Shown here: piece by piece, positions 1-64,000 of the stretch | Position numbering within the stretch: position 1 is the stretch's first letter | Layout: each line of letters begins with the position of its first letter | NCBI GenBank assembly: GCA_965223545.1 | Contig: OZ245006.1 | Location: 1,152,001 to 1,216,000 of the forward strand | DNA length: 64,000 bases | Direction of reading: 5' to 3' | Source of the DNA: Planctomycetota bacterium | GTDB lineage: Bacteria > Planctomycetota > UBA1135 > UBA2386 | Notes under the pieces: generated by a model | The model's input: only the letters and a program-made list of their open reading frames with translations | Database searches by the model: none | Told to the model about the DNA's origin: nothing | Position numbers and translations under genes: made by a program

Positions 1-174
1 GACGCCGGACGAGTCGATGTAGCGCACGCCCTGCAGGTCGACGGCCACCGAAGCGCCGGCGCGCAGCGCGCCGCGGATCGCCTGCAGCAGCCGCGGCGAG
101 GCGTCGAGATCGACGTCTCCGCGCACCACCAAGCGCTGCTCGCCCGGGCCGGGCTCGACCTGCTCGAGCTCCAT
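1..174 (-). CDS. STAS-domain anti-sigma factor antagonist (RsbV/SpoIIAA-like), runs off window edge
   Basis: Manual translation of the minus strand from ATG at 174 gives MELEQVEPGPGEQRLVVRGDVDLDASPRLLQAIRGALRAGASVAVDLQGVRYIDSSGV, with the STAS 'V.YIDSSG' phospho-Ser motif. Start overlaps the upstream stop (TGATG). Confidence 0.9.
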   Translation of the reverse strand, partial: MELEQVEPGPGEQRLVVRGDVDLDASPRLLQAIRGALRAGASVAVDLQGVRYIDSSGV

Positions 175-584
175 CAAGATTCCTCGTGCTCCATGACCAA
201 CGCCAGCCCGCCCTCCGACTCCGGGTCCGGCTCGTAGCCGACGCGCTGCATGATCTGCGCGATGAACGACGTGCCGAGCCCGCCGGGGCGGACCTCGGCC
301 AGCGGCCGCGGCTTGATCTGGTCGACGTCCTTGGCCGCACAGAATCCGCCGATGCGACACACGGTCCGCTGCCCGTCGATGCGCAGCGAGACCCGCAGCT
401 GGCCGTCGTCGATGGAGGGACAGCGGTGCTTGACCACGTTGCTGCAGGCCTCGTCGAGGGCCAACACGATGCGCTCCGGCTCGGCGCGGCCCTCGGCGCG
501 CAGCACGTTCTCGAAGAAGGCCCGCAGACAGCGCAGGCTGGCCGGGGTGACAGGAGCGGAGGCCGCGTAGGTCCGGGCAGACAT
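174..584 (-). CDS. Anti-sigma factor / Ser kinase, RsbW-like HATPase_c
   Basis: 'LALDEACSNVVKH' N-box and 'RPGGLGTSFIAQIM' G-box; translationally coupled to the STAS gene. Confidence 0.88.
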   Translation of the reverse strand: MSARTYAASAPVTPASLRCLRAFFENVLRAEGRAEPERIVLALDEACSNVVKHRCPSIDDGQLRVSLRIDGQRTVCRIGGFCAAKDVDQIKPRPLAEVRPGGLGTSFIAQIMQRVGYEPDPESEGGLALVMEHEES

Positions 585-856
585 CGGCAGCCGGCCAGTA
601 TGGACCGCGCCGGGCCAAACTACAGCCCTCGTCCGGTTGGGGCCGCGCAGCGCGCCGCCGCGGTGCGACGGGAGCTGCGGGACCGAACCGGCAGAGGATG
701 CAGCCGCCGGCCGCCGCGGGCCGAAAGAACCTCTGGGCCGCCGGGTTTACGGCAATCCAACGGCGCGTACCGTCCATCCCGATCCAAACCCAGCAAGAGA
801 CCTGCGCCGAAGACGCCGCGGACGGCTCCCCCGGCTTGCAAACGCACACCTCGAAC

Positions 857-2125
857 ATGCCCGCGGCAGACCGACAGCCAGAGCCGAGCACCGCCGATCT
901 CGCCCTGTTCGGCGGTTCTCCGGCGTTCGCCGAGCCAGCCCACGTCGGCCGCCCCAACCTGCTGCACACCGAGCGCTTCGAGGAGCGGCTGCGCGGCGCG
1001 CTGGAACGCGGCTGGCTGACCAACCAAGGGCCCTTGGTCACGGAGTTCGAGCGCGCCCTCGCGGCGCGGCTCGACACCGCCGAGTGCGTCGCGGTGTGCA
1101 ACGCCACCATTGCGTTGGCTCTGCTGGTGCGCGGGCTCGACCTGAGCGGCGAAGTCATCCTGCCGGCGTTCACCTTCGTCGCCGGCCCCCACGCGCTGTG
1201 GTGGCAACGCATTCGGCCGGTGTTCTGCGACATCGATCCGCGCACGCACTGCCTGGACCCCGAGGCTGTCGAGGCACTGGTCACGCCGCAGACCAGCGGC
1301 ATCCTCGGCGTCCACGTGTGGGGCAACGCCTGCGATGTGCCGGCGCTGGCCGAGATCGCGGCGCGCCACGACCTCGCCCTCGTGTTCGACGCCGCCCACG
1401 CGCTCGGCTGCCGTGCCCACGGCCGCCCGATCGGCGGCTTCGGCCGCGCCGAGGTGTTCAGCCTGCACGCCACGAAGTGCGTGCACGCCTTCGAGGGCGG
1501 GGTCATCGCCACCGACGACCGCGAGCTCGCCGTGCGCCTGCGCCTGATGCAGAACTTCGGCTTCGCCGGCGAGGACCGCGTCGACTACATCGGCATCAAC
1601 GGCAAGATGAGCGAGGTGTCGGCGGCGATGGGATTGACGTCGCTGGAAAGCCTCGACGAGATCGTCGGCTGCAACCGCCGCAACCATGAGCTCTACGCCC
1701 GTGGACTTGGGGCGGTGCCCGGGGTCGAGTTGCGCCCGGCGCCGGCGGAGGACCACAACCACCACTACGTCGTCGCCGAGGTCGACGCCGGCCGGACCGG
1801 CTTGACGCGCGACGAGTTGGTCGCCGCGCTCAGACTGGAGAACGTCGTCGCCCGGCGTTACTTCACGCCGGGCTGTCACCGCATGGAGCCCTACCGCTCG
1901 CTGCTGCCCGCACCGCCAGGGCTGCCGGTCACCGAGGCGGTCTGCGAGCGAGTCCTCGTGCTGCCGACCGGTCTGGCGATGGGGCCCGATGACGTGCAGC
2001 GCCTGTGCGCGCGGCTGGCGCTGATCGTCGACCACGCCGCGGCAGTGCGCGCCCGCCTGGCCACCAGCGAAGACCCTCGGCTGCCCGACTTCTGGCGTGA
2101 CAGGCGGAAGGCGCGCCGTGGCTGA
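857..2125 (+). CDS. DegT/DnrJ/EryC1/StrS PLP sugar aminotransferase, DesI/VioA-like (NDP-4-keto-6-deoxyhexose 4-aminotransferase)
   Basis: 'DAAHA', 'FSLHATK' (PLP Lys), 'GINGKMSE', 'RRYFTPGCH'. N-terminal 'DLALFGGSPAF...VGRPN' resembles DesI as I recall it. ATG 857 preferred over the ORF-track start 698. Confidence 0.88.
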   Translation: MPAADRQPEPSTADLALFGGSPAFAEPAHVGRPNLLHTERFEERLRGALERGWLTNQGPLVTEFERALAARLDTAECVAVCNATIALALLVRGLDLSGEVILPAFTFVAGPHALWWQRIRPVFCDIDPRTHCLDPEAVEALVTPQTSGILGVHVWGNACDVPALAEIAARHDLALVFDAAHALGCRAHGRPIGGFGRAEVFSLHATKCVHAFEGGVIATDDRELAVRLRLMQNFGFAGEDRVDYIGINGKMSEVSAAMGLTSLESLDEIVGCNRRNHELYARGLGAVPGVELRPAPAEDHNHHYVVAEVDAGRTGLTRDELVAALRLENVVARRYFTPGCHRMEPYRSLLPAPPGLPVTEAVCERVLVLPTGLAMGPDDVQRLCARLALIVDHAAAVRARLATSEDPRLPDFWRDRRKARRG

Positions 2126-3002
2126 GCACCCGGGGCCCAGCCGTCGGATCGATCCGGCGCTACTGCCGACCGAGGCTCAGGTGGTCGAGTACGAGGCCCG
2201 CGGCTGGCACGTCGCGCCCCGGGTGTTCGACGACGCCGTGCTCGATGCGGTACGCGCCGCCATCGATCGCTACCACGCAGGTCGACGCGACCACACCCTG
2301 CCGCCGGCGGACTACGCCGACTGGCGGCCCGGCGATGGCGACGGCGTGCGCAACAACGAGTTCTTCTCGCTGCAGTGCGAGGCGGCCCGCGCGCTGTGCT
2401 GGAGCCCGGTGCTCGGCGCGATCGCGGCGCGGCTGGCGCGCACCGATTGCGTCCGCCTGTTCGACGACCAGTCGGTCTACAAGCCGCCGCGCGGCGGCAG
2501 CGACACGGGGACGGTCGGCTGGCACACCGACCACTCGTACTGGTCGACGTGCACATCGACGCGCATGCTCACCGCCTGGGTGCCGCTGCAGGACGCCGAC
2601 GCCGACAGCGGCACGCTGACGGTGATCGACGGCAGCCACCGGTGGCCGGAATCGGAGCACGTCCGCGACTTCAACAACCCCGACCTCGATCAGCTCGCCA
2701 GTCGGCTCGGGCGGCCGATCCCGCCCGGCGCGCGGCTGCCGCTGCAACTGCGGCGCGGCCAAGTGAGCTTTCATCACATGCGCCTGCTGCACGCCAGCGA
2801 CGTCAACCGCGGCCCCGAGCCCCGCTACGCCGTCGCCGTGCACCTGCAGGACGGCGACAACGGCTACCGCGCGTTCCACGCGGCCGGCGTGCGCATCGTG
2901 CTCCCCCACGACCGCCTGTGCCGGGCCATGCCAAGCGGTGAGCCCGACTACTCCGATCCGCGCGTGTTCCCGGTGCTCTGGCAGGAAGGGCGCAGTGGCT
3001 GA
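2118..3002 (+). CDS. PhyH-family Fe(II)/2-oxoglutarate dioxygenase
   Basis: 'KPP...GWHTD', 'TAWVPLQDA...GTL.VIDGSHRW', 'FHH..LLHAS..N...PR' (HxD...H triad). GTG start overlaps the previous gene end. Confidence 0.85.
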   Translation: MAEHPGPSRRIDPALLPTEAQVVEYEARGWHVAPRVFDDAVLDAVRAAIDRYHAGRRDHTLPPADYADWRPGDGDGVRNNEFFSLQCEAARALCWSPVLGAIAARLARTDCVRLFDDQSVYKPPRGGSDTGTVGWHTDHSYWSTCTSTRMLTAWVPLQDADADSGTLTVIDGSHRWPESEHVRDFNNPDLDQLASRLGRPIPPGARLPLQLRRGQVSFHHMRLLHASDVNRGPEPRYAVAVHLQDGDNGYRAFHAAGVRIVLPHDRLCRAMPSGEPDYSDPRVFPVLWQEGRSG

Positions 3003-4068
3003 CGTGCTCTTGCTGCGGCCCGACGACGCCGACTGGGACCGCTGGATCGGTCGGGCCCGGGCGGACTTCTACCACAGCGCGGCGTATCACCGCTTCTCCG
3101 AGCAAGCCGGCGAAGGCACGGCGCACCTCGCGGTCTACGGCACCGCCGAGCGGTTCGTCGCCTGGCCCTACCTGCGCGTCGAGATCGACGGCAGCGATTG
3201 CGCCGACGCGACCTCGGTCTACGGCTACACCGGCCCGGTCGTCGGCGGCTCGCACGACGATGCCTTCCGCCGCGAGGCCTTCGCCGCGCTGTGCTCCGCG
3301 TGGCGGGCGCAGGGCCTGGTGACGCTGTTCACCCGGCTGCACCCCTTGCTGCAGAACCGCGACTGGTGTCTCGATCTGCCGGGCGACGGCACACCCCAAG
3401 GCGCGTCGCTGATCGAGCTCGGCCGCACGGTGTCGATCGATGCCACACTGGACGCCGAGACTCGGATGAGTGGCTATCCCAAGCGGATGCGGCAGGAGCT
3501 GCGCCGGGCGGTCAAGGCCGGCCTCGAGGTCGAGGTAGACGACGAGTGGCAGCACTTCGACCGGTTCGTCGAGCTCTACGGCGCGACCATGGACAAGAAC
3601 CTCGCCGAGGGGCGCTATCGCTTCTCGCGCGAGTACCTCGCCGGGCTGCGCGCGGCGCTCGGCGCACACGCACACCTGGCGGTGGTGCACTGTGGCGACG
3701 CGATCGCCACGGCACTGCTGTTCGTCATCTACGACGACATCGCCCAGGCCCACCTGACCGGGGTCGACGAGCGCTTCCTGCCGCACTCGCCGCTCAAGCT
3801 GCTCCTGCACGAGCTGGCCGGTCTGTGCCACCGCCGCGGCGCAAAGGTCCTGCATCTCGGTGCCGGCCGCGGCGGAGCCGAGGACGCGTTGTTCGCCTTC
3901 AAGGCCCGCTTCTCCGACCGCCGCCACCCGTTCACCTTGGGCCGCTGGGTCCTGGATGCCGAGCGCTATGCCGCGCTGAGCGACGCCGCCGACGCGCGCG
4001 CCGGCCCGCCACTGCAGCCGCACTTCTTTCCGGCCTACCGCGCCCCCCGCGGCGTGTGCCGCCAATGA
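2995..4068 (+). CDS. GNAT/FemAB-like acyltransferase of polysaccharide loci
   Basis: 'SVYGYTGP', 'FTRLHPLL', 'LHLGAGRGGAEDALFAFKARFS' are typical of FemAB-like GNATs in glycan clusters. Confidence 0.8.
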   Translation: MADVLLLRPDDADWDRWIGRARADFYHSAAYHRFSEQAGEGTAHLAVYGTAERFVAWPYLRVEIDGSDCADATSVYGYTGPVVGGSHDDAFRREAFAALCSAWRAQGLVTLFTRLHPLLQNRDWCLDLPGDGTPQGASLIELGRTVSIDATLDAETRMSGYPKRMRQELRRAVKAGLEVEVDDEWQHFDRFVELYGATMDKNLAEGRYRFSREYLAGLRAALGAHAHLAVVHCGDAIATALLFVIYDDIAQAHLTGVDERFLPHSPLKLLLHELAGLCHRRGAKVLHLGAGRGGAEDALFAFKARFSDRRHPFTLGRWVLDAERYAALSDAADARAGPPLQPHFFPAYRAPRGVCRQ

Positions 4069-5345
4069 GCGAACCCGTCGCGGGCGACCCCGGCGGCGCG
4101 TCGGTTCGGGCCAACTTTCTGGCGCTGGCCGCGGGCCGCATCATCGCGGCGTTGGCGCAGTGGCTGGCGCTGATCGCGCTGACCAAGCTCGCCGACGTCG
4201 GCACGGTGGGCGCCTACGGCCTGGCGATGGCGATCTGCATCCCGATCACCGAGGTCGCGCGCATGGGCCTGCGCGAGGTGCGCGCCAGCGACGTGCAGCA
4301 CGAGTTCCGGTTCCGGGACTACATGGGAATGCGCGCCGCCGCCACCGCCATCGCGGTGCTGGCGATGGCCGCCACCGGCTGGGTGCTGGCCGACGACGCC
4401 ACCGGCTTCGCCGTGGTCTGCCTGTACGCTCTGTCGCGCGGGATCGAGCTGATCTCGGACATGATCTACGGCCTGTTCCAGCTGCAGGAGCGGCTCGATT
4501 TGGTCGGCCGCTCGCTGGCGCTGCAGGCGCCGCTCTCGCTCACTCTCCTCGCCGGCGGCTACGCCGCCACCGGCTCCCTGCAACTGGCAGTCGCCGGCCA
4601 AGTGCTCGCGCATCTGGTCGTGCTGCTCGGCTACGACGTCCGCGTCGCGCGGCAGCGCCTGCGCCACGAGCCCGCTGGCGACTCGCTGTGGCCGCGCTTC
4701 GACGCGGCGGTGCTGCGCCGCTTGGTCCGCCCAGCGGCGCCGCTGCTGCTCGCGTCGTTGTTGGCGATGACGGCGCTGCACTGGCCGCGCATCGCCGTCA
4801 AGCAGGAGCTCGGCGTGATCGCCCTGGGCTTTTTCTTGCCCCTGCTGCAGCCAGCCATGGCGCCCAGCCGCCTGGTGCACGCCCTCGGCGCGGCGGCGAC
4901 GGCGCGGCTGGCCCGCCTGCACGTCGGCGGCCAGCGCCGCGCTTTCGTCCGGCTGATCGCCTCGATGATGACGGCGGCCGGTGCCGTCGGCGCCATCGGC
5001 TTGCTGATTGCGTGGGCCGCGGGCGAGTGGGTCCTGACCCTGCTCTACCGGCAAGAGTACGCCGCGTACCAGACCGTGTTCGTCCTCGTCGTCGCCGGCG
5101 GCGCGCTGCGCTACGTCGCCGAGGCGCTGCAGTACGGGATGATCGCGGCCCGCGGCTTCTGGTGGCTGGCACTGCAGTACGGCAGCGCCGCGGTCGTCGC
5201 GGTCGTCGCCTGTGCGCTTCTGCTGCCGGAGCGCGGTCTCGAAGGCGCTGGCTGCGTCGTCCTGGCGGTGTCGGCGACCCAGCTGGCAGTCGTCGGCGGC
5301 GGCGTCCTCTGCCACCTGCCCCGAGCCGCGGAGGCCACGCCGTGA
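4065..5345 (+). CDS. Wzx-like oligosaccharide flippase (MOP family)
   Basis: Many hydrophobic segments; 'VGAYGLAMAI..PI', 'YGLFQ.QERLD'; ATG overlaps the previous stop. Confidence 0.82.
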   Translation: MSEPVAGDPGGASVRANFLALAAGRIIAALAQWLALIALTKLADVGTVGAYGLAMAICIPITEVARMGLREVRASDVQHEFRFRDYMGMRAAATAIAVLAMAATGWVLADDATGFAVVCLYALSRGIELISDMIYGLFQLQERLDLVGRSLALQAPLSLTLLAGGYAATGSLQLAVAGQVLAHLVVLLGYDVRVARQRLRHEPAGDSLWPRFDAAVLRRLVRPAAPLLLASLLAMTALHWPRIAVKQELGVIALGFFLPLLQPAMAPSRLVHALGAAATARLARLHVGGQRRAFVRLIASMMTAAGAVGAIGLLIAWAAGEWVLTLLYRQEYAAYQTVFVLVVAGGALRYVAEALQYGMIAARGFWWLALQYGSAAVVAVVACALLLPERGLEGAGCVVLAVSATQLAVVGGGVLCHLPRAAEATP

Positions 5346-6169
5346 AGCTCAGCGTCGCGGTGGTCACCTTCCAAGAGGTCGACTACGTGCGCCAAGCGGT
5401 GCTGTCGGCACTGCGGCAGAACACGACGTTCCCGTTCGAGGTCGTCGTGGGAGATGACGCCTCCACGGACGGTACGCGCGCCGTGCTCGAGGAGCTGCGG
5501 CGCGACTGGCCCGACCGCCTGCGGCTGGTGTTGGCAGAGCGCAATTACGGCGACTACGGCCTCACCAACTTCCTGCACGTGCTCACCGGTTGCCGCGGCG
5601 AGTACATCGCGCTGCTCGACGGCGACGACTACTGGACCGCCGCCGACAAGCTGCAGCAGCAGGTCGACTTCTTCGCCGCCCACCCCGAGTGCGCCGTCGT
5701 CGGCCACACCGTCGAGCACCGGCGGGACGACGGCTTCCGCGAGGTCTCGCGCCACCGCGACGGCACCGGGGTCTACGACGTCGGCGCGCTCTTGATCGAC
5801 AACTTCGCCCACAAGATCTCCTGCGTGCACCGCGCCGACAACATCGCGCAACTGCCCGAGTGGTTCCGCACGACCCGCGTCGCCTCCGCCGATTGGGTCT
5901 TCAACGTGCTCGGCGGCCGCTTCGGCAAGATCGGCTTCATCGACGAGGTCATGGGCATCCACCGCAAGCGCAAGCAGAGCCTGTCCACCGGCTACGGCAT
6001 GCCGCGCATGCTGGCCGACCGCCTGCTGGCGTTCGACCACCTGCGGCCACACTTCCCCGAGCACGGTGACGCGATCGCGAAGGCGGAGCGCCGGATCCGG
6101 TGGAAGATGCGCATCGCGCGGCTGGGTCCGCGCGCCTACGACCTGGCGAAGCGGCTGCGCGTAACCTGA
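5342..6169 (+). CDS. GT2 family glycosyltransferase
   Basis: 'SVAVVTFQEVDYV', 'VVGDDASTDGT', 'GEYIALLDGDDYW...KLQQQ' GT-A motifs; GTGA overlap. Confidence 0.9.
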   Translation: MKLSVAVVTFQEVDYVRQAVLSALRQNTTFPFEVVVGDDASTDGTRAVLEELRRDWPDRLRLVLAERNYGDYGLTNFLHVLTGCRGEYIALLDGDDYWTAADKLQQQVDFFAAHPECAVVGHTVEHRRDDGFREVSRHRDGTGVYDVGALLIDNFAHKISCVHRADNIAQLPEWFRTTRVASADWVFNVLGGRFGKIGFIDEVMGIHRKRKQSLSTGYGMPRMLADRLLAFDHLRPHFPEHGDAIAKAERRIRWKMRIARLGPRAYDLAKRLRVT

Positions 6170-6286
6170 GCGCGCGGCTTGGGCCAACGGCCGGAGCCGG
6201 GCGAGGCACGTCTGGATCGGATCAGCTCGCACCTGGAAGCCATCCGCAACCCGCCCGGGCCCGAGCTCGTGTTTGCAACGAATACC

Positions 6287-6754
6287 CTATGGCCTCATGT
6301 CAGCAGACACTGAGGCTGCCAGATTGGCCACTCTCCGCAATTCGGTGCGGGCAAGGTGAATCACAAGACGCCTGACTCCGAAACCCGACAAGCCAATACC
6401 CAAAGCAGTCATCAGAATGACAGGGAAGCTATCCCCTAGACCTACTCGCGCCACCCAGTCCGTCAACAACCAGAGCCCAGAGAAACACCCCATCCCCACA
6501 ATGACCACGGTTGCAATGCGCGCTGGCACTCTTGTGTGCCCGCGCACGACGACGTTCGACCCCTTCGAAAACCTCAAAGTGTCGAACCAGATAATCGCCG
6601 ATTGCGAGTTCTTCAGGTAAACACTGCGCTCCACAAAAACCAGCTCCTGGTCACTCGTGTTCAATCTCACGAAACCGTGCCGTTCGAGGAACTCCTCGAG
6701 GGTTTCAGCCGCTCGCTCGGCTCCCTCAGCGCACGTCGCTTCGAGCCACATCAA
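6287..6754 (-). CDS. Hypothetical membrane protein (two C-terminal TM helices), atypical base composition
   Basis: 155-aa ORF in a visibly AT-richer stretch; hydrophobic 'IATVVIVGMGCFSGLWLL' and 'FPVILMTALGIGLSGFGV'. Confidence 0.55.
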   Translation of the reverse strand: MMWLEATCAEGAERAAETLEEFLERHGFVRLNTSDQELVFVERSVYLKNSQSAIIWFDTLRFSKGSNVVVRGHTRVPARIATVVIVGMGCFSGLWLLTDWVARVGLGDSFPVILMTALGIGLSGFGVRRLVIHLARTELRRVANLAASVSADMRP

Positions 6755-6764
6755 TCTACATTGG

Positions 6765-6897
6765 GCTGGAGTTTCCCGAGAACCTCATAAACACAGTATC
6801 CGTTTCCGACACGTCTAAGATTGTCAAGAGTTACCACCATACACGATTCCTTGCACCTACACGAAACCAGCATTCCTGTTCAAACGGAAACTCCAGC
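6765..6897. repeat. Perfect 12-bp inverted repeat GCTGGAGTTTCC / GGAAACTCCAGC enclosing 109 bp of AT-richer DNA
   Basis: Arms at 6765-6776 and 6886-6897; pairing extends imperfectly inward (GAAC/GTTC). Confidence 0.8.
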
Positions 6898-6971
6898 GGG
6901 CAGGTAATCGGCGGCTCGATGACCCACGTCCTGCGCGCCAAGGCGGTCGGAGCGGCTTGGGGACGCGTTGA

Positions 6972-8594
6972 TCAACACGCGAAGCAAACGACCGTCACGT
7001 CATCGTGCGCCTCCCCGTCGCCGACGAACGCGTTCAGCGCATCGAGCACGGACCGGCCGACCGCTTCGGCGCCACCACCGGCCGCGGCGACCGCGGCGTT
7101 CAACCGTGCCTCGCCGAACTCCTCGTCGCCGGCACGCGCCTCGGTGATCCCGTCCGAGTAGAGAACCACGACCTCACCGACGGCGAGCTCCAGCGCGCCG
7201 GTGGTTCCGCGCAGCGCTGGCTCCCCGGCGACGTTGAGCGGCACTCCGGTGCGCTCCGCCCGCAGCGGTCGCACAGCACCGCTCGCGTCACGTAGCAGAG
7301 GCGGGGGGTGCCCGGCGTTGGCGAACGACAGGCGGTGGGTTCGAGGATCCAGCACCGCCAGGGCAAACGTCACGAACTGGCTCTCCGGCGAGCTCTCCAG
7401 CAGAGCATCGTCGATCAGCGCCAAGACCTCGGCCGGGTCGGCGGTCTGCCCCAAGGCGTGGCGCACGTCGGCCGAGAGGCGCGCCATCTGTAGCGCCGCC
7501 GGCAGCCCCTTGCCGGAGACGTCGGCCACGCCGACCGCCAGCTTGCCGTCGCGCCCGCCGACGAAGCAGTAGTAGTCGCCACCGACGGCCCGCGCCGGTT
7601 CGTAGTGGGCGAAGAACTCGAAGCCCGGCATCTCCGGCAGTCGCCGTGGCAACAGGCTGCGCTGCACTTCGTGCGCGTTCTGCAGGTCGCGCACCAGCCG
7701 CTCCTGCTCCAGCTGGGCGGCGTGGAGCTGTGCGTTCTGCACCGCGATACCGACCGCGTTGGCGACGCTGGCGAGCACGTCGAGACAATCACCGGTGAAC
7801 GGAGCGTGCGCCGCCTCGCTGTGCAGCTGGATCACGCCCAGCGCCTGGTCCCCGCTGCCGAGCAACGGCGCGCACATCAGCGAGCGGATCGGCAGCGCCA
7901 TGAGCGAATGCGAGCCGCCGAACTGCGCATCGGTGGCGGCATCCGTCGACAGCACCGCCTGACGGCCCTGCATCGCCCGCTCGATCACCGTGCGGCTGAC
8001 CTGCAGCCCACCGGTGGCGGCGCCGCGGCTGCGCGCCGCCGCCGGCCGAAGCGCGCCGCGCTCGTCGGCCAATACGATCACGCCCTGGTCGGCGTGCGGA
8101 TACAGCGCGAACACGTGGTCCAGCACCCGCGGCAGCAGCTGCTCGAGGTCGGCGCCCCGGCCGAGCTCCCGCGTCACCGCCAGCACCGCCTGGAGTGCGC
8201 GCTCGGCATCGACCCGACACGCGCTGCCACCGCGGACGTCGATCGTCGACACGATCTCGCCGCCGGCGGGCGCGTCGAGCAGGGTGACGTCCAGCCCCTC
8301 GCCGACTTCGGCACCGAAGCGCAGGCGTTGGTCGCAGACGACGATCAGATCGCCCGGCTGCAGCCGTGTCGCCCGGTCGATGCGCTTGCCGTTCAGCAGA
8401 GTGCCATTGCGGCTACCCAGGTCGTCGAGCCAGTAGTCCCCGTGCTCGCACGTCACCAGGGCGTGCTGGCGGGACACCGCGCTGGACGGCAGCTGGACGC
8501 CACACGAGGGATGCCGCCCCACCGTGACCGGCTCTCCGGCCAGCGTCACCCGCCGGCCGGCGGGGTCGTCGAGCAGATCGAGGTAGCAAGCCAT
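6972..8594 (-). CDS. FHA-GAF-PP2C (SpoIIE/RsbU-type) serine phosphatase
   Basis: FHA 'VGRH...VSRQHA...DLGSRNGT'; GAF 'IRSLMCAPLL...GVIQL'; PP2C 'VGGDYY', 'ADVSGKG', 'NAGHPPP', 'YSDGITEA', 'DDVTVV'. Confidence 0.92.
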   Translation of the reverse strand: MACYLDLLDDPAGRRVTLAGEPVTVGRHPSCGVQLPSSAVSRQHALVTCEHGDYWLDDLGSRNGTLLNGKRIDRATRLQPGDLIVVCDQRLRFGAEVGEGLDVTLLDAPAGGEIVSTIDVRGGSACRVDAERALQAVLAVTRELGRGADLEQLLPRVLDHVFALYPHADQGVIVLADERGALRPAAARSRGAATGGLQVSRTVIERAMQGRQAVLSTDAATDAQFGGSHSLMALPIRSLMCAPLLGSGDQALGVIQLHSEAAHAPFTGDCLDVLASVANAVGIAVQNAQLHAAQLEQERLVRDLQNAHEVQRSLLPRRLPEMPGFEFFAHYEPARAVGGDYYCFVGGRDGKLAVGVADVSGKGLPAALQMARLSADVRHALGQTADPAEVLALIDDALLESSPESQFVTFALAVLDPRTHRLSFANAGHPPPLLRDASGAVRPLRAERTGVPLNVAGEPALRGTTGALELAVGEVVVLYSDGITEARAGDEEFGEARLNAAVAAAGGGAEAVGRSVLDALNAFVGDGEAHDDVTVVCFAC

Positions 8595-8635
8595 GCCCGG
8601 CTCATGATCGCGGATCGGCGGGGCTGGCGCCACGC

Positions 8636-9652
8636 ATGCACCGCGCCGTGACAACGGCTACGCTGCCCGGCATGCTGACCCGCCGGACCGGCGCCGTTTG
8701 CGCGGTCGCCTGGCTGACGCTCGCCGCCGCCAGTGCGCAGCCGACGCACATCAACATCCCGGGGCCCACGCCGGGGGTCTCGGTGATCGACACGATCGAC
8801 GCGATCGACGCCGAGCGGGAGAAGGAGCTCAACGAGCTGTGCCAGCGACTGCTCGACGAGCACGCCACGCAGATGTTGGTGGTCACCATCGACTTGATGG
8901 CCGAGTACGGGCACGACGACATCGACGAGATGGCCCACGCCCTGTTCAACCAGTGGCAGGTCGGACTGCGCGAAATTCACGGCCAGGACTGGGACACCGG
9001 CGTCATGGTGCTGTTCTCGCGGCTCGACCGCCGCGTCAAGATCGAGCTCGGGCGTGGCCTCGGCCGGCGCTACGACGCCGCGGCCGCGCGCGTGATCGAG
9101 CAGTACATGAAGCCCGACTTCCTCGAGGGCAACTTCGGCCACGGCCTGGTGGCCGGCGCGGTGGCGCTCGACAAGATGGTGCGCGGCGAGCCGCTGCCGC
9201 AGCCGCCGGGGGGCGGCGCGGTCGCTCCCCGCGGCGAGACCGAACCCCGACCCGGGCCAACGGCGCCCCAACCCGTGCCCTCGAGCTCCGGCGGCGGCAT
9301 CCCCTGGTGGGCGATCCTGCTGATCATCATCGTGGTCGTGGTCCTGCTGAAATCGCGGGGTGGCGGCGGGTTGTCGTTGCCGCGCGGCCGGTGGCGCCTG
9401 CCGCGCTTGCCGAGAGGCGGCGGCTTTGGCGGTGGACACCGGCGTGGCGGTGGCTTCCCCTTTCCGTGGCCGGGCGGCTCGCGGCGGCGGCGCGAACGCC
9501 GTGACGACGATCGCGGCGGCGCCGGCGGCGGCTGGGGAGGCGGCGGCAGCGGCCGGGGCGGCGGCTTCGGAGGGGGCTTCGGCGGCTGGACCGGTGGCAA
9601 GTGGAGCGGCGGTGGTTCGTCCGGCGGTGGCGGCGCCAGCGGCAGCTGGTGA
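8636..9652 (+). CDS. TPM-domain membrane protein with Gly-rich tail
   Basis: 'LFNQWQVG...DTGVMVL...DRRVKIELGRGL', one TM helix, 'GGGSSGGGGASGSW' C-terminus; exact start uncertain. Confidence 0.85.
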   Translation: MHRAVTTATLPGMLTRRTGAVCAVAWLTLAAASAQPTHINIPGPTPGVSVIDTIDAIDAEREKELNELCQRLLDEHATQMLVVTIDLMAEYGHDDIDEMAHALFNQWQVGLREIHGQDWDTGVMVLFSRLDRRVKIELGRGLGRRYDAAAARVIEQYMKPDFLEGNFGHGLVAGAVALDKMVRGEPLPQPPGGGAVAPRGETEPRPGPTAPQPVPSSSGGGIPWWAILLIIIVVVVLLKSRGGGGLSLPRGRWRLPRLPRGGGFGGGHRRGGGFPFPWPGGSRRRRERRDDDRGGAGGGWGGGGSGRGGGFGGGFGGWTGGKWSGGGSSGGGGASGSW

Positions 9653-11198
9653 GCAGCAGCGTGCTCGCCGCCCTCCTCATCGCCTGTTGCCAGGCGACTG
9701 CCCAGCCTGCCGAAGCGGCGAGCCGCTTTCCCGGCTTCGCCGAGCAAGACATGCTGCGCTACGAGGTCGACCTGACGGTCGACCTGGCCGGGAGCGCGCT
9801 CACGGGCACCATTGGCTACACGGTGCGCGCCGCGGCCCCGCTGACGACGGTGCGGCTACACGCGCGGCGGACGGCCGACTGGCAACCCCGCTTCTCGCTG
9901 CCGGCGCAATGGAGTGAGACAGACGAAGACGTGGTCACGCTGACCCTGCCGCACGCGCTCGCCCCGGGCGACACCGTCCGGTTCACCGCCTCGCTGTCGG
10001 GAACCCCGGGCGATGGGTTCTACTTCCGCGACAACCGCTACGGTGCGCGGCTGGGGTTCACCGACCACTACTCTATCCGCGCCCGCGGCTGGCTGCCGTG
10101 CGAGGACCACCCGAGCGACCGCGCGCACTTCGCGGTGGTGCTGCGCCACCCGGAAGGGACGCGCGCGCTCGCCAGCGGCCAGGCCGGGCGACCGACCACC
10201 ACCGGCGCGGGCAAGCTCGAGCTGCGGACCGAGACCCGGAGCGAGATCCCCCCGTACATGTTCGCGATCGCCGTCGGTCCGTACGCCGAAGTCGAGGAGG
10301 CGGGCGACCCGCGCCTGCGCCCCCACCTGGTGTACACCGAGGACGTCGACGCGCGCGACCGGCGCTGCGCCACCACGCCGCGTGGCTGCGCCGGATGGAG
10401 CGCACCTTTGGCCGCTACCCCTTCGGCAAGTATCGCACGGTCCAGTGCCCCACTCGCTGGGGCGGTTTCGAGGCCCCGGGGAACGTTCAGCTGTCCGAGT
10501 CGCTGTTCGACACGCCGCGGGGAGTCGGCACGCTGGCGCACGAGCTGGCGCACATGTGGTTCGGCTGCGGCGTCGGTTACGCCGAGTGGCGCGAGGTCTG
10601 GCTATCCGAGGGATTCGCCTCCTACTTCGGGCCGTGGTTGTTCGCCGAAAGTGGCGGACCACCGTTCGTCGACAGCCTGGCGGCGATGCGGGACCGTTGG
10701 CGCCGGTCGGCGGACGGTCGCACCAAGAGCGTGCGCTGGGTCGGCTTCGCGCACCCCGACCTCGCGCTCAACGCCAACACTTACCCGAAGGGTGCGTGGG
10801 TGTTGCACATGCTGCGCCGGGAGCTGGGCGACGCTGCGTTCTTTGCAGCACTGCACTCCTACTTCGAGACCTTCGCCGGCCAGTCGATCGTCACCGCCGA
10901 CTTCGTCGCCCACGTCGAGCGCAGCGCCGGTCGATCGCTGTCGTGGTTCTTCGATCAATGGCTCGATCGCCGCGATTGCCCGCACCTCGAAGCGCGGGTC
11001 GAGGACGGCTTCATCGTCGTGGAGCAGACCCAAGCCGCGGCGCCATTCCGCTGCGCGCTCGACCTCGCTTGGCGCGACGACCAAGGCGTCCCGCGCACAG
11101 CGACCCTGCAGCTGACAGACCGCCTCCATCGGCTGCCGGTGCCGGGAGGGGCCCACGAGCTGCAGCTCGATCCGGACACCTGGCTGCTGTACCGCTGA
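9649..11198 (+). pseudogene. Secreted M1-family zinc aminopeptidase split by a 1-nt frameshift near 10350-10360
   Basis: N-half in one frame ('YEVDL', 'ARGWLPCEDHPSDRA', 'IPPYMFAIAVG'); C-half in another ('FGRYPFGKY', 'GGFE', 'HELAHMWFG', 'WLSEGFASY', 'YPKGAWVLHMLR'). Confidence 0.85.
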
Positions 11199-11325
11199 CC
11201 GCCGCACCACCCGGGCGTATGATCGATGGCATGGGCCCGGGGACGCTTCGCCTCGCGCGACGAGCACCCGCCGTGCCGATAGCATCCATACCGCAACGCC
11301 ACGCCGCACTGCACCGACCCAGCCC

Positions 11326-12660
11326 ATGCGCGCACGCACCACCGTCCCGATCTGGTTGATCCCGCTCAACTTCGCGCTGGTGCTGATCGTCGGCATCCTG
11401 GCCGCGCGCGTCCTGCTGCTCGACCACCCGCTGCCCGATGCGCAGATGCAGGCGCTGCGCCTGGTCTACCGCCAGATCGAGGCCGAGCACGTCGCGCCCC
11501 GCGAGGGAGACGATCTGATGTGGTCGGCGATCGAGGGCATGGTCAACAGCCTCGACCGGCACAGCGAGTTCATCCGCCCGTCGGGGGTGGCCGACTTCGA
11601 GGAGCAGACCACGGGAAGCTACGAGGGCATCGGCATCCGCATGGTGCGCGACGCGACGCCCGCCACCGTGGAGTTTCCGATGGTCGGCGGTCCGGCCGAG
11701 CGCGCCGGCCTGCTCCCGGGCGACCGGATCGTCGCCGTCGACGGCGTCCCCCTGGAGGCGGCGGAGGGCGAGACCGTGCTCGAGGCGGCGCGCCGGGCGT
11801 TGCTCGGCCCGGCCGGTACGGACGTGCGACTGCAGATCGAGCGCGGTGACGGCGAGCGCCTGGAACGGACGCTGACGCGCGGTGCAGTGCAGCGGCGCAG
11901 CGTCAAGTGGGCGACGCTGCACGCCGACAACATCGGCTACATCTACCTGTCCGCGTTCCAGCACAACACCACCGAAGAGCTGCGCGAGGCGGTGCTGCGA
12001 CTCGATACCCGGGCCGAGGGTGGCCTGGCGGCCCTGATCCTCGACCTCCGCTTCAACCCGGGCGGGCTGCTCGAGCAGGCGGTGGGCGTGACCAATCTGT
12101 TTCTCGCCCAAGGCCGCATCGTCACGCTCAGGCGACGGCATCACGAAGTCGAACGGCACGAGGCCGTAGCCGAGCGCTGCGTGCTGCCGCGGACTCCAAT
12201 CGTGATCCTGGTGAACGGCAGCTCGGCGAGCGCCAGCGAAGTGGTCAGCGGAGCACTGCAGGATCACGGCCGCGCGCGCGTCGTCGGCGAGCGGACCTTC
12301 GGCAAGGGAGTCGTGCAGAGCATCTATCGCTGGCAGGACCTCGCCTTCCGCCTCAAGCTGACGACCGCGCACTACTACACCCCCAACGGCCGCAACATCG
12401 AGGGCGAGAACCGGCGGCCGGAAGACGGCCAAGCCGAGGGCGGCATCCCGCCCGATATCGAGGTGCCGGTCGACGACGCCATCCAGCACGCGGTGGCACG
12501 ATCGGTGCACTCGGTCGAGGTGCCCGAGCGCTACGCGGCGGCCGTCCAGCAGCTGGCCGAACGGTTCGACTTCCCGGTCGCCCAACCGCCGAGCTCCGAC
12601 GCCGACCCACAGCTGGAGAAGGCGCTCGAAGTCGCACGACAGCTCGCCGCGGGCGGCTGA
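11326..12660 (+). CDS. S41A carboxyl-terminal processing protease (CtpA/Prc-like) with PDZ domain
   Basis: 'LDLRFNPGGLL', 'SASASEVVSGALQD', 'TFGKGVVQ', 'YYTPNGRNI'. Confidence 0.93.
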   Translation: MRARTTVPIWLIPLNFALVLIVGILAARVLLLDHPLPDAQMQALRLVYRQIEAEHVAPREGDDLMWSAIEGMVNSLDRHSEFIRPSGVADFEEQTTGSYEGIGIRMVRDATPATVEFPMVGGPAERAGLLPGDRIVAVDGVPLEAAEGETVLEAARRALLGPAGTDVRLQIERGDGERLERTLTRGAVQRRSVKWATLHADNIGYIYLSAFQHNTTEELREAVLRLDTRAEGGLAALILDLRFNPGGLLEQAVGVTNLFLAQGRIVTLRRRHHEVERHEAVAERCVLPRTPIVILVNGSSASASEVVSGALQDHGRARVVGERTFGKGVVQSIYRWQDLAFRLKLTTAHYYTPNGRNIEGENRRPEDGQAEGGIPPDIEVPVDDAIQHAVARSVHSVEVPERYAAAVQQLAERFDFPVAQPPSSDADPQLEKALEVARQLAAGG

Positions 12661-12667
12661 CGGACCG

Positions 12668-15118
12668 GTGGCCGGTGCCGTCGCCGCCCGCCTCGCAATC
12701 CTGCGCCGAGCGGACGCCCTCTACGAGCTGAGCGCTCGTCTCGAAGACGGCACGGTACGCGTGTCGGCAACGCCACTCGCCGCGGACCACGCGTTGGCCC
12801 TCTGCTGGGCGCGCATGGCCCGGGTCCGCACCATCGATTCGGCCCTGCTGCACGATCTGCGCGCCGTCGCCCGGGATACGCGCATCGATCCCCTCGCCGA
12901 GCCTCCGACCCTCCAACCTCTGCGCGTCGCGCCCCCACCACCGCCACACCGACCGACCGCCGCCAATCCGCGCGCCTACAAGGGCACCAAGGACCGACCG
13001 CCCAAACCGAGGCGTCCCGATCCGCAGGACCTGCGGCCTCACCTCTGCTCCACCGTGCATCAGGACCGACTGTTCGCCGCAGTCTGCGCAGAGCTCGACG
13101 CGACCGTGGTCGATGCCGGGCCGGAGTTCCGCGACGCACCCGCCGGCTTCCGCCGCGAGCTGGCGTGGCTGCTGCGGGACGCACCGGAGGCGGCGCGAGT
13201 GCGCGCCGCGTACTGGAGCCTCGATCTCGACAGCGACACCGCGCTGCGCGCGCTGCTCGCGCTCACCCTGGCCTGCCACGGCGCTCCGGCGGCACTCGAC
13301 TGGAGCCGCGTGCTGCCGTTGATGGAACCCGGCGACCGCACCCCGATCCTCGCCCGCGCACTGGCAGCGCATGCCATCGAGGCACTGCCGCCGCCAGTTG
13401 CCGACCACAGTCTCGCCGCCGCGGTGGCAGCGTGTTCCGGACCGGCAGTCGACGCCCGGCGCGACTATGTGATTGCCTGCCTGCGGCGCGGCGATGACCT
13501 GCAGGCTGTCGTGGCGGGCTTCGCGCTCGCCGATGCCCATCTGCCGGAGCACGAGTTCACCGGCCCCCCGGCACCACCGGCGGCGGCGACTGCGATCGCG
13601 ACGATCCCCACCACCCATCTGGACGTGCTTGCCCCCCTCCGGCTCTGGCAGCAGTGCGGCTCGCGCCCGGAGCTGATCGAGGTCATCGCCGGCACCGACT
13701 GGAACAGGCTGACGCCCGACGCCGGCCGCCGATTGACGGAAGTCCTGCGGCACCCCCCGGCGCGGCGCGGAGTCGAGGCGGAGCTGGTGCAGGCCGTGAT
13801 CGACACGCCCCGTTCGCACCAAACCAAAGCCGTCGGGATCCTCTGGGACATCGTCGAGTTCTGCCGAGACACCCGCCATTTCCAAGGCGCGCTCGGCATC
13901 GGGCTCGAGGCGATGCGCGCGGTGTGCGAGCCCCCCGCCCCCACCGGCGGCCACGGCAGCTGGCCGATCGAGCGCCTCGCGCTGCTGCACGGCTCCGGCC
14001 GCGCCGACTTCGCCGCGCTGCCGGCGAGTGGCTGGCGCGCCCTGGACGCAGCGTCTGCCCGCCGCAACGACGCCGTCTGCATCGGCGCCGGCCTCCGTGC
14101 GCTGGGCGACGCCTGCGCCGATCTGGTGCGCCGGGGATTGGCCGAGCACCCGTCGCCGTTGTTGCGCGCAGCGCGCACGCTCGGCTTGCTGGCTCCACCG
14201 TACGCGGAGCTGCTGATCGAGCAGGCGATGCAGCATCCGGTGTGGTGCGACGCCGCGTCGATCGGTCTGCAAGAGCTGCTCGAACGGCTTCCCGACCCCG
14301 CGGTCACCGGCGGTTTCAACCCGGTGCCACGCCGCCTGCGCGAGTACCGAGCGGGCAAACGGTCGCTGTCGCCGGCGCAGCTCGAACGCGACACCGCGCG
14401 GGTGCGCGCCGCCTGGCCTGCCGTGGTGCTGCACGCGCTGCACCATCACTGCACGCGGGCGCTGGCCGAGTCCGCCCTCGGCGAGCACGCCGACCGCGCG
14501 TTCTCCGACGAGCGCCTGGCCCACGCGGTGTTGCTGCACGCCGAGACGGAAGAGTCCCGGCGCGCCCTGCGCCGCGCGTTGCGCCGGTACGCAGAGGACA
14601 ACTCCGCCGGAACCGAACGGCACCCGGCCAATGTCCAGTGGCTGCGCCGTCACCCGCGGGTCGACGCCACCCTGTGGACGCGCGGTGTGGTGCTGGAGGA
14701 GACGCTGCCGGATGGGCGATCGGTCCGCATCGCCATCGAACGGGATCCACTCGAGGCCCTGCGGCTCGGCACGCACGTCGGCAGCTGCTTCGGCCTCGGC
14801 GGCGCCTACAACCACTCCGCCATCGCCGTCGCGCTCGACATCAACAAGCAGGTCGCCTTCGCGCGCGACGCGGACGGCACCTTCATCGCGCGCCAGATCG
14901 TCGCCATCACCGACGAGGACCGGCTGCAGTGCCTGGCGGTCTACCCGCTGGCCACCGGCCCGGAGCTGCGCCGGTTGTTCCAGCGGTGGAACCGACAGCT
15001 GGCCGACGCGCTCGACCTGCCACTGGCGCCGGCCAAGGGCGACGTGCCCCGCGTCGAGCTCCTGGTCGCCGAGTCGTGGTGGAACGACGGCGTCTGGTAC
15101 CCGAAGGTATCGCCGTGA
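12668..15118 (+). CDS. Hypothetical protein (816 aa) with a conserved-looking C-terminal domain
   Basis: Long ORF filling the gap between the S41 gene and tsaD, coupled to tsaD (GTGA); C-terminal 'LRLGTHVGSCFGLGG...DINKQVAFARD'. Confidence 0.7.
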   Translation: MAGAVAARLAILRRADALYELSARLEDGTVRVSATPLAADHALALCWARMARVRTIDSALLHDLRAVARDTRIDPLAEPPTLQPLRVAPPPPPHRPTAANPRAYKGTKDRPPKPRRPDPQDLRPHLCSTVHQDRLFAAVCAELDATVVDAGPEFRDAPAGFRRELAWLLRDAPEAARVRAAYWSLDLDSDTALRALLALTLACHGAPAALDWSRVLPLMEPGDRTPILARALAAHAIEALPPPVADHSLAAAVAACSGPAVDARRDYVIACLRRGDDLQAVVAGFALADAHLPEHEFTGPPAPPAAATAIATIPTTHLDVLAPLRLWQQCGSRPELIEVIAGTDWNRLTPDAGRRLTEVLRHPPARRGVEAELVQAVIDTPRSHQTKAVGILWDIVEFCRDTRHFQGALGIGLEAMRAVCEPPAPTGGHGSWPIERLALLHGSGRADFAALPASGWRALDAASARRNDAVCIGAGLRALGDACADLVRRGLAEHPSPLLRAARTLGLLAPPYAELLIEQAMQHPVWCDAASIGLQELLERLPDPAVTGGFNPVPRRLREYRAGKRSLSPAQLERDTARVRAAWPAVVLHALHHHCTRALAESALGEHADRAFSDERLAHAVLLHAETEESRRALRRALRRYAEDNSAGTERHPANVQWLRRHPRVDATLWTRGVVLEETLPDGRSVRIAIERDPLEALRLGTHVGSCFGLGGAYNHSAIAVALDINKQVAFARDADGTFIARQIVAITDEDRLQCLAVYPLATGPELRRLFQRWNRQLADALDLPLAPAKGDVPRVELLVAESWWNDGVWYPKVSP

Positions 15119-16140
15119 CGCTGGTGCTGGGCATCGAGACCTCTTGTGACGAGACCGCGGCCGCCGTGGTGCGCGACGGCACCGACGTGCTCAGCAACGT
15201 GATCCACTCGCAGACCGCGCTGCACGAGCGCTACCGGGGCGTCGTACCGGAGGTCGCGAGTCGCTCGCACACCGAGCGCATCACCGGCATCATCGAAGGC
15301 GCGGTGGCGGACGCCGGCGTCGACCTGCACGCGCTCGACGCCATCGCCGTCACCCACCGCCCCGGCATGATCGGCTGCCTTCTGGTCGGCATCTCCAGCG
15401 CGCAGGCGTTGAGCTGGTGGTTGGACCGCCCGCTGATCGGCGTCGATCACATCCGCGCGCACGTACACGCCGCGTTCATGGTGCAGCCCGCGCTCCCGCT
15501 CCCCTGCCTCTCGCTGGTCGCCTCGGGCGGTCACACCGCGCTCTATCTGGTCGACGCCGAGCGCAACGTGCACCGCATCGGCCGCACCCGCGACGACGCC
15601 GCCGGCGAGGCCTTCGACAAGGGCGCCGCCCTGCTCGGCCTGCCCTACCCGGGGGGGCCCGCCATCGAGGCAGCGGCCGCGGATGGCGATCCGAAGGGCC
15701 TGGCCCTGCCGCGCCCGATGCTGCGCGACGGCTCGCACGACTTCTCGTTCAGCGGCGTCAAGACCGCGCTGCTGTACCACCTCCGCGGCAGCGGCGTCGA
15801 ACGCCCGATGCCGGAGCTGGGCCAGGCGCAGATCGCGGATCTGGCGGCGGCCTACCAGGCCGCGATTCTCGACGTGCTGGTGAGCAAGCTGGCGCGCGCG
15901 GCGGAGGCGCACTCCGCCGCCAGCGTGGCGATCGGCGGCGGCGTCGCCTGCAACGGCGAGCTGCGCCGGCGGATCGCCGCCCACCCGGGGTTGGGCGAAC
16001 GCGAGATCGTGTTTCCGCCCATGTCGCTGTGCTCCGACAACGGCGCCATGGTCGCCGGTCTCGGCACCGAGCTGCTGCGCCGTGGCACCATCGCCGACCT
16101 GACGCTGCGGCCGGTCGCCACCTCGCGGAGAGGACCGTGA
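15115..16140 (+). CDS. tsaD: tRNA N6-threonylcarbamoyladenosine transferase TsaD
   Basis: 'LGIETSCDETAAAV', 'GVVPEVASRSH', 'H...H', 'SGGHT', 'DDAAGEAFDK', 'FSFSGVKT', 'CSDNGAMVA'. Confidence 0.96.
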   Translation: MTLVLGIETSCDETAAAVVRDGTDVLSNVIHSQTALHERYRGVVPEVASRSHTERITGIIEGAVADAGVDLHALDAIAVTHRPGMIGCLLVGISSAQALSWWLDRPLIGVDHIRAHVHAAFMVQPALPLPCLSLVASGGHTALYLVDAERNVHRIGRTRDDAAGEAFDKGAALLGLPYPGGPAIEAAAADGDPKGLALPRPMLRDGSHDFSFSGVKTALLYHLRGSGVERPMPELGQAQIADLAAAYQAAILDVLVSKLARAAEAHSAASVAIGGGVACNGELRRRIAAHPGLGEREIVFPPMSLCSDNGAMVAGLGTELLRRGTIADLTLRPVATSRRGP

Positions 16141-16916
16141 CTCCCGGATTCTCGCTCCGCGATCTGCTGGCCCAGGTCGCGCGCGGTGACCTCGGCGTCG
16201 ACGATGCGCTGGCCTCGCTGGCGGAGGCCCGCACCGGCGCCGTTTCGGACTTCGCCCGCATCGACCACGACCGGGCCCAGCGCTGCGGCACCCCCGAGGT
16301 CGTGTTCTGCCAGGGCAAGCAGCCGGCGGACGCGGTGGCGATCGCCGCCGAGATCTTGCAGCGCGCGCCGCGCGTGCTGCTGACCCGGGTCGAGGACGCC
16401 CACTGGCGGGCGCTGGCCCAGCGCTGGCCCGACGCGCGGCACGACCCGCGCGCCCGCTGCGCGATCATCGGGCCGCCACCGAGGGCCAGCGGCCTGGTGG
16501 CGGTGCTCGCCGCCGGCACCGCCGATCTGCCGGTCGCCGCCGAGGCCACCGTGACGGCCACGGCGTTGGGGGCCGAAGTGCGCACTTTCCACGACGTCGG
16601 CGTCGCCGGCCTGCACCGGCTGCTGGAACCGCTGGAGGAGATCCGCCGGGCGCGGGCCATCGTCGCCGTCGCCGGCATGGAAGGCGCCTTGCCGTCGGTG
16701 GTCGCCGGTCTGGTGCGCGTGCCGGTCATCGCGGTGCCGACCAGCGTCGGCTACGGCGCCAGCTACGGCGGCCTCGCCGCCCTGCTGGCGATGCTCAACG
16801 CGTGTGCCGCCGGCGTGGCCGTGGTCAACATTGACAACGGCTTCGGCGCCGGCTATCTCGCAGCGCAAATCAACCGTCAGACGCGCGCTGAGGCGCGCCG
16901 CGAAGACCGATCTTGA
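16137..16916 (+). CDS. larB: Nickel-pincer cofactor biosynthesis protein LarB (PurE-like)
   Basis: '[19 protein letters not shown]', '[11 protein letters not shown]', '[10 protein letters not shown]', '[13 protein letters not shown]', 'PTSVGYGA', '[10 protein letters not shown]'. Confidence 0.9.
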
Positions 16917-18049
16917 CCTCCACGACGCGCAAGCCCGCCCGCCTCGTCCTCGAGGACGGCACTGTCCAGCACGGCCGCTCCTTCGGCGCCCCGGTCGACT
17001 CGATCGGTGAGCTGGTGTTCAACACCTCCATCACCGGCTACCAAGAGATCCTCACCGACCCGTCGTACCGCGGGCAGACCGTCTTGTTGACGCAGCCCCA
17101 CATCGGCAACTACGGCGTCAACAGCGAGGACGAGGAGTCGCTCCGCCTCTGGCTGTCGGGCCTGGTGGTGCGCGAGGCGTGCCACCGCGCCAGCAACTTC
17201 CGCGCGGGCGGCGAGCTGTCCGATTACCTGGTGCAACACGGCGTCCCCGGCATCGAAGAAGTCGACACGCGCATGCTCACGCGGCGGGTGCGCACCGGCG
17301 GCGCGCTCCGGGTGCTGATCACCGAGGACATGAGCACACCGGAAGAAGAGCTGCTCGAGCGCGTGCGCAGCGCGCCCTCGATCAGCGACGAGGACCACGT
17401 CAAGGCGGTCACCTTGGACGCGCCGACACCTTGGACCAAGGGCCACGAGTCCCCGTTCTCGGTGCCGGTGCCCGACACCGGCGAAACGCGTTACTCGCTG
17501 GTCGCCTACGACTTCGGCGCCAAGCGCAACATCCTGAGGTCGCTGGTGGCCACCGGCTTCGACGTCACCGTGGTGCCGGCCGACACTCCCGCCGAGGCAG
17601 TGCTCGAACGCAAGCCCGACGGCGTCTTCCTCAGCAACGGCCCGGGTGACCCGGCGGTCGTCGACTACGCGGTGCGCGCCGTCTCACAGCTGGTCGAGCG
17701 GGTGCCGGTGTTCGGCATCTGCCTGGGCCACCAGATTCTCGGTCAGGTGTTCGGCGCCAAGACCTTCAAGATGAAGTTCGGCCACCACGGCGGCAACCAA
17801 CCGGTGATGGACCTGACCACCGAGAAGGTCGAGATCACCTCGCAAAACCACTCGTTCGCCGTCGATCCGGGCGCGCTGCCGGATCGGGTCGAAGTCACCC
17901 ACAAGAACCTCAACGATCAGACCGTAGAGGGGCTGCGGCACGTCGAGCTGCCGGTGTTCTCGGTGCAGTACCACCCCGAGGCGGCTCCGGGCCCACACGA
18001 CTCGCTCTACCTGTTCGAGCGGTTCCGCGACGTCATCCGCGGCGCCTGA
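16913..18049 (+). CDS. carA: Carbamoyl-phosphate synthase small subunit
   Basis: '[21 protein letters not shown]', 'LSNGPGDP', 'GICLGHQ', '[14 protein letters not shown]'; TTG start. Confidence 0.97.
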
Positions 18050-18055
18050 CGCACA

Positions 18056-19702
18056 TCAGCGCATCGCCGCCTGTTCGTGCAGGCGCTTGTCGTAGAACTC
18101 GAGAAAGAACGGGTTCCACCGCCGCTCTTCCCGCGCGAACTGGTCCATGTCGTCGAGCTCTGAGAAGTAGTCCAGCTCCGACCATTCGTCGGGGAAGTCG
18201 ACCGGCGACACCCGCAGCGCGTTCTTGCGCTCCTCCATCAGGATCAGCGGGTGCAACACGACGTCTTCGCCGCTTTCGATCCGCATCAGCACCGACCGGC
18301 TGCGCCGCAGAACGAACACGCGCCGCTCCTCGTTGCGCTTGAACATGGACGCCATGTGCACCGAGAACACGTCGCTCTTGGTGGTCACCAGGTCCATGAA
18401 CTGCTGCTTGATCTCCGGGTTGCCCAAGTTCTCGAACTCCGGCAGCTGCTCGAGGTCGGCGACCTCCTCGAAGATCTTGCGCCGCACCGTGGCCCCCAGG
18501 TCGAAGTCGGCGTAGGTCGCCTCGTCGCCGTAGCCGCCGTCGCCGGTGTCTTCGACCTCCTCGTTGCGGTAGCGCAGGATCGCCTCGATCACGCTGTCGG
18601 GCACCTCGTGCGTCGAGAACAGGCTGCGCAGCACGGGGCGCGACGCGGTGTTGATGTTGATCCGCACGCCGAGCCCGATCGGCTGCTCGGGCGGCGCGTT
18701 GGGGTCGACCGGCTCGGGCACCGGCGGCGCCGCGGCGGCGGGGTCGGCATTGCCGTCGGGACCGGCGGGGTTCTGTCCCGGCACGCCGGGGTCCATCACC
18801 TGCGACGTGTAGACGGTCAGCACCGACTCGAGGCCGGGGATCAAGCGCCCATCGAGCACCTTGTTGTAGAAGATGTCCTCGGTGACCTCGCGCAGCAGCA
18901 GCAAGTCGTCCAGGTGCAGCATCGGCGTCTGCTCGACGCCGAGCTCCTGGTCGCTCTTCAGCGGCGGCCGGGGCATGGCCTCGGTCCGGCCCCGCCCCTC
19001 CATCCACTCGACGATGTAGCGCGCCAGATCGTGGCCGTGGGTCGAGCTCAGGTCGAACTCGGTGCCCTCGCGCATCGCGTCGATCAACCGCACCAGACGC
19101 TCCCGCGAGGCCTCGGCGAACTCGCGATCGGGGCTCAGCAGGGTGAGGATGTTGAACTTGCGGTTCTCGTCCTCGACCCACACGTAGGTGGTGAGGTCGT
19201 CGTCGGCGTAGCCGGTCGGCTCGTACCAAGAATCCTGGCTGCTGTCGGCGGCACTCGCGCCCTCACCGGCACCCTCGCCCTCGCCCTCGCCGGGGAGCCC
19301 GCTCTCCCCACCCGGAGCCATCCCCGGCAGCGCGTTGCCGAGATCCCCCATCCCCGGCGCGGCCCCCAAGCCGGCGCCGCTGCCCGCGGCGCTGGCCATC
19401 AGGTCGTCGACCAGCTGCTCCTCGACCTGGCTGAGCGTGTAGGTCATGTGGTTCTGCATGCGCGCGAGCAGGGCCTCGTTCTCGCCGCTCAAGCGCGCCA
19501 GGCGGGCGGTGACCACCAGCTCGGCGACCAGGACGTAGAGCAGCACGACGAAGATCAGCACCATGATCAGCGCGATGCCGCGCTGGGACCGCGCGACTGC
19601 GCGGCCGGGCATCGGCCGCGGTCTGCAGTCAGCGCCGAGGCGTTCACCCGGCGCCATGGGATCTTGGCTGGTGGTCGTCACGAGCGTGGAGGTCGCCAGC
19701 AT
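18056..19702 (-). CDS. gspK: GspK-like minor pseudopilin (type II secretion protein K)
   Basis: Prepilin site 'SQRG|IALIMVLIFVVLLYVLV', 'EDENRKFNI', 'RININTASRPVLRSL'. The true start may be a downstream Met. Confidence 0.78.
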   Translation of the reverse strand: MLATSTLVTTTSQDPMAPGERLGADCRPRPMPGRAVARSQRGIALIMVLIFVVLLYVLVAELVVTARLARLSGENEALLARMQNHMTYTLSQVEEQLVDDLMASAAGSGAGLGAAPGMGDLGNALPGMAPGGESGLPGEGEGEGAGEGASAADSSQDSWYEPTGYADDDLTTYVWVEDENRKFNILTLLSPDREFAEASRERLVRLIDAMREGTEFDLSSTHGHDLARYIVEWMEGRGRTEAMPRPPLKSDQELGVEQTPMLHLDDLLLLREVTEDIFYNKVLDGRLIPGLESVLTVYTSQVMDPGVPGQNPAGPDGNADPAAAAPPVPEPVDPNAPPEQPIGLGVRININTASRPVLRSLFSTHEVPDSVIEAILRYRNEEVEDTGDGGYGDEATYADFDLGATVRRKIFEEVADLEQLPEFENLGNPEIKQQFMDLVTTKSDVFSVHMASMFKRNEERRVFVLRRSRSVLMRIESGEDVVLHPLILMEERKNALRVSPVDFPDEWSELDYFSELDDMDQFAREERRWNPFFLEFYDKRLHEQAAMR

Positions 19703-19736
19703 ACAGACGGCCGCGCGCGCTTGGGTCTTCCCGGAA

Positions 19737-21233
19737 TCAGTCGCCGCCGCCCAGGCCGTGCAGGCCCTCGGGGCCGAAGAGGATCGTCGGGGTGATGTGG
19801 AACTCGAGCGTGGTCTTGCGGGTCTGCTCGGAGGTCGAGCGGAACAGGAAGCCGAGGATCGGAATGTCTCCGAGGATCGGGAACTTGGTCTCGGTCTGGA
19901 AGGTGCTCTCGCTGACCAGGCCGCCGATCACGGTGGTCTTGCCGTCGGACAAGTGCACCGAGGTCATCGCCTCGCGGCTGGCGATGATCGGCGTCGGCAC
20001 CGGGGACGTGTTGGCGAAGCTGTTGACCGCCGAGACACTGGCGAACACCTGGAGAATCACCGTCTCGGTGCCGGCGATCACCGGCCGGATGTTGAGGTTG
20101 ATGCCGACCGGCTTGAACACGATGCTCGCCGAGACGTTCTGCCCCGACGACGTGATCCGCGCCTGCGGATAGGGCAGGTCGGTGGTCAGGGTCACCGACG
20201 CCAACCCGCCGTTGCGCACGGTCAGGCGCGGGTTGCTGACGACGTCCGCCGCGCCACGCGATTCGAGCACCTGCAGCTGGGCATCGAGTTGCCAGCTGTC
20301 GTGGATGCCCCCGAGCGAGAACAGGCCGCGGCCCTCGCTCGAGCCCGCGCCCACCACCGGCGGCGCCAACGGAAACCGCGAGATCAAGCTCTCGATCAGC
20401 TTGCCGGTCGAGGTGTTGGTCAGGGTCGGGCCGGAGATCGGCTGGCCCTTGTCGTCGCGGAACTGGTCGATGCCGATGCCGAAGAAGCTGTCGCTCGAGT
20501 ACTCGACGACCTTCACGTCGATCTCGATCTGCGGAACGTTGGAGAAGAACAGGTTGAGGGCGGCCTCGAACGCGCGCAGACCGGCAGGCGCCGCGGTCAC
20601 CAGAATCAAGCTGTTGCCCGGCCAAGTCTGCGGCACGACCGCGGTCTGGTTGACCTGGGCACGGATGTCGACGGCCTCGGGGTGCTCGAATCCGTCGAGG
20701 AACAAGAACTCGACCACGTGCTCCCCCAGCTGGCGGCCGAGGATGCTCTGCCCCGCGTGTCCGCCGCCGGCCAGGAAACGCTGCTTGCGCGGCGCTTGGT
20801 CCTGCTGCGGCTCGGTCAGCAAATTGAGCAAGACCTCGCCGGAGCGCTCGGCGATGAAGTACTGCTTGGCCACGCGCCCGTCGGCCCGCACCGAGATGTG
20901 GGAGCCGAACTCGGCGCGGAGCCGGGCGGCTTCGGTGTCCTGCCCAACGCCGTCCTGGGCGCCACCGGGCTCGGGCCACGCCGCCTCGACCGGCACCGGC
21001 CAAGCCGCCGCCACCGCGTCGACGTCGCCCGGCGCGGCGCCGGCGAGCGCCTGGCTCTGCGGATCGACGGTCGCCCGCACGCGGTAGCCCGCGCTGACTG
21101 GCTCGACCGGCACCACTTGGCAGGCTGCCAGCACGCAGCCGCACAACAGCACTGCCAGGCGGTGAGGCACAGCCGCAGCGCGCGGCGCGCCAATTCGGCG
21201 TTCGGGCCCTGCCTGCGCGTCAGGTACCGACAT
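19737..21233 (-). CDS. Secretin (GspD/PilQ superfamily), short lipoprotein form, copy B
   Basis: 'QIEIDVKVVE', 'SNPRLTVRNG', 'GKTTVIGGL', 'PILGDIPILGFLFRST'; lipobox-like 'VLAAC'. Confidence 0.88.
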   Translation of the reverse strand: MSVPDAQAGPERRIGAPRAAAVPHRLAVLLCGCVLAACQVVPVEPVSAGYRVRATVDPQSQALAGAAPGDVDAVAAAWPVPVEAAWPEPGGAQDGVGQDTEAARLRAEFGSHISVRADGRVAKQYFIAERSGEVLLNLLTEPQQDQAPRKQRFLAGGGHAGQSILGRQLGEHVVEFLFLDGFEHPEAVDIRAQVNQTAVVPQTWPGNSLILVTAAPAGLRAFEAALNLFFSNVPQIEIDVKVVEYSSDSFFGIGIDQFRDDKGQPISGPTLTNTSTGKLIESLISRFPLAPPVVGAGSSEGRGLFSLGGIHDSWQLDAQLQVLESRGAADVVSNPRLTVRNGGLASVTLTTDLPYPQARITSSGQNVSASIVFKPVGINLNIRPVIAGTETVILQVFASVSAVNSFANTSPVPTPIIASREAMTSVHLSDGKTTVIGGLVSESTFQTETKFPILGDIPILGFLFRSTSEQTRKTTLEFHITPTILFGPEGLHGLGGGD

Positions 21234-22692
21234 AGCTCCGCGGGCCTTGCACGATGCGAGGCGTGATGTGGAAATCGAGCGTGGTGCGCGACTGCGTCGT
21301 CGAGGTCGAGCGAAACAGATAGCCGAGGATCGGGATGTCGCCGAGGATCGGCACCTGTGCGGTCTGCTCGAACTCCTGGGTACTGACCAGTCCGCCGATC
21401 ACCGTGGTCTTGCCGCTGGCGACGTGTACCGACGTCACCACCTCGCGGTTGGACACGATCGGCGTGTTGACCGGCTGCGTGCTGGCAAAGCTCGTCACCA
21501 CCGAGATGTTGGCGTAGATCTGCAGGATCACCGTCTGCGTGCCGGCGATCACCGGCCGGATGTTGAGCGTCACGCCGACCGGCCGGAACTTGATGTTCGA
21601 GGTCACGTTCTGGCCGGAGGACGAGATGCTGGCGTCCGGGTACGGGAACTCGGTCCGGGTCACGATCGACGCCAAGCCGCCATTGCGCACCGCCAGCCGG
21701 GGGTTGCTGATGATGTCGGCCTCGCCCTGCGCCTCCAGCGCCTGCAGGTTGGCGGTCAGCTGCCAGCTGTCGTGGATACCGCCGAGCGCGACGATGCCGC
21801 GGTCGGCGATGCTGGCACTGCCGACCAGGGGCGCCGCCAGCGGGAACTGCGCCACGATCTCCTGCACCAGCTTGTTGTCGGACAGGTTGGTGAGGGTCGG
21901 TCCCGGCGGCACGGTGCTCACCGCCGGTGAGATGCCGAACGCGAGCGTGTCGCTGGTGCTGTACTCGACGACCCGCACCTCGATCTCGATCTGCGGAATG
22001 CTGCCGAAGAAAAGGTCGAGCGCGTCCTCGAACGCGACCAAACCCGCTTCGGGCGCGGAGACCACGAGGAGGCTGTTGGGCGTGCCGTCCTGCTGCTTCT
22101 CGGGCGCGCCGCTGATCGGCACGTTCTTGGCGGGGTTCGGTCCGCGAATCTGCACGCTGCGCGGCTTCTCGAAGTCGCGGACGAAGAAGATGTCCACCCG
22201 CTGCTCGCCCAACATCTCGGCGAGCACGCAGTCCGCCGCCTCGCCACCGCCGACCGCGACCGGGCCGTAGGTCGCCGGCAGCTTCTCGTGCTCCGGAGTC
22301 GCCAGGTGCTCCGCCGGCGGCCGCAGCAAGTTGAGCAGCATGCGACTGGTCTCGCCGGTGACGAAGTACTGCTTGGTGATGGTGCCGTCGGGAGCGATCA
22401 ACACCGAGGGTCCGAACTTGGCGCGCAGCGCGCTCGCGCGCAGTGGCCCGGTCCGGGCCGGATCCTGCGGACCGCGGTCAGTGGATTGCGCCGGCGGCAC
22501 CGCCGCCGGCGCCTCCCCCCAAACGCGCTCGGCGAGGCCGTGCACGGCGGGCACCGGCGCGTCGACGGTCGCCTCGACGTGATGCCGCAACGCCGGAGCG
22601 GGCGAGACGGTACACCCCGGGTGCAGGCACACACCCAGTGCCACCGCCGTCGGCCATCGACCGCGCCACACCCCGCCCATGGTGCGACCCAT
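21220..22692 (-). CDS. Secretin (GspD/PilQ superfamily), short lipoprotein form, copy A
   Basis: 'QIEIEVRVVE', 'SNPRLAVRNG', 'GKTTVIGGL', 'VPILGDIPILGYLFRST'; possible lipobox ending 'PGC'. Confidence 0.88.
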   Translation of the reverse strand: MGRTMGGVWRGRWPTAVALGVCLHPGCTVSPAPALRHHVEATVDAPVPAVHGLAERVWGEAPAAVPPAQSTDRGPQDPARTGPLRASALRAKFGPSVLIAPDGTITKQYFVTGETSRMLLNLLRPPAEHLATPEHEKLPATYGPVAVGGGEAADCVLAEMLGEQRVDIFFVRDFEKPRSVQIRGPNPAKNVPISGAPEKQQDGTPNSLLVVSAPEAGLVAFEDALDLFFGSIPQIEIEVRVVEYSTSDTLAFGISPAVSTVPPGPTLTNLSDNKLVQEIVAQFPLAAPLVGSASIADRGIVALGGIHDSWQLTANLQALEAQGEADIISNPRLAVRNGGLASIVTRTEFPYPDASISSSGQNVTSNIKFRPVGVTLNIRPVIAGTQTVILQIYANISVVTSFASTQPVNTPIVSNREVVTSVHVASGKTTVIGGLVSTQEFEQTAQVPILGDIPILGYLFRSTSTTQSRTTLDFHITPRIVQGPRSYVGT

Positions 22693-22704
22693 TGGCCGAC
22701 GATG

Positions 22705-23112
22705 TTAGGGCGTGCCGTCGTCGGACTCCAGCTGCTCGACGACTGCCTCGGTCAAGTCCGCGACCTCCAGCCCGCGCGCATCCTTGATGTCGCCGTCGCG
22801 GACGACACAGTCGTGCCCCTCGGCCTCGGCCGCTGCCTTGCAGGCGCGCTGGATGCGCTTGTGCATCTTGGCGATCAGCAGCTCGTAGCGCGCGGATCCG
22901 CGCCGCACCCCGTCGGACTTGATGGTGTCGTACTCCGGTGTCTCCTTCTCCACCTTGTCCATCTCGATGGTCGCCGGCCGCGACGTGTTGGACGCCGAGC
23001 CGTGCAGGACCACGGCACCGCTCTTGGTGCCCACCCCCTGCGCGGGAGCGAGGGCGCAGACCAGCGCCAGGGCCATGCCGATCGACACGATTCGAAAAGT
23101 GGGAGCTAACAT
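22705..23112 (-). CDS. Small exported protein resembling OmpH/Skp without the long coiled-coil arms
   Basis: Signal peptide 'MLAPTFRIVSIGMALALVCALAPA'. 'ATIEMDKVEKETPEY' and 'RIQRACKAAAEAEGHDCVV...DLTEAVVEQL' match the Skp N- and C-terminal core patterns. Confidence 0.55.
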   Translation of the reverse strand: MLAPTFRIVSIGMALALVCALAPAQGVGTKSGAVVLHGSASNTSRPATIEMDKVEKETPEYDTIKSDGVRRGSARYELLIAKMHKRIQRACKAAAEAEGHDCVVRDGDIKDARGLEVADLTEAVVEQLESDDGTP

Positions 23113-23201
23113 GGCGGTCGCTTGGGTTGTCTGGGAGCGGGGGTGAATCCCATCGGACACAGCTGAGCGTCAACAGCATCCGGCGAGGGGCAGAAAACCA
23201 G

Positions 23202-23216
23202 GCAAGATCAGTGCCT
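23202..23216 (-). promoter_or_regulatory. Sigma54 -24/-12 promoter
   Basis: Minus strand reads AGGCAC-TGATC-TTGC (GG-N10-GC; consensus TGGCAC-N5-TTGC), about 90 bp upstream of the mini-Skp start. Confidence 0.72.
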
Positions 23217-23333
23217 CGAGATTCCGCCAATCCCGACCGAACGATGGAACATCTTCCTTAGGAAGGAGTTCTGACTTCCGGCGCGTCTCTGACTTTTTTC
23301 GGTGGCGCATTTCTCGGTGCAGCGGGATCGCGA

Positions 23334-23364
23334 ATTCCGCCACAATCCGCCACGATTCCGCCAC
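23334..23364. promoter_or_regulatory. Tandem A(T/A)TCCGCCAC repeats, candidate upstream activator sequence
   Basis: Copies at 23334-43, 23344-53 and 23355-64, plus ATTCCGCCAA at 23221-30; 10-11 bp period; about 120-150 bp upstream of the -24 box. Confidence 0.5.
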
Positions 23365-23420
23365 CCGCGACTGTCGCGGTGCGATCGGTTCTTGGTTGCG
23401 GCCCCGGCCGCGCTGAGGTT

Positions 23421-26400
23421 TCAGGCTCCGCGCTGTGCACGGAGACGATAGCGCGCGCCGCGGCGGCGACCGACGCGCTCGAGGTCGCCGCGCGCCACGA
23501 GGCCGGCCAGGTCGCGCACGGCGGTCCGCGCGCTGACGCCGGAGAGCTGCATGTACTCGGCGCTGGTCAGCTCACCGCGGCTGCGCACCCACTCGAGTGC
23601 CATGGCGCGCCGCCCCTCGATCCCTGGCCCCGGAGTGGGAGCAGCAGGCTCCGCCGGCTCCTCCGACCCCGCCCCGGTCCGCGGCTCGGCGAGGTCTTGG
23701 CGGCCGGGCGGTCGCAGAGACCGCGACCCCTTCACTGGCGTTCCCTTCACCGACGATCCCGCGGCGGTCGCCCCGAGCGGCGACGGTGCGGGGTCTGCAG
23801 ACCGCCGCGCGTCGACGCGGCGCGCCTCCGGAGACGCAGCGGGCGCTTCCCCGTCCAGCACCCCGAGCAGATCTTCGCGACGGACCTGCGGACCGGTCGC
23901 GAGCACCATCGCGCGCAACACCGTGTTGCGCAGCTCGCGGACGTTGCCCGGCCAATCGTGCTGGAACAGCTCGTCGAGGGCGTCGGGATGGAACTCGGCG
24001 GCACTGGTGTAGCCCGCGCGCACCCCCTCGGCGTGGAACCGCGCCACCAGGTCGGGAATCTCCTGCTTGCGCGCGCGCAGAGGCGGCACGGTGATCACCA
24101 TGCCCTGCAAGCGGTAGTAGAGGTCCTCGCGAAAGCGCCCCTCGGCGACCAGCCGCCGCATGTCGCGGTTGGTCGCGGCGATCACGCGCACGTCGACCGG
24201 CACCGGCTCGAGCCCGCCGACGCGGTCGATCTCGCGCTCCTGCAGGACCCGCAGCAGCTTGACCTGCGTCTGCAGCGAGATCTCGCCGATCTCGTCGAGG
24301 AACACCGTGCCGCCGTCGGCGAGCTCGAACTTGCCCACCTTGGCCGCGGTCGCCCCGGTGAACGCGCCCTTCTCGTGGCCGAACAGCTCGGACTGCAGCA
24401 GACTCTCCGACAGCGCCGCGCAGTGCACCTTGACCAGTGGGCCTGCGGCGCGGCGGCTCATGCGGTGGATCAGCTCGGTGAGGACCTCCTTGCCGGTGCC
24501 GGTCTCGCCTTCCAAGAGCACGGTCAGATCGGTCGGCGCCACGCGCTGCAGGGTGCGCAGCACCGCCTGCATGGCCGGGCTGCGGAACACCACGCCGTGG
24601 CTCTCGAGCTCGGCGACGGCCCGCGGCGCCGCCTCCTCGTCGCTCGGCAGCACCGGGCTGCGCATCGCGTCGAACAAGAACTCGGCGCTGGCGGCGGTCT
24701 CGGGGAAGGCGGCCGCCGCGGTGTCGAAACGCAACCGGCCGCTGCCCTCGAACCCACTCGCGGCCAAGCGTTCGAGCTCTTCGCCGATCCGCGCGCGACA
24801 GCGCTCGGCCTCGGCGGCACCGGTGTCGGGCAGACCCGCCCAGAACTCCGCGTCGGCGGCCCGACCGAGCAGCGCCCCGGCCGGCAGTGCGCGCCGCAGC
24901 ACGGAGGCGACGTGCTCGAGCAACCGGCTGAAGCGGCGCGCCCCCAAGCTCTCGGCGAGGCGCCCGCCTTCGGACAGTGCGACCCCGACCAGCGCCACCG
25001 AGCCCCCCGATTCCCGCGCGCTGGACACCTGCTCCGCGATCCGCCGGCGAAAGTAGTCGGCGACGAACGCCCCGGTGTCGAGGTCTTCGACCGCGTGCCG
25101 ATACAGCCGCGCGTTCTCGAGCGCGACCGCTGCCTGGGCGGCGATCGTGGTCAGCAGCTCGAGGTGCACCGGCGGCGGCGTGTGTGCGTCGAACACCAAC
25201 ACCAGCGCCCCGCGACGGCGCGCGGCGAGCACCAAGGGCAGCACCAGGAGCGACCCCGCACCCGCCCAAAGGGCGTGCGGGGCGTCGCGGTCCAACACCA
25301 CACTGCACGGGCCGACCGCCGCCAGCACCGGCACCAGGTCCGGATCCTCGCGGTCGAGCTCGCCGTCGACCGCCCCGTAGCCCCGCACGGTGCCGCGGTC
25401 CGACTCGCGCAACACGGCGCACACGCGATCGGCATCGCTGTGCTGCGCGCAGAAACCGATCGCCCGGGTGACGATCTCGGCGGGGTCGAGCCGCTCGGTG
25501 ACGTCCTGGATCCCCCGGTTGAGGTGGCGGAGCTCCTGCATGCGGTCCTGCAGGTCATCTGCCATCAGGTTGAACGTGCGCGTCAACCGGCCGAGCTGCC
25601 CCCGCTCATCGCTCCGCACCCGCACGCCGAAGTCGCCGCGCCGCAGCGCCTGGGCGCCCCGTTCCAGCCGCTCGAGCGGCTTGGTGAGCCGCGCGGTGAT
25701 CACCGAAGCCAACAACACGGACAATGCCAGCAGCAGGCAGCCCACCGCGGCGAAGTACTCTCGCACCGGCACCGGCCCCAGGCGCAGCGGAAGCTCGGCT
25801 TGGCGATCCACGTCGACCACGCCCAACAGCGCGCGCGGCGTCTCCTCGAGGTCGCGCAGCACGTCGTAGACCGCCACCCAGGGCGCCGTGTCGGTCTCGT
25901 GTCGCGTGACCGTGGACTGGCCGTGATCGAGCGCCACCGCGAGCGCCTCGCGCCGGGCCTCCATCATCGCCGGCTGCACCGCGGTGTGCTCGAGTTGGCG
26001 CCGGCCCAGATCGGCGTCCGCCACCGCCAGCGGGTAGCCCCTGGTGTCGCAGAGCACGATGCCCCGGCCCGGCGCGAGGCCGCCGAGCAGGCCCTGGTCG
26101 AGGGGCCGCGCCACCGACAGCGAGCATCTGCCGCCGCCGGCCGCCTCGACCTCCCAACGCACGCCGAGCAGCGGGATCCCCCAGGTCACGTAGAACCCCG
26201 GCACCCGCCGCAGCGGGGTCTCCGCCGCGCGCAGGGCGGGATCACCGACGTAGGCGTGCACGCCGACCCCGTCCTCGGCGCTCACCAGCTCGAAGCGCAG
26301 GAAGCCGCCGTCCCACTCGGGCGGCTTCTGGCTGTCCATGATCGCCACCAGAGCATCGTGCAGGGCATCCCAGTCGACGGCGCCGTCCTCGCCGACCGGG

Positions 26401-29174
26401 GCGCCGGCCACCTCGGCGGCGAGCGGCTCGATCCACTGCCTGGCCGAGTCCAGCAGTTCGTTCTGCTCGTCCTGCAGCTGACGGGTCGCCGCCGACATCG
26501 CCTGCTGCATGGTGCCCTGTCGCTGCTCGTCGTGGCCACTCTCCAACACCGACACCAGGACCAGCGACAGGACGACGAGGGGCACGACCGTGCTGACGAT
26601 GAGCACGGCGATCAGCCGCGCGCGCAGGCTGCCGAGCACGCCGAGCAGATCGCCGAACAGCAACAGCAGCAATGGCGCTGACAGCAGGCACAGCACCGCT
26701 CCGAGGCGATGCACCCACCGCCGGTACTCGGTGTGGCCGGGATCGTCGAGGAACGCCGCCAGCACGGCGTCCGACCAGCCCTCGCCGACCAGCGGAAAAT
26801 AGGCCTCGTAGGCCCGCTCCGGCCCGGTGTCGACGGGCCGGAGCTCGAACGGTGTCGCTGCCAGGCGCCGCTCGAGCCCGCGCGGGAGGTTCATCGGCAC
26901 GCGCGCCACCGTGGTCTCTTGCAGCACACCGCCGCGGTAGATGGCGAACTCCGCTCCGCGCATCTGCTCCAGACGCCCGCGGGCCATCGCCACCGAACGG
27001 TTGTCCGCCGTGATCTCCAGCGGCGAATCAGGGGGCTCGACCCGCACCTGCGGCTTGGAGGCGCGGAACGTCGCCGAGCGAAAACGGATCGGGTAGCTCG
27101 CGGTGGTACTGCGCAGGCGAATCTCGCGCACCACCGCCGTGCTGTCGAGCTCGACCTCGTAGCCCAGCGTGATGCGCTGCTCCTGATCCTGGTCCTCCCA
27201 CCGCAACGCGACGCTGGCCGCCGCCGCGCTGGGCTCCGGGTCGATGTTGTGGGCCGCGAGCTCGAAGAACATCGACTCCTGGTGGGTGAAGGCGATGACC
27301 TTCGGCGGCACGGAGTCACCGGCAAAGTGCAGCTCGACCTCGCAGACCCGCTCCCCCACCAGCGGCAACGGCTTGTCGGCGCCGGGGAAGTCGGCGCGGT
27401 AGAACAGAAAGAGCCGCTCGAAGGACTGCGCGCGATCCCGCGCGATCGACAACACCCGCTCTTGACCCGGCGCGAGGAGCACGCCCGCGTCCTCGGGGTA
27501 CGGACCCCGCAAGCCGGTCTCCACGCCGCCCAACGAGGCCTGGCCCAGGTCGATCGCGCGCCCGACCGCGTCGCTCGCCGACGCCGTACTCAGCCCGACC
27601 AAGCCGACACCGTCGGCGCGCAGCGGAGTCAATCCCAGCGACTGCAGCGGCGCGGACAGCTCGAGGCGCACGGTGGTCATGTCGCGCTCGGGATGCCCCA
27701 GCGCAAACGCCGGAATCCACGGCCGACTGATCGGCAGCTCCTCGACGACCGGGTCCTCCTGGCCGGCGTACTGCAGCACGCAGCGCAGCGCCGCCGCCGA
27801 GTTGTCGACGCCGAAGGCCGGCGCCCACAGCACGACGTTGAGCACCGGCCCGCCCAGCGGCTCGCGGAACGCGATCCGCTCGAGCTCGTCGCCGCTCAGC
27901 GGCAGCCAGTACGGCCGCACCGGAAAGCCATCGACGGGGTAGTGGCGGACCGGCAACAGCTCCCCCGCGCCGACCAAGTCGGCGAGGGGCACGTGGGTCA
28001 CCACCTGCTTGCGCGGCACGGACTCGCCCGACAGCAGCCGCAGCAGCGGAGCATCGCGCTCGCCGCCTCGGTAGCTGCCGAGCGTTCCCTGCTCCATCGC
28101 CGGCAGCGCGGCGCGCACCCGCTCGGTCACCAAGCGCAGCTCGGTCTGCCGCGACAGCTCGCGCCCGTGCGTGAGCGCCGCGGGCAGCAGCAAGCCCAAC
28201 AACAGCAACAGACCGCCCGCGACCCGACACCAGCGGCCGAGCGCCGGCCGGCCGCGCACCGCGCGCCGCCCGACCCAGAGAACCACGACCGCGACGACGA
28301 CGGCGAGCAGCGCCCACGCCGCGCGCAGGAAGACGACGGTCCAGGTCGACCACCAGCTCGGCCGACTCTGGCCTGCGGCGGTCAACGGGGGCGCACCCGC
28401 GAAGCGCAACAGGCGCAGCTGTCGCACGTCGTCGACCGGGTTGGTGCCGGTCCAGGTGATGTAGTTGTAGCGGTCCGGATCGTCGCAGTCGTCGACCGCC
28501 AGGTTGAAGGCCACGCGCTCCGTGCCGGGCTCGAAACCGGGCAGACTGTGGAACGGGATCGCGGCCTCGAAGTCGTAGCCGCGTCCCTGACGCTCCAACG
28601 CCGCCACCCGGACTCCGGTCAACGCCGCTCCGCCGTAGTGCGGTGCCTCGCCGACCGCGCCCGACCACGCCACCAGCCCCCACGGCCGGCTGGGGTTGAG
28701 TGGCATCAGGAAGATCTGCAGGTCGTCCGCGTTGAAGCGGTGGCCGGCCTCCTCGCCCGCGTCGTTGTCGGGGTCGACATCCAAGAACAGCTCGACCGCG
28801 TCCCCTTGGTGCCAGTAGGACGACTTGCGCTGTCGCACCAGCTGGTCGTCGCGCACGCTGCCGGCCACGTAGAGGTGCGCCGCGTCGTAGCTCAGCCAGA
28901 AGGTCGCCGACAGGTCCTCGGGGCCGCGCCACGCGCCACCGCGCGAGTGCGCCACCCGGTCGCCGGCAGCGAGCTCCATCTTCCACGCCGCCGACCACTC
29001 ACCGTCGGTCAGATCGCCGTCGATCTGGACCGCCGCCGACTGCCACGGCAATCCTTTGGGCGGGGCCTGTCGCGGACTCTGCGCCGCGCCCTGCGCCGCC
29101 GAGGGGACAGCCAGCCCCAGAGCGAGCAGAGCGCGGGCGGCGCACCGGAACCAGGGAGCGTAGAGTGGATTCAT
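23421..29174 (-). CDS. Giant membrane-anchored sigma54-dependent activator: CBM9-like - TMs/extracytoplasmic domains - HAMP - GAF - degenerate GGDEF - AAA+ - wHTH
   Basis: CBM9/DOMON-like '[10 protein letters not shown]...[12 protein letters not shown]...GDAVELFLD'; about 5 TM segments; HAMP 'LTKPLERL...GDF...[13 protein letters not shown]'; GAF end '[13 protein letters not shown]'; GGDEF remnant 'GRAADAEF'; AAA+ 'GETGTGKE', '[10 protein letters not shown]', 'FLDEIGE', 'WPGNVREL'; DeoR-like '[12 protein letters not shown]'. Confidence 0.88.
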
Positions 29175-29313
29175 CGACTGCGTGCACCCGCGGCGGGCGG
29201 TCGGAGCCCCCCGGGCTGGACCACTGCGCGGGGTGCGCGCGGCTCCGAGCACGCATCATAGCGGCGGCCGCGGCGCGCGTCGCGCCGCGGCCGCTCACCC
29301 GGTGCCGCGGCGC

Positions 29314-32298
<2,985 letters not shown>

Positions 32299-32699
32299 GT
32301 CTACTGTCTTGTTTGTGTTCCGAGCCGCTTCGCGGCCCGTGGCGCAACCGGACCCACATGGTCCCGGGCCACGCCCCTCATCGAAATGGGGTGCCGCCGA
32401 AAGCAGCCACCCCGTGTCACCCGACCGGCCAACGCCGGCACCGGGTCTTGCTTAGGGTTCCCGCGGCCAACAGGTTGCTTCAGAAAGTGCTTCGTCTCGC
32501 AACGGACTGCTGGGCCGCGAAGTGGGGTTGGGGAGCGAGGAGCACGTCAAGTGGCGGTCGCTTCGAGCGAGCGCGGCGTCGCGCTGCCCGCATCCCCGAG
32601 TCTCTGTGTTTTCTTCGTTGTCTTGTCTGTCTTGTCTTCGGTCTTCGGCACCGCGCAGCTCGAGCTCGCAAGCTCCCCGCGCCGTGGCGGAAGCCGCGG

Positions 32700-32969
32700 T
32701 CAGCGCCGCAGGCCGAGTCGTTTGACGACCTCGACGTAGCGGTCGTGTGCCGAACGGTTCAGGTATCCGAGCAGCTTGTTGCGCCGGTTGACCTTCTGCA
32801 GCAACCCTTGGCGCGAATGGAAGTCCTTGCGGTGCCGCTTCATGTGCTCGGTCAGCCGCTGGATGTCCTTGGTCAGCAACGCGATCTGCACCTCGGGCGA
32901 ACCGGAGTCCGCATCGTGCAGGCGGTAGTCGGAGATGAGCTGGGCTCGGGAGTGTTCGGCGAGAGTCAT
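32700..32969 (-). CDS. rpsO: 30S ribosomal protein S15
   Basis: 'DSGSPEVQIALLT', 'H.KDFHSRQGLL', 'LGLRR'; canonical rpsO-pnp order. Confidence 0.98.
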   Translation of the reverse strand: MTLAEHSRAQLISDYRLHDADSGSPEVQIALLTKDIQRLTEHMKRHRKDFHSRQGLLQKVNRRNKLLGYLNRSAHDRYVEVVKRLGLRR

Positions 32970-33185
32970 GCTGCGGGTTCCACAGGGTCAGAACCGACGG
33001 CCCAGGGCGACCGCGCGCCGACAAGCGAACGGCTCCCGGATCCGTGGTCGGGGCACTCCGAACGGCCGGAGCGCCACGGGAATGCGGCGGAGGATAGCGG
33101 CCACGGCGGCAATGTCGAGGACTAGTGGGGCGTCGCAGAAGTTCGCATGGAAAGTCCGCGCCCCTGGACGCCGCGCGCGGGCCCC

Positions 33186-33782
33186 CTACCGGTGGCGGCG
33201 GGGCAGCCGGCGGATCAGCTCGCCGGCGACCTCGGTGGCCGCCGCGCGCAGCCGGCCGGTGCGGTCGCGCGGGGCCGGACCGGAGCCCCCCGCCTTGACC
33301 TCGCCGTGCACTCCCCCGGACCACAGCGCCTCTGGCTGGGCCGGCGCCTTCATGGTCAGCTCGGCGGCAAAGCGGACGACGCCCGTCGCCATCAGCGAGC
33401 TGGCGTCCCACCGGGTGATGCGCACCGCCAGAACGGCATCCTCACCGAACCGGCCACCGACCGACTCGAGCCAGCTGGCATCGAGCACCGAAACCGCCGC
33501 CGGCGCGGCCAGCTCCCCGGCGAGGACGTCGTCGACCATCGCCGGCGCCAGCGGCGCGTAGTAACGCTGCACCAGGGCCCGGGCGATCTCCTCGCGCAGC
33601 GCATCGGTCACCACGCGGGCAGAACCATCGGCGGTCGCGTCCTCGACGGGCAGCACCGCGATGTCGGCGGGGTTCGTCGACAGCAGCTCGGAGGACGTTT
33701 CCAGCGAGGAGAAGACGCCGCCCGCCGGCGTCTGACACGCCGCCGCGACCAGCAGCAAGAGCACGGATGGGGCTTTGGCCAT
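33186..33782 (-). CDS. Lipoprotein, DUF799/GNA1162-like (IAVLP) fold
   Basis: Lipobox 'LLVAAAC'; 'DIAVLPVEDAT', 'DAVL.V.ITRWD', 'LWSG'. Confidence 0.6.
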   Translation of the reverse strand: MAKAPSVLLLLVAAACQTPAGGVFSSLETSSELLSTNPADIAVLPVEDATADGSARVVTDALREEIARALVQRYYAPLAPAMVDDVLAGELAAPAAVSVLDASWLESVGGRFGEDAVLAVRITRWDASSLMATGVVRFAAELTMKAPAQPEALWSGGVHGEVKAGGSGPAPRDRTGRLRAAATEVAGELIRRLPRRHR

Positions 33783-33853
33783 GAGGACTGTCGCCACAGT
33801 AGCCACCTGCCCAACTCGACTCCAGCCCGCTTCGCCCCTTCCGGCGCCCGGGC

Positions 33854-34516
33854 TCACGCCCAGGCCCGGGCCGAGCGCGCACAGGACTCACAGTGGCCGC
33901 ACGGCTCGGGGCCGCGGTCGTAGCAGCTGAACAGATCGGCCGGCACCAGGCCCTGCCGGCGCGCCACCGCGACCATCTGCCGCTTGTCGAGGTCGGCGGT
34001 CGGGGCGCGCACCTCGACTGCGGCGCGGGTGCCCAGCGCCAGCGCCGCGGTCATCGCTTGGGTGAACTCGACCGTATTGTCCGCGAACGTGGCGGCCTCC
34101 TCTCGATTGAAGCCGGCCAAGACCACCCCGACCCCGAGGGCCTCGGCCCAGGCCGCGCCGACCGACAGCAGCACCACGTTGCGGGCCGGCACCCAAACCG
34201 CAGCGGCGCTCATTCCGTCACCCAGCGCCTCGCGACCTGGGCGCGGCAGCGGCGCCGCGCCCTCGATCAGGGCACTGCCCGCGCTCCGCGCCGCCGCACC
34301 GAGCCAGGGCAGCGATACCGGCTGCCAGCGTAGCCCCCACCGCGATGCCAATCGCTCGGCGGCGCGCGCCTCGGCGGCGGCGGCGCGCTGGCCGTAGTCT
34401 GCGGTGACCACCATCTCGACTTCGCCGCCGCCCTCTCGCCACAGGAGCAGGGCAACGGCCGAGTCCAACCCGCCCGACAGCAACGCCACCGCCCGGCGAT
34501 CGCGCGCCGGGTTCAC
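33854..34516 (-). CDS. queC: 7-cyano-7-deazaguanine synthase QueC family
   Basis: PP-loop 'LLSGGLDS', 'DYGQRA', 'VWVPARN', Zn site 'SCY....PCGHCESC'. Confidence 0.88.
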   Translation of the reverse strand: MNPARDRRAVALLSGGLDSAVALLLWREGGGEVEMVVTADYGQRAAAAEARAAERLASRWGLRWQPVSLPWLGAAARSAGSALIEGAAPLPRPGREALGDGMSAAAVWVPARNVVLLSVGAAWAEALGVGVVLAGFNREEAATFADNTVEFTQAMTAALALGTRAAVEVRAPTADLDKRQMVAVARRQGLVPADLFSCYDRGPEPCGHCESCARSARAWA

Positions 34517-37401
34517 GGCAGCGACACGGACACCGAGATGGCGGACCCGCGCGCGTAGGCGACCTGCCCGCGGCGCACTTCCTCGAACACCAGGGCCTGC
34601 GCCGACATTCGCGTCGAGAAGAAGACGTGCGCCTCACCGACCACGCTCCAGGCGCCCGCGACCAGCCCGGTGAGCGGGGCCGGCAGCTGCGGCAGCTGCA
34701 CCGTCCGCGCCCCGAGCGCGCCGTCCTCATCCAGCCGCCAGAGGCTCCAGCGCCGGCCGCCGGCATCGGTCACCGTGAGCTCCTGCCACCCCAGCAGCTG
34801 GCCCAGGGCGGTCGGGTCGAGCCGGTCCTGGTAGGTGATCGCGGGCTCGCCGCTGCTGCTCGACGGCGCGGTCACCGATGGAATCCCGATCGGCGGCAGC
34901 GTCGGCACGGTCTGTCCGGTCTGCACGTCGACCAGCCGCCGGTGGCGCGACAGATTGCCGCTCTGGTCGACCGCCTCGGTCGACACCATCAGCAGCGGCG
35001 TGAACGGCGTGAGATTGAGGGCCGTCGTCAACGAGTAGGTCGCGTTGACGTCGTAGACGCCACCTCCGGCACCGGTCGCAAAACCGACGCCGAACAAGCT
35101 GGTGCCGCCGAACCCGGCGAGACTGCCCATCAACCGCACCACCGGCGGCTCGAGCAGATTGGCGAGATCGAGTCCCGTCGCGGTGCCGAAGTCGACGGTA
35201 TACGGAGCCGCCAGATTGAGCGTCGTCAGCGTCGCCGGCAGCAGTGCCAGCGCGGCGGACGCAGTCGCTCCGCTGTCGACCGGCCCCAACGGCATCGTGG
35301 GCGTCAGTCCGTCCGGCCCGCACAGCTGGCATGCGTGGTGGGCGAACGTGGGCAAGGACATCGGCTCGAAGCGGCCGGCAAACGCGTTGACCACCGCCAG
35401 CCGATTGGCGCGGATGGCCGTGCTCGGAATCGCCGTCGGTTGGCCCGCGCTCGTGGCCAGCGCCTGCTGGGTCGGATCGTCGATCAGATTGCAGCCGATC
35501 AACGCGGTGTCGCCGACGCTGGCGGCGAACGCGACCGCACCATCCAACGTCGCCGTACCGCCACCGATCGGGCGCAACGGCAGAGAGACGAACGCCGAAC
35601 CCGAGTCCAGCAGGGTGCGCACGTCGTAGCCCGGGGCCACGACGGTCATCGTGTGGCTGGCCGCGGACAGTCCGGTGAACGACGCGCGCCCGTTGGCCGC
35701 CGTCGTCGCCGTGCGCTGCCCCACCGCCGGCGCCATCGGCAGCCCGGGCTCGACGATGACGACCGCGCCCGGCACCGCCGCCATCGTCACCGCGTCGTAC
35801 GCCTCGACGGTGAGACTGCCACCCGCGACCGAGCCCCGCATCACGCCCCGGGGCACGATGCGGCCGGTGACTGCGCTGGCGGCGAGGTTGCCGGCGGCGT
35901 CGGTGATCGACAGGGTGTAGTCCAGCGCCAACACGTTGCGGCCCAGGTCGATCGGCGTCATCACGAACTGGCCGGCGTCGTTGGCGGCGAACATCGGCAC
36001 CATCGCCCCGTTTGCGGTCAGCGTGGCCTCGCCGAGTCGCTCGGACGCCAAGCCGTAGAAGACCGCGGACTCCTGATCCGAGAACAGGTCGAGCTGCGCG
36101 ACGCCACCCGCCGGCGCACCGGCGCCGACCACCGTCGGCAGCACTGTGTCCTGCAGCGTCGGGTTGCCACCCGCCGACGTCACGAAGCCGGAGCTTCGCC
36201 TGCCTCGCACCAGCTCGACCGCCAGGGTGAGCGGACCGTCATCGAACCGCGGCTGCGCCAGCGTGCCGAGCGCGCCGGCGAAGTCGAGAGTGACCGTCTG
36301 CGCGCCATCGGCAGTCAGCGTCGCGTCGCGCTCGACGAACGCGACGTCGTCGGGATCCTCGGTATCGGAGTCCAGTCCGTAGATCCGGCCGACGAGCCGA
36401 TCGTCGGCGCGCGCCGACGGATCGAGGACGACGTCGACCGCGAGGTTGTCCAGATTCGCGCGGTTGACCCGGTGCTCGAAGCCGGCGGTGAAGTTGCCGA
36501 CCGAGACGCTCTGCGGCGCGAGGTGGGCCAGAGTGGAAAACCGCGAGAACGGCCGGCGGCCACCGAACTGCAGCACACCACCGGCGCCGAACAGGATGCT
36601 GCTGTCGACGAACAGCTCGTAGTCGCGGGCGCCTTCCAGCGCGCTGTCCGGATCGAACCGGAGTACGCGGGTGTCGGGATCGACACCGTTGGTGAACGGA
36701 AAGGTCGCATCGCCGGAGACGACGGTGCCGAACGCGTCGCGCAGCTCGGTGCCGGCCAGCGCGGAATCGCCGTCCGGCGCCTTGTCGAACACGACGAAGA
36801 CCGGGGTCTCCCGGCTCTGGTCGACGGCGGCGTCGCGGGGCAGCACCTCGACGATGCGGCCGTCCTCGTCGGCGGGATCCTGGTCGACGAAGAAGCTGGC
36901 GACCGGGTCCGGCTCGGTGCCGCCATAGGTGACCCCGTCGACGTCGCGCACCGACGGATCGACCAGCACCTCGTAGGCGGTGTCGACCGGCAGCGCCGTC
37001 ACCGGTCGCAGCAACACGACGGTGTCGCCGAGCAAGAACTCGTAGGTCACCGGCACCGGCTGCCCGCTGTCGGCATCCACCAGCTGCACGCCACCAGTGG
37101 TCGGTCCGGACCCGGGACCCGGCACGCCGGGCAGCTGCGCGGCGACCTCGACGGTGTCGCGGTTGACGGATTCGCTGAAGGACACGACCACCGGGGTCGA
37201 TGCGGCAATCGCCGATCCGGACGGCACGGCCGCGACCACGCGCGGCCGGGCATCCGCCACGATGCCCCCCGCCGGCATCACCTGCACGTTGGTGCTGCCG
37301 GCCCCCGTGCCACCACCGCCGTAGACGCCGACGACGTTGTCGCAACCGGTGGCGGTCAGGAGAAGGGCGGCAAAGATGACCGGGAGAGAGCTGCGCATCA
37401 T
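34513..37401 (-). CDS. Large lipoprotein with Ig-like (Big_5/SbsA-type) and carboxypeptidase-regulatory-like domains
   Basis: Lipobox 'LTATGC'; 'PVVVSFSESVN...VLLRP...L...T.YEV.V...VRDVDG' Ig-like repeats; 'ITDAAGN'. Confidence 0.7.
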   Translation of the reverse strand: MMRSSLPVIFAALLLTATGCDNVVGVYGGGGTGAGSTNVQVMPAGGIVADARPRVVAAVPSGSAIAASTPVVVSFSESVNRDTVEVAAQLPGVPGPGSGPTTGGVQLVDADSGQPVPVTYEFLLGDTVVLLRPVTALPVDTAYEVLVDPSVRDVDGVTYGGTEPDPVASFFVDQDPADEDGRIVEVLPRDAAVDQSRETPVFVVFDKAPDGDSALAGTELRDAFGTVVSGDATFPFTNGVDPDTRVLRFDPDSALEGARDYELFVDSSILFGAGGVLQFGGRRPFSRFSTLAHLAPQSVSVGNFTAGFEHRVNRANLDNLAVDVVLDPSARADDRLVGRIYGLDSDTEDPDDVAFVERDATLTADGAQTVTLDFAGALGTLAQPRFDDGPLTLAVELVRGRRSSGFVTSAGGNPTLQDTVLPTVVGAGAPAGGVAQLDLFSDQESAVFYGLASERLGEATLTANGAMVPMFAANDAGQFVMTPIDLGRNVLALDYTLSITDAAGNLAASAVTGRIVPRGVMRGSVAGGSLTVEAYDAVTMAAVPGAVVIVEPGLPMAPAVGQRTATTAANGRASFTGLSAASHTMTVVAPGYDVRTLLDSGSAFVSLPLRPIGGGTATLDGAVAFAASVGDTALIGCNLIDDPTQQALATSAGQPTAIPSTAIRANRLAVVNAFAGRFEPMSLPTFAHHACQLCGPDGLTPTMPLGPVDSGATASAALALLPATLTTLNLAAPYTVDFGTATGLDLANLLEPPVVRLMGSLAGFGGTSLFGVGFATGAGGGVYDVNATYSLTTALNLTPFTPLLMVSTEAVDQSGNLSRHRRLVDVQTGQTVPTLPPIGIPSVTAPSSSSGEPAITYQDRLDPTALGQLLGWQELTVTDAGGRRWSLWRLDEDGALGARTVQLPQLPAPLTGLVAGAWSVVGEAHVFFSTRMSAQALVFEEVRRGQVAYARGSAISVSVSLP

Positions 37402-37516
37402 GGTGGTCGGCCCGCCGGCAGGCCGGGGCGCGTGGGAAGAGAGATCGAGCCGGGGCGCCCTGCGCGTGCGCCAGACGTTCCCGGCCACTCCGCCGCAGAC
37501 GAAGCCGGCGCCGATC

Positions 37517-38131
37517 TTATTCCCGCGGACCCGAATCTCCCACCGCGGCGGCGCCGATCAGCTGGTCGAGGGCCATTCCGACGCCGCGCGACAGGCCCCG
37601 CACGACGTCCTCGGGCAGATCGCCGTCGACGGGCACGTCGCCGCCGAACTCGCCATCGACGACCACTCGGCCCGAGCGCACCTCGGTCAGGGTCAACCGC
37701 AGCACGGCACGCGCCACCCAGCGGCCGTCCAGGGCGGTCTGCTGCAGCTCCAGCACCCGGGCGCGCAACGACCAGTCCGCCGCACGCGCATCGACCGCGG
37801 CGACCACCGCGCCAAAGACCCCGGCTCGCTCGAACCCGGTGAGCAAGGCGTCGTGCACCACCTCCTCGACCGGCGCCACCCAGCGGTGGAACCGATAGGG
37901 CTGCAGCCCCACCGGCCCGTTGGCGACCTGCAGTCCGTCGCCGCGAAGATGCGGCGCGACGCCGACGCGATCCAGGACCAGGGTGCCCCCCAGGGGCTGT
38001 AGCCCATCGACCGCTGGCCGGGGCGGCAACGCCAGCCGGTAGTAGCGCTCGTCGGGGACGGACACGCCACCGCACGCCGCGCACGCCAGCAGCGCGGCCA
38101 TGGCCCGAACCACCGCCGTCGTCGCCCGCAT
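37517..38131 (-). CDS. ABC-type transport auxiliary lipoprotein (PqiC-like)
   Basis: Lipobox 'LACAAC', 'RYYRL', 'PYRFHRWVAP', 'L.ARVLELQQ'; TGATG-coupled to the MCE gene. Confidence 0.78.
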   Translation of the reverse strand: MRATTAVVRAMAALLACAACGGVSVPDERYYRLALPPRPAVDGLQPLGGTLVLDRVGVAPHLRGDGLQVANGPVGLQPYRFHRWVAPVEEVVHDALLTGFERAGVFGAVVAAVDARAADWSLRARVLELQQTALDGRWVARAVLRLTLTEVRSGRVVVDGEFGGDVPVDGDLPEDVVRGLSRGVGMALDQLIGAAAVGDSGPRE

Positions 38132-39192
38132 CACCGCCCACCTCCGCGCGGCGCACCCGGCGCCAGCTCGACGGCGGCCTCGCCGAACAGCAGCGCCGAC
38201 GGCGCCGCGCGCAGCTTGCGGGCCAAGGCCGACACCTCGGCGAGCGTGCTCTGCGCGCCGAGGATCACGCGGTGAAGGGGGCCGCGGACGTCCCCCATCG
38301 CTTCCTGCAACCCGACCAGCACCGCCGCCAAGCGCGGCTCGAGCGTCGCCAACCGCTCGGCAGCCAACCGCCACGCCGCCAGCGTGCGCGGCACGGCGTC
38401 GCCGCGCACCAGCGCGCCGGCATCGGCAGCCGCGCGGCGCAACTCGGCGGCGGCCGCGGTCACCTCGGCGACGGCGGCCCGCGCCTCGACGAACGTGCCG
38501 CGCAGCTCGGGGAGGACGGCGGCGACACCGCGATCGAGCTCGTCGAGGCTGCGACCGAGACGGTCGGGCAAGGCGCGGGCGGCCACGTCGACACCTTCGA
38601 TCAGCCCGGCCAGCTGGGCGCGCTGCTGCGGTCCGGCCAGCGCGCGCGCGGCCGCCACGAGCTCGCGCGCCTCGCCGATGAACGCCGACACCTCGGTGAG
38701 GACGTCGGGCATGTTGCGCGCCAGCTCGGTCAGCGGCGACGGCTGCACCGGAATCACCGCCCCTGGCTCCAGGGCGGCGACCTGCGGCCGATAGCCCTCC
38801 AGCTCGACCGTGACCTGGCCGGTGACCAAGGCGCGATCGAGGCGCCCCCGCGTCACCTCTTGGATCGACGCCAGCGAGCGGTCGACCTCGACCTCGACGA
38901 CCGTCTTCCCCTCCGCGAAGCGAATGTCGGTCACCGCGCCGACCGGCACGCCCTGAAAGTTGACCTTGGAGCCGACGACGAGCCCCTTGACGCTCTCGGC
39001 GAACCGCAGCCGGTACGACGCCCGCTCGCCCCCGACCCGAAGACCGACGACCACGACCAGCAACGCCGCCAACAGCACGCCGCTGCCGCAGAGCAGCAGG
39101 CCGACCCGATACCGCTGCGCGTGATTCCAGCTCCGATGCAAGGTGCCCCCGCATCCTGCATCGTCCGCCGTCGCCGCCGGGCTGCAGCGCAA
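38131..39192 (-). CDS. MCE/MlaD family protein with helical extension
   Basis: TM 'VGLLLCGSGVLLAALLVVVVG'; MCE 'F.ESVKGLVVGSKVNFQGVPVG.V.DI'; start uncertain. Confidence 0.85.
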   Translation of the reverse strand: MRCSPAATADDAGCGGTLHRSWNHAQRYRVGLLLCGSGVLLAALLVVVVGLRVGGERASYRLRFAESVKGLVVGSKVNFQGVPVGAVTDIRFAEGKTVVEVEVDRSLASIQEVTRGRLDRALVTGQVTVELEGYRPQVAALEPGAVIPVQPSPLTELARNMPDVLTEVSAFIGEARELVAAARALAGPQQRAQLAGLIEGVDVAARALPDRLGRSLDELDRGVAAVLPELRGTFVEARAAVAEVTAAAAELRRAAADAGALVRGDAVPRTLAAWRLAAERLATLEPRLAAVLVGLQEAMGDVRGPLHRVILGAQSTLAEVSALARKLRAAPSALLFGEAAVELAPGAPRGGGR

Positions 39193-39217
39193 CCGACGCC
39201 GACCGCGGCGGCACCCT

Positions 39218-40021
39218 TCAAACGTCCGACGTCGCCAGCGGCACGTCGAGCGAGAAGCCGCCCTCGTCGGTCATCCGCCGCTCCAGGAAGCCGCGGATGG
39301 CGGGCTCGGGCGCGTTCCAAACCGTCTCTTTGTCGCCGACTGCAGTGATCCTGCCGTCGAGCATCATCGCCACCCGATCGGCGATCGCATAGGCGGAGGC
39401 CAGATCGTGCGTGACGACCACGGTGGTCACGCCGAACACGCGGTTGAGCTTGGCGATGAGGTTGTCCACCTCGGCAGCGGTGACCGGATCGAGACCCGCG
39501 GACGGCTCGTCCAGGTAGAGGATCTCCGGATCGAGCGCCAGCGCCCGCGCGATCGCGACCCGCTTGGTCATGCCCCCCGACAGGTTTGCCGGCAGCAGCG
39601 CCGCCGCGTGCAGCATGCCGACCATGTCCAGCTTGAGCCGCGCGGTCTCGGCGACCAGCGCCGCGGGCAACGCCGTGTTCTCGCGCAACGGCAACGCGAC
39701 GTTGTCGAGCACGCTCAAGCCACCCAACAACGCCCCGCCCTGGAACGCCAGCCCGGTGCGCAACCGCTGCAGCCGCAGCTCGTCGTTCGGCATCGCGTAG
39801 AGATCCCGTCCGCCGACGAACACGCTGCCGGCGTCGGGCGGCTCGAGCCCGCACAGATGCCGCAACAGCGTGGTCTTGCCGCAGCCGGACGGCCCCATCA
39901 GCACCGTGATCTTGCCGCGCCGCACCGCGAGGTCGACGCCGGTGAGCACCTGCCGCTCGCCGCGGTACGAGGACACCGCGATCGCGCGCACGTGGTCGGC
40001 CGAGGCGGCGGATGCCTTCAT
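39218..40021 (-). CDS. MlaF/Mkl-type ABC ATPase
   Basis: 'GPSGCGKTT', 'LSGGMTKRVAIARALALDP', 'DEPSAGLDP', 'VVVTHD'. Confidence 0.92.
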   Translation of the reverse strand: MKASAASADHVRAIAVSSYRGERQVLTGVDLAVRRGKITVLMGPSGCGKTTLLRHLCGLEPPDAGSVFVGGRDLYAMPNDELRLQRLRTGLAFQGGALLGGLSVLDNVALPLRENTALPAALVAETARLKLDMVGMLHAAALLPANLSGGMTKRVAIARALALDPEILYLDEPSAGLDPVTAAEVDNLIAKLNRVFGVTTVVVTHDLASAYAIADRVAMMLDGRITAVGDKETVWNAPEPAIRGFLERRMTDEGGFSLDVPLATSDV

Positions 40022-41109
40022 CCCAGCAACCACCGCTGGCCAGTGACACACAGCGAGTCCAACACGATCACCAAGAAGATCGCGGTGACCACCGCGTGCG
40101 TGGTGGCCCGGGCGACCCCGGTGCTGCCCCCGACCACGCGCAGGCCGAGGGCGCAGCCGACGACGCCGATGGTGATGCCGAACACCACGGCCTTGAACAA
40201 GCCGATGAGGAAGTCGTCGAGACCGACCGCGGTGCGGGTCTGCTCGAGGTAGGCGCCGACCTCCGCCGCGCCGACCGCGACGGCGAACAGCGCGCCCCCT
40301 GCGATCGCGGCCGCGTCGAAGGCCAGCGCCAGCACGCCGGCGGCGATCGCCAGCGCGACGATCTTCGGCACCACCGCGAAGCGGAGCGGGTCGACCGCCA
40401 TCTGCCGCAGCGCGGTGATCTCCTCGCTGATCACCATGGCACCGAGCTGGGCCGCGTTGCTGCCGCCGGAGCGCGCGGCCAGCACGACGGCAGTCATCAG
40501 CGGCCCGATCTCGCTCACCACCGACACGCCGACCATGTCGGCGACGTAGATCTCGGCCCCCCAGACCCGCAGCTGCACGAACGCCTGCATCGCCAGGACC
40601 AGCCCCAGCAACAGAGCGATCAACAGGACGATCGGCAGCGCGCCGACCGCCGCGGCATCGAGCTCGAGCACGGTGCGATCCCAGCGCACGCCCTGCCCGC
40701 GCCGCGGCCACAAGCACGCGGCGAAACACCGGCCCGCCAGCGAGACCACGTCGCGGGCGGCGTGGCACAAGGGCTCGACCGCCGCGCCCACCGCCACCAC
40801 CAGGTGACGGCGGCCACGCCGCAGCGGCGGCTCCAGCAGGCGGCCGACCGACACCAGCGAGAAGAACTCGGTGGCCTCCGGCGGCAGCCGCCCCAGCTGC
40901 AGGTCGACGCCGCGCCGGCGCGCGTCGCGAATGCCGGCGACCAGAGCGGCCATGCCGGCGGTGTCGAAGTGCTGCACGGTGCCGAGGTCGACCACCAGCC
41001 GGGGCGGCGCCCCGTCCGCCGCCGTTGCCGCTGCCAACACCTCGGTAAAGCCCGCCGCTGCATCGCGGTCGAGCCGCTCGGGTGCGGTGATCACCGCTGA
41101 TTCCGACAA
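40018..41109 (-). CDS. STAS-MlaE fusion ABC permease
   Basis: N-terminal STAS 'VDLGTVQHFDTAG'; MlaE 'EIGPLMTAVVLAARSG...AQLGAM.ISEEI.AL', 'VARATTHAVV'. Confidence 0.9.
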   Translation of the reverse strand: MSESAVITAPERLDRDAAAGFTEVLAAATAADGAPPRLVVDLGTVQHFDTAGMAALVAGIRDARRRGVDLQLGRLPPEATEFFSLVSVGRLLEPPLRRGRRHLVVAVGAAVEPLCHAARDVVSLAGRCFAACLWPRRGQGVRWDRTVLELDAAAVGALPIVLLIALLLGLVLAMQAFVQLRVWGAEIYVADMVGVSVVSEIGPLMTAVVLAARSGGSNAAQLGAMVISEEITALRQMAVDPLRFAVVPKIVALAIAAGVLALAFDAAAIAGGALFAVAVGAAEVGAYLEQTRTAVGLDDFLIGLFKAVVFGITIGVVGCALGLRVVGGSTGVARATTHAVVTAIFLVIVLDSLCVTGQRWLLG

Positions 41110-41169
41110 CCGACCCTCCGTCTCCGTCTTTCGGCCGAACGCCCGCCGCAGCGCGAGGCGAAACCCGGA

Positions 41170-44100
41170 TCAGAGGTGCGCGCGCAGGTGCCGCGCCAGC
41201 ACTTCGACCTGCGGCGCCTCGAGGATTCCCAGGTGGTCGCCGGGCACGTCGTGGCAGGCGAGCTCGCCGCGCACCCAGGCGCGCCAACCACCGTCCGGCG
41301 GCACGTCGGCGCCGTAGTTCACCAGCTCGTCGGTGGCGCGAAACACCACCACGTCACCGTCGTAGGGCTGCATGTCGTAGCGCTCCCAGGCCGCGTCGTA
41401 GACCTCGGCCCGCAGCTGGCGCAGGTTCTCCATTCTGGCCCGGAGGTCGACCGCGGTGGCCGACCGGCGCCGCCAGCGCTGCGCGACCCCGTTCCAGGCC
41501 GCGCGCAGGCCGCGGAGCAACCGGCGGGCCGCCGAGCGGCGGCCGGTCTCCAGCAGCACGTCGAGAATGGCGACGATGTGCACGCGTTCGCCCCGGGCCC
41601 GCAGCTGACGCGCGACCTCGTAGGCGAGCACGCCGCCAAACGAGACGCCCACCAGCCGATACGGGCCGTTGGGCTGCTTCTGGCGCACCGCGTCGGCATA
41701 CCCGCGCGCCATCTCCACGACACTCGGCACGACCCCCGGCTGTGCCAACAACTCGGTCTCGATCGGCAACAGCACGCCGTAGACCGCGTGACGGTCGGCC
41801 AGCTCGCCGGCGAGCCCGCGGTACAGGTTGATGCCACACACGCAGAACACCGGCGCTTGTCCCTCGTCGCCGGCGAGCGGCACCACGAGGGTGCTGCCGA
41901 CGTCCTCGCCGAGGTCGATGCGGGCCGCCTGCGCCGCCAGAGTCGGCGCATCGAAGACCAACCCGAGGTCGAAGCGCGTGCCGCAGGTGTCGTTGATGCG
42001 CGCCACCAGCTCGGCGGCCAGCAGCGAATGGCCGCCCAACGCGAAGAAGTCGTCACCGCGCCGCACGCTGGCCAGGCCCAGGACCTCGCACCAGAGCTGT
42101 GCCACCATCGCCTCCACCCCGGTGTGCTGCTCGGCGTCGTTTGTTTCGGCGGTGCCGAGCTCGAGGGTCAACGCGTGGCGATCGATCTTGCCGTTGGGCA
42201 GCAGCGGCATCTCCGGCAACCAGAGCCAGTGCTGCGGCACCATGTACTCGGGCAGCCGCTCCGCCAGCTGCGCCCGCGCTCCCGCAGTGTCACCATCGCC
42301 AACCAACCAGGCGACCAAGCGACTGTCGCCGGCGCGCAACGAGCGCACGTCGACCGCGCAGACCGAGACCGCCGACAGCGCCGCCAACGCCGCCTCGATC
42401 TCGCCCAGCTCGACGCGGAAGCCACGCAGCTTGACCTGGTTGTCGACGCGGCCGTGAAACTCGAGCCCGTGCGCCGTGTGCCGTGCGAGATCGCCGGTGC
42501 GATACATCACGGCGTCACCGCCGGCGAACGGGTCGGCGACGAATCGCTCCGCCGTCAGCTCCGGGCGGTCGTGATAGCCGGGACACACGCCGGCCCCGCC
42601 GATGTAGAGCTCGCCGGCCACCCCGACCGGCACCGGCCGCCGCCGCGGATCGAGGACGTGCATCTGCAGGTTGGCGATCGGCCGGCCCAGCTGAATCGGA
42701 GCTGCGGCGTCGACGATGCGCGCGCAGGAGCACCAGACCGTGGCCTCCGTCGGCCCGTACATGTTCCACACTTCCGCGGCGCGTTCGAGCAGCGCCCGCG
42801 CGAGCTCGGCGGGCATCGCCTCGCCACCGCACAGCACGCGACAGTCGGGCGCGCGCCAATCGGCGCCGACCAACATGTGGAACGTCGCCGGCGTGGCCTG
42901 CAGCACGGTGGCGCCGACGTCGTCGATCAGCGCCGCCAGCCGCACGCCGTCGGTGGCGACCGCCCGCGGCACGACCACCAGGCGCGCGCCGGCCACCAGC
43001 GTCGCCCACAGCTCCAGCACGTGGATGTCGAAGCTCAGCGTGGTGATGCCGAGCACGGTGTCGTCGGCCGACAGCCCCGGTTCGCGCAGCATCGCCGCCA
43101 AGAAGTTGACGACGCCGCCGTGCGGCACCGTCACCCCCTTGGGCACGCCGGTCGACCCCGACGTGTAGATGACGTAGGCCAGTGCCTCGGCGCCGACGGC
43201 GGGCAACGCGCGGGCCGGCCCGGCGATCGCGGCCTCGATCGCGTCCGCCTCGGCGTCGAGCAGCAGCCGCTCGCATTGCACCCCGGCCAGGCGATCCACG
43301 ACCGCGCCCGCGGTCAGCAACAGGCCGATGCCGGCGTCCGCCGCGGTGAACTCCAGCCGCTCGCGCGGGTAGGTCGGATCCAAGGGCACGTAGGCCGCAC
43401 CCGCCGCCAACACACCGAGCACGCACACGACCGTGTCGGCGGTGCGCGGCAGACAGACGCCGACCAGCTGCCCCTCGCCGACTCCGCGCTCGATCAGGAA
43501 GCTCGCGAAGCCGCGTGCCCGGCGCGCCAGCTCGGCGTAGGTGTAGCGCTGCTCGCCACACTGCAGCGCGACCGCGTCGCCGCGCCGCTCGCAGACGTCG
43601 AGCACCCAAGCGCTGACGCTCGGCCAAGACGGGGTCGGTGCTGTGGTCGCGTTGTAGGTTGCCAGGAAGGCGCGGTCCTCCGCGGCCAACAACGGCAGCT
43701 CGGCGACCGCCTGCGAGGCGGCACCCACGCCCGCTGCCAACGCGGCGGACCAGCTCTGCAGCAGGCGGTCGGCGAAGGCCGGCGCGAACAGCTCGGCTGC
43801 GTAGACGAGCTCGGCCTCGCCACCGTCGTGCCAGCGCCGCACCCGCAGCGCGACGTCGACCGTCGCGCCGCCCGGGGGCACCGGTAGCCACCGCCCCTGC
43901 CACTCCCCGATGCGGTCGGGCGGGGCGCGATCGCTCCACTCGAAGGCGGCCTGGAACAACGGTGCGCGGCTCGCATCGCGGCCACGCGTCAACGCGGAGA
44001 CCAGCGCCTGCACCGCCACGTCCGCGTGCCGGCGGGCCGCCGCGGCGGCCGCCGCGACCGCGGCGCAGTGTTCGGCGAAGCTGGCGTCGGGATCCACGGC

Positions 44101-45006
44101 CACCCGAACCGGGAGCAGCGTGTCGTGCGCCGCGAGCGGGTCGGCACTCGGCTGCACGCGGCGGACACCGACGCCGACGACCACGTCACTCTGACTGCCG
44201 TAGCGCGCCAGCACGGCCGCGTGCGCGGCCAGGCACACGTCCTCGGCGGAACTCTCCGCGTCGCGGGCAAACGCGTCGACTGCCGCGAGCAACTCGCCGG
44301 ACAACGCCAGGCGCGCGCAGCCGCCGCGGTGGGGAAACACCGCGGGCCGCGGCCCCTCGGTGGGCAGCTGCAGTGGAACCGAACCATCCAGGGCGGCGCG
44401 GAAGTGCTCGACGGCCGCGCGCTCGTCGGCCGACTCCGGCGGCTCGCCCGCCACGGGAGCCCCGGTGCCCGCGTTCCCCGCCGCGGTCGCGAGCCACTCC
44501 CGCATGCAGAGCTCGAGCCCGGCGCGGTCGAGCACGACCTGGTGCGCCTGCAGGACCGCGATCGCGCCGCCATCGCCGGCGCGCGTCCACACCGCGGCGC
44601 GCCACGGCCAGGCGCCGTCGGGGGCCACGGGCGTCGCGACGAAGTCGGCAACCACCGCCGCGGGCTCGCCGCCGCTCGACAGGTTCGCCACCGCGAGCGG
44701 CAGGTCCTGCGCCCCGTTCTCGCCTGCGACGATGCGCCGCCAGCCATCCGGCCGGCGCAGCAATCGCGTGCGCAGTGCCTCGTGCCGGCCTGTGAGCCCC
44801 GGCAGCGCGCGGGCGAGGGCCTGCCCCGCGCCGTGGCCCTCGACTTCCACCGCCACCGCGTCCACCAGCGCTCCCGCGGTGTCGCGCAGCGTGTGCAGCA
44901 GCACCAGCCCTTCCTGCCGCGCGGTCAACGCACCGCCGTCGTCGGCAACGGTGGCGAGCGCCACCCCGCGTCCGGCGGCGGCATCGGGCTGGCGGGAGTC
45001 GGTCAT
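41170..45006 (-). CDS. Single-module NRPS (degenerate C - A - T - TE), Gly-type A domain
   Basis: A3 'YTSGSTGVPKG', A5 'NMYGPTE', A7 'YRTGDL', A10 'NGKIDR'; T 'FFALGGHSLL'; TE 'GVSFGG' and 'GDH'; C-domain motif reads 'HQVVLDR'. Confidence 0.9.
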   Translation of the reverse strand: MTDSRQPDAAAGRGVALATVADDGGALTARQEGLVLLHTLRDTAGALVDAVAVEVEGHGAGQALARALPGLTGRHEALRTRLLRRPDGWRRIVAGENGAQDLPLAVANLSSGGEPAAVVADFVATPVAPDGAWPWRAAVWTRAGDGGAIAVLQAHQVVLDRAGLELCMREWLATAAGNAGTGAPVAGEPPESADERAAVEHFRAALDGSVPLQLPTEGPRPAVFPHRGGCARLALSGELLAAVDAFARDAESSAEDVCLAAHAAVLARYGSQSDVVVGVGVRRVQPSADPLAAHDTLLPVRVAVDPDASFAEHCAAVAAAAAAARRHADVAVQALVSALTRGRDASRAPLFQAAFEWSDRAPPDRIGEWQGRWLPVPPGGATVDVALRVRRWHDGGEAELVYAAELFAPAFADRLLQSWSAALAAGVGAASQAVAELPLLAAEDRAFLATYNATTAPTPSWPSVSAWVLDVCERRGDAVALQCGEQRYTYAELARRARGFASFLIERGVGEGQLVGVCLPRTADTVVCVLGVLAAGAAYVPLDPTYPRERLEFTAADAGIGLLLTAGAVVDRLAGVQCERLLLDAEADAIEAAIAGPARALPAVGAEALAYVIYTSGSTGVPKGVTVPHGGVVNFLAAMLREPGLSADDTVLGITTLSFDIHVLELWATLVAGARLVVVPRAVATDGVRLAALIDDVGATVLQATPATFHMLVGADWRAPDCRVLCGGEAMPAELARALLERAAEVWNMYGPTEATVWCSCARIVDAAAPIQLGRPIANLQMHVLDPRRRPVPVGVAGELYIGGAGVCPGYHDRPELTAERFVADPFAGGDAVMYRTGDLARHTAHGLEFHGRVDNQVKLRGFRVELGEIEAALAALSAVSVCAVDVRSLRAGDSRLVAWLVGDGDTAGARAQLAERLPEYMVPQHWLWLPEMPLLPNGKIDRHALTLELGTAETNDAEQHTGVEAMVAQLWCEVLGLASVRRGDDFFALGGHSLLAAELVARINDTCGTRFDLGLVFDAPTLAAQAARIDLGEDVGSTLVVPLAGDEGQAPVFCVCGINLYRGLAGELADRHAVYGVLLPIETELLAQPGVVPSVVEMARGYADAVRQKQPNGPYRLVGVSFGGVLAYEVARQLRARGERVHIVAILDVLLETGRRSAARRLLRGLRAAWNGVAQRWRRRSATAVDLRARMENLRQLRAEVYDAAWERYDMQPYDGDVVVFRATDELVNYGADVPPDGGWRAWVRGELACHDVPGDHLGILEAPQVEVLARHLRAHL

Positions 45007-45343
45007 GAAGCGGAGCTGGGCACGGACACGGGATGAGCGCGCCGGGCGCACGGGCGAATCGACGATGCCAGCGGCAGGGTGGTCCGGGCTCCCTCGGCCG
45101 CAGGCCGTCGCTTTCTACTTCGACGCCCACCCCCGCATCAACTGGAGTCCAAAGCCGCGGGGGGTTCTCGAAAGTGATTCGCCCGCGTAACAACTAGGGC
45201 GGACGGGCGGCACGGCCGCTGCCATGGCGGCCGCGGCACGCTTGGTGCACCGCGCCGGGGTGGCTTAGAATCCCCGCGCCGAACCCCTCTCGGCGGCCAA
45301 GAGGCGCGGCGTGTCGAGCACGCCCGCGAGTCACAGCGACATC

Positions 45344-48300
45344 ATGCAGTATCACTCCGTCTTCGTCGTCTTCCTCGCACTGGCGTCGTGTGGCGCGCCC
45401 CCCGTCGCCGATGCGCCGACCGACCGTGGCGCGCGCCTCGCCCAAGCCGAAGAGCTGCTCACCGGTCAGCAGCCGCACGAGGCCCTGCGCATCACCGATG
45501 CGCTGCTCGCCGAAGACGGCGACGACCGCGCCGCGCTGCTGCTGGCGATGCGTGGCAACACCGCGTTGTTCGATGCCGGGGCCTCGGGCCAGGAGTTCTT
45601 CTTGGCGGACGCGATCTCGCTCGGCGAGCGCGCGCTGCACCTCGACAAGAACGACGGCGAGCTGTGGCTCGAGGTCGCGCGGCTCCACCTCGCGAACTCG
45701 GACTTCGACGCCGGGCGCATGGCGGCGCTGCAGGCGGCGGAGGTCTTCAAGGCGGACCGACGCCCGACGGACGTCGCCCGCGCGGTGCTGGCGGCGGCGG
45801 ACAACGAGATGCAGGTGTTCGTCGACGCCCGCCGCGCGGAGAACGGCGCCGCGCCGGACAGCTCGACGGTCGCGCTGGGGAACGCGGTGCTGCAGCGCGT
45901 CGAGTTCGCCAAGGCGCACGCCCCGGCCGAAGCGCACGCCAAGGCCTCGATGGTCTACCAGTGGCTCGGCGAGATGCCCGCCGCGCTGCACCAGCTCGAG
46001 CTCGGCGTCGAGGCGGCGCCCGATGAGGCGCAGGCGCACGAGGCGCTGCAGAACCTCTACTTCGGCATGGGCCGACAGCTGGAGTGCGCGGCCCACTACA
46101 AGCGCATGGCGGCCGAGCGCCCCGACCACACGCTGACGTTGTGGTACCTCGGCCGCGCGCAGGTCGCGCTCGCCGACCAACACCGGCGCGACGGCGACCT
46201 CGACACCGCCAATCAGGGCTACGAACGCGCCGCCAACACGTACGGACGCTACCGCGCGATGATGCCGCAGCACGCCGAGGTCGCCGATTGGTGGATCGCT
46301 GCGTGCAAGCTGGCCCGCGGCCGCGTCGCCATCGACCTCGGCGATCTCGACACCGCCCAGCAGGAGTTCGCGGCGGCCTACGAGGCCAACCCCAAGGTCG
46401 CCGACTACGACGACAACGGCATGCCCGCGATCTACGACAGCTTTGGCGGCAACTACGTCGGCGGGCTGTTCATGGTCGGCCAGACGATGGCCCAGGCGAG
46501 CACGACCGAATCGCTGGAGCGCACCCTGGCGTTCTACGACGCGCTCAACGCAAAGCACGAGGGTCGCTTCGGCACGTTCTACAACAACGCCGCCCTGGCG
46601 GCCCGCGACCTCGGCGTCGCCGTCGCGCGCAGCGCGAATGCCGACGGTGTCTCCCCATCGGAACGCGAGGCACTGCAGAACCGCGCCATGGAGCTGTGGG
46701 AGCGCAGCTACCTGATGTACGAGAAGGCGGTCGAGCTCGAGCCGGACGATCCGCGCATCGTCAACGACTGCGGCTTGATGCTCATCTACCACCTGCACCG
46801 CGACTACGACCGCGCGCGTGCGCTGTTCGACCGCGCCGCGGAGATCGGCGAAGCCGAGCTGGACGCGCTGCCCGACGACGCCGACGAGCAGACCCGCCGC
46901 TTCCTCGAAGAGGCCACCGGCGACGCCTACCAGAACATCGCCGTGCTGCTGCGGCAGCAGGAGCGGCCGTTCGAGGAGTACCGCGACATGCTCGAGCGCG
47001 CGGTCGAGCTGTACCCGTACCAGATGCGCGAGGCGGCGCAGATCCTGCGCGCCGAGCGCGGCGGCGACGGCGGCCCCGGCGGCGACGGCAGCATCGTGCG
47101 ACAGGATCCCGCCCCGGGCCCCGGCCAGGACCCGGTCGATCCACGCGCCGCGGAGCTGGCACCGGTCGAGCGCGAGGCCCGCAAGAAGGCCGACGCCGGC
47201 GACTTCGACGGCGCGCTGCTGGTGCTGGACAAGCACGCCGGCAAGTTCAAGGACTCGTGGCGCTACCACTACCTGGCCGGGCTCTGGGCCAGGAGCTACG
47301 CCCAACAGTCGGCCGCCGCCAACCGCGGCGCGGGCCTGATCGACGGCCTGTTCGCCGACGCGCAGAGCAACCTGCAGAAGGCGGTCGATCTCGACTCCGA
47401 TGCGGTGTCGGCGCGACTCGAGCTCGCCGGGGTGATGCTCGACCGCGGCGAGTTCGCCAATGCGGCCGAGGTCGCCGACCGCACGCTGAGCCACATCCGC
47501 TCCGCCGGCATCACCGACGCCGCGACGCTGACCGCGGCCCACGCGGTCGCCGCCGACGCCTCGACGCGCGTCTTCGTCGCCGCCAAGTCGGCCGGCAACG
47601 GCGACAGCGACGCCCTGCTGCGCGCGCGGGGTTCGTTCCGCGAGTTGGAACGGCAGGAGGCCCTCGACGCGCAGCAGCTCAAGACCTGGGCCAGTCTGGA
47701 GCAGTGGGCCCAGGCCGGCAGCCAGGCGGTCGCCGTCTGGGCACGGGCGCTGCAAACCGAGCCCGACTCCGACGAGCTGCTCGCCGGCCTGGTCGACACC
47801 GCCGCCAACGCCAGCGCCAACGGCGCTGCGGTCGAGGCGCTGGCCGAGCGCGACGACGCCCTCGGGCAGTGGTACCTCGGCAAGGCGCGCTTCCAGCTCG
47901 CCCGCGAGCAATGGGCGAAGAGCGAGATCGACGCGGCGGCCGAGACCTTCGACGCCGCCGTGCAGGCCTTCTCCGCCTCGAAAGAGAAGAACCCGGGCTA
48001 CGCCGCTTCGTCCGATCAGTGGATCGCCTACTGCGCCGGCACCAAGGGGCTCGCGCTGCTCGGCGCCAAGCGCTTCGAGGACGCCGAGAAGGTCCTGTTG
48101 GAGGCGGCCGCCAACGCCCCCGCGCAGGCCAACGACGACCTCGGCAACGGTGTCAGCATCAAGCAGGGACTGCAGCTGGTCGCCGACCACTACTTCCGCG
48201 ACAACGACCTCGAACGCACCGAGTCGGTGTTCCGCGCCGCCAGCGAGGCCCTGCCGCAGGACGGCGACCTGGCCAACAACCACGGCTTGATGGCGCGCGA

Positions 48301-48841
48301 CTTCGGCGTGAGCCTGGAACGCGCGGGCGAAGCCGAGCGCGCCCAAGAGATGTACGAGGCCAGCTACCGCAGCTACACGCGCGCCTCGCAGCTCGAGCCG
48401 ACCAGCGTGCGCCTGATGAACGACCGCGCACTGTTGTTGATCTACCACCTCAAGAACGACTGGCCGCTCGCCCTCGAGCTGATCGAGCGCGGCATCGAGA
48501 TGGGCGAAGAGCAGCTCGCGGCGACGGCGCCGGGGGAAGAGCGCCAACCGCTCGAAGAGGCAGTCGGCGACCTGTACCAGAACCGCGGCACCTACCTCGA
48601 GCTGCACAAGGAAGACTTCGAAGCCGCGATCGCGGAGTACGAGAAGAGCCTGACCTACTACCCGTTCGAGCGCCGTGCCGGCCGCGGCTTCGCGGCGCGG
48701 GCCAAGCGCAAGCTCGACGAACGCCGCGCGGCCGAGGCGGCCGAGGGGGGTGACGCTGGCAGTGGAGGTGACGCGGGCGGCGGCGGCGAAGCCGGCGGCG
48801 GGACGACCGGCGGCGGCGGCAACACCGGCGGCGAGCGGTGA
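45344..48841 (+). CDS. Large TPR-repeat lipoprotein with an internally duplicated module
   Basis: Lipobox 'LALASC'; many TPR-like helices; two copies of 'NN..L.ARD.GV...ND...LIYHL...LEEA.GD.YQN'. Confidence 0.8.
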   Translation: MQYHSVFVVFLALASCGAPPVADAPTDRGARLAQAEELLTGQQPHEALRITDALLAEDGDDRAALLLAMRGNTALFDAGASGQEFFLADAISLGERALHLDKNDGELWLEVARLHLANSDFDAGRMAALQAAEVFKADRRPTDVARAVLAAADNEMQVFVDARRAENGAAPDSSTVALGNAVLQRVEFAKAHAPAEAHAKASMVYQWLGEMPAALHQLELGVEAAPDEAQAHEALQNLYFGMGRQLECAAHYKRMAAERPDHTLTLWYLGRAQVALADQHRRDGDLDTANQGYERAANTYGRYRAMMPQHAEVADWWIAACKLARGRVAIDLGDLDTAQQEFAAAYEANPKVADYDDNGMPAIYDSFGGNYVGGLFMVGQTMAQASTTESLERTLAFYDALNAKHEGRFGTFYNNAALAARDLGVAVARSANADGVSPSEREALQNRAMELWERSYLMYEKAVELEPDDPRIVNDCGLMLIYHLHRDYDRARALFDRAAEIGEAELDALPDDADEQTRRFLEEATGDAYQNIAVLLRQQERPFEEYRDMLERAVELYPYQMREAAQILRAERGGDGGPGGDGSIVRQDPAPGPGQDPVDPRAAELAPVEREARKKADAGDFDGALLVLDKHAGKFKDSWRYHYLAGLWARSYAQQSAAANRGAGLIDGLFADAQSNLQKAVDLDSDAVSARLELAGVMLDRGEFANAAEVADRTLSHIRSAGITDAATLTAAHAVAADASTRVFVAAKSAGNGDSDALLRARGSFRELERQEALDAQQLKTWASLEQWAQAGSQAVAVWARALQTEPDSDELLAGLVDTAANASANGAAVEALAERDDALGQWYLGKARFQLAREQWAKSEIDAAAETFDAAVQAFSASKEKNPGYAASSDQWIAYCAGTKGLALLGAKRFEDAEKVLLEAAANAPAQANDDLGNGVSIKQGLQLVADHYFRDNDLERTESVFRAASEALPQDGDLANNHGLMARDFGVSLERAGEAERAQEMYEASYRSYTRASQLEPTSVRLMNDRALLLIYHLKNDWPLALELIERGIEMGEEQLAATAPGEERQPLEEAVGDLYQNRGTYLELHKEDFEAAIAEYEKSLTYYPFERRAGRGFAARAKRKLDERRAAEAAEGGDAGSGGDAGGGGEAGGGTTGGGGNTGGER

Positions 48842-50409
48842 TCCGGGTCGCCGCGCTGACCGCGGTGCTGCTGGCTCCGCTCGCCGCGCAGTCCGATCCC
48901 GCCGAGGCGGCGCGGCTCTTGACGCGCGCCGAGGCCCTCGAGGCGCAGGGCGCCACCGAGGACGCGTGCGCCGTCTACGCCTCGCTGGCCGAGCAACAGC
49001 CGGACGAGGTCCGCTGGGTGCTGGCGCAGGCGCGGCTGCACCGCGCTGCCGGCCGCCTGGGCCGCGCCATCCACTGTCTGCAGAGCGCGACGGCGCGCTT
49101 TGCCGAGGACGCCGAGCTCAACGCCCAGCTGGCGACCACGCTGCACCTGCGGGCCGAGGCGATGCTGGCGACCGGCGTGCGCGACGACAACGTGCGGTTT
49201 CACTACGAGCGCGCGGCCGCGGTCGCCGAGCGCACGCTCACCGCGCATCCGGAGCGCCGCGATTTGCTCTTGCTGGTGGCGCACAGCCGCTTTCAGCTGG
49301 GCGATGTCGCGGCCGCGGGCACCGCGGCGGAGCAGGCGATCGAGCGCTTTCCCGACCACCCCGGCGGCTTCATCATCCGCGGCCAGCTGGCCCTGCACGA
49401 CTACACGACGCTGCGGGGAGAGCTCGCCGAGAGCGCCGATGGCGACCCCGGCGATCTCGAGGAGCGCGCCGCCGCGGCGCACGCGCGCGCGGTTGCCGCG
49501 TTCGCTGAGGCGGCCCGCCTCGATCCGGCGCGCGCGCTCCCGCACAGCCAGCTCGGCAACCTCGCCGCCTGGCAGCAGCAGACCGAGCGCGCGCTGCAGC
49601 ACTACCTCGACGCCCTGACGCGCGACCCCGGCGTCGCGCTCGACCACCGCTGGTTGGCGCGGACGGTGAGTGCCGCGCGGCGGCAAGAGTGGTACGCCGA
49701 GGCCGCGCGCCTCTACCGCGCACGCGACGATGCCGACCCGCGCGCCGCCGCGCACTTGGACTGGTGGCGGGGCTTGGCCGCGCTCGAAGCCGGCGAGCAC
49801 ACCGCCGCCTACGCCGCGCTGACCGGCGCCGCCGACGCCAACCCGGCACTGCAGTCGGGCCGCGCCTACGCCATGCTCGCCGCCTTCCACAACCAAGACC
49901 ACGACAGCGCCGAGCTACAAGCCGCCAGCTACGCGGCGCGCGATCCGCAGCGCTTCGCCGATCTCGTGCGCGACGACGGGCTGCACGACGACCTGTTGGC
50001 GGTGATCGAGTTCTTGGCACACCGCGCCTACCGCGACCAGCGCATCGACCGCAGCCGCGACCTCAACCACGTCGTCGCCATGGTGCGGGCGACTGCCGAG
50101 CACTGGAACAACTACGCGTTCTTGTGCCGCGAGACCGAGCGCTTCGAGGACAGCATCAACGCCTACCGCAACGCGCTCACCGTCGACCCCGACTCGCCGC
50201 AGCTGCTCAACGACGCCGGCGTCGTGCTGCACTACCACCTGCCGAACCCCGACAACCTCAAACGCGCGCGGCGCTACTACTACGAGGCGATCGAAGCCGC
50301 CGAGAAGGTCCTCGCCGACGGCACCTCCACGCCCGAGGCGATCGCGCTGGCAGAGAAGGCGATGACCGACGCCAAGCACAACCTCGCGGAGCTGGAAAAG
50401 GCGCGGTGA
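48838..50409 (+). CDS. Exported TPR-repeat protein
   Basis: Signal peptide; TPRs; 'WNNYAFLCRE...NDAGVVLHYHL'; GTGA-coupled to the previous gene. Confidence 0.8.
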   Translation: MIRVAALTAVLLAPLAAQSDPAEAARLLTRAEALEAQGATEDACAVYASLAEQQPDEVRWVLAQARLHRAAGRLGRAIHCLQSATARFAEDAELNAQLATTLHLRAEAMLATGVRDDNVRFHYERAAAVAERTLTAHPERRDLLLLVAHSRFQLGDVAAAGTAAEQAIERFPDHPGGFIIRGQLALHDYTTLRGELAESADGDPGDLEERAAAAHARAVAAFAEAARLDPARALPHSQLGNLAAWQQQTERALQHYLDALTRDPGVALDHRWLARTVSAARRQEWYAEAARLYRARDDADPRAAAHLDWWRGLAALEAGEHTAAYAALTGAADANPALQSGRAYAMLAAFHNQDHDSAELQAASYAARDPQRFADLVRDDGLHDDLLAVIEFLAHRAYRDQRIDRSRDLNHVVAMVRATAEHWNNYAFLCRETERFEDSINAYRNALTVDPDSPQLLNDAGVVLHYHLPNPDNLKRARRYYYEAIEAAEKVLADGTSTPEAIALAEKAMTDAKHNLAELEKAR

Positions 50410-50524
50410 CCCGCGGGGCGCGCGGGCTGGAGATCGGTTCGTCGCGCATTTGGCGCTGACGCACAGACTCGATCGCGGCTGGCCCGACCGACAGCCAGCA
50501 CCGCCCGAGCCCGCCAGGTCCCAT

Positions 50525-52492
50525 TCACAGATTGGGAAACTCGATCAGGCCATCCTCCGGAGCGATCGAGGCGCGCGCCAACTCTCTTGTCGAGTCCGCC
50601 AACGCAATCCAGGTCACTTCATTCGGGACCCAAACGCGCTCCTCAGCCCCCACCGCCATCGCTCGCAATCTCACACTGCGACCACCCGAACCCAACAGCA
50701 AGTCCACGATTCCAGTCTTGCCTGCTGACCGAACCGTCACCCAGCGGCCGCCCAACGAAGAAGTCACGTGATCGCGGGACGACGAAGGCGAGACGACGAC
50801 GTGTCCGCGGAACCACTTCTGGCCCGCGCAGGACTCCCAGATCTCGATCTCGGACGCTCGCCCCTTGACCGCGAGTACCCGCAATCTCCCATCAGCATCA
50901 GCTTCAATCGCTGCAGAGAAGCCGATGCGTCGCCAGTGCGTGCTTCTCGCCCTGACTTCCCCACCGAGCTGTGCAGCAACCCGAATGGTCACGAGTGACA
51001 CACTGGGCCCCACGTCGCCTCGTGGCGGCGTGGTTGATTCCCAACGTGAGATCGGAACAGACGAAACAACCAGAGATTTGCCCCATACCTCGACCTCGCT
51101 GGGTAGCGAACCAGCTTCGTGCGGGGTGAGCCGCACGTCGGCCTCGCCGTTTCTGACGAGCTTTCCGGCTACGAAGATCTGAGACTCACCCAAGAACTCC
51201 TGCCCCAGCCGAAGGCCCGCCACGATCGCGGTGACTGGTGCCTGACCGGAGACCTCTAGTCGACAGTGATTCTCTCCAGGCTGCACGCGAACTCGATCGA
51301 GCAGGACCGGCTTCGCGGTCGGCAATGCCTTCCACCAAGCCGAATAGACCCCCGGGACGAGGTGCCGGAAGCGGATTCGCTGCGCTACAGGTCGCCGTTT
51401 CACCAACAGCCTCGCACCAATGGCTCGGATCAAGGTCTCTGACAGCGGTTGAGAGGCCTGCTCGGGCCCCGTCAGCACGATCTCGCCGGCGCCGTTCAAC
51501 GAAGCACCGCTCACCCGAGCATCGAGGGTGAGCCATGGGCGGCTCGGGCGCACCCGCGCGACGGCGGCCCCAGAAAGCTCCTTCTGCGTCACCGTGACCC
51601 ACCCGGAGACGTTGGCGAGGACCAGCCCTCCCCGACCGAGATCACTCGACCGAACGAACACAAAGGAGCGGTTGGCCAGGAATGGCCCCGCCTGCTCGCT
51701 GTATCCAGCGAGCGGACCATTGGGTTCAGAGACGCCGACCATGCTGACGCCGGGTTCGAGCTGCGTGACGAACCGTTGCGATCGAAGAACCTCGAAAGCT
51801 CGAGCGCCCGAATCGGCATCCACGACGGCAAACGACTCACCGTATCGGTTACCAACCGTGATCGACAGGATGGTGCCCACGTCTGCGCGAAAGCGCAGTA
51901 GTCCGTCGCGATCTGCCCTGGCAACGCGTGCGGGTGTTTGATCGGGAGAGCCTCGTCGCAGGCTCGTCACCTGGTACAGCAAGGCACCAGCGTCACTCCG
52001 CGCCAACCCCGATACGACCGGCAAGACAAACTCAACGAGTGGGACCTGCGCGCAGTCGATCCGTACGAGATTCGTTCCGGCCTCGACAATCAGTTTCCGG
52101 TGCAGCGCCAACGTATACGGTTCGTCAATGCCGATCACGACCTGCGCGCCCACCCTCGCCGGCCCCCTAAATACTCCACTTGGAGATCCCGTGCGCTGCC
52201 AGAGGCGTCCGCGGCCCACCTCGTGGCAAGTCACGCTCAGCTCGGAATCCGCGGTCGCTCCCGAAACAGTGACCTGGACTTCGGCTTCGTCCCCCGGTGG
52301 CAACGCCTCGACGTTGCCCCGTCCCGGCGTAACCAGAATCTCACCCTGGCCGCCGTGGTGGAGACCACCGTTTCCACCGACGGTAGGGATGGCCACAGTC
52401 CCCCGGAAGACAACGAATGCGCACGCCACCAAGGCCATGGCAATCGCGCCACACCCTGCCGTTGCCGTCCACGATCGCCGGATGGACATCAC
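50525..52492 (-). CDS. Hypothetical beta-rich exported/anchored protein, atypical codon usage
   Basis: 655-aa ORF with an N-terminal hydrophobic helix; 'FRHLVPGVY' resembles carboxypeptidase-regulatory-like repeats. Confidence 0.55.
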   Translation of the reverse strand: MMSIRRSWTATAGCGAIAMALVACAFVVFRGTVAIPTVGGNGGLHHGGQGEILVTPGRGNVEALPPGDEAEVQVTVSGATADSELSVTCHEVGRGRLWQRTGSPSGVFRGPARVGAQVVIGIDEPYTLALHRKLIVEAGTNLVRIDCAQVPLVEFVLPVVSGLARSDAGALLYQVTSLRRGSPDQTPARVARADRDGLLRFRADVGTILSITVGNRYGESFAVVDADSGARAFEVLRSQRFVTQLEPGVSMVGVSEPNGPLAGYSEQAGPFLANRSFVFVRSSDLGRGGLVLANVSGWVTVTQKELSGAAVARVRPSRPWLTLDARVSGASLNGAGEIVLTGPEQASQPLSETLIRAIGARLLVKRRPVAQRIRFRHLVPGVYSAWWKALPTAKPVLLDRVRVQPGENHCRLEVSGQAPVTAIVAGLRLGQEFLGESQIFVAGKLVRNGEADVRLTPHEAGSLPSEVEVWGKSLVVSSVPISRWESTTPPRGDVGPSVSLVTIRVAAQLGGEVRARSTHWRRIGFSAAIEADADGRLRVLAVKGRASEIEIWESCAGQKWFRGHVVVSPSSSRDHVTSSLGGRWVTVRSAGKTGIVDLLLGSGGRSVRLRAMAVGAEERVWVPNEVTWIALADSTRELARASIAPEDGLIEFPNL

Positions 52493-52696
52493 TTTCTTGC
52501 CGCCAGAGCCATCGATCGCCGACGGCCCTCATGCTCTCGCGGCCACGACACGGTTCCAGGATACCGACATCGCTCCTACAGAAAACGACGCGACCCAGAT
52601 GCGGGCGCGGACAGGAGCGCGCGGCCGCCGACCCCATGGGTGCTTGCCAAGCGCCGGAAAGAACGAGACGATGAACGACGAAGAGCGTCAGAGATC

Positions 52697-53182
52697 GTGG
52701 TCACTTTGCAGCGAGAGCGCCGGGCAGGAAGCGGCGGTACCCCCTGCGCCCTCGGGGCCGTCATCCTCATTCAGGCGGCGCTCGGCACGGAAGCCCTGTT
52801 GGAAGTGGTGGAGCGGACGGCAGAGGGAGGAGCCCTCATCGGCCTGAGCCTGGCCCGGTTGCCCATCGCGGTGGGGCTACTGCTGCGCATCCGGGCTTGT
52901 TGGCACGTGGCTCGGATCTTCTTGCCGATCGAAGCGGCCTTTCTCGGCGCGTTCGGCATCGTGCTTCTCTTCTCCAGCCGGCCGCCCACCCTGGACCTGG
53001 CGTTCGTCGAGCCCCACGCCATCGACCCGGCTTGGGCTGCTCTGCTCGCGTTCGCACTGGCCGCCCTCTCGGGTTGGCAGGCGCTCGCCCTTCGACGCTC
53101 GGAAGTGCAAGCGCTGTTCGTCGCTGATCGACCAGTGAGCCGGGCGGGGGGCGTGACGGCACACCCCGCCAATCGCCGCTAA
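52697..53182 (+). CDS. Hypothetical membrane protein (about 4 TM)
   Basis: Hydrophobic 3' part of ORF 51938..53182; the GTG 52697 start is a guess. Confidence 0.45.
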   Translation: MVTLQRERRAGSGGTPCALGAVILIQAALGTEALLEVVERTAEGGALIGLSLARLPIAVGLLLRIRACWHVARIFLPIEAAFLGAFGIVLLFSSRPPTLDLAFVEPHAIDPAWAALLAFALAALSGWQALALRRSEVQALFVADRPVSRAGGVTAHPANRR

Positions 53183-53234
53183 CACGCGAGCTCGACGAAA
53201 GGTCGGAGCAAGAGCCCACGCGGCACTCCCGACC

Positions 53235-55409
53235 ATGCTGACCTCGATGCTCCTGATCGCGGCCGCGCAGCCGCAAGTCCCCGACCCCCACTTGCGCGTG
53301 GACCAGTTCGGCTACCGCCCGCTCGCCGTCAAGGTCGCCGTCCTGCGCGAGCCTCGCATTGGCTACGACGCGCCGGCGCCGTTCGTGCCGGGCCCGGCGG
53401 TCGAGGTGCTGCGCGTCGCCGACGGCTCGGTGGCTTGGGCCGGCACATCGGTGGCTTGGAGCGGCGGCGCGACGCACGCGCAGTCCGGTGATGGAGCTTG
53501 GTGGGTCGACTTCTCGGCGCTGCAGGAAAGCGGTGCGTTCGTCGTCCACGACCCGGCGAGCGGCCGGCGGTCGGCCCCGTTCGAGATTGGCACGGCGGTC
53601 TACGACACCGCGCTGCGCGCCGCGCTCCGCATGTTCTTCTACCAGCGGTGCGGAGTCGCGAAGGCGGCGCCCTACGCCGAGGCCGGGTGGACCGACGGCG
53701 CCTGCCACGTCGGCGCCGAGCAGGACACCGACTGCCGCGCCGTCGGCAACCCATCGCCGGCCACCAGCCGGGATCTGAGTGGCGGTTGGCACGACGCCGG
53801 GGACTACAACAAGTACGTCAACTTCGCCGATCAGCCGCTGCACTTGCTGCTCGACGCCTACCGGGCGACCCCGGCCTTCTCGCGCGACGATCGGGGCATT
53901 CCGGAGTCGGGGAATGGCGTGCCGGACATCCTCGACGCGGCGCGCGTGGAGCTCGACTGGTTGCGCAAGATGCAGAACGCGGACGGGTCGCTGTTGCACA
54001 AGGTGTCGGTGACCGACTGGTCGACGGCGAGTCCGCCCAGCGCCGACCGCGCGCCGCGGCGCTACGCGCCGCCGACCGCGTCGGCGACGGTGTCGGGGTG
54101 CGCGGTGTTCGCACACGCGGCGTACGCGTTCGGGGCGCGGCCGGACACCGCGAGCCAGGCCTATGCGCGCCAGCTCGAGGCCGACGCGGTGCGCGCTTGG
54201 CAGTGGCTCGCCGCCAATCCCAACGCGATCCCGTCGAGCTACACCAACGCCGGCTTTCAGAGTGCTGCCGCCGAGGACAGTGCGTACTGGCAGGACATGA
54301 ACCGGTTGTCGGCGGCGGTATGGCTCTACGCGTGCACCGGTGACCCCACCTACCTCGCGTGGTTCGACGCGCGCTGGCAGCAGTCCAACCTGGCGCGCTG
54401 GAGCTGGGCCTCGCCGTACGAAGTGGAGTTCCACCTGCCGATGCTCGCGTACGGCGACTTGCCCGGCGCGACGCGGTCGGTCGCCGATGCAATCCGGCGG
54501 ACGTTTGCCGCATCCGTCAGCGGTGCCGCGCACTTGGGGGAGGTCGCGGCGGGCATCGACGCCTACCGCGCCCCGCTCGGCGATCAGGACTACGTCTGGG
54601 GCAGCAACGCCACCAAAGCCGGGCGGGGGTTGCTGTTCGTCCTGCTCAACCGATACGGGCTCGCGCCGGGAGTGGCGCGCGCCGCGATCGCCGCCGCCGA
54701 GGACTATCTGCACTACTTGCACGGGGTGAACCCGCAGGGCTTCGCCTTCCTCACCGGAATGCCGGCGGCGGAGGGCGCGGTGACCGAGATCTACCACGGT
54801 TGGTTCGCGGACGGCACGCCCTGGGACAGCAGCCGGACGTCGCCGATCGGCCCGGCTCCCGGGTTCGTGCCAGGCGGCGCCAACCCGACCTACAAGCCCG
54901 ACCCCGGCTATCGCGGCCCGCCGATCGCACCACCGCAGGGACAGCCGGCGCAGAAGAGCTATCGCGACTGGAACACCGGGTGGCCCGAGAACTCGTGGGA
55001 GGTCACCGAGCCATCGCTTTCCTACCAGGCGCCCTACGTCGCGCTGCTCGGTGCGTTCGCGGTCGCGCCTCCGCCGCGGCTGGCACTGTCGGTGTCCCCA
55101 CTCGTCGCAGGCGCTGCGGCGGACTGGACCGTAGGCGGGGCAGCGGCCGGCCAGCTCGTCGCGATCGCGTGGGCGTTGGCGCCGGGGCGCACGCGCATCG
55201 CGCTCCCGACCTGGCCACTCGACTTGGGCTTGGCGCTGTCGTTTGCCCCGCCGGGCCCAGTGCTCGGCGCCGGCGTCGCCGGCGCGGCCGGGCAGTGGAC
55301 CCTGACGGTGGGCTCGCTGCCGGCGGCGGTCGCCGGAGCGCGGCTCTGGTTCCAGGCCAGCGCCGCGGGCACTGTCGTCCCGCTGCACTCGGCCGTCGTC
55401 GCGCGCTGA
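53235..55409 (+). CDS. Secreted glycoside hydrolase family 9 with N-terminal Ig-like (CelD_N) domain and extra C-terminal domain
   Basis: 'RVDQFGY.P...K.AV', 'FFYQRCG', 'DLSGGWHDAGDYNKY', 'YLHG.NP', 'NSWEVTE'. Confidence 0.9.
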   Translation: MLTSMLLIAAAQPQVPDPHLRVDQFGYRPLAVKVAVLREPRIGYDAPAPFVPGPAVEVLRVADGSVAWAGTSVAWSGGATHAQSGDGAWWVDFSALQESGAFVVHDPASGRRSAPFEIGTAVYDTALRAALRMFFYQRCGVAKAAPYAEAGWTDGACHVGAEQDTDCRAVGNPSPATSRDLSGGWHDAGDYNKYVNFADQPLHLLLDAYRATPAFSRDDRGIPESGNGVPDILDAARVELDWLRKMQNADGSLLHKVSVTDWSTASPPSADRAPRRYAPPTASATVSGCAVFAHAAYAFGARPDTASQAYARQLEADAVRAWQWLAANPNAIPSSYTNAGFQSAAAEDSAYWQDMNRLSAAVWLYACTGDPTYLAWFDARWQQSNLARWSWASPYEVEFHLPMLAYGDLPGATRSVADAIRRTFAASVSGAAHLGEVAAGIDAYRAPLGDQDYVWGSNATKAGRGLLFVLLNRYGLAPGVARAAIAAAEDYLHYLHGVNPQGFAFLTGMPAAEGAVTEIYHGWFADGTPWDSSRTSPIGPAPGFVPGGANPTYKPDPGYRGPPIAPPQGQPAQKSYRDWNTGWPENSWEVTEPSLSYQAPYVALLGAFAVAPPPRLALSVSPLVAGAAADWTVGGAAAGQLVAIAWALAPGRTRIALPTWPLDLGLALSFAPPGPVLGAGVAGAAGQWTLTVGSLPAAVAGARLWFQASAAGTVVPLHSAVVAR

Positions 55410-55426
55410 ACGAGACGCGGTGCTAG

Positions 55427-57415
55427 CCCAACTTCCGCAGTTCGACGGGTCGTCACGTTGAAAAGCAACGACTTACGTCGATTGGTTGGCACTACATCGC
55501 GGTCGAACGGAGTGGCGCGGGGACGGATAGCCTCCTGGGTAGCTGGATGCCGAGCCGGTCGAGCAGGTGCGCCTGCGCCTCGTTGGGGGTGACCACGCAG
55601 CGGACCCGGAGTTCGCGGCCGTCAGTAGTTGGCAGGAGCACGTCTGCGCTTTGGACCTGACGGAGCTCCTCGAGGATGGCGGCCGGGCTGTTGCCGAGTC
55701 CGGCCTTCTCCTGCCAGAGCTCGAGCGTTTTCCACAAGGCGTAGGCGAGGAAGCAGACGAGGATGTGCGCCCTGACCCGGTCCTCGCGTTGATGCCACAC
55801 CGGGCGGATCGACAGCTCGGACTTCTGGATCCGAAACGCGGACTCAGCATCAGTGAGCTGGATGTACGTCCGCCAAAGCTCCTCATCTGTCCAACCCGTC
55901 ACGTTGGACCTGAGCAGGTAGCACCCGGCGCTCTGGTCCACCCAGTTCGTGTTCTCACAAGCCTCCACGGCAAGCCCCGATGGTCGATCCGGGGCTTCGA
56001 TCAACGAAACCGAGAAGCACGTGGAGGCCCGCGAGTTCTGGGCCAAGATGCGTCCGATCTGTTGATTGACGCGGTCCCGTTCGATCGACTTCTTCGACGC
56101 CGCCAGTCGGCGTTCGAGCGACGCAAGCCTCGCGCGAATGCGTTCGGCTGCTCGCGCGACAATTGCGGCGTCCTTCTCGATGCGCGCCTGGGAGCGACAC
56201 AGGATGAACGTCTCCTCCCCGTCCTCGCTCGGGCAGAGCTTGACCTCGACATCCTCACGAATGCTGCGCCAGTCTCGACGGTCGACGATCTCCTGTTCGA
56301 AGCGGCGCAGGTCCGAACGCGATGCGCCGATGACGTACCGTCGCCTTCCCTCCTTCAACCATTTCAGGTTGCGCTTGCTCACCATTCCGCGGTCCATGAC
56401 CCAGATGCGATCAGCAGCACCGAATCGCCGCTCCATCGTCTCGACGATCTCGCGGACCGTCGTGACGTCAGTCCGATTGCCGTCGAACACTTCGTGCGCA
56501 AGAGGGATTCCCTGTCTGGTCACGACCAGAGCGATGCAAACCTGTTTGCAGTCAGGCCGGTGATCTCGGCTGTAGCCACGCTGCGCCTGGGGGTTGCCCA
56601 GCATGAGGCCTTCGAAGTAGGTCGAGGTCACGTCGTAGAGCAGCAAGTCGTACTGAACGTCGAACAACTCGCCGAGCCGTGCGCGGAGATGCTGCTCCAG
56701 CGCCTCTTTGTGCGGCAGGATCTGGTCGAGAGCCCGGTAGAGCCGGTCGTCGTTGACCTTGCCTTCCGGCAGGCCAAGCAGGTCGTCAAGCGCGGTCTGG
56801 CGGTACAGGACTTCAGCCAGGTGCAGCTCGCTGGAGGGCATGCACAACCGACAGATGACCATCGCTGCCGCCATCGTCGACCACGGGACATCTTCACGGC
56901 CCCGCGGCATGAGCTCCCAGAGTGCGTCGTCGAACTTCAGTGCGTGCCACAGCGCCAGGCCGACGAAAACGTCGCCGAAGCGGCGTGTCCGGTCGAGGCT
57001 GACCTCCTTCAAGCGAATCGACTCGACCGGGTCGTCGTCTGTCACCGGTGGCTCAAACAGGCTCGGGTGCATTCGGCGACCGGTCATCCGATCTGCCAGC
57101 GCACGAGCCCGGCGTCGCCCCTTCGCATCCAGTTTGCCCAGCTGCGCGATCACCTCCTGCCGCACTCGACGACCGTGCCGCACCGACCGAACGAGGAGCC
57201 AGTACTCGTGGGTCTTGCCGTTCTTTCTGACCGTCTTGCGTCGCAGGTACACGTCCGCCGCCTCGCACACAGTTGTCGTGCTCCCTGCCACACCGATCAA
57301 CGGGGCGGGTTGGCACTACACGGCCGATCTGCGCCGCCGCGACGGTGGATAGCGGGCTGGCGCCGCGCCGAGGCTCCGAATTGGCCTCAAAAATCGTCGA
57401 GCTGCGGAAGTTGGG
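55427..57415 (-). mobile_element. IS1634-family insertion sequence, 1989 bp
   Basis: 21-bp terminal inverted repeats CCCAACTTCCGCAG(T/C)TCGACG (55427-55447 / 57395-57415, one mismatch), flanked on both sides by CTAG (55423-26, 57416-19). Confidence 0.92.
55492..57252 (-). CDS. IS1634-family DDE transposase
   Basis: 'LYDVTSTYFEG', 'GYSRDHRPDCKQ', 'VFDGNRTD', 'VMDRGM', 'AESAFR..KS.L.IRPVWH...RVRAHILVCFLAY'; GTG start 57252. Confidence 0.93.
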   Translation of the reverse strand: MYLRRKTVRKNGKTHEYWLLVRSVRHGRRVRQEVIAQLGKLDAKGRRRARALADRMTGRRMHPSLFEPPVTDDDPVESIRLKEVSLDRTRRFGDVFVGLALWHALKFDDALWELMPRGREDVPWSTMAAAMVICRLCMPSSELHLAEVLYRQTALDDLLGLPEGKVNDDRLYRALDQILPHKEALEQHLRARLGELFDVQYDLLLYDVTSTYFEGLMLGNPQAQRGYSRDHRPDCKQVCIALVVTRQGIPLAHEVFDGNRTDVTTVREIVETMERRFGAADRIWVMDRGMVSKRNLKWLKEGRRRYVIGASRSDLRRFEQEIVDRRDWRSIREDVEVKLCPSEDGEETFILCRSQARIEKDAAIVARAAERIRARLASLERRLAASKKSIERDRVNQQIGRILAQNSRASTCFSVSLIEAPDRPSGLAVEACENTNWVDQSAGCYLLRSNVTGWTDEELWRTYIQLTDAESAFRIQKSELSIRPVWHQREDRVRAHILVCFLAYALWKTLELWQEKAGLGNSPAAILEELRQVQSADVLLPTTDGRELRVRCVVTPNEAQAHLLDRLGIQLPRRLSVPAPLRSTAM

Positions 57416-57460
57416 CTAGGAGCCCTGGTCAAGGCAGCGCTGGCACCCGCCCCACCGAGA

Positions 57461-59909
57461 TCACTGAATGGTCATCGCGAGCCCATTCGACGCCGAGACA
57501 CCCGACGCCGGACACTGCGGCCCGATGGTCGATGCCAGCCAAACGAACTGCGCGACGAAGCTCGTTCCGACAAGGCCCGCGCGACTGGGCACACGCACCG
57601 AGAAGTCCGCGGCACCCCGCGCATCGCTCTGTATCGGAACCGCCAGCGTCCAAGCGCCCGCGGGATCGACCCAGAAATCCACGCCAGCCACCCGGATCGG
57701 CGCGGTCGCCGCTTGCGCGCCGAAGTAGGCAGCGCCAAATCCCGAGGCCGGGGCGTTGCCACACGTCACAGCGAACGTCGTGCCCACCAAGGGCATTGCG
57801 TCGATCCCGATGGGCAGCGGCCCGGTACACCCGGGGCTCGACGCACCAAAAGTACTCGCGCCGGTGGGCAGAAGGTCCAGGCTGGTCATCACCGCGTCGC
57901 TACCGCCAGCGTAGACGGGCTGGAATGCGCCCGGTGTCACCGGGTACTTCATCTCGGCAACACCCACGACGATCGCCGCGTCCACATCGTCGATCGAGAC
58001 CCCGACAAACGCCTCGCTGCCACGACTGCTCCGAACGAAAGTCGAGTAGATCAGCCGGTCTCCTTTCGCGGATAGCTTCGTGACGAACGCTTCGTTTGTT
58101 CGCGCGGAAGTGGCGAACAGCGGTTGATAGCTGCCGATCGTGGTGGGGTAGTTCGGCGATGCGGTCATTCCGACGACAACGGCCTCACCGCGGGAAGTGA
58201 GCGCTAGTCCCAATGGGTGGTCGGGACCGAAGCCGCCGAGATACGTTGCGAAGTTGACGCCACTTCGTCGCCAGCCCACGCCAAGACGTCGTAAACCCCG
58301 TGACCGTCATAGCCCCGGCTGCATCCATCGCGATCTGCCGGATGCCTTCGCCGTCGCTGCCGCCGATGTAGGTGGAGAAGACGAGGGACGACCCGCTGGG
58401 GTCGAGGCGAGCAATGAAGCCGTCGTTGCCACCCTGCAACGTCGTACCATGCGCCCCCGGAGTCGTCGGAAAGTCCGTCGACCCCGTCGCTCCCGCGACC
58501 GTCGCGGCCCCCGTTGCGTCGGTCACCACGGCGAAGCATGCGTCCCCGAGGAAACCACCGAGCAGAGTGCTGTAGACCAGCGCGCTCCCGCCCACCGCAA
58601 CGCGCGTCACGACCCCATCGGGCTGCACCCCCTGACGCACGGTCTGCAACGCGCCCGCAGTCGTGGGGTAGTTCCCCGACGACGTGCTCCCGACCACAAT
58701 GGCGCTGTCGTCTGGAGCGAGGGCAACGGCCGCGCCGTAATCCTGACCGGGGCCACCGATGTACGTGGACTCGATCAGGCCACCGCCAGAAACCGACAAC
58801 CGCGACAAGAAGGCGTCGGAGTTGCCGTTGGCCGTGCGATCGTAGGCAGTCGTTGTGGTGGGATAGTCGGGGCTGTCCGTCGAACCGGGGATGACCACAT
58901 GACCCAACCGATCGATCGCGATTTTCCCAGGGCTGTCCTCGCCCACACCTCCGAGCAGAGTCGCGTATCGCAGCTGTCCGGCAGCAGAGAGTCGCGCGAC
59001 GAAGATGTCCTTGCCGCCGTTGAACGTCGGATCGTACGCCCCGGGCGTCACCGGCAAGTCTCCGGAGCGGGTCGTTCCGACGACGATCAGCTCACCCGAA
59101 CGCATGCGCGCAACGTCGAGCGCCGCGTCCTCCCCGCTGCCACCGAAGTACGTGGACCACGTGAGGCCGGGGTCGATGATCAGCGTTCCCGGTCCACGGG
59201 CGCCGTGCAGCTCGAACCCGAAGGCCCGATCGCCGACCCGCCGGAAACTGCAGCGAACCGGGCGCGCCGTCCCATCGCGCTCCTCCCATCCAATCGGCGC
59301 GGATTGTCGTAGCACTCCCGTAGAGCCCGCCAGTAGCAGATCTCCGTTCTCGGCGACGAAGGGCGCGTCGAAACCGACACACTCCACGACCACCTGCCTC
59401 GGATCCGCCCCCGGTTGCAACGCCAGGTCGTAGTGGACCCGACCATCCGGTGATCGTCGAAGGAGGAGATCGACACCGTCGTACAACCCGCGGCAGATCA
59501 GCGACTCGTAACAACGCACGCCGTGTCGCCAGCGCGCCGGATCCGAGCCCTTGATGAACGAGAACCTCTCCGGCCGGAGCTCCTCGCCGACAAGCCGACA
59601 CTCCGGCGAAGACCCTCGAAACGAGAGTCGCAATTCACGACCGTCGTTCTGAACCGGCCGCAGGACAATCGAGGTCGAACCGATGCCGATCGTCATCTGC
59701 GACGTGGCCGCCCCGAAGACGACGCCTTCATGCCACTGGCCTGCGTTCTCCACGACCCCCCCGGAGAGGAGCGGCGCGACCCCCCTGACGACGCCAGGGA
59801 TACCCGGAGCCTGTGGGGCACACGACGTCCTGGCCGCTGCAACGCCACCCGCGCACAGCGCCAGAACGATACGGAGGTCAAACCACTGGACGGAAGGAAC
59901 GGCCATCAC
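57461..59909 (-). pseudogene. Secreted SBBP-repeat (beta-propeller) protein disrupted by a frameshift/deletion near 58260-58290
   Basis: N-terminal 'VENAGQW...LYDGVDL...LIIDP', repeats 'STY.GG...D...G.T.S.D.P.T.GA'. The reading frame switches between 'GFTTS' and 'NFATYLGG', with part of a repeat apparently missing. Confidence 0.8.
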
Positions 59910-60000
59910 CCGATTCGACCCATCGTAGAGGGATCGATCACATCGAGGATGGCGCTGGCGAGAAAATCGAGCCTGACTCCGTACTAGTGGCCCATGCGTG

Positions 60001-63000
60001 TCAGCGGCCGATGAGGAGTTCCAGGCCGTTGGTGGCGCTTGCGGTCGCGAAGAGCGGGCCCGTGGGGTCGAGGACGAAGGCCTGGGCGAAGACGCGCAGG
60101 CCGGCGAGGGCCGCGACCGGTGGCACGGGCAAGGCGATCTGCGCTTTGCCCGGCACGCGCGTGATCACTGGCATCGCGACGGCGAGGCGTGGGTCGACGT
60201 GGAGGGTGCAGCCGCCAGTGGAGAGCGCGGACGGCGACCGAGCGACGTAGAGGGCCCCCAGGGAGTTCGGCATGACGCCCTCGGCGTGCAGTGCGAAGCT
60301 CTGCGCGCCCACCAACGGCAAGCGGTCGGCACGCAGGGTCGAGGAGCCGAAGCCGCCCGGGCACGGAGTGCCGTAGGGCACCGCCGCGCCGCCACCGAAC
60401 AGGGCGAGGTCGAGCGACCAGAGCTCCAGACCGAGCTGGCCGTCATCGGCGGCGCACCAGACGTCGGAGCCGACCACGGTGAACCGCCGGGGAGCCGAGC
60501 CGCCGCTGCCGTGCAAGTCGGCGACGCGCTGCGTCCCGGCAGTGGTGCCGTCGCTGACCCACGGCTCGGCGCCCGCCGCATCCGTGCCCGAGAAGACGGC
60601 GATCTCGTTGTCGCCGAGGCGGGTGATGTCGTAGGCATCGACGTCGCTGAGCATCGCGGTCCCCGCCGGCGTGCCGTCCGACGACCACAGCGTCCGGGTC
60701 GGCCAGGCAACCGAGAACAACACGGTCGAGCCGACGTCGACGAACTCCAAGGGCGCGCTGCCGACGGGTCCCGGATTGATGTCAGCGAGCTGCAGGGTGC
60801 CGGCGGCGGTTCCGTCGGTCACCCAAGGCTCCGGATTTCCCGGGACCTCCGAGCCGCTGAACAAGAGCCTGCCGCCGAACGCGGCCCCTTGCAGGAAGAC
60901 GACCCCCGACCCGGTCGGGTCGAGATCGACCACTTGCACGGTCCCCGCATTGGTGCCGTCGCTCTTCCACAGCTCGATGCCGGAAACCCCGTCGGCGGCG
61001 GCGAAGAACAGGACACCGTCGACGTCGACGGTTCCACCGAGGAACGTGTACGGGCTCACACCAGCGGCCGGCCCCGGGTTGATGTCGGCGACCATGCCCG
61101 TGCCGGCAGCGGTTCCATCGGTCTTCCACAGCTCGAAGCCCTCGGCCGCGGAATGCCCGACGAAGTAGCCGATGCCACCGGCCAGCACCATGTCGCGCGG
61201 GGCGACCCGACTGCTCGGCAGGGCAGTGACCACGGCGGTCCCCGCCGCCGTGCCGTCGGTGCGCAGCAGCGCATCGGAGCCGGCCACGGTGGCCAGGAAG
61301 AACAGCGCACCGTTGATCACGACGCCTCTTCCCGGCTCCGACGCGAGCGCGCCCGGCTCGAGGTCGGCCAAGAGCCGCGTGCCGGCGGGCGTGCCGTCGC
61401 TGCCCCATGGCTCGCGGCCAGTCGCCCCCTCGTGGGCCGCATAGACGGCGAGATCACCGATCACGCCGACCGTTGTCGGATCGCTCCCGCCCGGCCCCGG
61501 GTTGACGTCCCGGAGCAACACCGCCCCGGACGGCGAGCCGGCCGACGCCCAGAGCTCCGTGCCGCGCACACCGTCCGTCGCCGAGAAGACCGTGACGCCA
61601 CTCAACTGCGCGAACTCGCGGGGGTGCGCGTCGGCAGTGATGCCAGGCCCGGTCGGGTTGAGATCCGCGAGCAGCACCGTGCTGGCGGCGTCGCCGCTCG
61701 TCACGTACGGCTCCATCGAGATCGCACCGGGTTCGACACCGTTGAACACGTAGAGGCCTCTCAGCGTGCCGATGAAGCCCGCCGCTCCGGAGCCCATCGG
61801 GTGCAGATCCTTGATCATCCGCGTGCCGGCAACGGTGCCGTCGGAGAAGTAGAGCTCGGTCCCGGCCGCCAGCGTGCGCGCCCGGAACACGACACCGCGC
61901 GGGAGCAGGCCGAAGTCGGCGGGAAACGAGGAGCCCAGGCCGGGCTCGATGTCGGCGAGCTGCACCGTCCCGGCGGGGGTGCCGTCGCTGACATACGGCT
62001 CGAGATCGCCGAACCGACCGCGGCCGACGAAGTAGCACTTGCCCAGCGTCGGGGTGAATTCCCGCGGAGCCGAGTTGCCAACGGGCAGACGCGCCATCAG
62101 TTGCGTGCCGGCCGCGGTCCCGTCCGACACCCAGGGCTGGACGCCGTTGCCCCAGTCGGTCGCCGCGAACACCACGCGATTCAGCCAAGCCGTCATGCCG
62201 CTGATCGCCGCGCTGCCGCGCGTGTTGATGTCCTTGACCAACACCGTACCCGCGGCGGTTCCGTCGGTCTTCCACAGCTCCCCGCCGAGCAGCGGCACCA
62301 TGGCGGTGAAGTAGACCTCGCCACCAGCCAGGGTCATCTGCCGGGGGTCCGAGCTGCCGAAGGCATTGAGGTCGATCAAGCGCGTGGTTCCGGCCGCGGT
62401 CCCATCGCTCACCCACAGCTCGCGGTCCCCGCTCGCATCCGTCGCCGCGAACACCGCGCGGCCGCCCACGACCACGATGTCGGCCGGCGCCGAGCCGCCC
62501 GGCCCGGGCAACAGGTCGGCGACCATCCGGGTGCCGGCCGGCGTGGCATCGGTCACCCAGAGCTCGACACCGGAGACGCCGTCATCGGCGGCGAAGAACA
62601 GGAGACCACCGCCGTGCGCCATGTGCTGCGCATCGGAGGACGCGCTGCCGGGGGCGATGTCGGCAAGGCGAAAGGTACCGGCCGCGGTCCCATCGCTCAC
62701 CCACGGCTCGGCGCCACTCTGTCCGTCGTCGGCACTGAACACCAACAGCGTTCCGAACGCAGCCATCTCGGTGATCGAAGACCACTCCGCGCCGGGGTTG
62801 ATGTCCTTGACCAGCCGGGTTCCCGACGGGGTCCCATCGGTGACGTACAGCTCCTGGCCGGTGTCCTCGTGCGTGGCCGGAAAGAACAAGAAGCTGTCCA
62901 CGTTCAACCCGACGCCCGGGTTCGAGAACCGCGGCTCGGGCTGGGTGTTGATGTCGTGCACCAGGCGCTGGCCGGGCAGAAACGAGACGGTGAGCAGTGC

Positions 63001-63042
63001 CGCGGTCGCGGAGACCGCGCCGAATCCGAGAGACTTGCGCAT
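60001..63042 (-). CDS. Secreted ELWxxDGT-repeat protein
   Basis: Signal peptide; about 17 E[LP][WY]xxDGT repeats; distinct ~130-aa C-terminal domain. Confidence 0.92.
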   Translation of the reverse strand: MRKSLGFGAVSATAALLTVSFLPGQRLVHDINTQPEPRFSNPGVGLNVDSFLFFPATHEDTGQELYVTDGTPSGTRLVKDINPGAEWSSITEMAAFGTLLVFSADDGQSGAEPWVSDGTAAGTFRLADIAPGSASSDAQHMAHGGGLLFFAADDGVSGVELWVTDATPAGTRMVADLLPGPGGSAPADIVVVGGRAVFAATDASGDRELWVSDGTAAGTTRLIDLNAFGSSDPRQMTLAGGEVYFTAMVPLLGGELWKTDGTAAGTVLVKDINTRGSAAISGMTAWLNRVVFAATDWGNGVQPWVSDGTAAGTQLMARLPVGNSAPREFTPTLGKCYFVGRGRFGDLEPYVSDGTPAGTVQLADIEPGLGSSFPADFGLLPRGVVFRARTLAAGTELYFSDGTVAGTRMIKDLHPMGSGAAGFIGTLRGLYVFNGVEPGAISMEPYVTSGDAASTVLLADLNPTGPGITADAHPREFAQLSGVTVFSATDGVRGTELWASAGSPSGAVLLRDVNPGPGGSDPTTVGVIGDLAVYAAHEGATGREPWGSDGTPAGTRLLADLEPGALASEPGRGVVINGALFFLATVAGSDALLRTDGTAAGTAVVTALPSSRVAPRDMVLAGGIGYFVGHSAAEGFELWKTDGTAAGTGMVADINPGPAAGVSPYTFLGGTVDVDGVLFFAAADGVSGIELWKSDGTNAGTVQVVDLDPTGSGVVFLQGAAFGGRLLFSGSEVPGNPEPWVTDGTAAGTLQLADINPGPVGSAPLEFVDVGSTVLFSVAWPTRTLWSSDGTPAGTAMLSDVDAYDITRLGDNEIAVFSGTDAAGAEPWVSDGTTAGTQRVADLHGSGGSAPRRFTVVGSDVWCAADDGQLGLELWSLDLALFGGGAAVPYGTPCPGGFGSSTLRADRLPLVGAQSFALHAEGVMPNSLGALYVARSPSALSTGGCTLHVDPRLAVAMPVITRVPGKAQIALPVPPVAALAGLRVFAQAFVLDPTGPLFATASATNGLELLIGR

Positions 63043-63054
63043 CGAAGAGTCCTT

Positions 63055-64000
63055 CTACTTCAGGATCAGGTGTGTGGGGGAATTCGAGTCGGCGGACAAC
63101 CCGACCTCGCCGCGCAGGCCATGCGCACTGGCGACGGTCAAGCGGTGCTCGCCGGGGGGAACTTCGATCGGCACGACGACGACCTCGCCCGGCCGATGGG
63201 GGCGTGCCAGCCGCGAGCGCCAGACGCTGCGACCGCTGGCGTCGTCCAGCGACAGCCAGAGCCACAGGCGGGCGGCGCGATAGGGATGCTCGATCCGCAC
63301 CTCCCGCACTGGGTGCACGGCGAGAGCGACGTCGAGCGTGGTGCCGGCTTCGTTGACCTGGAGCTCACCGGCCGCGAACCCCCGCCGCGCGCCCCAGGCG
63401 ACGTAGCGGTAGCGGCCGGGCGCGAGGCCGGTCTGGCAGCCGCCATCGCGGATCCACAGCTGGCGCAGCCAGCCGTGGTCCGGCGAGTACAGGTCGACCG
63501 TACCCAGAGCCTCCGGCCGCCCCTCGGCATCCGCGACCCGCACCTCGACCGCCGCGGGCGCCACGGTGTCCACCACGCCGAGCGCGATGTCCGCGCGCGG
63601 CGTGAACGGCCCCGTGGTCGCCCAGATACCGGTCGCATCGGCGACCACGAGGTTCACCTCCCGCGCCGGCAGCGCCGGCACCGCGAAGCGCCCGTCGAAG
63701 CGGTCCACCTCGGCAGCGGTCCGGTGCCACGCGCCGACCACCTCGACTCTCAGCTGCGGCTCCTGCAGCGCTGGTCCGCGCACTACGCCGCTGAGAGCCC
63801 CGCGCGGCAACGCGTCCTCGGGAACGGTGATGGACACCGGATCGCGATCGGCGAGCACTTGGCCGACGCAAACCGCCGGCCGCCGTGAAAGGCCCGGCGC
63901 GGTGACGCACAGATCGACGGGCGTGGTTCCGCACGCGCTCAGCTCGAACCGGCCATGGCGATCGGTTTCGACCTCGACGCCCTCGGCGGCGATGGACACT
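63055..64000 (-). CDS. Carboxypeptidase-regulatory-like domain protein (start lies beyond window)
   Basis: 'ETDRHGRFEL', 'DGRFAVPALP', 'V.VRV.DAEGRP', 'LAPGRY' prealbumin-like repeats. Confidence 0.65.
   Translation of the reverse strand, partial: VSIAAEGVEVETDRHGRFELSACGTTPVDLCVTAPGLSRRPAVCVGQVLADRDPVSITVPEDALPRGALSGVVRGPALQEPQLRVEVVGAWHRTAAEVDRFDGRFAVPALPAREVNLVVADATGIWATTGPFTPRADIALGVVDTVAPAAVEVRVADAEGRPEALGTVDLYSPDHGWLRQLWIRDGGCQTGLAPGRYRYVAWGARRGFAAGELQVNEAGTTLDVALAVHPVREVRIEHPYRAARLWLWLSLDDASGRSVWRSRLARPHRPGEVVVVPIEVPPGEHRLTVASAHGLRGEVGLSADSNSPTHLILK

Follow-up and report, generated by a model that had tools for sequence, protein, structure and literature searches.

A predicted sigma54-controlled cassette pairing a Skp-fold protein with short secretins beside gspK in Planctomycetota

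What is made by a locus in which a giant sigma54 activator precedes a small Skp-like protein, two secretins and a GspK-like pseudopilin? The five genes lie between pnp and carA (Pfam/NCBIfam annotation) in the window, the whole 64,000-nucleotide stretch of planctomycete DNA analysed here (Table 1). The first-pass annotation read them as an inducible gate-and-tip module that plugs into a type II secretion system (T2SS) encoded elsewhere. Its description of five co-directional genes with a -24/-12 box and repeats is borne out by ORF calls and motif scans, and Pfam/NCBIfam searches likewise found no gspE, gspF, gspL, gspM or major pseudopilin gene beside the unit, the family matches mapping elsewhere. 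Its single tightly packed unit does not stand as such: it resolves into two regulatory units, a sigma54 cassette and a gspK with its own ECF-type promoter.

Table 1. Features of the locus, in window coordinates
Feature	Position	Strand	Basis or remark
carA	16913..18049	+	convergent; marks downstream boundary
GspK-like minor pseudopilin (gspK)	18056..19702	-	start codon uncertain: 19702, 19657 or 19612
ECF-sigma-type promoter of gspK, GGAAG-N17-CGTC	19706..19731	-	motif scan
short secretin B, tandem paralogue of A, lipobox LAAC	19737..21233	-	profiles, alignment
short secretin A: N-terminal Cys in non-canonical lipobox, linker, N3-like, secretin domain	21220..22692	-	profiles
mini-Skp, 135 aa: signal peptide and Skp-fold protein with shortened helical arms	22705..23112	-	profile, fold
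sigma54 -24/-12 promoter	23201..23216	-	predicted start near 23190
fourth TGGCGGAWT copy	23221..23229	-	just upstream of -24 element; position recurs in relatives
three phased TGGCGGAWT repeats	23334..23363	-	predicted upstream activator sites
sigma54 activator (bEBP), one-component, membrane-spanning, 1917 aa	23421..29174	-	Pfam/NCBIfam, motifs, fold matches
AAA+ domain: Walker A, GAFTGA, Walker B, arginine-finger motifs	23829..24590	-	profile and motifs
dCache-fold periplasmic domain	25791..26549	-	immediately before last TM and HAMP
CBM9/DOMON-fold domain	28395..29066	-	Trp71 equivalent kept, Trp175 equivalent lost
pnp (polynucleotide phosphorylase)	29314..32298	-	conserved upstream neighbour, outside system

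The activator opens with a signal peptide, the CBM9-fold domain, two transmembrane (TM) segments, a beta-rich domain of about 480 residues, two more TM segments and the dCache-fold domain, after which come a further TM segment, HAMP, GAF, a degenerate GGDEF-like region, the AAA+ domain and a winged HTH. Five hydrophobic segments are conserved in relatives, and a five-TM topology is predicted for this reason. The Sigma54_activat profile matches at E 5e-69, alongside CBM9_1, HAMP and GAF and, weakly, GGDEF and HTH (Pfam/NCBIfam); an active GGDEF domain was considered and rejected because the region lacks the GGDEF motif. The dCache-fold domain aligns with LuxQ (3c38, Z 12.9) and many other dCache sensors in structure comparison. 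For the central beta-rich domain the ESM Atlas yielded no usable match. The GAFTGA loop lies at residue 1603, and among 36 orthologous frames 31 have GAFTGA, two GSFTGA and three (family f2) neither; the activator of one further locus, L058, carries GAFSGA. With its AAA+ motifs intact, the protein classifies as a sigma54 enhancer-binding protein and is predicted to activate a promoter.

The candidate sigma54 promoter lies directly downstream, with its GG at 23215-14 and GC at 23203-02. The TGGCGGAWT repeats stand at 23355, 23344 and 23334, spaced by 11 and 10 bases, and then at 23221; the window holds five matches against 0.76 expected, a number reached in none of 100 shuffles, and this promoter carries the sole four-copy cluster across the 8.07-Mb contig. 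A sigma54 box is present at 62 of 72 activator-adjacent promoters (6/72 on the reverse strand; 12.9 in shuffles), counted over relatives that are non-independent samples. In a phylum-wide sample, clusters of at least two copies at the Skp promoter occur in 7/7 loci with an adjacent activator, 6/8 with the activator elsewhere in the genome and 0/20 without one, the first figure being partly circular since the pattern was broadened after inspection of activator-adjacent loci. The preset box pattern recovers two of the eight loci with the activator elsewhere, the variant boxes of this group having been read by eye after that test, and six of the 20 without an activator (1.4 expected); two sister genomes lacking the activator (L106 and L134) keep a well-placed box. 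A first sigma54 matrix scan, thresholded at 10 bits, missed the window's own box at 9.1 bits. A genome-wide search for sigma54 targets gave this one clear promoter and no convincing further target, and among the matches listed downstream of unlinked activators no target recurs. Two rpoN genes are present in the genome, as the first-pass annotation required. Its claim that the activator controls the downstream promoter is very likely right, given the box counts and the way in which repeat clusters track the activator; judged from these sequences, the activator likely turns this promoter on.

The first product of the putative transcript was suspected to be Skp-like, and structure comparison recovers the Skp fold. 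Although the OmpH profile match (E 0.0035) falls under its cut-off, a family profile matches Skp 1sg2 at E 9e-5, and the three best fold matches are all Skp proteins (Z 7.6 with rmsd 3.3 over 86 aligned residues, then 6.6 and 6.1; the next match is at 3.8). The Skp-fold protein that follows the signal peptide has 113 residues; mature length is about 108 versus 141 for 1sg2, and the arm helices (residues 37-45 and 52-76) comprise nine and 25 residues, short of long tentacles; the median net charge is 0. A predicted 1:1 complex with secretin A scored 0.01; controls were not folded, and the score counts neither way.

The two secretins are 48% identical and match the Secretin domain at E 6e-40 and 2e-39. 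A profile of the family aligns to the N3-plus-core part of GspD alone (residues about 250-600), and the TIGR02517 scores are 151 and 147 bits against a cut-off of 351. At a median mature length of 466 residues these proteins lack N0-N1-N2 and the C-terminal S domain, and the tail beyond the last strand has a median of 13 residues, with at most 30 in 75 of 81. A lipobox-like Cys is found at the N terminus in 85 of 121, a count that has no control set. For the N region, the ESM Atlas offered Secretin_N leads below 0.9 only. Twin secretins had been taken as a defining feature of the module; a single secretin is present in 51 of 54 relatives, so the twin here is a local duplication, and tandem duplication occurred five times in the sample. 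Twinning as the ancestral state is rejected by this single-copy pattern and by a secretin tree, itself a quick, unfinished search on a 61-row subsample.

An early contig scan with a single secretin as query returned no matches; family-wide comparison shows that the linkage expected from the first reading is kept, with Skp immediately before the secretin in 50/50 and gspK after it in 50/51 testable loci of the order. Among 40 further loci, sampled phylum-wide, Skp is followed by the secretin in 36 and lacks one in four, while gspK lies near the pair in eight and pnp in 16. Mini-Skp occurs in 120 of 301 sampled Planctomycetota genomes and the activator in 53 of 301. In roughly half of the genomes that carry mini-Skp no activator is seen, so not every cassette would be inducible.

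The gspK product has its prepilin Gly at 19579-19577. Its GspK match (E 1e-14) is under cut-off, NF037980 gives 54.5 bits against a cut-off of 130, and a profile reaches 5vtm_X at E 2e-4. The prepilin Gly, a hydrophobic helix and the lack of Glu at +5 are shared by all 94 GspK sequences compared (L in 64, M in 29, F in one). A DNA-binding, ComEA-like tip was considered and rejected because the HhH match is weak and the protein acidic (95 D+E vs 51 K+R). This is the only gspK copy found in the genome; the gene is single-locus in the genomes searched and present in 60 of 61, and none of 21 gspJ-containing clusters holds a K-like gene.

The ECF-type promoter directly before gspK was overlooked in the first-pass annotation. 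Its motif precedes gspK in 72 of 94 cases (reverse strand 0; shuffles 0.4). The matrix also reaches at least 10 bits before the ECF sigma gene that heads a sigma-(anti-sigma)-gspL-gspM operon (19/21), before a gspC-like gene (20/22) and before gspD (9/14), versus one of 86 mini-Skp genes; the motif is common to gspK, the ECF sigma-gspL-gspM operon, the gspC-like gene and gspD-J, with the gspD promoter of the window's own genome at just 6.1 bits. Pfam T2SSC detected no GspC; the single gspC-like candidate recovered, which carries the ECF motif, lies at G000:C1:393027-394307. The ECF promoter tables of PMC7826278 may include this ECF group. The remaining T2SS genes do lie outside the locus, as had been proposed, and include a GspD of 761 aa encoded away from the cassette. 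In five loci pnp runs straight into gspK with the cassette absent, and one of the genomes concerned (G032) retains gspD-J and gspL-M; more than 1 kb is inserted between secretin and gspK in 17 of 83 loci. Because gspK has its own ECF-type promoter, common to T2SS genes, and survives cassette loss, its earlier placing in the sigma54-induced module is not supported, and it likely serves the cell's ordinary dispersed T2SS. No terminator was called between secretin and gspK, which together with their near-constant adjacency in the order makes sigma54 read-through into gspK likely and a functional tie conceivable.

We therefore marginally favour a reading, drawn from gene content and motifs, in which the cassette encodes a secretin pore that is accessory and inducible and has a Skp-fold protein as its partner, gspK being separate and serving the dispersed T2SS. 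A periplasmic signal would be relayed by the dCache domain, via the last TM segment, HAMP and GAF, as far as the AAA+ domain; binding of the TGGCGGAAT repeats would fall to the HTH, and the sigma54 promoter would then yield the Skp-fold protein and the short secretin. The secretin may reach the outer membrane through its own lipid anchor, with mini-Skp as its dedicated assembly or structural partner, and would add an outer-membrane pore, probably apart from the T2SS motor. Our bet is that large polymers or folded periplasmic proteins are its cargo; cargo and signal are the least certain parts. The fullest version, a motor-less channel with mini-Skp as structural partner under a five-pass sigma54 glycan sensor, forming an inducible large-bore polymer route that would fall outside every catalogued secretin system and whose duplicated secretins may form mixed rings, we regard as unlikely.

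The strongest rival keeps the secretin in the T2SS or a type IV pilus as a gate: it would replace GspD or mix into its rings, and read-through would raise GspK and alter secretion. The N0-N2 region of GspD docks GspC. The short secretin has no room for N0-N2, the unit holds no GspC partner of the kind paired in XphA/XqhA, and the T2SS owns a GspD that is kept after cassette loss; the earlier gate reading is unsupported for want of that room and because of that GspD. The gate is suggested by the adjacency of gspK, in the order and in the eight further loci, by T2SS GspD as the secretins' best sequence match, by the lack of a called terminator, and by the Pseudomonas precedent of orphan gate genes away from the main locus (PMC6567927, in the part available). 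Against this, gspK has its own promoter, and pnp is a neighbour just as often, so that conserved gene order at this locus may simply reflect inertia; we consider the gate fairly improbable.

A second rival asks more of the signal: with its CBM9-fold and central domains the activator would recognise one particular glycan, a polymer that the secretin would import or export. The CBM9 fold itself is clear (1i82, Z 19.3, rmsd 2.7 over 185 residues; 4jpq, Z 17.6), and was matched in the PDB by profile where a single-sequence search of the region found nothing; haem-binding relatives match too (2ivf_C, Z 13.8; 7b04_C, Z 12.8). The CBM9 sugar clamp consists of two aromatics, Trp71 and Trp175 (PMC8280721). 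Among 33 activators the Trp71 equivalent is W in 20, and Glu77 and Gln96 are kept in 31 and 26, which favours glycan binding, as does a weak resemblance of the central region to CBM8 (Z 8.3) and of the activator model to tandem CBM22 (E 1e-3). Exopolymer secretion, moreover, requires secretins according to the available part of PMC12475490. Yet the Trp175 position is V in 12, T in five and G, L or F in two each, W being outside the five commonest residues, so far as the sequence alignment of a loop can place it; the two-aromatic clamp is lacking on that alignment, the Arg98 and Gln151 equivalents are lost, and family f2 activators have no CBM9 domain at all. Genes after the Skp-secretin pair are unrelated between lineages, and no glycan-utilisation or biosynthesis genes recur there. 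We consider this specific conduit improbable, more so than the gate. With one of the two clamp tryptophans missing, the carbohydrate signal of the first-pass annotation is unproven; a glycan signal, imported or envelope-derived, stands a little short of an even prospect.

Very unlikely is an envelope-stress response in which envelope damage, detected by the activator, would switch on a Skp-like holdase of general use along with a pore or plug, and no specific Skp-secretin partnership would exist: the Skp fold, the membrane-embedded sensor and the mini-Skp loci without secretin would fit, but the arms are too short for a client cavity, the median charge is zero, the order with one secretin family is near-invariant, and the genome has one clear target promoter.

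In a literature survey covering main texts and few subscription journals, no earlier description of the arrangement was found. What appears new is the pairing of a secretin with a Skp-fold protein under predicted promoters, in a large share of the sampled Planctomycetota, together with a membrane-spanning, one-component sigma54 activator of very large size, for which a binding site is predicted. If the accessory pore indeed needs no T2SS or pilus motor, it would broaden the roles of secretins and offer a candidate route for macromolecule traffic. As a by-product, the shared ECF promoter allowed a scattered T2SS to be reassembled, with gspC-like and gspM-like genes assigned where Pfam fails.

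HxcQ is a full T2SS GspD. Like HxcQ-type liposecretins, the short secretin does without the pilotin-binding tail at its C terminus, and it has a candidate lipoprotein Cys at its N terminus; unlike HxcQ, it is N3 plus core only. The activator resembles NifA/NorR-type bEBPs in its intact AAA+ motifs, GAF domain, adjacent target promoter and repeats that lie some 145-175 bases upstream of the start, and differs in its sensor of about 1150 periplasmic and membrane residues with five TM segments and in a DeoR/DIP2311-like winged HTH in place of the Fis-type.

Slime nozzles of cyanobacteria and myxobacteria, in the part of PMC12475490 available, set a precedent for secretins that move non-protein polymers; those are full-length PilQ/GspD, whereas ours is short and its proposed cargo conjectural. 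The Legionella pneumophila T2SS, spread over five loci (PMC6617341, available part), parallels the scattered gspD-J, gspK, gspL-M and gspC-like genes, which here differ in sharing an ECF-type promoter motif, with an ECF sigma gene heading the gspL-M operon. XphA/XqhA of Pseudomonas aeruginosa likewise involves an extra secretin gene that lies apart from the main T2SS locus and answers to environmental control of its own, but XqhA pairs with a GspC-like partner in a hybrid Xcp machine (accessible portion of PMC6567927), where the planctomycete secretin has a putative Skp-fold partner and no room for N0-N2. SkpA of the type IX Extended Translocon, the second fold match of mini-Skp (8gl8), is a Skp scaffold on an outer-membrane export channel rather than a general chaperone, as is predicted for mini-Skp, with full tentacles that hold the SprA N terminus (PMC10994853, as far as available), whereas mini-Skp has stubby arms and, as its predicted partner, a secretin channel.

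The five minus-strand genes recognised in the first-pass annotation are borne out in position (Table), and the rpoN that they call for is present in two copies in the genome. The sigma54 AAA+ domain of the 1917-aa activator is intact; the 135-aa mini-Skp matches OmpH at a score under the cut-off; the two secretins (490 and 498 aa) are 48% identical to each other; and the last gene is GspK-like, again with a match under the cut-off. The named relatives are mostly uncultured Planctomycetota. The linkage recurs in relatives: in 54 short-secretin loci drawn from 60 relatives, a mini-Skp lies directly upstream of the secretin in 50 (the other four at contig edges), the activator is present in 39 (10 without, five at contig edges), and gspK lies downstream in 50 (one inverted, three at contig edges). 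At L185 of G039, gspK is inverted, so that it and the activator-Skp-secretin cassette face each other. The twin secretins, initially taken as part of the module, do not generalise, with a single secretin in 51/54 loci and two in 3/54. In a quick tree, the window's twin arose once and is common to G009 (96% support), and the tandem pairs of families f5, f62, f69 and f72 each group among themselves. The mini-Skp is itself tandem-duplicated at L022 and in f68 genomes (e.g., L223).

Features of the window, the rest of the genome (G000, contig C1) and one related locus
Feature	Position	Remark
Activator	window 23421-29174	minus strand
mini-Skp	window 22705-23112	minus strand
Secretin A	window 21220-22692	minus strand
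Secretin B	window 19737-21233	minus strand
gspK	window 18056-19702	minus strand
-24/-12 box	window 23216-23201	
TGGCGGAWT repeats	window 23355, 23344, 23334, 23221	first three phased
GGAAG-N17-CGTC	window 19731-19706	between secretin B and gspK
pnp	window 29314-32298	minus strand
Big_5/Ig-domain gene	window 34513-37526	minus strand
Mla-like ABC genes	within window 37517-63042	
NRPS	window 41170-45051	one module
GH9 cellulase	window 53235-55409	
DDE transposase	within window 37517-63042	
gspD-E-F-G-H-I-J	C1:690314-698522	last gene gspJ
GspL-like, then GspM-sized gene	C1:3431774-3434367	
ECF sigma, probable anti-sigma, GspL-like, GspM-sized genes	L156:3305-7368 = G000:C1:3430304-3434367	one run
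GspC candidate	L272:189-1469 = G000:C1:393027-394307	TM + C-terminal PDZ; GspC architecture, weak PDZ matches
L158	G000:C1:1836000-1855000	
L159	G000:C1:7076000-7092000	
Tandem mini-Skp	L022:9598-10622	

Across 301 genomes sampled phylum-wide, 120 carry the mini-Skp and 53 the activator; of these 53, 52 also bear Skp, an overlap inflated by shared ancestry. Among 40 further Skp loci chosen from this sample, mostly of other families, 36 have a secretin directly after Skp, 8 have gspK nearby and 16 have pnp nearby, and the genes that come next are otherwise unrelated; hence, Skp plus secretin is the invariant part of the locus.

The -24/-12 box and phased repeats reported upstream of the mini-Skp were both confirmed. 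TGGCGGAWT has five matches in the window against 0.76 expected, and within the genome four copies in 220 bases occur only at this promoter. GG-N8-TTGC precedes the mini-Skp in 62/72 loci where the activator is adjacent, against 6 on the reverse strand and 12.9 in shuffles, and in 3/12 loci without the activator, against 3 and 1.6; two of these three are sister genomes that keep a well-placed box with the full-length activator absent, which weakens a strict dependence of box on activator. Window-type repeats in relatives, sought with a matrix seeded with the window's motif, cluster 80-170 bases upstream, past an AT-rich spacer. Thirty-five of the 40 further loci were used (four dropped for want of a secretin, one as too short): clusters of at least two repeats are found in 7/7 loci with an adjacent activator, 6/8 whose activator lies elsewhere in the genome and 0/20 lacking an activator, the corresponding counts for the box being 7/7, 2/8 and 6/20. 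Since the repeat pattern was widened after inspection of the activator-adjacent group, it is the loci with an unlinked activator that test it fairly. At L227 (G233) the activator is split into open frames of 638 and 1394 aa, with repeats and box intact. Four loci (L198, L200, L208 and L225) share a near-palindrome of the TTGACTAAC(T/C)AGT type 400-700 bases upstream of the mini-Skp, followed in three by a similar GAACGGG(T/C)GG(G)ACG stretch and accompanied in L200 by a small divergent HTH-like gene; these elements may be a small RNA and the binding site of a repressor.

The first-pass annotation also placed gspK under sigma54 control, a claim that its separate ECF-type promoter motif, and its adjoining pnp where the cassette is gone, speak against. 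GGAAG-N16/17-CGTC occurs in 72/94 gspK upstream regions (relaxed, 78; reverse 0, shuffles 0.4), and is kept in four of the five loci where pnp adjoins gspK and the entire cassette is absent (L180, L093, L127, L141 and L143; L180 counts as the same stretch as L086, and the five may not be independent losses). More than 1 kb of inserted genes separates secretin from gspK in 17/83 loci. No terminator was called between the two, so read-through into gspK is possible. A matrix derived from the gspK motifs (threshold at least 10 bits) matches before the ECF sigma gene in 19/21 cases (reverse 0), the gspC-like gene in 20/22 (two of 24 skipped) and gspD in 9/14 (reverse 1; just 6.1 bits in this genome), and before the mini-Skp in 1/86, the activator in 2/48 and, immediately upstream, gspL in 0/21. 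As ECF sigma factors usually autoregulate (PMC7826278), the gspL-linked sigma likely drives the motif-bearing T2SS genes. The motif sits ahead of other genes as well, and the set may thus be a broad envelope regulon. The motif also precedes, at 19.1 bits, the gene for a large Big_5/Ig-domain protein, first in a run towards pnp; several relatives have comparable genes upstream of their pnp. The PNPase has a long Arg-Asp repeat and an acidic C-terminal tail, and long pnp frames are common to many relatives.

The genome holds six secretins, and the T2SS genes sought beyond the window were located: a gspD-J cluster, gspL- and gspM-like genes behind an ECF sigma (which adjoins gspL in 21/21 loci) and a gspC-like candidate, present in 28/41 genomes. 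An own-built profile found no K-like gene in 21/21 gspJ-containing regions (own plus 20 relatives; best E about 1). The window copy is the sole gspK match in its genome, and gspK occurs at one locus each in 60/61 genomes, in three of them split in two pieces. Because these parts lie apart and gspK is single, we infer a dispersed T2SS that the window gspK would complete, a scattering comparable to that of the Legionella T2SS genes (PMC6617341). Elsewhere, L158 is by gene content a separate, putatively pilus-like locus: besides several pilin-like genes it carries a PilM-like gene, a gene for a TPR protein and a 2164-aa frame that matches GspK/HhH weakly. L159 has a large TPR protein, together with presumably ExbB/ExbD-like genes, between two TPR-bearing secretins.

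In the activator model (pLDDT 83.7), one region has a CBM9 fold and matches 1i82 at Z 19.3, a beta-rich central region has weak structural matches only, and a dCache fold that leads into the last TM and HAMP matches LuxQ at Z 12.9; five hydrophobic segments suggest that all three regions are periplasmic. In TmCBM9-2, Trp71 and Trp175 clamp the sugar (PMC8280721). Profile alignment finds the Trp71 equivalent retained in 20/33 activators, that of Trp175 not retained, and those of Arg98 and Gln151 substituted; three f2 activators are missing the domain. For the mini-Skp model (pLDDT 92.3), with short arms and a median net charge of 0, the top three matches are Skp proteins (Z 7.6, 6.6 and 6.1; next 3.8). 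The short secretin has a short C-terminal tail and, in 85/121 cases, a lipobox-like Cys. Alignment of its profile with GspD starts at about residue 250, which predicts no space for N0-N2; the argument stands on length and alignment, as Pfam finds no N0 even in this genome's GspD. N0 is the domain that docks GspC.

On balance, we lean towards an inducible extra secretin pore. A signal would reach the periplasmic domains of the activator and be relayed via TM-HAMP-GAF; the activator would then bind the TGGCGGAWT repeats and open the sigma54 promoter, and the resulting mini-Skp and lipid-anchored secretin would build a pore without docking to the T2SS platform, gspK being made separately for the T2SS. 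That the induced secretin is instead an alternative gate of a T2SS or pilus, close to the plug-in gate first envisaged, is unlikely: the unit has no GspC partner and the secretin no N0-N2. A narrower version of the extra-pore reading, with the secretin as a glycan-specific polymer conduit, is more doubtful still, and a general envelope-stress response is the least probable.

All component folds are already known; what appears new is the combination of Skp with a secretin, their shortened forms and the layout of the sensor, and a literature search, thin in its coverage of subscription journals, did not find the arrangement described. XphA/XqhA is likewise an additional secretin under separate control (PMC6567927), whereas the planctomycete secretin is without a GspC partner and N0-N2. 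Secretin nozzles that pass non-protein cargo (PMC12475490) offer a precedent for such cargo here, and SkpA of the type IX translocon, a Skp scaffold in the service of an export channel (PMC10994853), one for a mini-Skp serving a secretin channel.
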